Assembly: GCF_040938485.1 (NCBI RefSeq) | Contig: NW_027271466.1 | Span: 2,728,001-2,792,000 of the forward strand | Length of the DNA stretch: 64,000 nt | DNA from: Diadema antillarum | Taxonomy: Eukaryota | Direction of reading: 5' to 3' | Part shown: one piece after another, positions 1-64,000 of the stretch | How positions within the stretch are numbered: the first letter of the stretch is position 1 | Layout of the letters: each line of letters begins with the position of its first letter | Notes under the pieces: generated by a model | What the model was told of the DNA's origin: nothing | Seen by the model: only the letters and a program-made list of their open reading frames with translations | The model's database searches: none | Translations under genes and position numbers: made by a program

Positions 1-281
1 CTTTGCCTGATTCATATCATGGCAATTGTTTATTGGGATCTTTGTGTGTTTACTTGTGTGCGTGTTTGTTGTTGTTTTAATATTGTTGTTGTTTGTTTGT
101 TTGTTGTTGGTGGTTTTTGTTTTGTTTTGTTTTTTTTTGGGGGGGGGGAATGATTTACAAAATCCAAATATGAAAGCTTAACATGTTATGGTGGAGGGCA
201 AGAGATATCAAAGGTTCGAGGAAACATTATTGCATGGTGTGTGTTCTTGAATCGGTCAGTGGCACTTTATCTTTGTCGCAG

Positions 282-2505
282 AATTGACTTCAGTGTGACG
301 GACAACGAGGAGGAGAACCAGTTTGAGCTGGACGTGGCGTGCTTCAAACATCTGGACACCTCACTCATTGACGTGGACGTGCAGCCTACGCACGTGAAAG
401 TAGTTCTCAAGGGAAAGGTGAGGATGATATGAACAGATGAGATCAATGTGAATGAAGGTATGACACATAATGATTAATAACAATAATAAATGACATTTAT
501 ATTAAAAGTCCTTCATGCGGGCGCTTCTAAGTGCTTTGATACAGGGCAGAAAAATTGAATATGAATAGAATATGAATGTGAACATTGTGATATGTAATAT
601 AGCAAAAATGAGAAAGAGTGTATACATGTAACAAAGAATAGATAAAACTCTTGTAGTAAAAATGAACTTGCTGATGCTGATGCTGACGCTGAAGTGGCTT
701 TGATCATAGTCTTATTTGTGATTTACTAGAGCAATGCTGTTGCCCATAGGTCATAGAGGATTTTGTACTCTTTCTTTTGCTCTCATCACAGCTGGTAGGA
801 GTTAAAGTGGTAAATATCCTCGTCATCATTATTGTTGATGCTTATCACATTGCTTTATGTGTCCTTATCAAGACTATCGTAGGTGATTTGTTATTATTCT
901 TTTCTTTTTCCTTTTAAATTATCAGCATCATCATCTTAGTCATCATCAGCAATCACTATATTGACAGCTTTTCATGACTGTTGTTGCATGTATGTGATTT
1001 TACCTTGCAGATACTACAGCTTGTCCTCACTGAAGAAGTGAGGGCTGATGCAAGTGAGGCCAAAAGGTCAAAGACTACGGGTCACCTACTGATCACCATG
1101 CCAAAGGTCAGAGTTCAAGCAATATTTTGTGAAATTTGCACATAGGCCATCCCAGTTTGTATTGATATATTTTACTGCCCTTATCAATTGCTATATGTGT
1201 ATGATTTGGTACTTGTGTGTATGTTTTGTTTTTGTTTATTGGCTTGTAATAGATGGGGCCTCATTAAGTAGTGGAAATGCAAGAAAATTGGCTACCTCAT
1301 TCAGTCGTAAGGCTAGGGTACAAATCAAGAACCAGTAACTTCAGTCTGATATGAGATGTGCATTAACAATTTTAAACTGGGCATTTGTTCCTCAGCTCAG
1401 ATGCTCTATGTGATGACCCATTCACATGGAATGTGACAATCATTGTGACGTTTCGCTTGTTCACTCATCTATTGCAGGTCAGAGAATACATAAAGCCAAA
1501 GAAAGTAGCAGCAAAACCAAGCTCCAATGGTCAGGAACAGACCACAAAGACACAGCAGTCTGTTGAGTAAGTTGAAAGCTCCATTAATGATTTAGAGTTT
1601 GTGTACTTTCTTTTTGGTCACATTATTTTGTCATCCACTCTGTAGATGGCTCTGAAGTAGATAAGATATGTTTTACTATCACTACATGTTTCATGAATAA
1701 AGTGGATAAATATGTCACTTATGAAGACCAATCACCTTCCATGTAGTTGTTTGAATGCATAAACATCCACTTTCAATGTTGTTGTATGATATGTGTATCA
1801 AATTTACCTTTCCCTGGACAAATGTAATGTACAACTACAAGGGTAGAAAAGTTTGAAATATGCTGAAACTTCCATATACACGTACCTAAGTATCTTCCTT
1901 TTCTCTTTGTTGTAGATTGTATAATGCATGCAGGACAAAATAATGGACTTTGCCTCATCCAATCGCATTCTCATGCATGATGCGAGGGTTGGGAATGAGG
2001 CGCCCTCTATTGTCACCTGTCCTAAGCCATTGTCGTTCAATGTCATGGTGGTTTACAAGTCCATTTCTTTATAGTGTGTGTCCCTTGTCTTTCCTGATGT
2101 CCCCCGGGATGTTCATTCACACAGTCTGCCTCACGTCACAGAATGTTGAAATGTTAAGTTTTTGTATTTTGTGTGTTCTTACATGTAGTATTGGAAATAA
2201 GACATCTTATGATGAAATTTGCAATACTACTTTTAAAATCTTTGTACTTGATTTTGTCTGTGTTTCCATACCTACAATATTATTCTGTCAAAGTTTCTGA
2301 ACAACCTATTCTCTTCTTCTCCAACAGGCAAAAGCTCCAGCGGCTGGAGGTGGACCCCAAGAGTGGCAAGCAGGTAGACCTGATGGTGACCAAGGGAAGC
2401 GGGGAGCCCAGCAGGGGCCCACTTCTTGGTAGGAGACCAGTGGTTGAGGAGCGCAGCAACAGCGAGGACTTTGTGGATGATCCCGACGTTCCTCCATTGC
2501 TATGA
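282..2505 (+). CDS. DNAAF11: Dynein axonemal assembly factor 11 / LRRC6, last four coding exons (5' part outside the window)
   Basis: Exons 282-417, 1011-1106, 1478-1566, 2328-2505, all GT-AG with matching phases. They translate to [77 protein letters not shown]/...[12 protein letters not shown], matching the LRRC6 CS-like domain and C-terminal (D/N)PxVPPL motif as recalled. Confidence 0.93.
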
Positions 2506-4031
2506 CAACGCGTTTGTGATTCAACAATGTCTTTCAGTTGCAAACAGATGACGGCAGGATGTGTGTGACTCGGCTGACACCGGTTTTCCGTTGCATATCT
2601 GTACCGAGGCAGGAACACAGCTTGTATTTTTGGAGCCTGGAGTGAAGTGCGGCATCTGTGATGGTTTTATGCATGACCAAGACGTCTCTCCTGATCTGGC
2701 TGCATCAGCTGTGCAAGGCGTGCAAGCCACAGAATGGTTTGTCAGATTACTGACTTCTTTTCACATCCGCAGGATTAGGATTCAATCTATGTGGATTTTG
2801 CAAAACAACCCACATGCTCTATCTGATTAAGAGCCGCATCTTCAAGGCTGTGCGTTCATGCCGTGTGGCAGATTCTGACAATCTTGACCTTGCCTCACAG
2901 ATAGAACAGTGACTCTCAGCTGTGTATGACATCATAGACATAAAGCGTGGCAAGTTTGCATTTCGATAGCAGCATGACTAAAGAAGGGAGATCACTAACA
3001 CTCAGGTTACAGTGGAGCAGCAGTTCTTGTGGCAAATGGCGGCATCTTTTTGGCAGTATTATCAGCTTTGTATGATTATTTGCTTTAGTAGAACGAACTT
3101 GAGGTTGGAATTTTTTTATGTTGCAGTCAATTTATGTGTCCATATTCGTATATATTTCCCATCATAATTACAAATATTCAATCTATACTTTAGAAAAATC
3201 AAAAGGAAACAAAACAATTCAAAGTAGATTTACAGAGCACTGCAATGTAAAATGCTATGGAAGAATACAGATTATGAAAGAAGGATAGATGTTGATTACA
3301 GTGCACCCACTCGGGCTGCTAAAAAGAAGAAGAAGAAGAAGAAAAAAAGAAAACATTTATTGTGCACAGATGTCAACCTAACCTGATTAGCTGTGCTAAT
3401 ACAAATGAGGGGTATGATTTGAATAAGGGGACAACAACTCTGCTCAAACAGCAGTCTTTGTTAGGTTTTTGTTTGTTTGTTTGATTTACTTTTCCTTTAT
3501 CTTATATAGTGGAAGGCCACTATGTATTTCTGGAAGTGATAGAGGAAGAAAAAAGAGGGAGGAGGAAGGAGAAGCAGCAGTGAAAGGAAAAAAGGCAATT
3601 CTTAGAGAATGTGCAGAGAAATACATTGTATGTTCATTCTGTGAAATAATTTATAGAGAAATCTTTTAAATTTACCCCTTTTGCATCAACACTTCTCATG
3701 CAAGTTACAGTACTATATTAAATCAGGCATCCGTCCATTCTTAAAGTGACTTTCATATGGGTTTGTGTGAGGTCCATAGATGTTACTTGAAATTTAACAT
3801 GTCTACAGCCAGGCATCGAATATCTAGTTGACTTTAGTGGATATACAACTGCAACTATAATGGACATGAAGCTGTATTTAAATGTTGGATTTCAAGGTTT
3901 CTTGTGGTATAGACAATTGCAGTCTTCCTCTGCCTCAAAATGTGTCATAAGTATTGAAAGCAAAGTTAGATAAAACCAGAGGCCCATTCCATAATGAGAT
4001 CTGCAGTTAGTGAAAGCCGCAATAATGTGCA

Positions 4032-4045
4032 GTTACTATGGCAAC
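4032..4045. promoter_or_regulatory. Isolated RFX X-box-like motif GTTACTATGGCAAC
   Basis: Fits the consensus GTNRCC/YN(0-3)RGYAAC and lies between the convergent cilia genes LRRC6 and TEKT2. Motif only. Confidence 0.3.
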
Positions 4046-4792
4046 AGCCAAAAGAATATCAGTCAGTTGTTGCTGCAGTAACTGCAATCATTGCAATGTA
4101 ATGTAGAATAATTGCAAACCTCATGGAAGGGCCCCCTACTCTATGATCTTTGATATATTCATTCCTGGATTCAAATGCTCCACTATGTTAATATGTAAAA
4201 GGGCTTGTTAAAAAGACAGTGTCTCTTTCAATAAAAGTCTTCAATGGTTGTGATACAAAGGAAGAGGTCTCAACTGTGGTACATTTTGCAGTGTAGCATT
4301 TTCTTTGCGTTTGTGAATGTGTCTAAAAATGTATATCACTTGGTCTGTTTGCATACAATATTTAGAATTACACTCACAGCAACTACACAAATCCAATAGC
4401 AGCCAAAGATGTATTAAAAAAAGATTGTCGTAGGATCTGCTGTTGTGCATGTTAATCATTTTAATGTCTTCAGTGGAAAAAAAAAAAGAGAGGTATATTG
4501 ATGGCTTTAATTCCATCGAGTGTGTGAAGTCCTCTTATAGTGGAAGAGCATGGACCCATTGTGAGATGTTTCCTGTTCGCCAAATCCTGAGAATGGTCAA
4601 AATCAGTCTAGTACAACATGATGTGTAGATTTGCTTCAGTGCCAAATCACCTTCATAAATCTCTCAGATCTTGACATGATGTCACCACTAAACTACCCTT
4701 AATACCAGAAGAATGTTAGTGTTAATTTCCACTTCTGTGTAATAGTATTGTGTGTGATTTTGAGTGTAAAATGTTTGGGCTATGTGCTAGTA

Positions 4793-4978
4793 CAGTTGAC
4801 TGCCGTTATACCAAAGTCTTCGCGACCGGCAGTTTCCTTTTGTTATATCAAAATTTTGTTATAACCAAACAAATAAACAATTAAAATACATTGAGCGGAT
4901 GATGTTGCAGGCTGATTTTTTACTTCGTTGTAACTGGAATTTTGTTATAACTGTGTTTGTTATACCGGGAGTGCACTG
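4793..4978. mobile_element. Tc1/mariner-pogo-like MITE
   Basis: TA|CAGTTGACTGCCG...CGGGAGTGCACTG|TA, 186 bp. Related copies at 5212-5397, 60026-60205 and ~62466-63045. Confidence 0.7.
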
Positions 4979-5211
4979 TAATGTTTACATAAGGTTGTAA
5001 AAGGAATGTATGATTGCTTGTTCATGTCTTGGCATTAGCACTGGTCCTATAAGAAACACAACATATTGAAACATTTTCTGGGAGTTGGTGAAAGTGCGTC
5101 ATAAATTGTCAAAAACATGTATCGATCAACATTGTGCAATTTTTCCTCTTTTTTTTTTGTACGCCTAATACGCCGGAAGCTAGGCTGCATAAAGTTGTCT
5201 TTGAGTTAGTA

Positions 5212-5397
5212 CAGTGTACTCTCGTTAGAATGAAGTCCTCAAGACCGGCGGTTTTCTTTCATTATAACGGAATTTCGTTATAACCAATCAGTATAGTGTA
5301 TAAAGATTATATAGATGATAATGTTAGGACCTGAAGTTTGATTTCGTTGTCACAAGAATTTCATTATATCTGTGTTCATTACAACAGGAGTGTACTG
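5212..5397. mobile_element. Tc1/mariner-pogo-like MITE
   Basis: TA|CAGTGTACTCTCG...CAGGAGTGTACTG|TA, 186 bp, same family as 4793-4978. Confidence 0.7.
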
Positions 5398-5592
5398 TAC
5401 GATTGGCAATTGTACCAATTGACTATAATTGTGTGTCACTTGTCAGATGAGAACCCAAAGTGGCATGAAATATTGTGTGAAGTCCTGATTTTCTGGCTAA
5501 TGATATACACGTACATCATTTTTGTCAGCATGTGGAGCACAGGGGACTTTGTCATAAATTATTTTAATACACTGTATACTGAAGACTATTAA

Positions 5593-6151
5593 AGGATAAG
5601 TTCACCTTCATAGACATGTGGGTTGAGTGAATGCAGCAATATTAGTAGAACACATCAGTGAAAGTTTGGGGAAAATCCGCCAATCTGTTCAAAAGTTATG
5701 AATTTTTAAAGTTTCTGCTCAGTCATGGCTGGATGAGAATACTACTTTAGCTTGTGATGTCACATGAGTACAACGGTATAAAGAAAGTATAAAGAAAATT
5801 CACCTTATTTTCACTTTTCTCGCATAACAAAAGAACACTCGACTTCTCTCTTTCAGAAGGCAAGGGGAATAATATTATCCTTAACATACATCAGTAACAA
5901 GTCCGAGAAATGTGCACTTTATTCAAAAAGTCAAATTTTGTGAAATTCTCTTTTTATTTTCATTATATCATTGTACGCATGTGGCATCACACACTGTAGT
6001 AGTCTTCTCATCCAGCAGTAATTGCGCAGATACTTAAAAAATTCATAACTTTTGAACGGATTGTCGGATTTTCCTCAAACTTTCACTGATGTGTTCTACT
6101 AATATTGTCGCATTCACTCAATCCACTTGTACATGAAGGTGAACTTGTCCT
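5593..6151. mobile_element. Kolobok-like non-autonomous DNA element
   Basis: TTAA flanks (5589-5592, 6152-6155) and TIRs AGGATAAGTTCACCTTCAT / ATGAAGGTGAACTTGTCCT. Interior is similar to 58689-59240. Confidence 0.75.
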
Positions 6152-7244
6152 TTAACTTTCTTACACTTAATCTCACTGTTAAAGATAAGTAAAGACATAC
6201 ATCCAGTCATGCTGAAATAAGGGACAATACTACAAGTTTTCACATTAAGATCACTTTATTTTGTGTAGTGCAATATATGTTTTATACATGAAAGATGGCA
6301 TACTTACATCCATATTTTCATACGAAGTAAGAAATATATACAACAGACATGATCCACAACATCCTTATATAATGAAGATCTAAAATGCAGCTAACATGCA
6401 AATAAATGTAATGGGCTCCGTATTACTATCTAGAGGGCTATCATCATGTTCTTCTAGATGATTGATATTGCAGAGCCTCACCTAACTGGACGGATAATAG
6501 CAGAATATGCATCTTTTCTAAGCTTGATTAACAAATTCACATGAATCAGCTCCTCACAATGTCTAAACTTCATATTTGCATTGCATACATTGGCTTCATG
6601 CCCCCCATTCATTTTGCAGAGAATTAAAATGCTACCCATAAATGACAAAGCAGTAATTGAAAAAGTGTATTTATCAATTGCCTCATTGAAATGTCAAACC
6701 CGATTGATCTTTTCTGTACAAAACATACACACTGCATATACAGCATAACTGCTACGTGATATGCCAGTTTCTTAGCAGAATACATCTGGACATTAAAAAA
6801 AAAAATACACAAAAAAAATATGACATCACTGAGCTGAGCAAGAATTGACCAGGAAAATATTGATTCTTGGTCTTCTTTAATGGGCTTCATGCAGTTGGTC
6901 AGCAACATCAAAAACATAACAGAAATGTCTAGAAATCTTCTAGAAATTCTTGTTCTGTAGTTCCTTGAGAACCTGGCCTGGATGCGGTCACCGGGACGAC
7001 ATGTCAGCTAAGCTTGTATCTTCTCTTCTCTTTCTCTCGCAGTGGGCACACTGCTTTCTTTTAATCAAGATTCCCAAACCATTCCAAGTTGAAGAAGCGA
7101 CACTTGAAGTGGCGGGAGCAAAGGATGGAGAAATATCTTTGTCTGCTCGCACATAAACTGGTATCATGCATGCATCAGTCTTTCAAATTTAAACCCAAGG
7201 AAGAGAAGGTACCTAACATTGTAGTTCTTGATATGCTTTCTCCT

Positions 7245-10200
7245 TTAAGCTAGGAGATTCCTCTGTGCGGTGTAGAGCTCGCGGTCCGTCTTGAATGTGG
7301 ACAGGTTGTTCATGGTCTGCGTGACTGGGCCATGGGTGAGCTTGCCGCGCACCTGCATGCACTTGTTGTCGAGGTCCAGGGAATTGTTCTTGAGTTCCAG
7401 GTCCTTGTTGATGCGGTAGAGCTGCTTCTCGCAAGCATCACGTGCATTGCTGCAAGAGTGGAAAAAGACAGTTTTAGCACACGTCATTGTCAACTTCCTG
7501 GTTCTTATGTCAGTTAATCACACCAGTGCACACACAAACAATGTATGTACGTAGGTACATGTGTGAGTACCTAAATATCTATGAAGTTATGTTCCTTCAC
7601 TCTGTTAAGAATATCATTTCTTTTGATACACATAAAAAATATAACTGCTTGCCCTCCCACCAAATAAGGCATAATTTTCATCAGTACAAAGACAGGCAGA
7701 ACAGAAAATAAAAAGGACCCAACCAAACAAGAACAAAATACTCTGGAAAAGATGTCAATTTCTTCAGTTAGTTTTCAAAAGGCCACTGAACTATTTAATA
7801 GATTAACAAGTATTCATGCTGATGTCTGGGTGAGAGACAGTGAGCTTCATTCATTACTTGCTGCATATTCCCTGACAATTTGAAATGATACAGCCAAGTC
7901 ACTCCTATTCATATATTAACTGCCTCTAGTTTCGTGCGCACCAAAGCAATGCATGTTCTCTCGATTCTACTGTATGTTCTGTAGGAGCAGAGGGTTGGTG
8001 AAGATCTTGTTTGCAAAACCCCAAAAACCAAAAACAACAGCAGCAGCAGCAACAACAACAACACCAACAACAACAACAACAGCAGCAGCAGCAAAACTCA
8101 CTGTGAGTCCTGGAGTTTCTTCTCAAGCGCCTTGATGCTGTCTTGGATCTCGTGCACCTCGTTGACCAGACCATACTGGGCGTTGTCCCGACACAGCTCC
8201 ACGTTGGGGCGGTAGGTGCGGTTCTCCAGCCGCGTCATGGCCAGCTTCAGTGGGTTCTCCTTGTCCTTGATCGCCTGCTCCATCTCGCGGATGTTGCGCT
8301 CCTGCTTGGCGATCTCCTCCTCGGTCTGTGGAAGGGCAGCGCATATTTTTCCATTAAAAACATGCCTTACAGGGCAACTTTGTTATATTGCAAGGCCCTA
8401 AAATATATCAGGTATGTCACTATATCAGGGTGCAGAACTAAGAAATATGAAGAGTTGAGATGTGCAAAATCACCATGTTATAAAAGGGTTTTGTGAAATC
8501 TGACCTCTTTGTATGTTAACATGCTAAGTTCAAAACTTAAAACAGATGAATAATCTTGGTGATATCTATGGGTGACTTGACACCTGCAGTTAATTCTTTT
8601 AGTTTTTAATCTCCTTTCAACTGTTTTCACAACTTATACATTTAAAGCTCAGCACAGTGATCACTTGCATGACCTTTACAATAATACACATGCAAGCAAT
8701 GTTTGTGTTCCAAGAGATTCCATTTTCTTTTTGGATTTTACTTCTTGTAGAAACCTGTTGTAACAGAATGTCCAGTAAATATTGAACGGATTTTGAGCTC
8801 ATTGTAACAACACTGTCAAAAGACATGCAGTAATCCAATGGACCAAGAGACCGGTTACGCAACGAGTCTGCGTCTTCTGCCATGCAGAGCTACAGATAGT
8901 GTAGTGAGTGAAGGAGACAGATGTGACAGGGACACTTACATTCTTCTTCTGCCACTCGTCCTCATCCTTGGCCCTCTTCATCTCATGGATCCTCTTGCGC
9001 AGGGCGAACTCGGTGGCCTGCCGCTGGGCCTCCAGGTCGTTGTCGGTCTGGGCCACGGTGCTGTGGATGGCCTCACGCAGGCGCTGGGAGGCGCGCATCT
9101 CGGCGTCAGCGCGGTCCTTGTTGTAGCGGGAGAAGTCTTCCCATGTCTGTGGGGTGGTACTCCTGTACGCGTCAGCAATTGAAACCAATGAACAATTACT
9201 ATGTTTCCATGTCGAGATATGAAACTTGAAATGGGTTCTGTTTAATGTGATGTTACATGAATTCAGTTATTTCCAATACATACTTCTTGCTCTCAAAACA
9301 TACATTCATGGAAATAATGAATGATCTGCAATACATGTAAGTGACAGTTAATGTTTCTGAATAGAAATGTGATATATTTCTTCACTAGCATGATATTCAG
9401 ACCCTTCAATTCTTCAACTAATTTTCATTGCATTGAACACCATAGCAACCCACCAAAACATGCATGTTTTTATTTTACTGGATGCAGAAATTATTGTTAC
9501 ATTCAATTAATAAACACTGAATTTGCACTAAAGTAAAAATTCCAGGGCACCAACGGAAAGCATCAGCTACTTGTACAGGCACTTGGCGTTCAGTGATGCT
9601 GCCACTATTAATGAAAATCGTTTCCTATCAGATCCTTACCCCTTGGGTGTCCTGGTGGAATTTGGCTGGTAGCAGATGTCTGGCGAGTTGATGCTCAGGT
9701 CGTGGCAGTAGGTGTCAATCTTCTTGGCCTCCGTCTTATCCCTTAGGTCAGCGGCCAGCTGCTGACGGGCCTCCTGGAGGAGACAGAGCTGTTCGAAGGC
9801 GGAGCTGACCTTAGACTGGAGTGCATCCTTGATCCCCTCGATGACATCAATTTCCTGATGGAGGAAAAAAAAAAGAAGAAACTTAGTTTTTGCTTTATTT
9901 GACTTTCAAAATTTCATCAATTACCAGACCATAAAAAGTTTTGTTGCTCTTTACCTACTAACTCCCATCATTTCTCCATACAATTGACGTGCAGCACTTC
10001 CAAACTTCACACAAGACTCGCATGTTTTTGCACGATTTTTAATACTAACTTTCTTGGAGGAGTCTGTGCCTGTTTGTTTGTTTGTTTGTTTGTTATTACA
10101 GATATGTGCAATGGTGTCGTACAATTAATGTTGTGAGTGATATTATCATCATCATCTTCATCAATTGACAAATTACTTGATTTGACTTTATTATCATAAA

Positions 10201-10769
10201 ACATTAAAAAAAAACTGATTTTTTTTTGTGTGTAAATCAAATGGAGGATATTACATACTTGTTGTCTTCAAATCTTAGAGCTCTTTTGTGACAATGGCAG
10301 TTCAGCCTAGAGTTTATCCCGTTACTAAATATGTACTGCTCACCTTGATTATTTCAGAATTTGCTAGGTCATCTACAACATCGATTTCGCGCCTTCCGTC
10401 ACGCAGTGTCTTGCACTCTGAAGCAACATCAAGGGGAAGGGCCTTTGCCTCTAGTGCCCTCTCAGCCAACTCCTTGTCATCCTCCAATTTCCTGATCTCC
10501 TCGTCGACATCAGCAAGAGTCTTCTCCAGGGTTTCCCGCCACGTCTCGATGTCGTCGATCCTGTTCGAGAGGCGGGTTGTGTTGTCGTGGATTCCCCATG
10601 ATGTGCGGTTGTAGGTCTCATTGCGTAGATGGCTAGACTCTTGGCGTGTGGAGTGTGAATTATCACGGAGACGCTCCGCATTTGTGGAAAGCAGGTGACT
10701 GTTTGTATGCCAGTCTGAAGGGGCAAAGTGGTTTACCGGCTTGCTGGCAATATCTGTTTTGATGGACAT
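7245..10769 (-). CDS. TEKT2: Tektin-2 (tektin B), complete CDS, 430 aa
   Basis: Exons 10344-10769, 9640-9854, 8940-9162, 8102-8325, 7245-7449 sum to 1293 nt = 430 aa + stop. Contains DWHTNSHLLSTNA, LPLDVASECKTLRDGRREIDVV and the tektin signature RPNVELCRD. An acceptor at 10784-10785 implies an upstream non-coding exon. Confidence 0.96.
8034..8093. repeat. Compound (CAG)n/(AAC)n microsatellite in TEKT2 intron 4
   Basis: Read directly from the sequence; begins about 8 nt from the 5' splice site. Confidence 0.9.
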
Positions 10770-11490
10770 CTTTGTTTTGTTATCTGAAGAAAAAAAAAAG
10801 AATTCAGAAAGTTGAGATACAGTACCATTAGAAATCATCATATTCATAGAATAACGTTGACAATAGACAAACGTGAAGGCGGGATAGTCTGCACAGAACC
10901 CCTAACTTGTTACTCAGCTTCAAAAGCCAAAACAATCACTGTGAATTTCATCAGAAATATTTCATGTAACAGTTAGAAGGGTCTAGAATGTAGACCCTAT
11001 AGAAAATTGACTTCAGACTTTAGACTTTTTTGTTTTAGCCTTTAAAATCTAGACTTTATTAGAGTAAGCCTAGACTGTGTTAGTGTTAACGTTTAGGCCT
11101 AACTGTGCTTGTGAGATATGTGCTCTTCTAACTTTCTAACAGTTAGATTCAAAGATAAACTAAAAAAGACCAGTTAAGTGTGTAACCAGTCCAAACATTT
11201 CACCATCATTCTTCATCGACTGTGTCTGTGTAAATTTAATCAGAAGTAGAAACTGACCATGCATTGGCGTCAGAATTAGATCCCAATACTAGAACCATTT
11301 CGGGTAAACCCACCATTTCTTAGATCCTGCTGCAGAATCCATCCCTTCAGTAACACCCCATTAAAAACAGAAAACAAAGTGTGTGCTGAAACCTTATTAA
11401 TTGCAGGGGGAAAGGTTAACAGTTGGAGTTAGATATCTGATAAACATGACAGAATTGTCGAGAAGCATAATCACAATTTGTGTCTTTTAC

Positions 11491-11903
11491 CAACCTCTGT
11501 ATTGCAGTGATGTAAAACTACTAAATCCTGGCTAATTCCTTCGGCACTGATGTCTGTTCGTCTCGTCAGTTTTCCTGTATCACGTTAGTCTAATGCAAGC
11601 ACACCAATGAATGATCTCGATATCGAAAGCGTGCTGCCAAAACATTGGCCAAAGCGACTCCTCCTCATTATTTCCCGTACACAGGTGATCGCTGCCTAGC
11701 AACGATAACAAATGTGCAGAGTGGCTAAGATCCGCTATCTGTCATTGGTTGATTGACTCTTCACGGGCATGAGACTACCAATAGACGTTCACGTACCTTT
11801 TCCTAGTTGTCATAGCAACTGCTAGACTTTTCAACAGTCGTTTCATATTTACATTTGACGGAAGTCTCGAATATTTACATATGTCAAAGGTTACACAGTG
11901 AAA
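11491..11903. promoter_or_regulatory. Bidirectional promoter region TEKT2/PITHD1 with RFX X-boxes and CCAAT boxes; probable TEKT2 non-coding first exon
   Basis: GTTGTCATAGCAAC at 11806-11819 and GCTGCCTAGCAAC at 11691-11703; CCAAT/ATTGG near 11644, 11745 and 11778; candidate minus-strand donor GTAAAAG at 11490. Confidence 0.7.
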
Positions 11904-14900
11904 ATGTCGCACGGGCACAGTCACGGAGACCACGGATGCGGTGGACATGATCACGAAAGCCCAGAAAGAGGGGCATTATTTTCTCTCTACACAAAAATTG
12001 ACACAGAGAGAGTGGAATGTCTTAACGAAGCCACGGAAGGGTCGGGCAAGCTAGTCTTCAAACCTTGGGAAGAAAGGCTTGATCACTCAAAGGTAACTCA
12101 TAAAAATCGCGATGTTGCGATTTCATGTAGTCCCACGTACTTTTTTCCGTGTGATTCCACCAGTTCCCTTTGGACTTTGGACGTGATGCACTGATTGCTG
12201 ATGCCTAAGTGATGCCAATGGCCTATATGGGTGATCGTGTGGCGTGTTGGACAGTATTGAATAACTAGCCTAAATTAAAATCTACAAATGCCAGGCAATT
12301 AAGCCGGGTCTACTGAAGAAGGGGATGACATTTAGACCCCTTGTGCTGATGCTAACTAGTCTAGCTAACGTGTTAGTGGACTTCTGACTTGTTTACTCGG
12401 CAAGTGTTTGTGAACTTGTTTGTTTTGTTTCTTTTTGCAGGTTCTTTGTCAGACTTTCATTTTCAAGGTTGAAGGCAGTGACCGCGACAGTGCTCGTTCA
12501 CTTCAGCCAGCACCAGCATAAGCACACGCTTATCGCGTGTGGTTGTATGGCCAAGTTAGAATAATTTTTAAAAAGAAGAAGAAGAAGAAACAACTGGATC
12601 ACTCTGAGTCTGAACAATTTGTGACATCCCCATGAAATCAGTTCGGGAAACCCACTCACAAGGGGGGCCCCTCCTTATAAGTAACCCGTCCCCCTTATAA
12701 GTAACCCCGTCCCCCTTATAAGTAACCCCCGGGGCACCCCTTATAAGGAGTCTCCACGCTTTTTTGCAATGCAACGCGAAAATGAAAGGACTGCGGCAAT
12801 TCGCTTGATTATGTCCATAAAGCTTCACAAGTTTCCTAGTTACTCAAGAAATTTGAGCAAAATCGGTTTGAGGCATCATATCTAAAATCATGGATTTAAA
12901 TGCGATGTCAAACGACCCATGTGAATGCTGAAATGCGAGCGATTACTGGCGTGAGTGTCGCCAGGCGCGGCGGCGCGGCAATGCTTGAGTGCAGACGTGG
13001 CGACTGAGTACGAAGACTCTTCGTACTCAGTCGCCACGTCTGCACTCAAGCATTGCCGCGCCGCCGCGCCTGGCGACACTCACGCCAGTAATCGCTCGCA
13101 TTTCAGCATTCACATGGGTCGTTTGACATCGCATTTAAATCCATGGTTTTAGATATGATGCCTCAAACCGATTTTGCTCAAATTTCGTGAGTAACTAGGA
13201 AACTTGTGAAGCTTTATGGACATAATCAAGCGAATTGCCGCAGTCCTTTCATTTTCGCGTTGCATTGCAAAAAAGCGTGGAGACTCCTTATAAGGGGTGC
13301 CCCGGGGGTTACTTATAAGGGGGACGGGTTACTTATAAGGAGGGGGCCCCCTTGTGGGTGGGTTTCCCGAACTGAAATAGGCCCCACCTGGCACCCACCC
13401 GGGCCCTGCCTGTCTGTAGTGTAGACCCTACGGGGCTTTCTTCCACAGTATCTACTCGTGAATGCTGCCCCACCAAACAGCGCTTACATGTTATCGATAC
13501 AGCAGCATTGCCGATTTCCACAGCATAACATCTTTTGTCCTTCCTTTTTCTTATTTTTTTTTTGTTTCTATTCTTATTCCCAGTTATTCTTGGAAAGACT
13601 TCCTATCCTAGATCTACGATTTCCATCGACTAATTTAACCACGTATACAACCCTGGCCAGCACCCCTACATAGTAACCTAACCCTAAACCTAGTCTAACC
13701 TTTCTTGCTAACGCACAGATGCACGCACACTGTGATGGGGCCTATAAATTCATGATTTTGCAAAACTTGTTTGTAGTAAAATTAGTCTTCTTCTGTTGTA
13801 CATGTGGAAAATTGGTGTTCAGTGGGTTGATAGAAATTGCAAAGAAGAAAATTTCTTGACTGTTGTGCCAATCATGGCAATGTCTGTTATAATTTGATTA
13901 AAATGGCAATAGAATGACAGTTTCTTGTTTGTTTGTTTTTTTGTCAAGTTTTTCCCCAGACATCATGTCTATCTAATGTTTATACCGGGTACATGTACAT
14001 TGTTTCATTATCCTTATACTCGCAGTTTGTGGAAAGCGATGATGATGAAGAGCTTCTATTCAATATTCCGTAAGTTAACAGAAAACTGTCTTTTACTTTC
14101 CATCTGTAGTGTAGTGTCATTTAATCGTTGCACATCCAGTTTATGATAAAAAATACATTCTGCATATCTTTGTTGGTGTAACTGTTAACAAGTATTTTCA
14201 AAATAGAGGATATTTTCAAATAAGAACAGAACAAATGTCAACATTATATAACAAATTTTAGCATGGAGAATAATGTATTCAACCTATTAAAACTGTTATG
14301 CTTTCCTTGCTATTCATTGAACAAAAGTAGAAAGGGAAATGAAGTGTATGTTTATGCAATAATAATCTGATCAGATACATGTATCAAATCAAAAGGTTAA
14401 AAAACAAAGGTCACACCGCAGTCAACAGCCACTATCTCAATTCAATTATGAATAGAATAATTGATTCACTTTTAGATAGTAAAATTTGGTGTAAAGAGAA
14501 ATGTCAGCATTAAATTGTTGAAATTTCGGTATGATTATAAAATCAACTCTAGATGTCAATTAATGGCACTTTGTAAGAAATGCTGTAACTTTAAGCATAC
14601 TTTGTAATCAAGAGAATACTTAAAATCACAATGTTGGGTCTCGTCAGATAAAAGGTCAAGACCACCTTCCGAGAATGTTATAGAGAGAATTCATATGATT
14701 TGATGAGCTTAGGTGTGAGTTAAATGGCAATGATTATGTTCTTTGCAATATTTTATGGTGGTTTTTGTTTTTGTTTTTGTTTTTCTTACAAATAACAATT
14801 ACTGCAAAGCTTGCACATTTTGTAATTTGATGGATTCAGGTTTACTGGAAATGTGAAACTAAAGGGGATCATCGTAATTGGAGGAGAAGATGATACTCAT

Positions 14901-17173
14901 CCCGCTGAAATGAAATTGTAAGTTGAATTTCCCTTGGATTTTATGACAGCTACATGAAGTAGAGTTTTTTGTTTGCTTGTCAGTTTGTAAGATACAATGT
15001 GAATGTCAATGCCCCCTGTAACTCTGGAAAATGTATAACTCCCTGTAATGCCATGTGTAGTCACATAACGTGTGTGTATGTTTACAAAAATACAAAATAA
15101 TGTAGATGTGCAATGTTTGATAGGGAGCTGCACTGATACTAGTCACATGTACTAGCATTTTGTGTCACAATATTTACCTCCCTGGCAAAAAAAGAAAGAA
15201 AGAAAAGAAGAACAAATAAATAATGATGAAGACATGAATTTCTGCAATATGTATTTTGCACACATTATCCTAGTCGGACCGATAGTATAAACCACATGAT
15301 GATTTTATGAAATATTTCTTTTGTGTAGTGTGAAGCAAAGGATGAAACTTCCTTCATTCTGCTAAGATATTACATCACCCAAGCAGAGATGAAGCCATAG
15401 AGAGTAATTATCATGCTTTGTTTGCACTTCGCAGATACAAGAACCAGCCTCACATGACCTTTGACGATGTGAGAGCAGAGCCAGACCAGCTGTTTGAAAT
15501 GCACAGAGATGACCGGGGAGAGCTGGAATACGCCACCAAGTGAGTTTTTACGTCATGTTTTGATTATGGCTCATAACTTCTGATCCATATGTCGTTTGTG
15601 ACCAAACTTGGCTGATAAATGGCCCTTGGGGAGTTGAAGGTCACCGCAAAGTCAAAGGTCATAGGCGGGGTCAATGAACTTCTGGGAGTTATCTATGCGA
15701 ATGGGTGAGACACATTTTGGTACTTGCCTTGTTTTTAACAAATTTTGTAGCCCATTTGTTTCATTTTTTAAGGTGATCATACTATCAGTGTATCTTGGCT
15801 CTTGTGTAGTACTAATTGATCATTTCTCAAAACTAGTTTGTCTCAGGAATATTTGGTCAGATTATTTCAATGCTGTTAAGTTGTGCTATAAAGAATATGA
15901 GCTGTTGTAAATACAAGTTTGTATTTTGCCACTCTCACTTGTACAAATTTTTGTGCTATGAATGCAGTCTGTGGTACTGTCTATCAGATTGATAAGAAAG
16001 TGATATTACATGTTTTCCTCAAGGAGTCTTTGGATTCTAGAGATTTACAGTATAGTGCTGATCCTTAGTTATGACAAGTTGAAGTGTTCCCAAACTGTAT
16101 CGCTATGTGGGAGGAGAAAATGGAGGCTGTAAGCTTGATTACAAGTGGCATTGCTGAATTGAAGGCAACATGCTCCCTTTCTTGCTTTGCAATATATTTC
16201 AGTAATGCTGTATTAGCTGATGACACAGAATACAACTTATCTCATTTTGATACCTGAATATATGAGTGCTTTTGATTTTAGGACTTTTAGGATTGGTCAG
16301 GAAAAAAAAAAAATTGAATATTGAATATGAGCCATCTTTGATTTGCATTAAATTTGGTTGGAACAGCTGTTGTGCCTGTTTGTAAGGTTCTTTGTTTGGA
16401 CTTTGCAGGGCAGCGCGGTTCTTCAACGTCAATCATCTCTCCATACACTTCTCGAGGAACTTTGGTGCTGACACTTCCAAAATCTACTACATCGGTCTGA
16501 GAGGTGAATTTACGGAGGTGAGTACTGTCCAGCTGAGTGAAAGATTTTCCACTAAAAATTGACATGCACCTCTTGTGCACAACAATTTCACCCATTTTCA
16601 TAATTTCACCCATTTTCATATTTCACCCATTTTCATAATGGATTGCTACATCATGACTCGGACACATCTGGTTTTGCAAAATTTAAAAATCCTAGTAAGA
16701 GGATATTTGCAGTTTTTATCTAGATGTTCAGAACATATCATTCTCCCAAACTTTTTTTTTTTTGAGTGATAATCCTGTAGAAGATTTTGATATAATTTGT
16801 GAAATAAGTATATGCGTATTAAAGCTGATGTGACTTAGAACTAAAAGTCGTAGATAACAGATACATGAAACACCACTAGTGCTTTCTTTCTAAAATTGTA
16901 TTTTGTTTGTTTGTGTTTTTGTCTTTTACCTTTCCTCAAATTCATCTCTTTAAAAAAAAAAATGTCAGTGTGTTAATCTTGTCGCTAGGTCCAGCTAGTT
17001 CAGTTGGCTTTGTAATCACTGTTTGAAAGAGTTTTTTCCATGTGAACCAACCTTCTCTTCAAATCTTGCAGGCCCAGAGACAGGGAGTCTTGCTGGTGTC
17101 CTACGAGGCCATGCCCAACCCCAAGGACCACAAGACAGATCTAACGGAAAATGTCCAGCAGCAGATCAGGTAG
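11904..17173 (+). CDS. PITHD1: PITH domain-containing protein 1, complete CDS, 208 aa
   Basis: Exons 11904-12092, 14026-14069, 14840-14917, 15435-15539, 16409-16517, 17072-17173 sum to 627 nt. MSHGHSHG start, VFKPWEER, FVESDDDEELLFNIPFTGNVKLKGI, IYYIGLRGEF match PITHD1 as recalled. Confidence 0.96.
12638..13375. repeat. Near-perfect 738-bp palindrome (fold-back) in PITHD1 intron 1
   Basis: Arms 12638-13016 and 13018-13375 with a 1-nt centre (C13017). I found about 3 substitutions plus a 21-nt extra tandem unit in the left arm. The mirror ORFs 12568-12828(-) and 13206-13424(+) confirm the symmetry. Confidence 0.95.
13376..13769. mobile_element. MITE with telomere-like (CCCTAA-like) interior, left terminus disrupted by the palindrome
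   Basis: Collinear with the reverse complement of 58060-58510: GAAATAGGCCCCACC, GGGGCTTTCTTCCACAGTAT and CGCACAGATGCACG are shared. Confidence 0.7.
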
Positions 17174-17691
17174 CCGCCGGGATGTTTGTGTCCTCAGTGG
17201 AACACAATCCCTACGCAAAATCCAAAGGCTGGGTCTATTGTCTGCTTGTGAAGCAAACTTGTGTTAATTAAACAATCTAAAAACTGATATAGGCAGAAGT
17301 AGCTTTTGTTTGAAAGGCATTGTGTGTCTAATCAAGAAGAAAAAGGCTGCTGGTGACCACAGAGTAATATGATAATTCATTGCCGTAAAATAATTTTATG
17401 TTTGAATTTGATACTTACCTGAAATCTTGCATCATCAAAAAGTGGGAAGAGGCCCTACGTACCAGCTTAAACTACTGATTTCTGACTTTATACTGATTTT
17501 TGGTAATCCATTGGAATTTTTGTGATGACTCCTGATTAACAATCATAGAGCTGTAAGCTACAATTGTACATTAAGGTGGGTTGTCCACATCATTTGGTTT
17601 TGTTAAACAAGAAAGATACCCAGAAGTAGAAAATCATGGCCCAATGTTCCAGTAGCATTACTATTTAATATGCTGACAAGGACACCGTATA

Positions 17692-17940
17692 TCGTCGCTG
17701 GGGTGACAAGACCTCGTATCTAAAAAATGTCTAATTTTCAGGAGAGCCAAAAACAATGGCAGCCAAAGCACTATAGCGAATGGGATGACCTTTCATTTGA
17801 CATGCCATGGTGGCTTCATTTTTGGAGTAAGACAGTTGGGATTTGGCCTGGACATCACTTAACCCATTATTTGACCATTAATCTAAAAACGTAATTTTCA
17901 CAAAAATGTCAGATACAAGGTCTTGTCACCCCAGCGACGA
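17692..17940. mobile_element. MITE with 30-bp TIRs and TA flanks, downstream of the PITHD1 stop
   Basis: TCGTCGCTGGGGTGACAAGACCTCGTATCT versus AGATACAAGGTCTTGTCACCCCAGCGACGA (1 mismatch), TA on both sides. Confidence 0.8.
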
Positions 17941-20871
17941 TATGTTTGTGTGCAATTGTATGCATACACTGTACACGTAACCAAAAAGTGCATGCATGCT
18001 TACCCTGTAGTTGATGTTGATAAAAAGCAACATACATGTACAGAGACATGATGTACACTGTAAGAATTTGACCCTTCAATCTGCAATCATTGTTCTTGCA
18101 TAAAAATCTGCACTACATGAGCTGATTTTTCTCAGCGTTTAGTTGCAACTCTGATGTAAGACTGTAAGACAACCTGTGCAAGATCTGATTTTGAATATAC
18201 ACACGTGTCGTATAGGGAAAGACAGTAAAATATTGATTATAGTGTTCATAATACATTGAACTGGATGGTCTTTGAAACAGTACTTTGTTTTTTACTTTAG
18301 TTTGTAAGATTTGAAAATCAAAGAACAAGAGACGGATAAAGAGCGATCTTGGCATTATGTTCAATTTATAGTGGTTTCACATTCAGTGTTTGTGTTTCTC
18401 CGTATAAATGCTTTGTATCAAATCTCTACTGCATCAATGCTTGCTTGAACGGACAGTGACAGTAGACAAATCTAACAAACACAGGGACTGTTCTATATAG
18501 CATGCTTCTCTTGTTTCCTATGGTATTTTGTTCCCCCAGATGTTGACATTGGACTGAACAGAAATGCAATTTGACAATGTTTGATGGCTATATGTTATTG
18601 CCAATTATCATTTTTTTTCCCCAGATTTCTGAAGTTAAACCCATCTAGTTAAACCCAGTTAAACCCATCTATAGTGGCCACCTAAGGGAAAAAATGGCCA
18701 TTATAGACAGGTGGCCACTATTGATGAGGTCTTTAAAATTGTTTTTTCTTTCAGGGGTATTTTTTTTTTAAAGTGGCCTCATACAGCAGGTGGCCGCTAT
18801 AGATGTGTGGCTGCTGCAAGGCAGGTTTGACCGTAGGCCTACATGTATGGAATGCCCTGTAAAAAGACGTATACAAGACACAGCTCATACATATTTCAGT
18901 GTGTACTCCACACATTCAAATTGAGTGGAGTATCCTACTATTGATAGAATAAATGTAATCCTTGTACTATTGTACCATATGAGCTGAATTTATTTGTGAA
19001 AAGTCATTTTCTCAAATTGCTCCTCGTCAGACTTCTTTCTCTTTCTTGTGTTGATTTTGTGGTTGTGAGGGTCTAGTAATCATTACTTCTCCTTTCACAA
19101 AATAGGTAAGAATGAGTGAACAAGCAACAATAGTAGTGCTGAATATTTCGACTTAATTCCCTGGACATGAACAAGAACAGTGTTCTGCATAAATTTATTA
19201 AAAAGTACTGTGTACATGCATGTTTTCATGTCCCAGATACAGTTATGTGATAGCCCACGTAGTGTGCTGGATGTGTGGTTCCTACTTCCATGTGTAGTTG
19301 CACACAATCCATGTTTTTATATTCACACACTGTTATTTTCATGGTTCAAGGGGAATTTGAGAAAATATAACCACTGGAAAATTTCAACTCGTATAGTATG
19401 TGGTTTTTGCATGTATTTAATTTCAGGTTTAGTTGTGGTGCACGATTATAAGGCATTAAACTGACATTCTCTGAGAGCCCTGGTATTATGCAATTTCTCG
19501 AGCATATTGAATTGTTTCCATCCCTTTTTCATTGTTGGATTTCTCTTTTTCTTTTTTTTTTTTTGCATGGTGAGATATGTGTTTGATGATTTCCTTTGCA
19601 GGAACACTGGTGTCTGTGAATGTGTGTATGTGCGCGTGTGTGTGCGTGCGTGTGTGTGTGTGTGTGTGTGAGTGTCTGTTGTAGTTTTGAAATGTACTTT
19701 TTAGTACAGTTGGGTGGGTTCTCTGTGATCTGAGCAAACTGCTTGATTGTAATTGACAATTGAAACAAATTGACTGTGCTCAGTCCAAATTTCTGTTTGC
19801 TTGTGTAATGATCACTGTTGGCATCAACATCTTGTCCATGTTATATCTTAACCATCATTATCACACATGATTCTTCTTCATTTCACAGGTGATACAAAGT
19901 TTAATACACTCCTGCCATTTCAACTCACATACTTTAAATCTAACATGCACAGTGACATCCCCACACACAAACACAAACAAACAAACACACACACACACAC
20001 ACATGTAGGTACAAACAGAAAAAAAGTCAATGTGTTTTAGCACTATTTGTATTTTATTACATACATGTACTTTTACAAAAGTAGAAATCTAATACTGGTG
20101 ACATGGCAAGATACAGCAGCACATACAGTAGGACACATTTTATAGTTTTGTGTACTGGATCTACTGTGTATCATAACATCAGGTGAATGAGAGTGATAAT
20201 GCCTTATTTTGCCACAAGTACATTATGATAGTCCCTTTACCCTTCATGACCCCTGGCATTTAGCTGATCTTGAAAAGCTTTTTTATCTCAGCACTCAGTA
20301 ATCCATCCGAACTTGGCAAAGGAAGCACTCCAGGGAGTGGGGGAACAATGCACAGTGAGGGCTAATCCTTCACTGTGCTTTCTTTGCCAGATTGCCACAT
20401 GTCTGGAAACTACGAAGAACAGTATCAATGAATAGAGATGACTTCATTCCCTTAATCCCTATTGTGTCACCATGGCCTTCCTGTTTAGACTGGGGCACAT
20501 TGCTGCACCCGACTGTGCTTGCTAACTTTACAATAAGGTCAAGATTGGATGGATCACTGAATGGTGTTGAAAAAACTTGGGAAGTTAGAGTTTAAGTGCC
20601 TGGGTATATAAGGGGTATTGAAGAGGAAACTGCCCAGCAAAACAAAATCATTTTACAAGAAGGCATTGATACATGTACTAGAAACAGATGAGATTTACAT
20701 GTAGCAAATTTGGAGAAAATGGTAGAGACATTAATTTAAGTTTGTCATTTAGTTTAATATTTAATACTGCATTTACCTTTGGCTGTCTGTATCTGTATCT
20801 ATCACAAAGGGTGTGACAGCACAGGAAAAAAAAAGAGTATGATAAATATATTTGTGAACTCGGTCATTTAA

Positions 20872-21228
20872 AGGGGAAGGCTAGTAACTGATCAGTGGGA
20901 ATCAGTGGAAATGCTGGGAGATGATTGTTCCAATCCTTATGGGATTCATTCAAGAGTTAATTGGATATCTATTGTTGTGTGAAAATGATTTGCTTCAGAA
21001 CGGTCTCATATTCAAGTAATGTGCAGATTAATGCTCCATCACTGACCAGGGACGCTAACCTGGAAGCATTAAACTGCACATTACTTGAATATGAGACCGT
21101 TCTGAAGCAAATCATTTTCACACAACAATAGATATGCAATGAACTCTTGAATGAATCCCATAAGGATTGGAACAATCATCTCCCAGCATTTCCACTGATT
21201 CCCACTGATCAGTTACTAGCCTTCCCCT
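20872..21228. mobile_element. Fully palindromic Kolobok-like fold-back MITE
   Basis: TTAA flanks (20868-20871, 21229-21232); starts AGGGGAAGG and ends CCTTCCCCT; ~165-bp arms almost perfectly complementary around a ~25-nt loop. Confidence 0.85.
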
Positions 21229-23140
21229 TTAAACACATGTATCAATGTAATATGTGGATAGACTTGAGGTAAAATCAAATGCCCATATAGTTGTTCAATG
21301 GTTCCTATGAAGCAATGATGACAAATATGCAAAAAAAAACAAAACAAAACAAAACAAACATGTACCGGGTACACATTTTTACACCTCGCAATGTCACAGT
21401 ACAAGGGCAAGCATTATATGTCAATCTGAAAGCTAATATCGTACTTGAAAATTCTACAGAAATATTTTAAAATGGCTCTGTAAATTTCTTCAAGTTCAAA
21501 AAAGCACACATGGAAGAAAGTAATGATTCATAAATAAAAATAGCACAAGCAGTTTCAAACTTTATGTTCTTCAAAGACTGCATCAAATATAGCACAATAT
21601 CTTGCCAATATCATCTCTGGCAACTTATCCTAACCTAGAGTAAACTTTAAAGGAGCAGACAACAAAATTCTCACTTTCTTTTTTTCTGAATGAATAAAAA
21701 CAAGAAATGATAAGAAGTCTATAAAGATCTATCATTGGAACATTACATGTTATACACATTGTGGTCTTTGCACACAGGATGGAGCGGCAAATAGACACTA
21801 AAGAAAAAGCACATATCAAGTACTGCTTGTAAACAGTCAAAAGGACAAAAACTCTCAAAACAAGTAAATGGATACATATACAATGTATTACATTATTTTG
21901 ATTTCTCTCTGAAATATGTTCGTAACTTACAGGGTTAGAAGTTACACATTTGCATCATCACACCTCCCAATAGTACAATGTTGACATCTGCAACTGTTCG
22001 AGTACTGTGCAAGAATAAACACAATAAATATAACAGTACTGATTAGGATTAGACAGACATGGCCTGGCAAATAAACTGTTTCTCTTCAAAGTACTGCTCG
22101 TTTTCCTAATGAGACAGAGAACATATTTGCACAGAGTGGAGTTGTGGAGAGATGTTCCATTTCTTTCTTTTTTTTCTCGAGCATTGTACATAACATTCAC
22201 TTAGTCCAGAATACCCATAACAGAAAATGTATCGAGATGCTTATGGGGGAAATTGTAGCCCTTTCAACAAGGGTGCTGGCCTTGTAAACAGCACTGCCGT
22301 ATTTCAGTGACTGAAGAGGAATAACTTTGATGGAAAAAACAATATTTTAAATTTTCCTGCAATAGACATGTGTAATAATACAATTTTGGAGAAAAAAAAA
22401 GAGTATTTTCCATGAAACCTGCAGTATTTTTTATCTATTTCTTTTTTCTTTCTTTTTTCTTTTTTTTTTTTTTGGCTAGAAAGTACTGCCAAAAAGGTAA
22501 CAGCCCTGCTCCAAGGTTGGGATATTACCCATACAAATAAGAACATAAACTGTGACTGGTTGTGCAGTGCTTTGTTGTACTAAGAGAATTCAAATGCATA
22601 AGTTTCCTGGTCAAATTGATATGACAGAAAAAAACAAACAAACATACCTGATTACACAAAAAAATAATCTCAAGTAGGAACAATAGCAGAAGCACCTGAT
22701 TTGGAAAGCAGCTTAATGTAGTGCCATCACAGTATGACTGAAAGGAAATTGTTGAAAAAATTCCCCCTCCACAACCTTTGTGTGCTGTTCGAAAACATGG
22801 CAATGTTTCTCATTTAAAAAAAAAGAAGCAGAATAACTTTTTGCACGAATACAACATATAAACAGCACCATAATTGTAATTTGCTGGTAACATACTTTAA
22901 AGTTTAACATGGTATGCAGTCCAATTCCTTAGTGTGAATGTAAAGATTTTGCATTTTACACTCTTGTTATTCAATGTCCTTTGAGGTCTACTGTATTCAA
23001 AACCTTACCTGGCAATAAATTGGAGTAATGCACTTGACAACAATTCAAACATATTTCAAAAAGTTTTGGCACTTCCAATAGATATCTTGAGAGGAGAGAC
23101 TTACTAGAAGTCTGGTGAAAACATTGCACACACAGGATCT

Positions 23141-23690
23141 TATACAGATGATGCACAGGATAGAGTGCGTTAGTGGAGATGTAGCGCACTCGAGGGTATT
23201 TACAATTGTGAAACATGCACGAGACGAAGCCGAGTGCATGTTGCACTACATTGTAAATACCCGAGAGTGAGCTGCATCTCCACTAACGCCACGAAATAAT
23301 CCTGTGCATCATTTGTTTTATAAAATGGGTCGAAAACTAACAGCATTTTTCACGTACCTTTGTAAGATGTCCGAAGATGTTCGTCCCAAACATTTACGCA
23401 TGTCGCACTCGGAAATCCCGCACATATAAGTACTGTACGTATAAGAGTATACGTACGCCACACATGTCATGCACACAAGAAAGGCCGGCCGGCAGCCCGA
23501 ACTAGAAGTTGTTTACAGGATTGACAGCGCGTATAGTAGCGCGCGACGCACTTGTAACAACTGATAGAGTGCGCACTGCTAGTGTAAACATTTGTGACGT
23601 CAGGCCGCGGATGTTAGTGAGAAATTAATGTACGCACACGTGACTCATTTCAGCGCTTCCAATTGGCTACATTCTTGAACCCATTTTATA
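23141..23690 (-). mobile_element. Asymmetric non-autonomous element: long hairpin plus subterminal inverted repeats
   Basis: Hairpin 23141-23316 (TATACAGATGATGCACAGG...CCTGTGCATCATTTGT); inverted repeats TATAAAATGGGT (23319) / ACCCATTTTATA (ends 23690). Confidence 0.6.
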
Positions 23691-25293
23691 AAAGCAATTA
23701 TCGATCACAATCACAAAAACTTTACCCCAAAAATACAAGCTCCCAAGGATAGTACTTATCGAAGAAATTTCAGGAAAGCAGAGTACTGACAAGCTTCTTT
23801 TAAAAAATATTTGTAATATGGTGGAGAAGTGAACACTTGATATTAGTCATGCATTTGCAATCAGTATCTCTTGTTCTTTTACTATGCAAGCATAAATTTG
23901 TGTGAGCACTCACATAAATATCTGTGTGGGACTGTGAAACTGGAATCGTGAATTTGTCTGTAACAAGGCCTTCATAGATCCTTTGTATTTAATGGTATAT
24001 TATTCAAACAAAACAAACAGAGACAAACTTATTTTATTCTTTTCTTTGAATACAACATTAAAAGTCTATCATGATTTTGTGTTAGAGATCAATCAAACTG
24101 AAGACTTCTCCCCAACTACATTTTTCTTTCTTTTTACTGGGCTTAGCTCTCAGAAATATGCACATTGCAAAGTTGCTGGCTATCCAAACAAAAACAAATA
24201 AGCAAACAATCTTATATCCTAAAACACCATAGTTTCTGCATTCATTATATACAAATACAAGGTCAAGGCAGGTACATGTAGTACATCATGGGAAAAGTAC
24301 TGGTGAATCCTTATAGTGCATGACTACACTCGGTTCACACGTTTAACTTAACACACAGAGTTTCTGGCAAACTCCCTTCTCACTACCATGAGTTTCCAGT
24401 AAAATGCATTTCCATCTTTTTTAATGCCTCCGCCACAAAGTGATGACAGTGGCATTATTCTTTAATTTTGTTGACTTCATCAGACAACTATGTCAAAATT
24501 AACTGCTTTTCTGCATGGTGCTGTCTGATTGAGCAAAACGTTGAGCACATCATCAAAAAAATGCATTCATATCAGTGTAGCACCAAACTGAAAATGATCA
24601 CACATCTACTGTACTTAAAAGTAAATAAGGAAGAACACAGGATTCCCAAAAGAAAATCAAAAGGAAACAACCCCCTTCCCACCACCCCCTCAAAAAAAAC
24701 CCCACAAACTCTTACCCCAGTCATTTGTTGACATTACTGTCAAAAGAAAAGTAGGTTTTCTTGTACTTGCAGAAAAAATAAAGAAGAATTGACTTTATGA
24801 TCACAACTTTAAGATACTAGAGTACTACAATCCAGTAACACAAATGCCCAATTACTTCACACACTCCAAATGATTTCACAGTGTATCAAATACAATCTTA
24901 TGAAAATTGCACCTGAAGTATACTTTTTTGGGGGGATATAAATTTGTTCCTTTTGTAGTAAGAGACTTCAACTGCAAAATGCTTTGGATGGTCTTGAAGT
25001 GAGGCAGGGTCATAGCAGCATTGACAAGATACTCTTTGATTTGTGGTTACCATGTGGACCAAACACAAAAGTGTTTGATCCACCAGACAACTGGAAGACT
25101 TCCTTAGCACCATGGAAAAATACTAGAGAAATTGGTATCGGAAAATGTGACGATCATGCACGTCACAACAATCTGGAAATTAAGTGCCTGATGAAAGTGA
25201 TAAATTTCTTGCAATCATTGTATCATTTCTTCTGCCATCACCAACGGAACATGTAAATCACTTGTGAACAGGATCATAAGAAAAAAAAAAACT

Positions 25294-25307
25294 GTTGCCA
25301 TGGAAAC
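25294..25307. promoter_or_regulatory. Isolated RFX X-box-like motif GTTGCCATGGAAAC
   Basis: Near-consensus palindromic X-box. Motif only. Confidence 0.3.
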
Positions 25308-25417
25308 TGTAAATACATTCAACTATGATGATTCGTACCTCTTCATCAGGCACACACCAGTAGGAGTGCATGTGTCACGTTACGTTTGCTGCGTTGTGAC
25401 ACAGCTGACCATTCTTT

Positions 25418-26390
25418 GGCTGCGTTTATCAACTCCTTTTCTCGGCAGAAACAGGTTATCCAAACAGCTTTCCAGGAATTTTTACGAGTTGACAAACGCA
25501 AAGCTGTTTTGAAAGCCCTTTAGGAAAGCCTTTTACGAAAGGGTGCGTTTATCAACTCTCCTTTCTCGGCAGAAACAGGTTATCCAAACAGCTTTCCAGG
25601 AATTTTCAAGAGTTGATAAACGCAAAGCAGTTTTGAAAGCCCTTTAGGAAAGCCTTTTCGAAAGCCCAAAATTTGTGACGATCCAAACAGGTTTCCTAAA
25701 CAGGTTATCAGAAACCTGTTTGTAAAAGCCTTTCGAAGTTGATAAACGCAAAGCTGTTTTGAAAGCCCTTTAGGTCGCCCTACTGCGGTTACGCAACCAT
25801 GCGTTTCCGGTTTCTGAAAAGACGCGCGCCACGTAAAGTGCACACGAGTACGTGTACACAGGTGTATACAGCTGTGTGTAATGCACGCACATGCTTGGAA
25901 CAAGGAGGTGTTTCTTTCACCAACAAGGTTTGAGAAATAGAGTAACAAAGCAGTCTCATTCCCTTTGATCCCATGTCTCATGCCGCCACTCAGAAATATT
26001 TGAAGTATGTGCTAAACTGGAGCTGCCTCACAGATAGGCCAGACAATTGATTCATGTGGCATTGTATCATGACTCGTCACTCTCAAAGGAAGATAATTAT
26101 GTCTTTATGATGGTAATTGCTTTTCGCCGTCCCTTCTTAGAAAACAAGCGGCACATTAATAGTACAGGCAGTCAGGGCTTTAGGGCTCTCGAAAAGGCTA
26201 TGGAAAAGGGCTTTCGAAAGGGCTATCGAAAGGGCTATCGAAAGCCGTTTAAACAGGGGAAAGTTGATAAACGCAGCCGACAAAAACAAGCGGCACATTA
26301 ATAGTACAGGGGAGTGGACAGGGCTTTCGAAAGGGCTATCGAAAGGGCTTTCGAAAGTAGTTTAAACAGGGGAAGTTGATAAACACAGCC
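25418..26390. mobile_element. Non-autonomous TIR element (possibly PIF/Harbinger-like) with tandemly duplicated termini
   Basis: TIRs GGCTGCGTTTATCAACT / AGTTGATAAACACAGCC; left end duplicated (~125 bp), right end duplicated (~112 bp); internal AGGGCTWTCGAA repeats; no TSD found. Confidence 0.7.
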
Positions 26391-26474
26391 ATAGATAAAC
26401 AGAATAACACAAGTTACAAAGGTCTGCAAAGACAAATAGTGTGTTGGCTCTGTTGATGTTTTTTGAAGGGAGTC

Positions 26475-29400
26475 TCAGGTTGAATTCTGATTGGCCAGTT
26501 TTCTGCGCTTTGATCTTGGCCTTCCTGCACTGTTCTCTCCCTGGACCATCTCTCTAGGGATGTACCTGTCAACTGCTGACTCTGTTTTCTCGAGAATGGC
26601 AAGGACGCTGGTCAAGATCTTCTCGTCCTCCACCAGGGCGACTTTGCCGTGGAGGCGCTCGAGGACAGCATGGCACTTCTTTGGAAGACTGTCCTGTAGA
26701 GGCTCAGCCGCCCCGTTGTCATTTCCATCCCTCCCGATGAGGAGGGATGGCTTCAATGGCGTCGTCTGCTCAATTTCTCGAGCTGCAATGTCCAGATGTG
26801 CTTCTGCATGCTGAAGATCACCGTTGGGATCTTCGCTCCCAGTCCGGGCAATAATTGGCTGCTTGCCCACGATCTTGTGGACGAAGTCGTAGTCTATGCT
26901 AAAGTACGGTGACTCCGTGTATGACGTCGGCAGGTCTGACCAGGACCAGGAGTCCACGTGGACAAGGATGGCCAGGATGTGCTTGCAGGGCAGGGCCGTC
27001 CGGTCCCAGGTCTTGCAGCTGCAGTCCGGCCGCATCAGGTTGACGGTCAGGGGGTCCGGCGTGGCGGACCTTGATGTCGGCTGCACGTGGAAGATGCCGC
27101 AGCTGGCGTCGAGGAGCTTGACGTGTTCTACCCTGACGCTCCTGGTGGCCTTCCACTGCTGCAGGCAAGCCTGGAGGAAGGGGCGGGGCCGCTTGTGCAA
27201 GAAGGTGGGGACGGTGCTGCTGTACTTCCGGCAGCCATCGTCCGCTTTGGAGTTGGACTGGAAGTATCTGCAAAGAAGGTTTCATGATCTCATTATTCTT
27301 GTCACAGTTCTCCTCAACTCTTGTGGATATGACTACTAGGGGATGTGATAGCCTTATAGTGTATGAGTACACAGTAAACTGTACAGCTTTAACCAGGATA
27401 GTAAAATGTAATGCACAGCACGTTCTTCATAAGTCATATCAATAATTTTTTATTCTTCTTCTTCTTCTTCAGTATGTCATTCTTCAAGGAAACCCTGGTG
27501 AGGTAAAAATGTGTGTCAAACCTAAATGTATGTATCAAAGAGACCTGGGCTCTGTTTTACGAAGAGTTATGATTTATCATACAGTCGATTTCTATCATAA
27601 GTCTATGGCAGCTCGTGTGGTAAGGAAATTCATAATCGCTTATATCTTGATAAAACGGGGTCCTGTACGACTAGATGAATCGATCAATTACCTACTATTT
27701 CAACTACACGCTTTGTTTGTATGAAGGCTACAATGTCTTACAGATTGTTTGTAAGTATTTCATATCAAAATCATATTAATAATCCTGATGCTGGAGACAA
27801 ACAAGTGAGTTAAATCAAAGAAACAAAGAAAAGAAACAAACATACACAAAAATAGCAGGCAAATCACATACAACAAACAAAAATTCCATAAAAAATTGGT
27901 TATTGGTCTTACGCGGATTTGTTCTTGGGTAGGAATCTGTGGAGGATGTGGGAGATAAGCTGGGTTAGTTTTGGTTGCTTGTCGGATGAGAGGCAGGTGG
28001 TGCGGAAGAGTTTGTTCTGGAGGCCGACGCCCGCACTGGTGTTGACTGCCTTGATGAAGCTTTGCTTCCTAAAGGCACGTACCCATCGCTACAACAAAAT
28101 GCATCAAATCTATTAGAAACTAATTTATCATATTTGTCAAGTGAACACTGTTGCATATACCAAAACACAATGACATGATTTAGTGGTTATTTTCAACAAA
28201 GAATACTATTTGAAATACATCCTGTAGATGGTTTATTGTTCAAGTATTGCAAGAAGTCTGTGAGCCCATTCTCTCAGCCTTACAATGTTTGTAGCTTGTC
28301 AAGCTATTTTATTTTACTGCCATTCTACTCAATTGTCTGAAACTTAAAAATACTTGGCTGCAAAGCAAGTTGTATAAGCCCTCTCAGACGTGCCAATACA
28401 ACAGTCTCATTTAAAGGTGACTGCAATAAATAAAATGCAAAACAAAACTGAAATACGCATAAATTGGGTTCAGAATCATTTTGCTTGAAATGACTGCTAG
28501 CTTCAGAATAGATCAGAGAAAGGAAAGAAAGAAGAAAATGATGAAGAAGCAGGTGAAGAAAAAGAATGACAAGAAAATGATGACAAAGAATAGGAAGTAG
28601 AAGATATACAAAGAAGATGAAGAATACATAAAAACACACTTGTAGAAGAAAAAGAGGGAGGAGAAAAGGAAAAAAAAAAGAAGGGAAGAAGATAAAGTAC
28701 CAGAGCAAGGAAGAAAGAAAGAAAAAAAGAAAGAAAGAAAGAGAGAAAGAAAAAAAAGAAAGAATGAAAGAAAGAAAACATATAAGAAAGAGGAACAGAG
28801 GAAATCACGTTGGCATCCCGGGTAAGATTAACCCATTGAGGACGGGCTGATTTTGCTAGAACATACATTTCCCATAGACACCTGCCCGAGTATACTCGGG
28901 ACTCATCCTAAATGGGTTAAAGGTCCCACTCACTTGGTGGGTAGGGAGCCAGAGACGCCCCAGCCACTCTCTCAGCCCTGCATTCTCACTCCATGCGGGG
29001 CTAGCTTGGAGGTGGATCACAGCCGCATAGTACTCCCCCTCTGTGCCGGAGCCCGCCACCCGCTCCAGGAGGGGAAGCACGCTCTGGCGGAGGCTCCGAT
29101 GACCGTTAGACTCGGAGCCCAGCCAATGGTCCCAGGCATACTGCCGGTGGTAGTCGCAGAAGTAGACAGAGTAACCTTGGCATCAATAAGAAATGATGGT
29201 ACCAGTGGAATTCAAGAAACAATCATCATAGTTGATTAGAAAGATCAAGACAACCATTCACTCTATAGATTCTCTAAGCCATGATATCTCAAAAACCACT
29301 GTAACACTTCTTTGGCTTGGTACTGTATTTACTCTTTATTATGATTTTTATTCATCATTATTATTTTCTTTTTTACTTTTTTCAAGGTACATTTGTAGAG

Positions 29401-32400
29401 TGAAGAAAAATGATATTTCACCTTTTGTTATTGTAATATAAAATTGCTTGCTTTGGTGGAAGAAAATTGGCAACACATTTTAGAAGATTAAAATTTCTGT
29501 TTCTCTTTAAATTGGCAACTTTGTGTAATCTTTTTACTGATTTTGTGCTGATTTAGTGAATCTAACCAGTTTTTATTACCTCTTCTTCCTCTATACCTCT
29601 TTCAGTCCAAACAGCAGCATGTTTATAGAACGTATGTAATGCTAACAGCATTTTAAGATAGTGATCGTGTGAGGGTCAATGACACTCCATAACAAACCTG
29701 GGAAGCTCTGCTGGACTGCGTTCACATCGTCAATGGCGGCATCAGTCACAAAGTTGGCCGGCAGCCATGAGGGATTCCACTCCTTGAGGACAGACAGGGC
29801 TTCAACAATCTGGCCCTGCTGCGCCTCCTCGACAACGAACGTAGCCACCACCTGGTAGTCGCAGTTGGTCTTCACCAGAATGAGGTAGACGGGTAAACTG
29901 CACCTGGGATAGACAATGAATGACCACATCTTTTGTACAGGCTCTGGACAATGGTTTGAGGTGTGAGGGATACCAACAAATTCTCAATTAATTCGCATGA
30001 GGCATTAGAGATGAATAAGTCGTAGTCCTGATTAGCAAATATTTCCATCTTAGTCCCGTATCACCTTTTACTGTAAAAGTGGATATTTTCGTGTGTGTAA
30101 TTTTTCACGCTCAGCTGGGTAAGATCGGTTTCGTTTTTAATTCTGCGGAGTCAAGACATGTGCTACTGCAGCATAAAACAAGCATAAATATTTGAATGCT
30201 CTTATTTTCATGCTAGTTTCTGATTGCGTGAAGTGTGGGAAAAATTTCAACACCGCGAAAATTCCACTTTTACAGTAAGCAACAACAATGTTTGATATAA
30301 TCTCATAACATATGACACATATATGTTGTGTCCATAACTTTAATGCATATATACACGTATTATGTGGTAGCTCCTAATTTTTCAAGGATTATCTGTATCA
30401 AACTTGAATGACAAACACTAGTTCCCACAACACTACAGTGTTTCATTTGATCTATCGATCATTCCCAAGGCATTATTAAAGGTCAAGTTCAGAGGCACAC
30501 CACTAAATAAAAATATAAAAAAACTCTAGTCTCACCATCACACCAAATAGGTCATTGCAGCTGACAAGATATGCTGTGATGCTTAACCCTAACACATTAA
30601 GTAAAGACAATACTACACTGCATACTTACACATGCTTCTCCAAAACTGTGGGATTACTTGGCTCTACAGATATAAAATTCAAATTACCACAATAAACAGT
30701 TTCTACAAATGAAATTTAGAAGCCAAAGTTTTCAAAAAGATGTTCATAGTTTTGGGATATCCTGAGCAACATGGAGGTCTTGCAGTGCTGTAAGATATAT
30801 TTGTGAAGTTTTTCACTTTGGAAATTTGTGTGTAATAATTTTTAGTTTATTATGAATACTGGCATTCTCCATGCAGCTGAAACGAAGCATTCTTATTTGG
30901 GGGCTTTTCATGTAAACAAAGACAAATTATTCTTACCCTGTGGTCCTATACACAGGATCAAGCACACATAACTCATTGCCATATCTTGCCAGCAGGTATT
31001 GCTGCCACGCAGTCTGATGGACCAGAAGCATGTTGTCCCCAGTTGGTGTCACCATCGGCACTGGTTGCTGCACCTGCAAATGTTGTTGCTGCTGCTGCTG
31101 GGGCTCCAGTGGCCTTGGAGGTTGTGACTGGACCTGAACAACTGCCTGCGTTGGATCTGGCAGAGGGAGTGGTTGCTGTGGAAGACTTTGCTGCGATGGA
31201 AGCTGAAGAGTTTCTGAGTGTTGCCCCAGTTGTTGCTGAGTCTGTTGCTGAGATGCTGCTGGTGGTGGTGGTGGTGGGGGTTGTAGTGGTTGCAGTGGTG
31301 GTGCTGGTAGTTGCTGTGATGATGCATTGATGAGATGCTGGTGAAAGACCTGCATCTGCTGCAGGTGCTCGAGAGGAAGTTGCTGCAACATTTGCTGATG
31401 TTGCTGGTGGTGATTGGATTGCGGCAGTTGCTGGGACTGTGCTAGATGCTTGGCTTCTAGCTGCTGGGCATGTTGCTGGCTTCCATCCTGGGACAGCATG
31501 TGTTGTTGGTGTTGCACAAGTTGTTGGGTTGCCTGGTATTGCTGAAGTACTTGTTGCTGCAAGGAATGCTCCTGTTGTTGAGTATGTGGCACAGGTTGTA
31601 ACTGCTGTTCACTATTGAACTGCTTCTGATTCCCTAAATTTCCCTCAGACCTGTGGGTCTGCAAAAACAGATTTTGCAGAACTTGTGTAGTAGTGAGGAG
31701 ACAAATATCTCTGCAACAGCGCTTTTTCATTGACTGCAATATATTCAACCTTTTTTAGACGCATCCAACAATTTTGTTCTTGACGCAAGAGCAAGCCTAC
31801 TGTACATCTCAGCTGCACAAAGGATTTTGACAATGTGGGTGTAAAAAAAAAAGAAAAAAGAGAGAAATCAACACTCCCATGGGGCCATATCAGAGGAGCA
31901 CCCACATGAAAGTATGCTGGGGGATAGAACACTTTCCCACTTGCAATCCATCACAACTTGTTGTTGTTGTTGTTTTCATACACACAAGACCCACTGATAA
32001 AGTGATCTGCATTGTATCACTAACCTCTACATCATCACATCTTAAATTAGTCATTTGGGCACCACAACAGCTATGCCACGCTCTTGATCAAATTATAGCT
32101 TGGTTTAGAAATGAAATATTCTCTAGTTAATCAAATTCTGTCTCTAGAAACCTTTCCAGAGAATTCTATTTTTTTTTTCATTATCATTCTTTTTTTTTCA
32201 TTGTGACATTAAATCATATGTCATAGCATTTTTACTTCAAGCTAATATTTCAGCATCCATTGCGACTATAAAAATCTTGTATTATGCTTCAAACAGGGGT
32301 ATGCCTTTTCCCTTGATTTCTTGAACTAACACTTTTGACTACGCAATGCTGCCATTTACACAATACAGGGACTTCAATAAACCAAAATATTCTACCTTTT

Positions 32401-35400
32401 TACCACCTTTGCGATAGAAGAAGAGTTGTGCAGGATCGTCCTTCTGCCACTCTGATATCTTGACCTCCAGATTTGACTGATTTGTCTTGCTGAGTTTCTT
32501 CTTGGCCTCTGCAGAATACATGTGATATCTGGGATGATATTGGTGGCAAGTGGTAGTGATGGTAGTGATGAGGGTGGTGGTGGTGGCAGGCATGGTCATG
32601 GTAGAATTGGTAGTGGTGGTGACAGAGGTGGTTGCAGTGCAATTGGTGATGGTTGTGATGTGGTAGTGGTAGTGATGTTGGTGGTGATGATGATGGTGGT
32701 GGTGTTGGTGCAATTGGTAGTGGTAGTGATGTTGGTGGTAATGTTGGTGGTGGTGTTGGTAATGTTGGTGATGGTGCAGTTGGTGATGGTGTTGATGGCA
32801 GGCATGGTGATAATAGTGATGGCAGTGTTGATGGTGTTGGTAGTGGTAGGGATGGTAGAGTAGGGATGGCAGTGTTGACAGTTGTGGTAGTGATGGTGAG
32901 GTTGTTGTGGTGATGGTGTGTGTGGTGATGGTGGTAGTAGGGATGGCAGTGGTGATGGCAGTAGTGATGGTGGTTGGTGTGAGGATGGAGATTATGGTGG
33001 TGATAGTCGTTGGAGGAGGAACAGAATCCAAGGAAGAATGTCTCAATATGCAAGATCTTGGCTTCATGTACATGTATCTACAACAACAAATGTGATACAT
33101 AGTCTTTCTGTTCCTAACCCCACAACATTTTGGGCTCAAACACTGGTACAATGGAATGAAAAAAAAAAAATCTATATATCGATCCAGGTCATTAACATCA
33201 CGCTGTAACAACATCACCCTTTTCATCATTTGTTTTAATATGAAACAGATAGGAAAGCACTGATGCTAATGGTACCATGCCACAAATGCACAGAGGGAGG
33301 TGAATCCTATCATCAATAGGCGCAACTGCAATCATCACTTTTATCAGAGCAAGGTTATCACCACCTCTGTATGTGTTGGCACTCACATTATAGTGGAAAT
33401 CGCACAAGGAAATTCAGAGTTATATCAATCCTCTCCAATTAAGAAAATAAATTAAATGAAAGAAATGAACAAAATTTCCTTACCTGATGTCGCTGTCTTC
33501 CGGGAAATACCGCCTGTTGCTAAGGTCTGGGCCGGGCTTGCCCCAGAAGAGGGCACCCGAGACGAACCTCTCTATGTGTAGCCTCATCTCACCCACACTT
33601 GTCACCCCGGCACCTACCATACGCTGGATGTACTCAATGATGCGGTGGTCAACGCGCTGACGAGCCCCGCAGATCTATGGTGGGAATGTGACTGTTTGAG
33701 TTATTCAGATCATGGTCTTGGTCAGAATATATAAAGGATCACTGTTGGCTGGCTGTAACCGAAGTATTGCCACAGTTGTTAAAATTCAGATAATTTGAAA
33801 ATTGGTCGCAAATGCTTTCTAATACAGAAAATAGACTTTAATTTTGTTTTAAAAAAACAGAAAAAAAACCCACATCATTACAGGGTATATAACGTTAGGC
33901 AGTTAAGACACAATAGAACTGGTTTTCCCACTGCAATCGCAATGTGTATGAAACACACATTTCCAGACAGAGTCGCTTCATCATTTCTATTTTCTTTTTG
34001 TATCTTCTTTCTGTGTTTCTCTCTATTTTACTTCTTTGTTCTGCAGTAAACTCAAAACAGTCAAATCGCTTTCATCTCTTTTAGCGGAGGACGAATGAAT
34101 AGAAAAATTAAAGAAAATCTTTTAGTCAGTGTACAGTCCTCGGGAAAAAAATCAAACTATCAGTTGTACTCAAGGCACTGAAGTGCTAGGAAGTATAAGC
34201 CAATATCTTTCACCTTTCCCACGGGATGTCCTTCATGCTCGCATTCCTCAGGGAGGTAGATATAGATTCTTCTCTCTCCGTTTGTCTTGCCAGCTTCTAT
34301 TGCACTCCATGCTCTCTGCGCTGCCTGGCGGCGATCATAGTTTGAATTCTTTGTGATCTACACAACAGTGAAATTAAGAGAAGAATATATAAAAAATAAA
34401 TACATAAATAAAATAAAACAATATCCAGAAATGATTTCATGACAATGCCACTTAGTATGAGGAAGTGTCAAAAGATGCAAGGCAATAAATCCAAACTGAA
34501 TTGCTTGCTAAACGCTGTGAGAATGCTTTTTAGTTCAGCAATTTAAAGGTGCATGGTCCCGGTGTTTTAGTCAAATGCGTACACGGGCGCACGGCGCAAG
34601 TTTCCTATAGAGACCTACGCTATCGACTCCTATTTGGTGCTTACGCTTTGGCCCACTTTCCCCGAGTCCGAAGAAGTCCGATTCACTGTAGTCCGTGGTC
34701 CGATCACACTTCGGCTCATGATTCGGCTGAGGGGGATGACAGCTTCAGCAAACTTCTTTTGTGATGTCATAATAAGAAGCACATATGCACGCACCCTAAC
34801 ATTACTACAGACTGCGCGATGCGCAGAGGAAGACAACAAAGGCAACGTTACTTAGCAACACCTACGCACTTTACTCTTGATGACAGCTCAACTTCGGTAA
34901 TCTTCGTATCTATGCTAACGGTGATCGGCAGCATCATCAACAGCGCCCTCTACACTACCGGGACTATGCCCCTTTAAGGTAGAATCAAACTTCATACTTT
35001 TCAGCTATCTAAAGTGAACAGAGTCCACAGAAGAGATTGAATGAATCAATGCCTGGGCTCTTTCAATATTTCACACTGTAAAAATAGTAATACACCTGTA
35101 CAGGAGCGGATCTAGAAATTCTGTAAAGGGGCGCAACTAATATTTCTGGTGCCACTTCCGGGTTTCATTTCATTTTTTTTCTTTTTTTTTTAATGAAAAA
35201 TAAAGGGGGGGGGCGTGCGCCGGTTGCACCCCCCTCTGGATCTGCCACTGCCTGTATGTGAGCTGGGCATTTATGTAAAGACTTTCAGCCATGCATAGAG
35301 TAATCAAATCACGCTCTCTTCTTCCAATGGAATGAATATAATGCAATGAATATCACGAAAGTGACTAGGCCCCATCAACGACGTGGAGAAATTCTATTTT

Positions 35401-37840
35401 GAGGACGCGGGTGTACAAACCTTGAATTCTGGAAACTTCATCACTTCTTTCATGACCAGTTTGGCCTGGCAGTCTTTCTTCTTTGTGTCCTGGATAAGAT
35501 TCCTGGCGCTGTTGGAGTTACCAGTCTCTCTTTTCTGAGAAATTAGACATACATGTAGTGTTCAACAAAGGAGCAAGTAATATGTCAGGACTTCATGAAA
35601 ATGACCACAAATGTGTACTATCTGTACCGATGTGTTGGCTCAGTGAGTAGAGCGGCTGCCCTCACAATCGGGAGGTCGTGGGTTCAAACCCCGGCCGCGT
35701 CATACCAAAAGACGTTAAAAGATGGGAGTTGCTGCTACCTTGTTTGCCGTTCAACAGTTGAAAAGGTTAGAGCAACGTCGATCTGGCGCTGCTCAGTGGC
35801 TGCCGGGCCCACGATCAATTGGGCAAAATGAATTTCCATTCTTGGACAATAAAATTTGGAGTTTATATCCAAAACAATTATTATCATTATTATTGTTATC
35901 TACAATTATGATTGGCTTCTTGTTAACTATACGGTCAGTAATATAATCAGCCCCTCACAAAAGGCAAATATCTTCCATCCACTCTGCTGTGCAAACTTAC
36001 TTTTATATGACAGCAAGAACAAGTGTTGGAAATGAAGTAGAATTTCCCCTTTTCCATTAAGAGATCACAAAACTTTGCATGCATATATATGTTTATTTTT
36101 TCAAGGAACGAATGAAGTTCACCAATATTATGATTTATTCCACTTTGCATGCTTTATTGTGTAAAACAGCCTTTGAACTACGCTCACCTATAAGAAGCAG
36201 CAGCAGTCGTGTTCAGACAACTCGCATGTGCCTACATACATGTAGATCGCACAGTCTACACAGCAGAGTGAATGGAAGATAGATCTGTCTGTTGTGAGGG
36301 GCCAACCGTATATTACCGACCATACATTCAACAAGAGGCCAGATAATCATCAATCTAGAATGCTCCAAGGGAATACAAAAAGAGAGAGAGAGCGTGATGT
36401 TGTAAATGTGGTTTTGATTCCAATGACTGCAGCAATGATGCCTTGGAAAGTGCTTTTTCACCACCACATAACATAACATAACAGAACATGCTGTATGAAC
36501 AAATAACAATTACTATTCTTGTTGTCCAGTTTCCTATTAATAAAGCAAGTATAGAGTTCAAACACATTATTATTACCTAACTCACAGTGATTCAGTATCA
36601 TCTATCACTATGCCATTGAGACCTACCCGTTTCTCTGCTCTTGCTGCTTTGGCCCGCACCTTGGTCTTGAACTTGTGATCCTTGCCGTACTCGCACTCGT
36701 AGATGTTTTTGTTAAGGTGCATGAAAGGGATACCGTCATATTCTATCTTTCCACCGTGGCTCCTTTGAGCCTCCTCCCATAGAATCCTGTGCTTGCATTT
36801 ATCCACAGCTGTAAAGTATGGCACAAGAGCATAAGAGATATAGATCATAGAGATTAAGGGCACTCCCTGTATGCTTTGTTTCCCCACCCCCTCCCCATAG
36901 TTCTTCTTTAATATCTCTCATGTATGTCTTGCTTAATGAAGACATACTTCAGAGGTATATGCAGAATTATCCTGTTAAAGGTGTTAAATTCAACTCTCAA
37001 CCCCCCCACACACACACATACACACACAAACACCCCGGGTAATTTAAAAATGACCAAGCTAATTAAAAAAAAATCAGAATTAGACCTTGGCATTGCTTCC
37101 CTTCTACCCTACACTTTTACACTTCAGACCTCTACAGCTTTTGAACTGGAAAAGCTCTAGCAAGCTCTACAACTTTATTGGTCAGATTGAAATTATAACA
37201 CTGGAGTAACTTTTATGTGAAGGTGTAGATTTAGAGTTGAGCTGGAGTCGGTTTTTGCTATCTCTCTTCATTATTATTATTGCCATTATTGTTTGCTACA
37301 TTGCTACATTGGAATTGGATTTCGAAGATAATGCCTGAAAAAAAAAAAGTGTCAAAAGCATGCACACACCCACCCACACACACGTGCACACACATATCAC
37401 AACTTAAATTACATATTTTTTTCGCCTATTTTGAGACACTTAAGACGTTCCAAAATCTGAAACTAAACTGTGTAACTGTTACAACTTACTAGTACAAGGA
37501 GCGCCCCGGGGACGGGGTGAGTGCGGTCCCAGCCAGCGCGGCGACGGAGCTTTACCGCATACCGTCCCCACAAGTCTGGGGGTGAAAACTTTGAATAGTC
37601 CGCTCGATGGCTACGCCTACTGTACTTACAAATAATTATTGTCGCTGTCCACTTACCTGTCCTTCCAAAATGGGCAGAGGTCTTCAGTGACACGAATCTG
37701 AGTGTTTTCTCAAGCTCATGACTTTCTTTCACCATCTCTGCCCGAGCTTTGGTGTAAACATAGCCGAAATTGTGAGAAATTGCCACATCGAATTTTACTG
37801 TGTTCCCAACAACACTCACTTCTGTGGAAGAACCAGCCAT
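26475..37840 (-). CDS. CaRF/ALS2CR8-like DNA-binding domain + Q/P-rich insert + MULE transposase-like domain + SWIM Zn finger, ~1028 aa, probably a domesticated transposase
   Basis: Exons 37657-37840, 36627-36808, 35421-35534, 34214-34357, 33484-33674, 32396-32528, 30937-31658, 29698-29903, 28934-29175, 27913-28088, 26475-27267 = 3087 nt, all GT-AG, in phase, no stops. Motifs: YDGIPFMHLNKNIYECEYG, KKKDCQAKLVMKEVMKFPEF, LPEECEHEGH, RRYFPEDSDIRYHM (CaRF-like); LLVHQTAWQQYLLARYGNELCVLD, KTNCDYQVVATF, FVTD, CDYH (MULE core); CSCKTWDRTALPCKH (SWIM). The exon 6/7 junction has alternative donor choices. Confidence 0.88.
28500..28790. repeat. Purine-rich (GAA/AAAG) low-complexity tract, intronic
   Basis: Read directly; lies in the intron between exons 28934 and 28088. 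Confidence 0.85.
30071..30275. mobile_element. MITE with TA flanks
   Basis: TA|CTGTAAAAGTGGA...TCCACTTTTACAG|TA. Confidence 0.75.
32540..33010. repeat. Degenerate (GGT/GAT/AGT)n trinucleotide microsatellite, intronic
   Basis: Lies between the exon ending at 33484 and the exon starting at 32528; it explains the His/Thr/Val-rich ORFs in the track. Confidence 0.85.
34547..34973. mobile_element. Kolobok-like MITE in an intron of the transposase-derived gene
   Basis: TTAA flanks (34543-34546, 34974-34977); TIRs AGGTGCATGGTCCCGGT / ACCGGGACTATGCCCCT; CpG-rich interior. Confidence 0.75.
35101..35250. mobile_element. 150-bp CAG-ended MITE with 6-bp direct repeat
   Basis: CCTGTA|CAGGAGCGGATCTAGA...TCTGGATCTGCCACTG|CCTGTA. 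Confidence 0.8.
35627..35900 (+). mobile_element. tRNA-derived SINE
   Basis: A-box TGGCTCAGTGAG, B-box GGTTCAAACCC, unrelated body and a (TTA)n-like tail. Not a complete cloverleaf tRNA. Confidence 0.8.
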
Positions 37841-37933
37841 GTTTACACACAACCAACCGGGAACCTTTCTCGAAAGTGTGACAGCGCCATCTCTCGTTGA
37901 AAGAGTGCTTTCGGTGTCTTTCTTGCAATCAAA
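37841..37933. promoter_or_regulatory. 93-bp head-to-head spacer (bidirectional promoter / 5' UTRs)
   Basis: ATG at 37840 (-, AAACATGG context) and ATG at 37934 (+, AAAATGG context); CpG-enriched surroundings 37500-38200; CAGCGCCATCT motif. Confidence 0.7.
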
Positions 37934-40900
37934 ATGGCCGCGCCCATGAGATTATTTGCTTCAGCAAGACGGACCCAGTGTTTCTCACAATGTATGCGAC
38001 CATGTGCATCAAACAACACTATCATCCAGGCCAACAGTATCGGGTCAATATCCAGTCCTCTCAAAAATACTCTCCTGTCTCATGTAAACCCTGGATTTGC
38101 CATTAATTGCCGATCTGCATTCACGATATCACCCCGGCGATCTCGGAAACTGGACACGCCGAAGAGATCACGAGATTTCATCTCCACCTTGAGAAGGGAT
38201 GAGCGAGAAACTCTCTTCGAAGAACTTTTGAAGTATCACAACTACAAAGCCAGTCTCAAAAGTGGCATTGCAGCTGGGAATATTTCTTCAGGTGTGCTTT
38301 CGAATCTCCTCACTTATTTTTGTTTTATTTTCTTTTTTCATTTTCTTTTTTTTTTTTTTTTGACTGATTCACGATTGAAGCTGCCGCCATGCCGGCTGTG
38401 TAGTGACATTCCTGACAATACAGTCACTTGCATGATGTGGTGAAGTTTACTCAGTAATGGTTAGTCTAGGCCTACTTTTTTTTTTTAATGTAGGTCAATA
38501 TGGCTCTGCAGATAAGCCCCTTATATATATATTTTTTTTGTCAATCTAACGTTTGGACTTAGTAACAGTGTTCACCTCAGTGCTGTGGTGTTATTTACTT
38601 GTCTTACTTAGATCTTCATAATCACACTATCACCAAGCGTCGCGTTGTGGGACTGGACAGGTTGTAGGACCGGACGCGTATTGTAAGTGCGTCTGTAATA
38701 AAAATGACGCACCCAGGAATTTTTCAGAGTATGTTGTCTAGTATATGAGGAGTCTACATTTGTAAATTGTATATCAAGACAAGTCTATGAGGTAAAGAAG
38801 GGTGCATATATATTCCATGTAAAATAGGTAAGTTTTCACCTGTTCACAGGCGAACTTAAGACGTTAAGTGTCCGGAAACACAACCCCCCATACTACCAGG
38901 CAACAAGCCATAGCATAGGCTATGGCTATAGGTACAGTAGAGTTTTTGGAATGATTTGAACATCTTGAATAGGCCCCTATTTGAATTTGATGTTAGCTTC
39001 AAGAAATGAGAAAGAAATCATTTGTATTGCACCCCTGCTTCTTCATTTTTAATGTCCCAAGTCTGTTGACATTCACTTCTTCAAACAAGTTTTGTTCACT
39101 CTGTGAAATGTTGTTTGTGTGTTTGTTTGTTGTTGTTTTTTCAGATCTTCCACAGCAACCAGCGGCACCATTACCCACCAGTCAACAGCTGAGGTTGGGT
39201 AAGATAAATTTAAGAGTTCAAAATAAAGGTGTATGTGGCTGCTACATGTTCGTAGGTCTACTTAATAATAGTAGGTGTATTTACAGTAATCTACTAGGTA
39301 GTTGATCTTTCTCTTCTTTTTTTTTTTCTCTTTGATAATCTCATTATACATGCAATGTGGCTTCATTCAGATTGTTTTCATTTGTCATGGTATTTACTTT
39401 ATGTTATGACTGTGTCTGCATGTTGTAAATCTATCAAGCTAGGTATAGCACTATATGCCTTGATATTTAACTGTAAATCTTAAGCCATCTTTGCATTGTA
39501 CAAGTATCAAAATAGAATGCAAATCATCCTTCCAAAGAGTCATGAGAATTATTTAGTCTTAAAGACTATTGATGTCAGTTCAATAATAGTTTAACTACAG
39601 TGTAGACCGTGGTCTGTAATTGAACTGACATCAATGGTCTTTATGCATTGCCTAGTTTGAATTTTTTGTCACTTCAGATTTGACCTGCTTGTGGAGTACT
39701 GCACTTGAATAAATGTGCTCATCTCTGTGGAGTTTCATATTCTGAACTATCGCTAATGAGAACCTATTTGGTCCTCTGAACAAATTTTGCAGTCTGAATT
39801 TCACAATCTTAATAGTGAACATGTGCTTGCATGTTCTAGGTATTAAACTCATTTGACTTTATGAAAATTATTTCCCATAGATTTGATAAATGATGGCAGA
39901 TCAGGTTCCAGTGAGTATTTGGTCAATGAGTACCATGTTTTGTAATGTATGCATCTTAACAGATTCTCAAGCTATTCTTACCATTTCTCTCACTCAGTTG
40001 CCTTCAGCAATGCTCTCCCATTCATCGGGTTTGGATTCTTCGACAATGCCATCATGATAATCGCTGTAAGTCAATGCTGGCAAATACTGCCAACCTTTAG
40101 GCTATGTAAAGATTTTAGTCATGATGTTAACCCTCTCTGTGCCAGGGACAGTATGTACATGTACATTGTACAATGTCATCTAAAGGGTTGTCTGTGCCAG
40201 TCAGCACTCAAAGTACCTCAAAGGTTAAGGATACTAACGGAGGAGATGGATGGAGAAAATACGGAAAGATAGCCAAGAAGAAATGGGAAGAATACAAGTG
40301 CACACTTTGTTTCATGTTAGTGTATTGCTTTTGGCGGTTTTTCTTGTATCTGATCATTTGATAAGTTTCCCCTACATTTACAAAATATGCTCTCATATTA
40401 TCTCATTTTGGCATATTGTAAAAAGTACATAATTTGTCTTCAGTGTCTTAAATCTTATTGTTTCACTTGTTTTTGTTTCCTTTTGTAAGAAAAAAAATTA
40501 TCTAAAAATCAATTGTGCCATTATATTCAAATGAATATGGTTATCTTTGTGTTACAGGGGGATTACATCGATATGACCATAGGTGCAGCCCTCAGCATAT
40601 CCACAATGGCTGGTGAGTATGAATGCTCCAAAGAAAGGGCATTATTCTTGTCATTTTCTTTCTAACAACGTCAATAACAGGCAGTAACCTTCAGCATCAC
40701 ACTTTCCTCAATTTTCATGGACATTTCATGTATTACAAAAGTTTGGGATCATAAAATAAATTGGATATTGTATTTTTGCAGTTTTAAAGTCGAAATTTTC
40801 AGTCCTTCATTGGCTTCCTCAGATTTATGGATTCGTAGTGTGAGAAACCCTTTCAATTTTCTTCACTCTCAACTCTTACTTTTGAAAGGATGTTGGCAAT

Positions 40901-43900
40901 ACTACTTTGACTGTATTGATTATCAGTCTTGAATAGATGTACATTGTGACTGTGTACACTTTCAGTTTAGTTAGATAAATCCTCCATGTAGTGGTTGCTA
41001 TGGAGTTTTATATTCTGTTCTTTTGTTCCATTTATTGCAGAGAGCACCACTGGTTGAGATAATTCACTTGAATAGACCCTAAACTTCAAAGCCTCTTTTT
41101 CATCAGTGTGCACTTTTCCAGAGTGTGTACTTTCTTTCCTGTGTTTAAGTGGGTTAGGAGAGTCCATCTGTTTGGTTTATCATTTCAAAGCTGTAAGTTG
41201 GCTTTTTCAGAATCTGCCCTGAACTAAAATTCGAGTGGGGCAAATTTTGGGTTGTTTTGTGGTGCAGGGTCACATTTAGTCTTCAGTATCACCAGTGTGA
41301 TACACATAATAGGCAAGGAAATTGTAACATCTTCAGCATTCACATTCTTCCATGGGCAGAAGTAGCCACTTTCAGTCACAAGTACAGATAACCATGAAGT
41401 TTTTTTTTTTTTTTTTTTATAGCTCAAACACTTCTTTTTCCATCCCATTCCAATTCTTCTTCTGCATATATATTGTCAATCTTTTGGCATGTAAGCCACT
41501 CTTTTTTTTCTTCTTGCTCTGCCTTCTTTATAATGTTCTGTGTGATACACATTGTACATTTTCTCATTCCTATTTCAGCTACTTTTGTCCATATCTGCTT
41601 TTCACAATTTTTTTTTTTCAGTTCAATTATTCCCCAGTTTAATAAAAACAATGCAATGTATCATGTGTACAAAAAAAAAACATGCAAAGTAAAGTATGGT
41701 GAACGTATATATCTGTATTATAGCATCAGGCTATTAAGTTGTATGGATTATTTTAGGAATGAATGAATGAACCAATAGATCTCATTGTATGTTTGCACAA
41801 TAACAAAGACACTGATTTACAGTGTATCTATTCCATTTCTTTTCCTTCTAACTCTTTTTTTTCAATAAAAACTCCCTTCTTCTCTCTTCCATCTTTGCAT
41901 GTTCATTTTGTTTTTCTACATCTCTTTCTGCCTGACAAACTTATTCCTCACTTCCACCATCATTTCATTTTTCTTTCATTGTCACTCTCATTCCAGCTGC
42001 CGGCATGGGCAATATGATTTCAGATGTGGCTGGCATTGGGTAAGATATTGCATTCGCTCCCCCTCCCCCTAAAAAAACAAACAAACAGACAAAACAACTG
42101 ATAAACTAAGCAAGCAAACAACCGAACCCAACCCTACCCTATTTTACCCCAAATATTAGACCATCAACACTATCCCCTCCCAAAGTAGAAAGTGTATGTG
42201 TTAGTGTAGTATGATTACACTCATAGATCATAAAGCATGGCATGTTTTTAACCGCTGGTAGTTTTTGCTGTATATGTGGTTATATGGAGTGAACATCCAT
42301 TATACATTCCTGCTATATATTGCATCGTATGAAAGCATGTTATATTAGTATAACTTCATGACTAATTATAGAGGCCAATCTTTGTTTGATAGGATGTAGA
42401 ACCATAGGATGCCCTCAGTTGTAGGATGTATCAAAGTACTTGGGCTATTATTATGGCAAGATATCGCCCTTCTCTATGGGGAAAATTAGCATATCACTGT
42501 GCCTTGAAGTGTGAAAGCTTATTAAATGAGACCACCAGATGATTTGTAGACTTTTGCATTTAGACATCTATAGATTGGTTATACTTTTTACAGAGTTTTA
42601 CAATTTATAGAAATTTGGAGGGAGATTAAGAATACTTTCAAAATTCATAGCAAATCATAATGAATGAGGATGATGATGATGACATTTTATATGTGTAGCA
42701 GCGTCACATAAGAATGTATGAATCTGTGCTCAAGGAAAAACAATGAAAGAAGAAAGCATGCATGAATTCTACACAGGTGAACTTACAAAATAAAGTGGTA
42801 TTGCACAATGGAATGACATTGCAACAACACTGGAATATATGAGCCTCCTATGTCATCATTCTAGTTCAGTGTATAATGTTTTAGGTTTTTCAGAGTATTG
42901 GTTTATCTGCTCAGGGACCCCAGTAAATTCCACAAATCTATACTTGGCACTATCAATTTTTGTACTGCTTGATACAAAATGATATAATATGGCTAGAATG
43001 CCCCTTAAAAATGTTTTCACCCTCTGTGATATCTAACCACAGGCTAGCTGGCACTGTTGAAGCTGCGGTGTCCAGAGTTGGGCCCCAAGTGCCAGAACTG
43101 ACCCCCGAGCAGCTGGACATGAACAGGACGAGATGGACGGCCAGCATAGTCAGTATCAAACCTGGATATTGTAGAATGTTGTCAAATGTGATATCTGTCC
43201 TTTTAAAGTGCAACAAGCTTTTCACATTTTTCAGGAATATGGAACATGCTGTACGCAACAAAATAATAAAGACAATGTTTTCTTTGCCTGTAGAAGTGTC
43301 TGTTTTTCTAGAAAGACATCCATATAGACGCAGATGACCTTTGGTGTGATAAGGTCAACTTCAGCACTTACCTGTCATAGTGGTGTATGAACTTTGCCAC
43401 AGTGACATGCTCAGTAGGCAAATTGTGAGCTTGTAATGAGCCAAGAAAACCACAGTTTGATGTGACAAACATCTTGTGGTAGCTAGCAGTTTTAAAATGT
43501 CGTTAGTAAATAAACTGTCCATAATGAATGATATAAAGAACCAAATGAAATTCAACTTTAAACACTGACAACACCATACACAGACTAATTGAGTTCTGTA
43601 ATACCAGCAATATTTACATGCATCTGATTTGGCAAATTTCGTGAGAGCCAAGATTTGCGTAATTAAAATACACATGAAAGTTCTTGTCTACACTATGTTT
43701 ATTGAATGCCAGTGGCAATTCGTGAAAATTCCATGCCACGAACATACCTTGCTTTACAGTACCAGTATGTAGGGGCCTAATGATGTAAAGTCTTCTATAT
43801 GGAATGATTTGCAAGCTTTATAAATACCAAGAAAGTAATGGAAGATTCCCACCAACCCGATTATGGGGGCATCCCCTTTGACAAAGCTCTTATACCGCAT

Positions 43901-44097
43901 GCCATCTTCAGACTGAATTTGCTGGATATTGGGAGAATGTTGTGTTTATTACTGTCTGTCTGTCTCCCCCTTCTCTCTCCTCCCGTGACACACAGGCTCG
44001 TGCTCTTGGAATCATGGTGGGCTGCTTGATCGGAATGTTCCCTCTCCTCTTTCTGACCACCAAAGAGGACCAGGAGGAAAAGGAGGCTGCAACATGA
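37934..44097 (+). CDS. TMEM65: Transmembrane protein 65 (mitochondrial inner membrane), complete CDS, 261 aa
   Basis: Exons 37934-38291, 39145-39198, 39998-40065, 40558-40612, 41997-42039, 43043-43148, 43996-44097 = 786 nt. NALPFIGFGFFDNAIMIIAG, ISTMAAAGMGNMISDVAGIGLAG, GCLIGMFPLLF; Arg/Ser-rich presequence-like N-terminus. Confidence 0.95.
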
Positions 44098-46609
44098 TGA
44101 AGAGTGGTTGCCGCCTGGTCACGTGTTGCTGCAATGTTGTCCCTTCCTGCGCAAGTCGGCACTCCCCCAACATCTATCTACACATATTCACCCATGTTGG
44201 GGGGTAGATGGTGATGTGAAACCTTGAAGACATTCAAAATGTGGTAGTATGCTTGTGAAGATAATACATGATTCCTGTATCTAGGTCCTTGTTGTGTTGG
44301 ACATCACTAGTCCAAGAGTTACGGTGATGTGAGAATGTGAGTTGAGAGGTGTGCTACATATAGACTAGAAATGTATCTGTCTGTGTGGAAGTCTAAGCAT
44401 CAACTCACTTTACATTAAGTTGTTCTTGGAGAGAGATATTCCCAATGAGAAATGTTGGGTCAGTTTGAGTTAGAATGAAACAGGATGCCCTTCTTTCGGT
44501 CCATTAACCCTTTCACACCCACAGACCTCTTGCAATTTCAGCCTCCACTACTTGCTGAAGTGGGCAGTATAAGATTTCATTCTATTTGGCATGGATTTTG
44601 AAACATTGATAGTTTGTGTGTATGGATGCTGTGAGCCAGGTAGAGAATTTCATACATTTTTCAATTATCCATGCCCTACACTTGTACGCACACATATGCA
44701 AATGACCGCTAAAAGTGGAAATTTCTGCTTTTACGGTAGAGCGGTGACTTTTGTTAGGGGCAGTTATGGGTGATTGTGGATTCAATTCAAAATGCGACTG
44801 CGCAGAGTACATGGAAAGATATATTGTGACTGCAATATGTATTGACTCAAAACAAAAGAAGTAATTGATGTGTCATTTTGGTGTTGTGCATGTGCTGATA
44901 CATGAATGATTAATAATTTGCTGGTGAGATATATCTGCAGCAGTACTCTTCTGGTGTTTTTATTTTTTTCTGCGTATTCAAATTTTGATGGTAATCATTA
45001 AATGCGCAAGTAATCCAAGAGGAGAATTCTGCAAAAGATATTAAAGTTGTAATACCAATGTGGGTGCTGTTATGGTAGGTCATTATGAATTTGCTTTTGA
45101 TTTGACTTTAAAATGCAAACAAAAAAATAATGAGCAATCCAATCATTACAGGTCCTGTAGGGCAGACTTATTAGCTAAACATGTAGAGAGCTGGGCTCTT
45201 TCATATGTATTTCAAAAGTTTATTTGAAGTGCTTGGTGCATTTTTCAAAGCAATAAATGAGGGGGGTAATTCTGTCCTTGTGACATACCTGCATATTATG
45301 TGTATCATACTAGTGGTTAAAAATCAAGCAGTGCATGTGGCTCTTTACAGAGTTGGTGTAATCATTGCTCTTCCATTTCTAAACACATCTAGTAATGGGG
45401 GAATTCAGCCTCACACATCATCATTACATTGGCAACTGAATTTTACTATGTATCCTATATCCAAAAAGGATTAGTGAGAACCTCATTCAATAGATGATAA
45501 ATTAAAAGTGCACAAAATTGGAAAATAGAATAACATTTAAGTTTGCAATATTATAAAGAAGCTTGAACTTGAATCCCCTGAAATGCTTTGCTAATTTTGG
45601 ATCCATTATAGATGCAGAAGTTTTTGATAGGTTTTTAAACCAACACAACTGTGTTATGTGACCAATATATGGATCAAATTAGAGAAAAGTTTTGTGTCTA
45701 CGGTATGAAATGCCAGCAATAAATGATACATATTATAAATAAATAATCTATAAACCACAGAAATGTTGATTTGACTTGATGGCTAATTGAGAACACATGT
45801 ATCCGCTATTAAAGGTAATAAACAGATATATAAGTGTGCAATGATTTAGGGGAGTGTGGGGTGGTTATAAATGTATTTGAGACAGGTATATTCACATTTT
45901 ACTCTTGCTCGCTCCTGATGTACAGCTGTATTGTTTAATAGACATAGATTGAATTATTGAGTGCGTTTGAATTTTGCGAAAAAATCTACCATGGGCAACT
46001 CCTTACAGTATGCACCATACGAATACAAAGTACACTACAAGAAAAAAGAAAATGGGGAGAGCTTTCTGTCGATATATAGCGAGGCTGTTGCTCTCAAAAT
46101 TGCCATGTTGATTCATGCATATACTACCCATTAAAAAAAAGAAAAGATCAAAATATAGATGTGTGTGTGTGAGTGTGTTTGTGTGCCATGGGGCATTATG
46201 ATACTATTGAAACCAACAACTTCAAATTGTACTGTTAGCATTTGATTTTGTTCAAATAATTTTATTATGTGGTGTGCTTGTGTAATGACTTTATGTGTGC
46301 TTTGTACAATTCTTGACGAGACATGCTGCTCTGAAAACGTTGTTTGAAGATTAAAAAGTCCTGCCTCGGTTGATGTGTCAACTGATGCAATAATGCACCA
46401 TCGGTTTTGCTGAGGATAAGAAGCATGTAGTGAGGAGACTGGTTTCTCCTTACTTCCTTAAATGCCATGTTGGAAAGTCACGACAAAGCAAAGTATTGTT
46501 TCTGGTAACAAGGGTCAAGGCTTGCCATTAAAAGACCAATCTCCTTCAGCCGGGTTCGTTAACCCGGTCGGGACAACCACCTGCAACTACCATTGCTAAT
46601 AATATGTAT

Positions 46610-47680
46610 GAAGAGGTCACCAGTGGAGATGGAAGAGGTCACCATGGTGGTGGGAAGTGGTCACCAGTGGTGATGGGAAGAGGTCACCAGTTGTGATGGA
46701 AGAGGTCACCAGTGGTGGTGGAAAGAGGTCACCAGCTGTGATGAAAGAGGTCACCGATGGTGGTGGGAAGAGGGTGCCAGTTGTGATGGAAGAGGTCACC
46801 AGTGGTGGTGGAAAGAGGTCACCAGCTGTGATGAAAGAGGTCACCGGTGGTGATGGGAAGAGGTCACCAGTTGTGATGGAAGAGGTCACCGGTGGTGGTG
46901 GGAAGAGGGTGCCAGTTGTGATGGAAGAGGTCACCAGTGGTGGTGGAAAGAAGTCACCAGCTGTGATGAAAGAGATCACCAGTGGTGGTGGGAAGAGATT
47001 GGCAGTTGTGATAAAAGAGGTCACCAGTTGTGATGGAAGAGGTCTCCAGTTGTGATGGAAGAGATCACCAGTTGTGGTGGAAGAGGTCACCAGTTGTAGT
47101 GGGAAGAGGGTACTAGTTGTGATGGAATAGGTTGCCAGTTGTGATGGAAGAGGTCACCAGTTGTGATGGAAGAGATCACCAGTTGTGATGAAAGAGGTCA
47201 CCAGTTGTGATGGAAGAGGTTGCCAGTTGTGATAGAAGAGGTCACCAGTTGTGATAGAAGAGGGTACCAGTTGTGATGGAAGAGATCACCAGTTGTGGTG
47301 GAAGAGATCACCAGTTGTGGTGGGAAGAGGGTACCAGTTGTGATGGAAGAGGTTGCCAGTTGTGATGGAAGAGGTCACCAGTTGTGATGGAAGAGATCAC
47401 CAGTTGTGGTGGAAGAGGTCACCAGTTGTGGTGGGAAGAGGGTACCAGTTGTGATGGAAGAGGTTGCCAGTTGTGCTGGAAGAGGTCACCAGTGGTGCTT
47501 GGAAGAGTTTACTAGTTGTGATGGAAAAGGTCACCAGTGGTAATGGAAGAGGTCAGCAGTGGTGGTTTGAAGAGGGCACCAGTTGTGATGGAAGAGGTTG
47601 CCAATGGTAGTGGGAAGCAGTCACCAGTTGTGAAGGATGAAGTCACCAGTGGTGCTGGAAGAGGTCACCAATGGTGTTGG
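46610..47680. repeat. Minisatellite, ~22-23-bp unit GGAAGAGGTCACCAGTTGTGAT
   Basis: About 1.07 kb of tandem variants with higher-order alternation in the left half. Confidence 0.92.
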
Positions 47681-47690
47681 TGGAGTTTAA

Positions 47691-48464
47691 CCCTAAAAAG
47701 ACTGGGGGGGGGGCCTAAAAGGCCCCCCCCTCGACATTTCGCGCGATTACTCAGCAACACGCAATGCTCTCGCCGCGATGCTCTATGGCTTTTTTCTTTC
47801 GAGTTTCCCGCACATTTTGACACCAAATTTGTGACGCCCGGGGGTACGGTTCTGAAGTTACATAACTTTTTGTACATGCACGTGAGACCGAAAATGGCTC
47901 AAAAATGTGATTTTGTGTACAAAGTCAATACAAATTGAGTTTTATCACATGGTTCATATAAATATGCTTATTTTTACTCTCAATGGCTAAAATCAATTTG
48001 TTTTAGTAGTATTATGCTTCAAAAAGGGTCTGCCACAAATTTTGCTGAAAAAATAACAAAAACAAAAGGTCGAAAAAACAAAGAAATACATAAGAAATTC
48101 ATAAAACAATAAAATAAATAAGAAATTAATTTTGATACCAAATTTTTTTTCTAGTACATTTGCTAAGAATGCTACAAAGAATATCTAGACCAAAAATGAG
48201 CACTTTTGGAGCTTTATTTACTGATTTAGATAAAAAAGTCTGATTTCTTGCATAAATTAGCATAATTAATCAAAATAAAATAAAAGAAGACAATTTTGGA
48301 AAATTTAAATATACGATCTTGTAGATTACATCGCACACTACCATTGTGCAAATTTCCGCGGCGATCGCGCGATCCACGGCCGAGATCTTAAGGGGGGGGC
48401 CCTTTAGGCCCCCCCCCCCCCCCCCAGTCTTTCGAGCTACCAAAATAGCCCAGTCTTTTTAGGG
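47691..48464. mobile_element. Non-autonomous piggyBac-like element
   Basis: TTAA|CCCTAAAAAGACTGGG...CCCAGTCTTTTTAGGG|TTAA: perfect 16-bp TIRs plus subterminal GGGGCC/GGCCCC repeats; 774 bp, no transposase ORF. Confidence 0.9.
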
Positions 48465-48940
48465 TTAAATGGTGCCCCATTGGGCAAATGTACATGAGAG
48501 AGACGGTTACAGGATGTTGATATGAGACTATTGTTTTATACAGTGACATTGTGTTATAAAGAAGTCAGTTGTAACAGAAGTCTTTTCCTACAATGTGATG
48601 TTGCAGGTCCAGACTCCTTTAATAAATTTATTTGTTTTGTACCCTGATGTAGTGAGAAACCTGATGGTAGAATGTAATCATGCTTTTCAGGTCTGTGAGC
48701 TTCCCCTGTACATAAGTACAGCACACTCTCATAGCAAAGTGCAATGTACATAATAAATGAATTACAATTGTATGTGGTGTATGGTTTAATACATAAAAAA
48801 AAAAAAAATGGCTCATGCAAGGGATGAAGCCTGGTGTCAAAAGGCAAATCTGTGTTCACAAACTGCATATCTGACAAGCTTACCAGTGCATATATGTGAG
48901 AGGGTTCCAGTATGTTGATTGGATACCTGTGTCATACATC

Positions 48941-49243
48941 CAGAGACTCCAACTCTCCCGCTTTGGACTGGAGATCTCCCGCCGAAAACCCATTTTTGCA
49001 GAATCTCCCGTTCTCCCACTTGAGATTGAATTTCTCCCGCTTGAAATGATTTCTTACTTAATTTCATTGTATGTTGAAAAATAAGCCTTAGATGGCACGA
49101 GAGAGCATCTAGAACCCTGGACCGCAAGGAACTTCGTGCTCGTGATGTGCGCTTTGCGCACATCAAGTTGGAGTCTCCCGTTTGCTAGGGGTTTCAGGCG
49201 GGAGAATCTCCCGATCAGAAGGTGCTTAGGGTTGGAGTCTCTG
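48941..49243. mobile_element. CAG-ended MITE with 6-bp direct repeat
   Basis: TACATC|CAGAGACTCCAAC...GTTGGAGTCTCTG|TACATC. Confidence 0.8.
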
Positions 49244-49583
49244 TACATCTAAAGCACACCACAATGCCATCAGAAGGTAAATTATGTAGAGATATCGACC
49301 TAAAAATTTATTGTTGTATCGCTCATGCCGATGAGAAAATTAGTAAATTTGTGGAGTGGATCATGCGAGTATGTGAAACCAAAGTTTGATATACCATGGA
49401 GAATGATGCATAGTACTTTGCTGATTATTACCAGTCAGAATGTAAAAAAAAAAAGCCAGAATATTGTCTCATATTTACAGATCACTCTACAAGATAATTT
49501 TGTTTGTTTGTTTGTTTGTTTGATTGTATGTGTGTGTATGTTTAATTGCTTTGTTGAGAAAGGCAGACAACATACAATATTAA

Positions 49584-50002
49584 ATGGGTTAGTCAAATAC
49601 CAGTCAGTGATTGGCTAAACACAGTCACGTGATGGAGGCACATTGGTTATGTTCGCCCATGGGCAGAACATTTTTGTAATGTTCTCCCATGGGAAAACAT
49701 TTTTCACGTAACAAATGACAAACGATACCAAACGATTGAACGATCATATTTTTCACGCAATCGATAGGATAAATTTGCCTACAGATAATGGTATTTGACT
49801 AACCCATATAATATAACAGATGATGACTTTTGTTGTCGGGAACATGTACCAAACGTTCCACCCTCAGGGTTTGAAATGCTATTTCGGGAGGCTGTAAGTC
49901 CCTCGACTTCTTCTTGGGACTTCTAACCTCCCTCTATAGCATTTCAAACCCTTCGGGTAGAACATTCGGTATGTTCCCTCCCCCGCCAGTCATCATCTAT
50001 AT
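49584..50002 (+). mobile_element. Asymmetric element: 19-bp inverted repeats followed by a ~190-bp hairpin
   Basis: ATGGGTTAGTCAAATACCA (49584-49602) / TGGTATTTGACTAACCCAT (49789-49807); hairpin ~49811-50002 (ACAGATGATGACT...AGTCATCATCT). Confidence 0.65.
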
Positions 50003-50611
50003 GTTGTGCCCTCTGAAAGGAGTGGTGTTAGAGTTCCCCAGAGTTACATCAAACAGTGCCAAACTGTGCAAGGCTTCCCTAGACCTTAGTCACAATGTTG
50101 CAGATCACCAACATGTGAACATGTGTACTGGCGCATTGTGCTACAGTTTTTAGTGCACTCTCGTGCCCTGCTCGTAAGACTTCTTGATTACAATATCATT
50201 CTATTACTTGATGGGGCATGTAGCCCAAGGGCCGACTAGTAGCTTTGATACAGAATTTTATGTTCAAATATACTCTGACTTTGTCTGTAACACTGGGTGC
50301 TATGATACTCATGTATATATAGCCATTTTTCTAAGGGTGATAAAGTTATTAAGCATTGAGTGTAGATTTCTGTGTTTTCGTTGCATTTATCATGTACTTC
50401 ACCTATATAGTCATTAGTAATGCTGTGTATTCGGCCTATGTAGTCCATGGCGTAGAATGTGAATTATATGTAATATTTGCGGCAAGAAGTGTGTAGGTTT
50501 GTAGATGTACAACGATAGGGTTGCAGAGGTTTGTTGAATGCTTCCCACCTTTCATTGAGGGTTGATGTTTTCATTTTGGGAACATCGTTGTACCTCAGGG
50601 TTCTTTGTTTA

Positions 50612-51934
50612 TTATACCCCCGCCAAACGAAGTTTGAAGGGGGTATATAGGAATCAGCGGACGGTCGGTCGGGCGGTCGGTCGGGCGGTCGGGCGGTCGG
50701 GCGGTCGGGCGGTCGGTCGGGCGGTCGGTCCGTTGCAAATCTTGCGTCGCGAACTACTTCCTCAGTTTTCAACCGATTCCCATAAAACTTGGCACAGATG
50801 TGTGCCTTGGGTTATAGATGTGCAAGACGTATTTTTTGACAGTACCCAAAAGTACGTTGCCATGGTAACGGCATATTATGGGCAAAAATGGGTACAAATC
50901 TTGCGTCGCGAACTCCTCCCACAGTTTTTGATCAATTTTTATGAAATTAGGTACAGATGTTCATCTGAATAGGTTAATGTGCAAGACACATATTTCTGCA
51001 GTGGCAAAAAGTGCGTTGCCATGGTAACGGCATGTTATTGGTAAAATATAGGGCAAAATGCTTCATGGCAAAACTGCTTCATCAGTGTTCTTCCAATTCT
51101 CATGGAATTCATATTGAATGTTTGTCTTAGGATATAGGTCAGCATGACACATTTCTTGACAGTGACAAAAAGTATGTTGCCATGGTAACAGCTCACATAT
51201 TATGAGCCAAAATGATGGAAAATTTTGTGTTGCAAACTACTTCCTCAGTTTTTGCCCAATTTCCATGAAACTTGGTACAGATGTGTGCCTTTGGTTGTAG
51301 ATGTGCAAGACACATTTTTTGACAGTACCCGAAAGTACGTTGCCATGGTAACAGCATATTAATGGCAGAAGATCAAGGAAAGATCTTGCAGATTTAACTA
51401 CTTCCTCAGTTTTTTGACCAAAGCTTATGAAATGTGGCACACACCTTGATCTTGGTGGGAAGATGTGGAAGACATATTTTTTCGGACGTGTCGGAAGCTG
51501 CGTTGCCATGGTAACGGCATATAAATGGCAGAAGATCAAGGAAAGATCTTGCGGATTGAACTACTTCCTCTGTATTCGACTGAAGCTCATGAAATGTGGC
51601 ACACACATTGGTCTTGGTGGGAAGATGTGCAAGACATATTTTTTGGACGTGTCGGAAGCTGCGTTGCCATGGTAACGGCATATTAATGGCGGAAGATCAA
51701 GGAAAGATCTTGTGGATTGAACTACTTCCTCAGTTTTTGACAAAAGCTTATGAAATGTGGCACACACAATAGTCTTGGTGGGAAGATGTGCAAGACATAT
51801 TTTTCAGACGTGTCGGAAGCTGCGTTGCCATGGTAACGGCATTTAAATGGCAGAAGATCAAGGAAAGATCATTCCTTGGGTAAGACTGTCGTCACGGGGC
51901 GGGGGTATTAATCACCTTGAGTGATATTTCTAGT
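50612..51934 (+). mobile_element. Helentron-associated HINE/DINE-1-like element with an internal ~161-bp tandem array
   Basis: 5' subTIR TTATACCCCCGCC with a nearby IR GGGGGTATA (50639-50647); (GGTC/GGCG)n microsatellite at ~50658-50730; 3' subTIR GGCGGGGGTAT; short hairpin ATCAC-cttga-GTGAT (51911-51925); ends CTAG-TTTT. This matches the known DINE-1/HINE layout. Confidence 0.75.
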
Positions 51935-52920
51935 TTTACTGCAGTAAATGTCAATGAGGGTAGGCTTTCTCAAAGGCTTTTGCACTTTGTTAGCACTGGC
52001 AGTTGTGAACATAGAGAGCCGAAGCAGATTGGATCAGCACTAGGCCATTTGGAGATACTGACAATGTGATTATCATTTACGAGCCAGCAGAAAGCCTGAT
52101 CTGCGCACACTCCTGCTACTGAATGACTCAGATCTTGAATAATTCAGTCACTTCGACCAATGGAATTTGCTAAATTCTCAACGGGCAGGCAGAGCGAAAT
52201 TGTAGAGTATATTGAAGTGATGATGTCACAGTCTTTTGTTATAGTTTGGGTTGGAACCAGGAGTTCGCATAAACGCTTGGGCCAGACGAGGTTTTTAAGA
52301 ACAAGTTTCCATTGCGATGAATGGCTATGACATCACACTTTGGTACTCTATTATGTATGACCTTTCAAAACTAAGCACTGATCCAATGTGACTTTTGCTA
52401 TCACATACCAAATATTGTTAGCAAAATTTGGGTAATTAAAGGCACAATAATAATGAGTCCCCAAAGGCCCCTTTTGCAGGGCTTGTCTTTTTGCTGGTGA
52501 TTTGACTGTGTCTGACATAGCGATCCTCGGAAAGCGTGTCTTTGCAATGAGTGTGGCAAGGGAGCCTTTGGCTTCTGCCAAGATACATAAGGGCTACAAT
52601 TACATGTACATTGTATTAGGTGGTTTTGATGCTTGTAGAAATTCTTGAATTTGCCAAATTTTCATGTTATATAATTAATTTCTGCATTTGTACAGAGTTA
52701 AATTTTGAGCAATGAAACCTGACAGTAATCTGATGTAATCGAATGAACTTACATGCTTGTAGGTGAGTCATGGTCTAAAGTCAATTTGAAAGTACTTTTT
52801 TTTTCCCAGTATTTCAATCTAAATCTGATTTTCTGGCTTTTTGCTACAGCCAGTTGTTCCATGACATGTGTAATATAACATCCCCTTTGTGATCTCTGTT
52901 TGTATTTTGTGGTGATGGGA

Positions 52921-53114
52921 CATTTGCTCCTGCGACAGTTGCTGCAGTCTTCTTTTCTTAAGAACTTAAGGTTAGGGTTGGGGTTGTGATAGGGTTTTAA
53001 GGTTTAGGTTAATGTGAGGATTAAGATTAGGGTCAGGGTTATGTTTGTGGGGAGATTTTATATTTGGCTTAGCGGCAGATATTTTGTGGAAGTAATTGTC
53101 ACAGGAGCATAGTG
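52921..53114. mobile_element. MITE with telomere-like (TTAGGG-like) interior
   Basis: Imperfect TIRs CATTTGCTCCTGCGACAGTTGCT / AGTAATTGTCACAGGAGCATAGTG. Confidence 0.55.
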
Positions 53115-56100
53115 ATGTCATAGAACTGTATTTTACAGATTTGTTGAACAAATGATTGTGTGGGCTAGCTCTTTGTTAAACTTGTGTCTGTCTGTCTGTC
53201 CGTTTGTTTGATTTGATCTTTGTTTATGTCTTAATCTAAACCTACCTCAAGGTGTGCTATGTCTGTTTATAGACCATGAACTATTAAAAAGCAAGTAGGA
53301 ATAATGCGCTTCTTTGCATTACAATCATGTCACCTCAGCGGAGTGAGTTTTTTCCCCCGGGGGCATAGATAGTCTTGTCCACAGGCCACCTTTATTGCAG
53401 CTTCTTTGACATGGAATAATGAAGAGCTGTACATCTCCCTCTGGAACGGTGGTCAGCCCCACTGCAGATGAAAGTCCCAAGAGTCAGATTTTTTTTTTTT
53501 TTTTTAAGATCCAAAATTGTATTTTTTTGAAGTGTGCATTGTTGAAATATGCATTCACATCCAGGTCATGACAAAAGATTGTGTTGTCTCACCATGTGAT
53601 ATTAAGAGTTTATGATTGCTTTCATATCCCATATCTATTGTTCACATTATGAATGTTATGGCCTCAAGTTGGATCTTCTTTGGACTAGTACAATGTATAG
53701 AGGGCCCAAGGCATTAAACACAGGAAAGACAAGGCTTACTGTAAAACCAGAAAATTTGGGGAATGTCACAAGGAGCCAAGATTTGCAGAAAGAAAATGCA
53801 TGCAGAAGTTTTTGTTTACACAGTACATTGATGCCAGTAAAATGCTGTACATCATTTTGGTCAGAATTTGCAAAACTCTCATGCCGCAAATGTTTTATAT
53901 CTTACAGTATCCACTTTGATGATTATTCACATATCAGCAGATGAGCACTTTGTAAAATTTGAGAGAATTTCTAGGTGCATCAGAGTTCCAACACAAAAGA
54001 AAAAGAACAGGTACAGTATATACAAGTGTAGTATACTAGTAATGTATTCTGGCATATTAAAGCAAGCTGCATGTCTGTCAGTTGTTTCACACTAGGGAAT
54101 CTTATCTTTTAAAAGTATATTGAGAGTGGTGAGATATAATATATCAATATGTGGCATAAATTATAGAAGATATCAGAAAAGAAAGTGAACAATTTTCTAA
54201 TATCAGGAGTGCATACCAATGATTTGAACCTTGAAGAATTACTCTACCAAAAAGTGATAGAATCTGTCCTGTAGAGGACGTACTGTGCTGTGCAAAGCGC
54301 TGCTGGTGTTCCAAGTGATGTAACGCAACTGTATTGGAAATCAGGGCTACAGAACCTCATTAGAAATGGGTTGGATATGTAAAACAAAACCCTGTTTAAC
54401 ATGGCCATTCTGCAGGTCCTGTTTGTCAAAGCTTACGGCAATAGGTCATTGTTTTATAACAGAGTTCCATCATGATGGGTGCAGTGATACATATTTGTAT
54501 CTCCTTAATATACATTAACTTCATAGTCCATGGGATGGCTCCCACGAAGCTGGCTTGTAACTTTTATGGTAAAACAGACTTTGGGGCCAAACTGTGATTT
54601 AGAATGCATGATGGAAACATGTTGTTCATGGTATTTTGTTTATTTTTTTCTTCTATTAAAGAAGTCTTCATACACAAGAAGAGGTGTAACCCAGCCCTGA
54701 AAGCAACACTAATTATTAATTTATCAACAAGATCCATTGCATTACACAGGTATGCTACTTTTCACATACATTGTATGAATGATATTTAACAATAATTCTA
54801 TTGTCTCGTTTGACTTCTGTGTATATAATTGTCTTTCAATATTTATTGTGGATACATGTACCGTGATTCATACCTGCTAATGAATAAAACTCTTAGAATT
54901 GACAACCTACCCTCTGCATGCATGGATGTTACTTGGACTAGTACAGTGTATACAGTATGTTATAAACCCTCGTTATGTGCGTATACAGTGTGTACAGTCA
55001 ACTCCACACAAGTGTATGCTTTGTAAATTTTACGTCAGATAATCAGCCAAGTCAAAGAAAATGAAAAAGTCTCCACTTCAATTCAATCTTAAATATATTA
55101 TTTCTCTGTACTGTATTTGCAAAAGTAAAATATTAATGTGTTGTCCTCTATACCCTCAAAATAATTGACTAATGCGTAGAGTTGACTGTGCAGCATTTTG
55201 TCATATATTTATTGCAGGGGGAAAGCAAACATAATTGACAAGATGTGTTGATGTGCATAAGGGATGTTGTTACAATCATTACAATGTACAATATATTCTT
55301 TCTTTTTAAGAGACAAGGTGAGTGTTTTCCCACCATGCAGGCATAATACACGTACTAGAAAGCATATGTACACCACACCTAGAAGGCAATAATTGTGGCA
55401 TGTTGTTACTTTCCCAGAGCATCAGTCAACCCACGGGGTTCATGAATATGAAACCAGCACTGAACATAAAGCATTATACAGCATCATCAATCTCTTAAGC
55501 ACACATAGCAGATTAGATACTGCAAAATCTATTATTTTTTCGGGGGTTTAATCTTTGCGAATGTTGCAAATCACTGTTGAGCTGCGAATTTAATAACATG
55601 CAAATTATTGCCCCCTGATCTTGATAGCATAAAGTGGCGGAGTGAACGGACAGGCATTAGTGCACTTTATGTTGTCAGTTTGCGAAAACAGCATCTGCTA
55701 AAAGTGTCTGTGACCTCCTCATTTCCGAAAATAACAGGTTTTACAGCATACAGCGCACTCACATATTGTACAGGTCATACAGCTGTACATCTCATAAATA
55801 CAATCTGCACAATTGTCAAAACTACTCCATAAATTTCACATACCCCAGATACATGTAATGAAATGCATAGAGAGGGAGAAAAAAGACACTCTGAAAAAGA
55901 CATAAAAAAGAAAGGAGTTCTGTGATCATCAGTTTTATTAAGATCTGATAAATATTTATGTATACCGACATAAAGGTTCATGTACAATGTAGTACAGATA
56001 TACATTGTAGGTATACAATGCCACCGAATTTCCCCACAGTACCGGTACGTCTTATTGAAAACATTATGCATTATGTAAACATTTGCCTGGTCACATTATC

Positions 56101-58059
56101 TGTGACAAGAAAACTACCGGTAAATTGCCCAAATTATCAGATATATGTACACTGTATAACAATCCTCGAGCAGTGTAGCACACTCACAACAAGGAACAAA
56201 ACAAACAAAAATAAAATGCAAATTCACCTGACCGCATGCCTCAAAGTTCCTGAACACTACTATCCGATAATTTAAATCTCAGTACCTTGGTCCACTGTCT
56301 GAATTGAATACAGCAATTGAACTCCACTCAAGGTTGAACACGCTTTTGGTTAGATTAGGAGTACTTTTGGGAAATACTGGGAAAAAAATACTGGAAACAA
56401 AAACATTGCAAATATTTTTGCTCAATGTAGGAAGTCTCCCCCTCGAAGATTAAATGATGTCATTGAAAGGTATGTTTCTTTTTAATAATCTGTGTGTGTG
56501 TGTGTGTATGTGTGTGTGGTTTTTACTGTTACAACTATACAATGTATGTTCCACTTCAGAACTGTGAGAAACACACTTGGGTTTGGATAAAGCAGATTGT
56601 ACTGGAATCAGTGAGAAAACTTTTTGAATCAATCAATTCACAGGAGCCAAATAATGATTACAATCAAGATTGTAGAACTATTTTACCATGACTCACTTTC
56701 TTAGGGTAACTAGGATTCTATTCATTAAAAAAAAAATAAAAGTATAAACAAGATTTGATTATGCAAATGATTCATGTGTAAGACTGCTGTAGATTACACT
56801 TAATTATAATACGCAAGACTAGCTAACAGGGTCGAGTAAATGGTCTGTGTGAATGGCTATAAAAGGCTTTCATATCTGAAAAAAAAAGCAAAAAAGTATG
56901 TAATCAAGAAATTGGAAGCAATACTATCATCTAGTTTTAATCAGAAATGAGATAAATACAAAAACACACTGAAGTATGCTTTTTATGAGGTAGCAAATGT
57001 CAATGAATATAGCAATAAGGCTGTTGAATCGAGTTGAATTTTACCATGTACCAAGGTACTTTCAATATGTGTATAAGAGTATAATATAAGTAGGACTGAG
57101 AGCAGTAGCCGAAAAGCACATGCAACCAAAGTCTCTATCCAATAGTTCTAAGGTTTCACAATTTTCCAAATAATTAAGTGACATTTGGTGAGTTGCATTA
57201 CCTCAGATAAATCATCAGAAAACCTTCCTTGATGTATTGAGCAAGTTACTGGTTTGCAGAAGTGAGTAGTGTAGGGGGACTATTCACTTCTACAGGGTGC
57301 AATCACACTATTTTGCCATCGTAGGCGAAGGGCGACAAAGTGCTCTTAAAGGTGCATTTCCAGTCCAATTGCAAGTAAGCTCTGATGACAAGAGCATTGT
57401 GAAATCCACCAAATAGAATGGTGGAAGTTTCATCAGAGTTGGGCATTAGATGAGAACAAAAAAATGACACTTTTACCATACATAATTATGCTTTGACCAT
57501 ACAGTGAAATTGATGGCAACCACATATATGCAAATTAGATGAAGTGATAGTGTCGTTGCCTCACAAGTTTCCAACACACCTGCACAGAAACTCTACTAAA
57601 TTTCCTGTTCTTTTGAGATGAAATATATATAAAAACAAATAGACAAACAACAAACTATGCATCCTTCACATCAAGTTATTGTGGTGTTGCTCCGAGCAAG
57701 CAATGATGACTTGTGCAGGAAAGGTTACACTGCTAACTTGAATACTGACTAAACGCGTGGGTTATTTTTTAACATTTGTATACAGCACAGTCGTGGTTGC
57801 TTTGTAATGTGTTATAATCAATTATCAATAGCTGACAAACCAGACCCAAGCAGTATATGCATCAATCTTTATAAAATACAATGTGCATGTCAGAGTGATT
57901 CTGTCACAGCTTCTTCAGATATATGAGTGCTATAGCACGATTGATCATCACATAATGGTCTACCAGTACCTACCCACTACTGAAAGGGAAGGGCTCTTCA
58001 GGAATAAGTCAGGTAATCTGATCAAAACCTCATCATCCTTTTAAATTTTGTCGGCCAGA

Positions 58060-58510
58060 CAAGTTTCGGCAAAATTGTGAAATACATGTAGGTCCCACCA
58101 CAGTGAACGTGCATCTGTGCGGTAGTAGCAAGGTTGGGTTTACGTTTAGGTTAAGGTTAGGGTTGTATTTATGATTAAATTAGTCAAGGGGCATAAGGAC
58201 ATCCGAGAATAAAAGAGAGAAAGAGAAAAAAGAACAAATAAAAACAAAGGAAAGAAGGAAGGAAGAAGATGATATGCTGCGGAAATCTGCCCTGCCGCTG
58301 TATCAATCACACGTAAACACTGTTTGGCGGGGCACCATTCGCAAATATCATACTGTGGAAGAAAGCCCCACCGTTGTGGTGCTTATGTAACGTTGGACGC
58401 CACGCAGTGTCAATGGGGCTGAATTCACAAGTATAACAGGAAAGCCGCCGTAGTTCTAGTGCAGACAGGCAGTGGTGGGGCCTATTTCACAAGTATGCCG
58501 AAGTTTCTTG
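58060..58510. mobile_element. MITE, intact relative of 13376-13769
   Basis: Imperfect ~35-bp TIRs CAAG..TTCGGCA..TTGTGAAATA..GG.CCCACC; TTAGGG-like interior. Confidence 0.65.
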
Positions 58511-58688
58511 ATAGTCCCTCTTTGATATATTCTGCAAGTAATTTCCACATGGTAAATGATGAATTCTGAGCCCTCTGAGAACTACTTGTTTTAACTTTAA
58601 CTAATCAGGAAAGGCTATAGGGCAATACTGACACTGAAAGGGTATACAGAGGAGAGAAAGGATCTGGTAATCATTTTCTCCTAGTTAA

Positions 58689-59240
58689 AGGAGAATGATA
58701 CTCAAGTATATATTTCTGTGTATTGAGTAAATGCAGCAACATTAGCACATATTTACACACCAGTGAAGTTTAAGGAAAATGGAGCAATCCATTCAAAAGT
58801 TATGAATCTTTAAACTTTTGGTGCCGCCATCACTGGATGAAAGAACTACTTGCAGTTTTTGACATCACTGCAAGATGACCATATAGAGAAAATGTAAAGA
58901 GAACTCGACATATTTTCATTTTTTTTTTTTAAAGCATAATGAAAGAACACTTGACTTCCCTATTTCAGAAAGCAGGGGGACTAACCCAAATATATGTCAG
59001 TAACAAGTCAAAGGAAAGTGCACTTTTCATTTAAAAAATGAAATTGAATTCTCCATGTTTTTATGTCATTGTCCCGTAGTTGACATCACAAACTGGGGTA
59101 GTCTTCTCATCCAGATATGGCAGCATCAAAACTTTAGAAATCATAACTTTTGAACAGATTGTCCAACTTTCCTAAAAATTCACTGATGTGCTGCTGCATT
59201 CACTCAATCCACGAAAACATATTTGGGTATCATTCCCCCT
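58689..59240. mobile_element. Kolobok-like non-autonomous element, diverged relative of 5593-6151
   Basis: TTAA|AGGAGAATGATACTCAA...TTGGGTATCATTCCCCCT; shared blocks TCAAAAGTTATGAAT, CTTCTCATCCAG and CATTCACTCAATCCAC. Confidence 0.7.
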
Positions 59241-59665
59241 TACAAAAAAAAAAAAAAAAAAAAAGGATGGATGGAGAATACAGTGTGCTTCCAGACTGAC
59301 CAGTGACCAATGACCAGATAGCAAAGAATTTTAGCAAGAGGGAAAATGAATATGCTACACCTCAACCTTTGCATTGCATGAAAACTTGCAGAATAATGCC
59401 ATCCCATTTTTAATACAACATCCTTTAGCAACAGCTCAAGCAACTTTCCTGCAATACAAAGTAAAGAGAAAGACCACAAGCATCAACAAAAATTAACCTC
59501 TAATGTCAACAGTTGTTACCTCTATAGGTAAGGGCAAGTCTTTGCACAAAAAGCAAAGTTTCCACATCTCCAGAGAAATGCTGGACGAGGAAGAACCGAT
59601 ATATGAAACATCCGAGATAAAACATTCTTTAAAAGATATAATTTCTGCAGTCTTTAGACCCTTTG

Positions 59666-62600
59666 TCAGCTCTCCAGTAGGATATCTGCTGGCCGCGGTA
59701 TGTGGAGGTGCAGCTCCTTGCAGTACATCACAGGCACACTCTCATCCCGGTAGAGCGGCTCTTCCCTCTCATACCAGCGCTGGATGCTGAACTCCGGGAA
59801 GAAGAAACCAATTTCCCTGGATGCAGTTTCCGGCGAATCTGTCACATCATTATTAAGCAAAACAGAGCACCTTTAAATTGAAGCACAGCATTTGCAACAT
59901 CTCTTGAAATCATCCAAAAATACCAGTTACGCTCACGTGTGCAAACACAGTTATCATCCAGAACTGCCAACTTTCACAGGTCAAAATTAGTGATGGTCTA
60001 GAGAGCCATGGCCGAAATACCAGTACAGTGCACTCCCGCTACAACGAACATGGTTATAACAACATTAGGGTTACAACAAAGTAAAAATTCAAGCCGCAAC
60101 ATTATCTGCTCTTTGTTTCTTATTTATTTGTTTGGTTATAACGAAATTTTGATATAACAAAAGAAAACTGCCGGTCCCAAGGACTCATTATACCAGGAGT
60201 CCACTAAAGGGCATCTATCTCAGCATGTGATAATAATTCCCCAAATCAGGACTAGGCTTTTATATGTCTGGGTCAGGACATGAAAACACAATCTTTCAGG
60301 CAACAAAAAACTACATGTAACCATCTGGTCCTTCTCCCACAAAAGACCTATCTTGAACATTTCATCAAAATCCGTTTGTAATTTCTAGGTTAATACTGCT
60401 AACAAACTAACTAGGTAAATGCAAATAAAAAAGAGCTTCTTTGGCAGAGGTGAAAAAGTAAAAGAAACAACACATCTGTCAAGATATAGGGATCTATCAA
60501 CAGAGACATCAAACTACCACACTGTCAATTGGCAAGCAAATACAAATGATGAAACTGAAGTAATTTTAAGTCGAATGTGTCTCCTATTTGGCTGCAGAAA
60601 TTGTATTTGTGGCAGTTTGTCAAAGTATGTACAAAGAAGTGATTCAATGCAGAGGACACTTACCAGAACCATGTGTTGCATTTCTGGTGTCTGTCAAGCC
60701 ATGCTGTCCCCTTATCGTGTCGGGCTGAATGTGCTTGGCCCTGGAGATTGAGAAACAGCAGTCAAGACATTATTTTCACAAGTTCCAGGTGCTGACAGTG
60801 CTGATCATCTGACCTGTACATCCATGACAACCACAGCTATCACCATCTTTAATCACCACCATACAACCTTGCTAATCGCTTACACCGAGGTGATAAATTG
60901 TGGCAAGTTTCGAAGCATATTGTTTGACCAGTACTGACCAACCAAAGATTCCCTGTACTCACTAGGATATGTTCCTCTGTAGTAGTGGAGAAAACCACCC
61001 GCTTTCTCCTCATTCATCACACCTTGTTATCATCATTATCAGCATCATTACCATTGCTTTGCAGCATAGCATGGGGTGGGGGGGGGGGGGCCTTTCATGA
61101 AGCATTTTGACAGATATTTTTATCTGACATTCTGTTGTAAGCAACTGAAATCCTTGCAACTGATTGGCGGACAGCAAATTTGTCCGACAAGTTTGTCGGA
61201 CAAAATGCTTCATGAAATGCCCCCCAGAATGTCATTTAATTAATCACCATTATTTTCGACATCTTCAGTCATAACCATAAACACCAGTACTAAGATCCTT
61301 ATTACACTTATTTCATCATTGCCACCACCGTCAAAATGAATGCATTTAAACCATTGCTGTATTCACTGTCATACTCTTCTTCTTTGGGGTAATCTGCATC
61401 CTTCAAAACTGAGAACTATACTGCAGAATATCAGCCAGCATTTTGGCACATTTGACCACTTCACTGTGTTTTCATCCTGCTCTTTACAAGACAGGTGAGA
61501 TGGATTCTGTTATGTGCATATTTATAGGGTGCAGCAAATGGGACCAATGGCTTAAAGTCCCCTCCAAAGTCTTGGCTATTAGGAATAAAGTGCCAGGCTG
61601 GGACTCAAAGCTCAAACACATGCATGGGAGCCCACAGTCTTATCTGTGTGGTCTTAAAGGGATACAATAGTATCTGTTAAGATGGGGGATTCAGATTTTA
61701 ACTTTTTGCAAGATAATTAGAAAACAATTATGAAATATGAAAGAGCATACAATTCTACGGGGAATTCAAAGTCAATTCGATGAAAGTTGGTTTTAAAATG
61801 GCCGAGATATCAACAAAAAAAAAAAAAGTAAAACAAAGTGCTCCTCATGAAACGTATGTCCCACCTTCAATAAGGACCTCATTGTTTTTGGATATCTCAG
61901 CCATTTCAAAATCAATTTTCATCAAATAAACTTTGAATTCCTCTTCAAAACATAGTATGCTCTTTCATATCTCATACGAGGTTTCTCATTATCTCACACA
62001 CACACACACACAAATTGGAAACCTGAAGCCCCATCTCAACCAAAACCATACCATCCCTCTAACCGCTCAGTAATGACAACTCTTCACATACATAACCACC
62101 ACAAAGAAATCGGCAAAAACACCAACTCAAGTGACAAACCATTCAACCAGGGGTCAAAGGTTACCAACAGTGTGAAGCTATGTGTCACCTGAACGTCTTG
62201 GTGGGTCCCATGAGTTCCCTCCAGCGTGTGATGACGTTGTCTCCGGCCAGGATCTGGGCACACATGGGTCCGCACATCATGAAGCCCACCAGGCGATTGT
62301 AGAAGAACCTTCCTGTAGATTGCATTTGGAGGAAACAGATGAACTGTGCATAAAGCAGAGTTCTACTACTAAGCCAAGTTGGAAAGGACCATATACATGT
62401 ATGCAAGCTTTCCGGTAGTGACATCACTTGAAAATCCCTGCTCATTTCTCCAAAAATGTCATCCAACTCCAGTTATAACAACATCCTCAGGACTGGTAGT
62501 TTTCCTTCATTATATCCAAATTTGATGTAACCAAACAAATAAACAATAAAAAACATATCTAAGCAGATGTTGGGGCCTGAATATTTACTTCATTGTAACC

Positions 62601-63621
62601 TGGATTTTATTATAGTATACAAATAATGACTGCTATGAGGGGCACAGTTAAAATTATGGTTTTCACATCACCGAGGGCCTCCCCGAATATCAAGCTGTCA
62701 TTATTTGTTTTATATACCGAAAAAATAGATTCCGAAATATAGATACCGAAAATATAGATTCTAGTCTCTTTTACAGCACTCGTAATCAACGCTGATCGAC
62801 AGCGCGGCGGTCGTGTCATTGGTGCGTACATATGAGTGATCTATGTGTACGGGGTTGCGACTGTCTCCAAACCTATTTACAGGGCACAGTTGATTCTATG
62901 CCCCGGGCACAGTAAATCATGACGTCATTTTGATCAAAAATGGGGCACAGCTATTTTCATGACTCCACTTTTAACCAATCAGACGAGAGGAATCTATATA
63001 TGAGGTATATAATGTTCATTATGTACTTATAACTGGAGTGCACTGTATAAATGCCAATAGAAAAAAAATAATAAAATGAATGATGAAATTGAATCTAGGG
63101 GCAAAAATTACCATGAGCTTCTTTTCTCTGTGGCACTCAACTACCCAATGACCAAAACTTACTGTGTGCAAACCACAAATAAAACTTTAAAAGTTCCTCA
63201 AGCACTTTTGAATATCACTTGGTTCTGGTCAGGCCATGACCAAAAGAATAGTCTCACTGTTGGATATCACAGTCTGAGTAATACTAAAAATATGAAATAT
63301 ACATATGTAACTTTCAATATGGCCAGTTCCTCCATTCTGCACATTGAAAAAAAAATAATAAAATTTGTCAAATCTAAATACTGACCATATTAAAGAAAAA
63401 AAAAAATCAGCTTGCCCTGGGCAATTCTCAAGCTCGCAACATATACATTAAGACAGTGATTGCTAATATATGGCTGTCATATATATTTTTTTCTTTTTGT
63501 TTGGTTTCATCAAAATACCTCTGTGTTCTTCGTAGAATCTTTCAGCATCTGAGCGGCTCCATCTCAAAATCTTGGAACGAACAACAAGGAAGTTGTGGTC
63601 TACGATCATTCTCTGTATCGC
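59666..63621 (-). CDS. NME6: Nucleoside diphosphate kinase 6, last four coding exons (first coding exon not identified)
   Basis: Exons 63519-63621, 62189-62312, 60664-60740, 59666-59838, all in phase. AERFYEEHRGRFFYNRLVGFM, WRELMGPTK, GLTDTRNATHGSDS (catalytic His present), REIGFFFPEFSIQRWYEREEP. Confidence 0.93.
60026..60205. mobile_element. Tc1/mariner-pogo-like MITE in an NME6 intron
   Basis: TA|CAGTGCACTCCCG...CAGGAGTCCACT; same family as 4793-4978, opposite orientation. Confidence 0.65.
61086..61225. mobile_element. Short MITE (Harbinger-like ends)
   Basis: GGGGGCCTTTCATGAAGCATTTTG / CAAAATGCTTCATGAAATGCCCCC. Confidence 0.65.
61658..62058. mobile_element. Kolobok-like MITE in an NME6 intron
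   Basis: TTAA|AGGGAT...AAGATGGGG versus CCCCATCTC...ATCCCT|CTAA; internally semi-palindromic. Confidence 0.6.
62616..63011 (-). mobile_element. Asymmetric hairpin + subTIR element nested inside a pogo-like MITE (~62466-63045)
   Basis: TATACAAATAATGACTGC...GCTGTCATTATTTGT then TATATACC (62711) / GGTATATA (ends 63011). The flanks on both sides continue the 4793-family MITE. Confidence 0.6.
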
Positions 63622-64000
63622 CTGGAAAACAATAGGAGGAAAAATGGACAAGAATGACTTGCACTAGCAAACCAACTACCTTGTTGGAATTTAAACCAAA
63701 TTCTTGGCTTCCGCAATGTTCCCTATTCATTTATAAAAACAATAATCAAAATGTCTTCTTCATCTTCTTCTTCTTGATAAGTACACAGTCCAACATCGGG
63801 TGTACCGTCGTACTATTTATTTGCTATTTGGCTTGTTGGTGGGGTGTACAATTTGCATGTACAGTGACTTTTTAAAAACATTCCTACAGGACGAAAATGA
63901 AATGTCAAGGAAAATAAGAGAAAAGAGATAATTTTACCATGTCGACGATCACAGTAGTTGCTCCATGGTCAGGTGCTCTTACTTGGTCATTAAAACTGTG

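What the first reader, a model, noticed from the sequence alone, without database searches (positions are those of the whole stretch)
26475..37840. Intact 11-exon CaRF-like/MULE/SWIM gene: a probable domesticated transposase bridging Mutator elements and CaRF transcription factors
Eleven exons splice in phase into ~1028 aa with no stop, even though the introns are littered with MITEs, a SINE and microsatellites, which points to purifying selection. The N-terminal ~300 aa resemble the DNA-binding region of vertebrate CaRF/ALS2CR8 (YDGIPF...ECxYG, KKxxCxAK, HxGH, FPxxxDI). It is followed by a full MULE core and a SWIM finger, which vertebrate CaRF lacks as I recall it. No TIRs or TSD are visible. 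It may be a host transcription or chromatin regulator caught between transposase and CaRF-type factor (inference).
Basis: partly seen in the sequence, partly recalled or inferred. Interest (0 to 1): 0.88.

Follow-up and report, generated by a model that had tools for sequence, protein, structure and literature searches.

The report
Sea-urchin gene tamed from Mutator transposase
This is a real, intact 11-exon sea-urchin (Diadema) gene descended from a Mutator-type jumping-gene enzyme that has lost a catalytic residue, sits at the same place in a second species and is kept by selection, so it most likely now works as a DNA-binding regulator; its DNA-binding part is the same domain as in the vertebrate factor CaRF.

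Summary
On the minus strand, 11 GT-AG exons (37840 to 26475) splice into a 1028-aa ORF. It carries a CaRF-type (Pfam ALS2CR8) N-terminal domain, a Gln-rich insert, a MULE RNaseH-like core and a SWIM finger.

The window comes from a Diadema sea urchin. In D. setosum the same gene is annotated as a 1025-aa product and lies head-to-head with TMEM65. Every splice site I could compare is conserved and the indels are in frame. dN/dS is 0.14 overall and 0.04 in the DNA-binding domain. The third DDE residue is Gly (E to G728), and no TIRs flank the gene. I therefore read it as a domesticated transposase.

The "bridge" reading needs correcting:
- ALS2CR8+MULE+SWIM is the normal architecture of a widespread metazoan MULE family. 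Most members keep the DDE triad, and one member is multicopy in a frog.
- The introns are ancestral to that family, so they are not a mark of domestication.
- Vertebrate CARF matches only the N-terminal domain.
- A second, probably independent, domesticated paralogue exists in sea urchins (P0020/P0171).

The scan also noted a similar gene elsewhere in this genome (s1-220787).

Verdict: a new member of a known kind, of moderate interest.

The parts
37657..37840 (-). Exon 1, start codon at 37840-37838, aa 1-61. It forms the first strand-helix-strand of the N-terminal DNA-binding module.
   Evidence: The donor cagGTAAGT is conserved in D. setosum.
36627..36808 (-). Exon 2, aa 62-122. ALS2CR8 part 1, with YDGIPF and YECEYG. 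Cys100 is a putative zinc ligand.
   Evidence: Pfam ALS2CR8 at 4.1e-10, profile positions 4-54..
35421..35534 (-). Exon 3, aa 123-160. ALS2CR8 part 2, with TKKKDCQAK (Cys144).
   Evidence: Pfam ALS2CR8 at 3.7e-07, profile positions 49-90. The acceptor was chosen with help from homologue alignments.
34214..34357 (-). Exon 4, aa 161-208. ALS2CR8 part 3, with EHEGHP (His201, His204).
   Evidence: Pfam ALS2CR8 at 6.8e-06, profile positions 90-143. The intron after it is at the same position and phase in four relatives.
33484..33674 (-). Exon 5, aa 209-271. ALS2CR8 part 4: a helical region ending in RRYFPEDSDIR.
   Evidence: Pfam ALS2CR8 at 2.4e-10, profile positions 164-225.
32396..32528 (-). Exon 6, aa 272-316. 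Linker conserved across the family (..W....F.YR).
   Evidence: Alignments. Splice sites are conserved in D. setosum.
30937..31658 (-). Exon 7, aa 317-556. It holds a lineage-specific Gln/Pro/Leu/His-rich insert of about 204 aa (33% Gln), then the start of the MULE core including the first catalytic Asp (D550, 30959-30957).
   Evidence: The insert is absent from all 13 relatives aligned. It is present in D. setosum with only in-frame indels and dN/dS 0.27.
29698..29903 (-). Exon 8, aa 557-625. RNaseH-like core with the second catalytic Asp (D611, 29743-29741).
   Evidence: Pfam ZSWIM1-3_RNaseH-like at 1e-05..
28934..29175 (-). Exon 9, aa 626-706. The CxxH motif is kept (C632, H635), followed by a helical insertion domain.
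27913..28088 (-). Exon 10, aa 707-764. This is the position of the third catalytic residue. The window has Gly728 (28025-28023) where the family has Glu (window NTSAGVGLQN; family TNNGxERQN).
   Evidence: Glu is present in 14 of the 17 relatives that cover this column..
26475..27267 (-). Exon 11, aa 765-1028 plus the stop codon. It contains the SWIM finger (C847, C849, C859, H861), a conserved C-terminal helix and a basic NLS-like RPRSKRRK (26522-26499).
   Evidence: Pfam SWIM at 1.1e-08.. The helix and NLS are conserved in the distant orthologue L006.
37841..37933 (.). A 93-bp spacer between the two divergent start codons. I read it as a bidirectional core promoter shared with TMEM65.
   Evidence: It is about 95% identical to D. 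setosum apart from one 10-bp indel, against 77-86% in introns. CpG observed/expected is about 1.0, against 0.14-0.39 nearby.
37934..38290 (+). First coding exon of the divergent neighbour TMEM65 (approximate 3' end).
   Evidence: 98% identical to D. setosum TMEM65-like P0176. A TMEM65 Pfam hit lies further downstream at 39949-40269.

Best explanation
This is a host gene of a Diadema sea urchin that descends from the transposase of a metazoan Mutator-like (MULE) element. It keeps that transposase's full layout: an N-terminal zinc-containing DNA-binding module of the CaRF/ALS2CR8 type, an RNaseH-like core and a SWIM finger. It has lost the third residue of the DDE catalytic triad (Glu to Gly728), so it should no longer cut and paste DNA. 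It has also gained a Gln-rich segment of about 200 aa between the DNA-binding module and the dead core. The following steps are inferred, not shown. The protein enters the nucleus through its C-terminal basic motif. It binds specific DNA sites through the ALS2CR8 module, which is the most strongly constrained part. It self-associates or recruits partners through the inactive transposase core and SWIM finger, as the plant MULE-derived factors FHY3/FAR1 do. It activates transcription through the Gln-rich segment. It is transcribed from a short, conserved, CpG-rich bidirectional promoter shared with TMEM65.
For: An 11-exon, 1028-aa ORF with all introns GT-AG. Domains found by Pfam. A syntenic orthologue in D. 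setosum, head-to-head with TMEM65 and annotated with a 1025-aa product carrying ALS2CR8, ZSWIM1-3_RNaseH-like and SWIM. All compared splice sites are conserved and the indels are in frame. dN/dS is 0.138 over 589 codons: 0.037 in the ALS2CR8 part, 0.27 in the Gln-rich part and 0.15 at the MULE start. dS of 0.18 is in line with intron divergence, and Fisher's test gives p = 4e-20. D550, D611 and CxxH are kept, but the family's Glu is Gly, with no acidic residue nearby. No flanking TIRs. A distant orthologue of the last exon (L006) has saturated synonymous sites (pS 0.83) yet is 70% identical in protein over 130 codons; it keeps the same intron acceptor, the C-terminal helix and the NLS. In the tree the window, D. 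setosum, P0151/P0001 and P0002 form a fully supported clade on a long stem. A model of a full-length relative aligns end to end with FRS/FHY3/FAR1 and ZSWIM3. The 93-bp spacer is conserved and CpG-rich.
Against: There are no expression data, no DNA-binding data and no genome-wide copy count for this gene. The D. setosum comparison covers only exons 1-7 and part of exon 8, so I do not know whether E to G is shared by the orthologues. Two of the three catalytic residues and the CxxH motif survive, so some residual nucleic-acid chemistry cannot be excluded. Gln-rich tracts are also simply low-complexity sequence, and this one's dN/dS (0.27) is the weakest constraint in the protein. The structural inferences rest on a model of a scallop relative, not of this protein.
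Confidence: 0.85

Rival explanations
1. It is the transposase gene of a still-mobile, or only recently immobilised, giant intron-bearing MULE element, like the roughly 22-kb multicopy units in the frog Phyllobates. On this view it merely happens to lie next to TMEM65.
For: Relatives with the same architecture and shared introns behave as mobile elements. An identical 993-aa protein is encoded at 10 or more places in Phyllobates, each gene spanning about 21.68 kb. 308 clusters match at E < 1e-10. Introns are ancestral to the family. D550, D611 and CxxH are kept.
Against: The locus is orthologous in two species, with dN/dS 0.14 and no disabling mutation over 589 codons. The catalytic Glu is lost. 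There are no TIRs. The start codon lies 93 bp from TMEM65 across a conserved CpG-rich spacer. The lineage sits on a long private stem with distant orthologues.
Confidence: 0.04
2. It is a domesticated transposase, but it acts as a repressor or chromatin factor rather than an activator. For example, it might bind the termini or MITE relics of related MULE elements to silence them or to organise chromatin, or it might work as a SWIM-type adaptor in a ubiquitin-ligase or DNA-repair complex.
For: The evidence for domestication is the same. Transposase DNA-binding domains natively recognise element ends. Other notes on this genome report Mutator-like MITEs and Pack-MULE-like elements (unchecked). 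The dead core and SWIM finger are constrained and conserved in L006.
Against: Nothing excludes it. The Gln-rich insert (33% Gln) is a feature more typical of activation domains. No repressor or ligase-associated domain was detected.
Confidence: 0.3
3. It is the echinoderm orthologue of vertebrate CARF. On this view it preserves the ancestral full-length state, and vertebrate CARF later lost the MULE and SWIM parts.
For: It has the ALS2CR8 domain. Vertebrate CARF is the best Swiss-Prot structural match of the N-terminal module (E about 1e-13, 20-23% identity).
Against: In the tree the window's clade nests among transposon-like members from scallop and other animals on its own long stem. A second urchin lineage (P0020/P0171) sits elsewhere; the AU test of the two urchin lineages as one clade gives p = 0.022. 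This pattern fits repeated independent captures from a mobile family. CARF sequences could not be placed in the tree, and no synteny with CARF was tested.
Confidence: 0.07

Closest known systems
FHY3 / FAR1 / FRS proteins of plants (MULE-derived transcription factors)
   Same: The three-part layout is the same: an N-terminal zinc DNA-binding module, a MULE transposase core and a SWIM finger. A model of a full-length relative aligns over residues 3-719 with FRS11, FRS10, FRS5, FHY3 and FAR1. In both cases a domesticated transposase is retained as a single host gene.
   Different: The domestication is independent, in animals. The DNA-binding module is of the ALS2CR8/CaRF type; its match to FRS N-termini is weak (E about 1e-2). 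The window's protein has a Gln-rich insert between the DNA-binding module and the core. Its function is untested.
Vertebrate ZSWIM1 / ZSWIM3 / ZSWIM9 (MULE-derived host genes)
   Same: Exon 8 matches Pfam ZSWIM1-3_RNaseH-like. ZSWIM3 aligns structurally over almost the whole model of the relative. Both have a SWIM finger.
   Different: Pfam detects ALS2CR8, not the ZSWIM3 N-terminal family, in the window's protein. The lineage and domestication event are different.
Vertebrate CARF (calcium-responsive transcription factor, ALS2CR8)
   Same: They share the ALS2CR8 domain by Pfam. CARF is the top structural match of the N-terminal module.
   Different: CARF matches only residues 2-290 of the relative's model (human CARF 221-522). 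It has no MULE core or SWIM finger. Orthology was not shown.
The metazoan ALS2CR8-MULE-SWIM(-PHD) transposon family (e.g. Pecten XP_033729820, Branchiostoma KAI8506623, Phyllobates XP_073524300)
   Same: The domain order is the same, with 30-40% identity across all conserved exons. Five intron positions are identical.
   Different: Those members keep the D, D, E triad. Many carry a C-terminal PHD finger, and one fragment carries a Ulp1 protease domain. One member is multicopy. The window's gene has lost the Glu, lacks PHD and Ulp1, carries a Gln-rich insert, and sits at a fixed, selected locus.
Sea-urchin paralogue P0020 (Diadema, XP_071498505) / P0171 (Lytechinus pictus LOC129264676)
   Same: It is also an intron-rich ALS2CR8 + RNaseH-like gene that has lost the catalytic Glu (to Arg or Lys). 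It is conserved between urchin orders at 52% identity.
   Different: It lies at a different locus, with sulfotransferase and Kelch neighbours. It has also lost CxxH. It sits in a different clade, and the AU test disfavours a common origin (p = 0.022).

Membership tests
Active Mutator/MULE (MuDR) DDE transposase | Homology of the RNaseH-like catalytic core to MULE transposases | tested here: met
   ZSWIM1-3_RNaseH-like on exon 8. Colinear alignment with relatives that hit Pfam MULE PF10551.
Active Mutator/MULE (MuDR) DDE transposase | Complete D, D, E catalytic triad (with the CxxH motif between D2 and E) | tested here: not met
   D550, D611, C632 and H635 are present. The Glu column holds Gly728, whereas 14 of the 17 relatives covering that column have Glu.
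Active Mutator/MULE (MuDR) DDE transposase | Terminal inverted repeats and a 8-11 bp target-site duplication around the gene | tested here: not met
   No flanking inverted repeat in 22000-42000 other than low-complexity matches.
Active Mutator/MULE (MuDR) DDE transposase | Multiple near-identical copies in the genome | not testable with these tools
   The window holds one copy. The whole genome could not be searched. The scan notes one other similar gene in this genome, probably the P0020 paralogue.
Domesticated (exapted) transposase host gene | Orthologue at the syntenic position in another species | tested here: met
   In D. setosum OZ188195.1 a 1025-aa gene lies head-to-head with TMEM65, and the flanks are colinear.
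Domesticated (exapted) transposase host gene | Purifying selection between orthologues | tested here: met
   dN/dS is 0.138 over 589 codons, p = 4e-20. The distant orthologue L006 has saturated dS and dN 0.19.
Domesticated (exapted) transposase host gene | Expression as a host transcript | not testable with these tools
   The only indirect evidence is that NCBI's gene model in D. setosum has the same structure.
CaRF / ALS2CR8 family | Pfam PF15299 domain above the gathering score | tested here: met
   Exon pieces score 40.4, 30.7 and 41.2 bits against a cutoff of 28.9, with a fourth piece at 26.6. The matches are colinear over profile positions 4-225.
CaRF / ALS2CR8 family | Orthology and shared architecture with vertebrate CARF | tested here: not met
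   CARF aligns only with the N-terminal 290 residues of the family model and lacks the core and SWIM finger. The window's clade nests among transposon-like members. CARF sequences themselves could not be put in the tree.
SWIM zinc finger | CxCx(n)CxH ligand pattern and a Pfam hit | tested here: met
   C847, C849, C859 and H861. PF04434 scores 34.8 bits against a cutoff of 19.6.
FHY3/FAR1-like transposase-derived transcription factor | DNA-binding module + inactive transposase core + SWIM finger in one polypeptide | tested here: met
FHY3/FAR1-like transposase-derived transcription factor | Sequence-specific DNA binding and transcriptional activation | not testable with these tools
   Inferred only, from the strongest constraint falling on the DNA-binding module (dN/dS 0.037) and the Gln-rich insert.

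The most novel reading that the evidence does not exclude
The DNA-binding domain of the vertebrate neuronal factor CARF is the native N-terminal DNA-binding module of one metazoan Mutator-like transposon family. That family has been tamed repeatedly: once as CARF (DNA-binding module only) and at least twice in sea urchins as full-length, catalytically dead proteins. The window's gene would be the first of these with a Gln-rich activation segment, and a tractable model in sea-urchin embryos for what a CaRF-type domain does when still attached to its transposase core. I found no paper linking ALS2CR8/CaRF to Mutator elements in the searchable library.
Probability: 0.55. Interest if true: 0.65.

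Novelty: new member of a known kind. Interest (0 to 1): 0.5.

Why it matters
Domesticated transposases are a recurrent source of transcription factors, and this is a clean, well-supported animal example. It sits at a fixed locus and is under selection. One catalytic residue is gone, and an activation-like insert has been added.

The wider point is not specific to this window. The CaRF/ALS2CR8 domain has been treated as an orphan vertebrate DNA-binding domain. Here it turns out to be the standard DNA-binding module of a widespread animal MULE family that is probably still mobile in some species. That gives CARF a probable transposon origin. It also offers sea-urchin genes in which the function of that module can be tested by knock-down and CUT&RUN in embryos.

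Tried and rejected
1. Finding the window's own full-length protein or annotated orthologues by word-indexed search failed. Queries were P0020 and then an alignment of P0020 plus the window's exons. Only the paralogue lineage and fish relatives came back.

2. The contigs of the nearest fragments, P0001 and P0151 (ENA ERZ26222911), could not be read because no DNA was served. Only the ORF layout was visible, with an ALS2CR8 ORF about 9 kb upstream of a SWIM ORF. The frog copies had the same problem, so their TIRs could not be checked.

3. I considered P0020 (Diadema) as the orthologue and rejected it. It has different neighbours and lies in a different clade.

4. I considered introns as evidence of domestication and rejected that, because the introns are shared with scallop and amphioxus relatives.

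5. A 52-nt inverted repeat flanks the amphioxus copy (L005 9906-9957 / 27397-27448). It has no matching target-site duplication, so I left it as a lead.

6. No solved structure matches the family by sequence. None matches the N-terminal model by fold.

7. Rfam found no RNA or SINE-like family in the introns.

8. A look-up of the scan's notes by sequence with P0020 was blank, which is uninformative. The organisms behind SRR16156417 and ERZ26222911 could not be identified from papers.

Full report
**1. The observation**

Stop-to-stop ORFs on the minus strand between 26.4 and 37.9 kb, together with the phases of candidate GT/AG sites, give one consistent model. It has 11 exons:
- 37840-37657
- 36808-36627
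- 35534-35421
- 34357-34214
- 33674-33484
- 32528-32396
- 31658-30937
- 29903-29698
- 29175-28934
- 28088-27913
- 27267-26475

The CDS is 3087 nt, giving 1028 aa with a single terminal stop. Where several acceptors were possible (introns 2, 3 and 6), the choice was guided by Pfam and homologue alignments.

Pfam run on individual exons finds three domains:
- ALS2CR8 colinearly on exons 2-5, covering profile positions 4-225.
- ZSWIM1-3_RNaseH-like on exon 8.
- SWIM on exon 11.

No inverted repeat brackets the gene. The introns do hold microsatellites and small hairpin repeats. A SINE was not confirmed.

**2. Where the window comes from, and the orthologue**

The divergent neighbour's first exon is 98% identical to 'TMEM65-like [Diadema setosum]'. 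In D. setosum chromosome OZ188195.1, TMEM65 lies head-to-head with an annotated gene. Its 1025-aa product carries ALS2CR8, ZSWIM1-3_RNaseH-like and SWIM.

The window is colinear with that locus. Aligned blocks over the gene's introns run at about 77-89% identity, and the exons (with 30-nt flanks) at 91-97%. The window is therefore another Diadema-like species, not D. setosum itself.

The fetched DNA covers exons 1-7 and part of exon 8. Over that stretch:
- Every donor and acceptor is conserved.
- The only indels are in frame (6 and 3 nt). 1028 minus 3 gives 1025 aa, matching NCBI's product and independently validating the model.
- Nei-Gojobori dN/dS is 0.138 over 589 codons, with dS 0.18 and dN 0.025.
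- By region, dN/dS is 0.037 in the ALS2CR8 part, 0.27 in the Gln-rich part and 0.15 at the start of the MULE core.
- The excess of synonymous change has Fisher p = 4e-20.
- D. setosum keeps D550 and the putative zinc ligands.

A Logan contig (L006, SRR16156417, genomic) carries a far more distant orthologue of the last exon. It has the same intron-10 acceptor. Over the first 130 codons it is 70% identical in protein, while synonymous sites are saturated (pS 0.83, dN 0.19). It also keeps the C-terminal helix and a basic RxKRRKL motif.

**3. Catalytic status**

I aligned the window's protein with 21 relatives. It keeps the first Asp (D550, in VLDPVY), the second Asp (D611, in FVTDA) and the CxxH motif (C632, H635). 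At the third position it has Gly728 (NTSAGVGLQN), where 14 of the 17 relatives that cover the column have Glu (consensus TNNGxERQN). No acidic residue lies nearby. Assigning these columns to the DDE triad follows the established MULE motif pattern: DxTY, then xTD, then CxxH, then NxxES/ER. The SWIM ligands are intact.

**4. The family it belongs to**

A full HMMER scan with the last exon finds 1147 clusters at E < 1e-3 and 308 at E < 1e-10. The full-length relatives come from Pecten, Branchiostoma, teleosts, dendrobatid frogs and sea urchins. They show the same ALS2CR8 + MULE/RNaseH-like + SWIM order, often with a C-terminal PHD finger; one C-terminal fragment carries a Ulp1-protease domain after SWIM.

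In Phyllobates terribilis an identical 993-aa protein is encoded at 10 or more places, each gene spanning about 21.68 kb. That is the signature of a recently mobile, very large element.

I mapped the exon structures of the Diadema paralogue, the scallop gene and the amphioxus gene. Five intron positions, with their phases, are identical in all four genes, and a sixth is shared by three. The intron-rich structure is therefore ancestral to the family. It is not evidence of domestication. That evidence comes from section 2 and section 3.

**5. Two urchin lineages**

P0020 (Diadema) and P0171 (Lytechinus pictus, 52% identical) form a second intron-rich lineage at a different locus, with sulfotransferase and Kelch neighbours conserved between two Diadema species. 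This lineage has also lost the Glu (to Arg or Lys), and the CxxH motif as well.

In a maximum-likelihood tree the window, D. setosum, P0151/P0001 and P0002 form a fully supported clade on a long stem, inside a group that contains the scallop gene. P0020/P0171 sit with the frog, fish and amphioxus members. Forcing the two urchin lineages together costs 32 log-likelihood units (AU p = 0.022). The grouping was chosen after seeing the tree, and long branches are involved. Two independent domestications are therefore likely but not proven.

The scan's own notes list a second 'CaRF-like + MULE + SWIM' host gene elsewhere in this genome (s1-220787). It is probably this paralogue, but I could not check that.

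**6. Relation to CARF and other known proteins**

I made an AlphaFold model of the scallop relative (residues 1-720, pLDDT 79). It aligns end to end with plant FRS/FHY3/FAR1, vertebrate ZSWIM3 and ZSWIM9, and K. lactis alpha3. Its core aligns with IS256-type transposases. Vertebrate CARF aligns only with residues 2-290 (human CARF 221-522).

A model of the N-terminal 290 residues alone has CARF as its best match (E about 1e-13, 20-23% identity). The N-termini of FRS proteins follow at E about 1e-2. No solved structure matches.

That module occupies the same position as the FAR1-type module of other MULE-derived proteins. This favours the direction transposon to CARF, but a domain phylogeny including CARF is still needed.

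I found no paper linking ALS2CR8/CaRF with Mutator elements.

**7. Likely mechanism**

Shown by the data:
- A fixed, selected, catalytically incomplete transposase-derived gene.
- Its strongest constraint falls on the DNA-binding module.
- It has a lineage-specific insert of about 204 aa with 33% Gln.
- It has a conserved C-terminal basic motif.
- A 93-bp CpG-rich spacer to TMEM65 is more conserved than the introns.

Inferred from those facts:
- The protein is nuclear and binds specific DNA sequences.
- It activates transcription through the Gln-rich segment.
- It uses the dead core and SWIM finger for self-association or partner binding, by analogy with FHY3/FAR1.

A repressor or chromatin role, for example at MULE-derived repeats, is a live alternative.

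**8. Verdict**

The 'intermediate between transposase and CaRF' reading should be replaced by 'one of several independent offshoots of a CaRF-domain-bearing MULE family'. The orthologue is already annotated in D. setosum, but only as an uncharacterised protein. This is a new member of a known kind and of moderate interest. It carries a broader and apparently undescribed implication for the origin of CARF.

Noticed in passing
window 8802-10847 (- strand): Two exons of a tektin gene. Pfam Tektin scores 9.2e-34 and 1.6e-24. This is an ordinary neighbour further downstream of the finding's gene.
   Followed up: partly
window 25421-26357: Just past the gene's stop codon there is a 124-bp duplicated unit. 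It is followed by 12-bp tandem repeats (AGGGCTATCGAA / AGGGCTTTCGAA) that also pair as inverted copies.
   Followed up: no
window 46610-47690: A long tandem array with open frames on both strands (repeating VTSSITTGDLFPPP-like units). It is present in D. setosum too, where blastn gives many staggered matches. Pfam finds no family.
   Followed up: partly
L001 10001-20779 and L002 10001-25112 (Diadema antillarum / D. setosum): A second intron-rich ALS2CR8 + RNaseH-like gene (P0020/P0153; orthologue P0171 in Lytechinus pictus). It has lost both the catalytic Glu and the CxxH motif and has conserved neighbours. It looks like an older, separate domestication.
   Followed up: partly
Phyllobates terribilis GCA_046119375.1 (no DNA served): An identical 993-aa ALS2CR8-MULE-SWIM-PHD protein is encoded at 10 or more places, each gene spanning about 21.68 kb. 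This is a candidate for a recently active giant MULE in a vertebrate.
   Followed up: no
L005 9906-9957 and 27397-27448 (Branchiostoma belcheri): A 52-nt inverted repeat, 90% complementary, starting TGGATCC, brackets the amphioxus family member and defines a 17.5-kb unit. I saw no matching target-site duplication.
   Followed up: partly
window 32600-33080 (intron 5): A (TGG/TGA)n-type microsatellite block that is open in all three minus-strand frames. It mimics a His/Thr/Pro-rich coding exon but is intronic in the model.
   Followed up: yes

What the first reader, a model, noticed from the sequence alone, without database searches (positions are those of the whole stretch)
27913..28088. Third catalytic residue of the DDE triad is replaced (NTNNGVE becomes NTSAGVG)
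The first D (CVLD-PVY, end of exon 7), the second D (FVTD) and the CxxH motif (CDYH) are present. The helix that carries the catalytic E in MULE transposases (T-N-N-x-x-E-x-x-N) reads TSAGVGLQN, with GGC at 28023-28025. That is at least two changes from a Glu codon and neighbouring residues also differ, so a base-call error is unlikely. The prediction is a cleavage-dead protein that still binds DNA and Zn.
Basis: partly seen in the sequence, partly recalled or inferred. Interest (0 to 1): 0.7.

Follow-up and report, generated by a model that had tools for sequence, protein, structure and literature searches.

The report
Tamed Mutator transposase lacking catalytic glutamate
This exon belongs to a sea-urchin host gene descended from a Mutator-type jumping-gene enzyme, and the glutamate needed to cut DNA is indeed replaced here and in the one related species found, so the protein probably now only binds DNA, an expected hallmark of a tamed transposase.

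Summary
Window 27913-28088 (minus strand) is exactly exon 10 of an 11-exon gene. It encodes a CaRF-type (ALS2CR8) DNA-binding region, a Gln-rich linker, a MULE RNase-H-like domain and a SWIM finger.

- **The residue.** The exon reads NTSAGVGLQN with GGC (Gly) at 28023-28025. Intact-looking relatives from bivalves, amphioxus, frogs and a jellyfish read NT[NT]NG[VIL]E.Q[NH] in a gap-free alignment, so Gly sits on the catalytic Glu.
- **The rest of the site.** D1, D2, CxxH, the conserved Trp and the SWIM Cys/His are all kept. The D2-to-His spacing of 24 residues matches Muta1 and ISCth4.
- **Not an error.** Contigs from two studies of the same species match the exon exactly.
- **The orthologue.** The only orthologue recovered is 60% identical, with the same intron positions and saturated synonymous sites. 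It has Arg (CGT) there, so the Glu was lost before the two species split.
- **Selection.** The gene is under purifying selection (pN about 0.2, pS about 0.8) and has no flanking inverted repeats.

Muta1 E419A still binds DNA but cannot cut or join it, which supports the "cleavage-dead binder" reading; this is inferred, not shown. The scan has already reported a similar tamed gene on another piece of this genome. My tree places that gene's loss of Glu as independent of this one. This is a new member of a known kind, of modest interest.

The parts
26475..37840 (-). Whole gene, 11 exons: start codon at 37840-37838, stop at 26475-26477. The TMEM65 start codon lies at 37934 on the + strand, 93 bp away and divergent.
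   Evidence: Open stretches and splice sites; tblastn of homologues' N-termini onto the window. Boundaries of exons 1-6 are approximate.
33483..36917 (-). Exons 2-5, encoding the ALS2CR8 (CaRF-type) DNA-binding region. The coding pieces lie within 36585-36917, about 35418-35507, 34163-34357 and 33483-33674.
   Evidence: Pfam PF15299 scores 40.4, 26.6 and 41.2 bits on three exons; a fourth piece was found by tblastn. Exon 5 is 89% identical to the orthologue.
30937..31754 (-). Open stretch holding exon 7 (acceptor not fixed): Gln/Pro/His-rich linker followed by the start of the RNase-H-like domain. D1 (GAT) is at 30957-30959.
   Evidence: The Gln-rich part is also present in the orthologue. D1 aligns with the D of LLDATY in homologues.
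29698..29903 (-). Exon 8. D2 (GAT) is at 29741-29743, in FVTD.
   Evidence: Pfam PF21056 scores 26.5 bits. The alignment places it on the invariant D100 of A1. The variant at 29741 is synonymous, GAT to GAC.
28934..29175 (-). Exon 9, start of the helical insertion. CxxH (CDYH) is at 29147-29158, with the His 24 residues after D2.
   Evidence: Muta1 (D283 to H307) and ISCth4 (D241 to H265) have the same spacing of 24.
27913..28088 (-). Exon 10, the finding itself. Conserved Trp at 28083-28085; helix NTSAGVGLQN at 28014-28043; Gly (GGC) in place of the catalytic Glu at 28023-28025.
   Evidence: The exon is identical in contigs from two studies. The orthologue has CGT (Arg) at this codon.
26475..27267 (-). 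Exon 11. SWIM finger (CSCKTWDRTALPCKH) at 26979-27023, then a poorly conserved tail, a conserved C-terminal helix and a basic SKRRKL motif at 26496-26513.
   Evidence: Pfam PF04434 scores 34.8 bits. The Cys and His residues are kept in three orthologues. The basic motif is conserved in L002 and L003.

Best explanation
The exon is part of a host gene derived from a MULE (Mutator-like) transposase whose ancestral element already carried an ALS2CR8/CaRF-type DNA-binding region at its N-terminus and a SWIM finger at its C-terminus. After the element was immobilised, the third carboxylate of the DDE site (the Glu on helix alpha-4) was lost. It is Gly in this genome and Arg in the orthologue. Without that carboxylate the two-metal active site should not assemble, so the protein should neither cut nor join DNA.

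The two Asp, the CxxH His, the Trp, the SWIM zinc ligands, the DNA-binding region and a basic C-terminal motif are all maintained by selection. I infer that the protein acts in the nucleus as a sequence-specific DNA-binding factor. On this reading the dead RNase-H-like and SWIM module serves as a structural, DNA-contacting or oligomerising scaffold, and the Gln-rich linker is a possible activation region.

**Shown here:** the substitution, its homology to the catalytic Glu, its age, and purifying selection on the gene.

**Inferred:** loss of catalysis, retained DNA and Zn binding, and a regulatory role.
For: **Position of the Glu.**
- Fifteen of the 18 well-aligned homologues covering the helix read NT[NT]NG[VIL]E, in a gap-free alignment from an invariant Trp 20 residues upstream.
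- The motif spacings here are D1-D2 61, D2-His 24, Trp-site 20 and D2-site 117. Muta1 has D214/D283/H307/W401/E419 and ISCth4 has D175/D241/H265/E348.
- An AlphaFold model of the intact relative P0032:200-600 (pLDDT 77) puts D39 at the end of a strand, D100 right after a strand and E217 at the start of helix 216-227.
- The model's best structural matches are ISCth4 transposase (Z 14.1, 214 residues, model 19-255 on chain 160-385) and then Hermes. The linear offsets fit E217 on E348.

**Loss of function when the Glu is missing.** Muta1 E419A abolishes transposition in yeast, and in vitro it keeps end binding while losing cleavage and joining.

**Host gene, not a decaying element.**
- The orthologue L002 has an open 509-residue C-terminal reading frame across five exons. 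It has identical intron positions and phases and is 60% identical.
- Against that orthologue, pS is 0.68-0.84 and pN 0.19-0.29. Exon 10 alone gives pN 0.205 and pS 0.81.
- Differences from the congener printed by the read-laying tool are mostly synonymous in the conserved part: 11 synonymous against 5 conservative replacements.
- No terminal inverted repeats flank the gene.

**Age of the loss.** The orthologue has Arg (CGT) at the site.
Against: - No assay was done, so loss of activity is inferred from one residue.
- D1, D2, CxxH and Trp remain conserved. This could mean that some metal-dependent chemistry persists.
- No RNA run was available, so expression and the splice model are unconfirmed.
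- Only one orthologous species covers the exon.
- Synteny could not be tested, because the orthologue's contig ends inside the gene.
- The spliced protein of this window could not itself be scanned or folded, because it has no single reference. The structural argument therefore rests on a 36%-identical relative.
Confidence: 0.82

Rival explanations
1. The protein is still a nuclease or recombinase. The two Asp and the CxxH His, perhaps with an acidic residue supplied from elsewhere or by a partner, are enough for some DNA cleavage.
For: D1, D2, Cys/His and Trp are conserved between the two orthologues despite saturated synonymous divergence.
Against: No acidic residue is conserved within the helix in both orthologues. 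The site itself differs between them, Gly against Arg, so it is not selected for a particular chemistry. Every single DDE-to-Ala change kills Muta1.
Confidence: 0.08
2. It is a decaying, immobile transposon copy, and the lost Glu is ordinary pseudogene drift.
For: The family has multi-copy members elsewhere: the P0032 cluster has 11 members at 90% identity or more in Phyllobates and a related frog (Ranitomeya), and one of them alone lies on 10 contigs. A frog copy (P0141) also has Gly at this site.
Against: The gene has eleven spliced exons and open frames. Intron positions are conserved and pN is far below pS against a distant orthologue. There are no terminal inverted repeats. Depth over the exons resembles unique sequence, next to intronic repeats that are thousands of times deeper.
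Confidence: 0.04
3. The catalytic Glu is elsewhere and intact, and the alignment is misleading.
For: MULE secondary-structure predictions are atypical (PMC5499845), and the loop before the helix is modelled with low confidence (residues 203-213).
Against: The alignment is gap-free from the invariant Trp to the helix across 12 sequences. The spacings match Muta1 and ISCth4. There is no conserved Glu or Asp between the Trp and the SWIM finger in both orthologues except one Asp 14 residues downstream, which the intact relatives lack.
Confidence: 0.04
4. It is a sequencing or assembly error.
For: None found.
Against: Contigs from two studies are identical across the exon. Two base changes would be needed. 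The neighbouring residues also differ, and the orthologue lacks Glu as well.
Confidence: 0.01

Closest known systems
Active MULE transposases, such as Muta1 of Aedes aegypti (and MuDR, Hop, Jittery, Os3378)
   Same: Pfam MULE and RNase-H-like domain hits in the family. D1, D2, CxxH 24 residues after D2, and a Trp about 20 residues before the Glu position. A C-terminal SWIM finger, as reported for Muta6 and many plant MULEs.
   Different: Gly replaces the Glu. There are no terminal inverted repeats. The gene has 11 exons, sits at a fixed locus and is under purifying selection. The N-terminal DNA-binding region is of ALS2CR8 type rather than FLYWCH or WRKY type.
ISCth4 / IS256-family transposase (PDB 6XG8, 6XGX)
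   Same: Best structural match of the family model (Z 14.1). RNase-H fold with a helical insertion that carries CxxH, and the same D2-to-His spacing of 24.
   Different: It is a bacterial copy-out/paste-in enzyme with an intact DDE, only 14-16% identical, without a SWIM finger or an ALS2CR8 region.
Domesticated MULE genes: plant FHY3/FAR1 and MUSTANG, vertebrate ZSWIM1/ZSWIM3
   Same: A transposase-derived MULE core plus SWIM finger retained in a host gene (named as MULE-derived in PMC6446971). Pfam PF21056 (ZSWIM1-3 RNaseH-like) hits the family.
   Different: These are separate domestications with different N-terminal DNA-binding domains. I did not examine the state of their catalytic residues here.
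Vertebrate CaRF (CARF, ALS2CR8)
   Same: The same Pfam ALS2CR8 DNA-binding region.
   Different: I did not test whether CaRF keeps any RNase-H or SWIM remnant, or whether it is orthologous. A 2010 paper states that CaRF has no homology to other transcription factors (PMC2877716). No held paper links ALS2CR8 to MULEs.
Second tamed gene in the same genome: the Diadema P0020 type (XP_071498505), reported earlier by this scan
   Same: ALS2CR8 + RNase-H-like + SWIM architecture, multi-exon, Glu lost (Arg).
   Different: Only 30% identical. It has also lost CxxH. It lies in another, well-supported clade together with intact frog and amphioxus sequences; a single clade with this gene is rejected (AU p 0.011). 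Its neighbours are different genes.

Membership tests
Active MULE (Mutator superfamily) DDE transposase | RNase-H-like catalytic fold with a helical insertion, related to IS256 and hAT enzymes | tested here: met
   The model of relative P0032:200-600 matches ISCth4 best (Z 14.1) and then Hermes. The window protein aligns to it without gaps over the motifs. The window's own spliced protein was not folded.
Active MULE (Mutator superfamily) DDE transposase | First and second catalytic Asp | tested here: met
   GAT at 30957-30959 and GAT at 29741-29743 align with the nearly invariant D39 and invariant D100 of A1.
Active MULE (Mutator superfamily) DDE transposase | C/DxxH motif 15-45 residues after D2, and a Trp upstream of the Glu | tested here: met
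   In CDYH the His lies 24 residues after D2, and the Trp lies 20 residues before the site. The criteria are from PMC5499845.
Active MULE (Mutator superfamily) DDE transposase | Catalytic Glu on helix alpha-4 | tested here: not met
   Gly (GGC) at 28023-28025 and Arg in the orthologue.
Active MULE (Mutator superfamily) DDE transposase | Terminal inverted repeats and target-site duplication around the coding unit | tested here: not met
   In 24000-40000 the only inverted pairs are low-complexity matches or lie within introns and flanks; none brackets the gene. The start codon is 93 bp from the neighbouring gene's start codon.
Domesticated (host-co-opted) transposase gene | Open frame kept across species under purifying selection | tested here: met
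   L002 has an open 509-residue C-terminal frame. Overall pN is 0.26 against pS 0.76, which is saturated.
Domesticated (host-co-opted) transposase gene | Conserved exon-intron structure at an orthologous locus | tested here: inconclusive
   The four intron positions and phases of the C-terminal half are identical. Synteny could not be tested because the orthologue's contig starts inside the gene.
Domesticated (host-co-opted) transposase gene | Expressed as a spliced mRNA | not testable with these tools
   No RNA run holds the sequence.
CaRF / ALS2CR8 family | ALS2CR8 domain (PF15299) above the gathering score | tested here: met
   Single exons score 40.4 and 41.2 bits against a cut-off of 28.9.
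CaRF / ALS2CR8 family | Orthology to vertebrate CARF | not tested
   No vertebrate CARF sequence was fetched.
ZSWIM1/ZSWIM3-like | PF21056 RNase-H-like domain plus a SWIM finger | tested here: inconclusive
   PF21056 scores 26.5 bits on exon 8 alone, just under the 27.2 cut-off. SWIM scores 34.8 bits. Relatives score 30-60 bits on PF21056.

The most novel reading that the evidence does not exclude
An animal MULE lineage that carries a CaRF-type (ALS2CR8) DNA-binding region has been tamed at least twice in the sea-urchin lineage that holds this genome. Each time the catalytic Glu was lost independently while the fold was kept; this gene also kept both Asp and the His pocket. That would make this transposon family a recurrent source of CaRF-like regulators. 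It would also suggest that the dead active-site pocket has a selected non-catalytic role, such as gripping a DNA end or a metal.
Probability: 0.35. Interest if true: 0.55.

Novelty: new member of a known kind. Interest (0 to 1): 0.36.

Why it matters
Loss of a catalytic residue together with purifying selection is the standard signature that a transposase has become a host protein. Confirming it here fixes what kind of gene this locus is and dates the inactivation to before the split from the one orthologue found.

Wider value comes from the context. The intact relatives show that the CaRF-type DNA-binding region is the native DNA-binding part of an animal Mutator lineage, and this genome holds two separately inactivated descendants of that lineage. 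This gives a testable route to the origin of CaRF-like factors. It also offers a natural experiment on what a DD-only active-site pocket is kept for.

Tried and rejected
- **PDB sequence searches.** Neither the last exon nor the family profile gave a meaningful hit, so I used a fold search on a model instead.
- **Scanning or folding the window's own protein.** The spliced protein has no single reference, so I did not paste it into Pfam or AlphaFold. I scanned the exons one at a time and folded a relative.
- **More orthologues.** The word-index protein search with the last exon returned only the two fragments I already had. L003 is too short to reach exon 10.
- **RNA evidence.** None is on record.
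- **Synteny.** The orthologue's contig ends inside the gene. The Diadema P0020 gene has other neighbours.
- **Yuan & Wessler 2011.** The paper is not held, so I took the motif criteria from Liu & Wessler 2017.
- **Weak DUF7078 hit on exon 10.** It has E 0.16 and none of the nine longer homologues scanned hits DUF7078; I treat it as chance.
- **A single shared Glu loss with Diadema P0020.** Rejected by the tree and the AU test. The caveat is that the group was named after I had seen the tree.

Full report
**What is at the coordinates.** The window is AT-rich animal DNA with GC-richer exons. The minus strand of 27913-28088 translates without stops to a 58-residue stretch that contains AVNTSAGVGLQNKLFR. 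The two ends are a splice acceptor (AG at 28089-28090) and a donor (GT at 27911-27912), so the finding's coordinates are exactly one exon.

Joining it to its neighbours gives an uninterrupted reading frame. The neighbouring exons are ...-30937, 29903-29698, 29175-28934 and 27267-26478. The Gly codon is GGC at 28023-28025, two substitutions from either Glu codon.

**The gene.**
- Upstream exons match Pfam ALS2CR8, the DNA-binding region of the vertebrate factor CaRF, at 40.4, 26.6 and 41.2 bits. A further piece lies at about 35418-35507.
- Exon 7 is a Gln/Pro/His-rich stretch that ends in CVLDPVY.
- Exon 8 hits ZSWIM1-3_RNaseH-like, and the last exon hits SWIM.
The start codon lies 93 bp from a divergent TMEM65-like open frame.

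**Is the Gly at the catalytic position?** An exhaustive HMMER search with the last exon found 1157 relatives. Nineteen reach back over the helix, one of them (P0063) only in a poorly aligned stretch. Fifteen of the other 18 read NT[NT]NG[VIL]E.Q[NH]-like there, with the Glu on our Gly.

A MAFFT alignment of ten long relatives, with the window protein and its orthologue added, has no gaps from an invariant Trp to the helix. It also lines up D1 (LLDATY against VLDPVY), D2 (F.xD) and CxxH (LCDFH against FCDYH).

The spacings in this gene are D1-D2 61, D2-His 24, Trp-site 20 and D2-site 117. The characterised MULE Muta1 has D214, D283, H307, W401 and E419 (PMC5225508). The solved IS256-family transposase ISCth4 has D175, D241, C262/H265 and E348 (PMC7780238). 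The D2-to-His distance is 24 in all three.

An AlphaFold model of the intact relative P0032:200-600 (mean pLDDT 77) places D39 at the end of a strand, D100 just after a strand and E217 at the start of helix 216-227. That is the arrangement expected for DDE enzymes (PMC5499845). Its best structural matches are ISCth4 (Foldseek E 9e-6; VIA-align Z 14.1, 214 residues, model 19-255 on chain 160-385) and then Hermes. The linear offsets are compatible with E217 lying on E348. No relative with a solved structure is detectable by sequence alone.

**What the relatives are.** The long relatives carry ALS2CR8 + MULE/RNase-H-like + SWIM, and some add a Ulp1-type protease and a PHD finger. They come from bivalves, amphioxus, frogs, a jellyfish and a sea urchin. 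The Phyllobates cluster has 11 near-identical members, one of which alone lies on 10 contigs, which looks like a mobile family. The CaRF-type region therefore appears to be the native DNA-binding part of this animal MULE lineage.

**Error, allele or ancient change?** Contigs from two runs in different studies of the same species cover the exon with no differences, between them end to end (X1 record 3; X2 records 12 and 13). A congener has the exon with 15 substitutions and no indels, but the tool did not print which bases differ.

The top protein hit led to two contigs that are 96% identical to each other, L001 and L002, from one ENA sample. They carry the orthologue.
- The exon order is the same, and the four C-terminal introns have the same positions and phases.
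- The C-terminal frame in L002 is open for 509 residues and 60% identical to ours.
- Its helix reads AVDTKSGIRLQTQLF, with Arg (CGT) where ours has Gly and intact relatives have Glu.
- D1, D2, CDYH, the Trp and the SWIM ligands are all kept.

CGT and GGC differ by one non-synonymous step. The Glu was therefore lost before the two species split, and the site has changed again since.

**Selection.**
- Against L002, synonymous sites are saturated (pS 0.68-0.84) while pN is 0.19-0.29 in the folded parts. Exon 10 alone gives pN 0.205 and pS 0.81. The tail is looser, with pN 0.40.
- ALS2CR8 exon 5 is 89% identical between the species.
- Of the differences from the congener that the read tool printed, the conserved part has 11 synonymous and 5 conservative replacements. 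One of the synonymous ones is GAT to GAC at D2. This is a partial and selected list.
- A third species (L003) keeps the SWIM finger and a basic K/R-rich C-terminal motif.
- No inverted repeats bracket the gene.
- No RNA run was available, so expression is untested.

**Function.** In Muta1, changing D214, D283 or E419 to Ala abolishes transposition in yeast. The purified mutants still bind the terminal repeat but neither cleave nor join DNA. By analogy this protein should be catalytically dead while still able to bind DNA. The intact SWIM motif and the strongly conserved ALS2CR8 region fit that reading. No acidic residue conserved in both orthologues lies in or next to the helix. All of this is inference; nothing here measures activity.

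**Relation to the other tamed gene in this genome.**
- I reached that gene independently as P0020 (Diadema antillarum XP_071498505). It is multi-exon over 10.8 kb, it has Arg at the Glu column, and its CxxH has decayed to SVSR.
- The window shares interspersed repeats with that D. antillarum locus, up to 96% identity over 211 bp, but none with L001 or L002. This fits a Diadema or closely related origin for the window.
- In a maximum-likelihood tree, this gene and its orthologue form a 100/100 pair on a long stem (1.2 changes per site).
- They sit among bivalve and jellyfish sequences. P0020 sits across a 100/99 branch, with intact frog and amphioxus sequences and a frog copy that has Gly.
- Forcing this gene, its orthologue and P0020 into one clade costs 21 log-likelihood units (AU p 0.011). 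The minimum number of Glu losses on the tree is three. The caveats are long branches and a group named after the tree had been seen.

**Verdict.** The observation and the reading are right. The case is a textbook signature of transposase domestication in a lineage whose link to CaRF I could not find in the literature held here. As a single-residue finding it is a new member of a known kind.

Noticed in passing
window 28827-28921 (intron 9, just after the exon 9 donor): A very high-copy short element with inverted ends (aacccatt ... aatgggtt). Summed contig depth is about 5x10^5, against about 20 for the flanking exons. An 84%-identical copy lies in the Diadema antillarum locus L004 at 15074-15169.
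   Followed up: partly
window 30068-30278 (intron 7) and 27549-27701 (intron 10): Two more high-copy intronic repeats, with depth of 2-3x10^4. The first has 38-nt inverted arms (I2) and many contig joints at 30069.
   Followed up: no
window 32342-33265, minus strand (intron between exons 5 and 6): A long open stretch of His/Thr/Pro-rich low-complexity codons that is open in several frames. It is probably a microsatellite-like array rather than coding sequence.
   Followed up: no
L001 10672-11109 and L002 7373-7841: In the orthologue, the last 70 or so codons (conserved C-terminal helix plus basic motif) occur twice in tandem. The second copy lies just past the stop codon.
   Followed up: no
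L001 6910-7124 compared with L002 3639-3845: L001 has a frame shift inside the D2 exon that L002 lacks. The contig names suggest 2x and 3x coverage, so this may be an assembly error or a broken allele or paralogue.
   Followed up: partly
P0141 (Pseudophryne corroboree XP_063787286) and P0020 (Diadema antillarum XP_071498505): These are two further, phylogenetically separate members that lack the Glu (Gly and Arg respectively). P0020 has also lost CxxH. P0141 keeps CDSH.
   Followed up: partly
P0032 and P0033 (frog and amphioxus relatives): The relatives that look intact carry a Ulp1-type protease and a PHD finger after the SWIM finger. The P0032 cluster is multi-copy in Phyllobates terribilis, which suggests a recently mobile element.
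   Followed up: no
window 37841-37933: Only 93 bp separate this gene's start codon from the divergent TMEM65-like start codon. This implies a shared bidirectional promoter, which is unusual for anything still mobile.
   Followed up: partly
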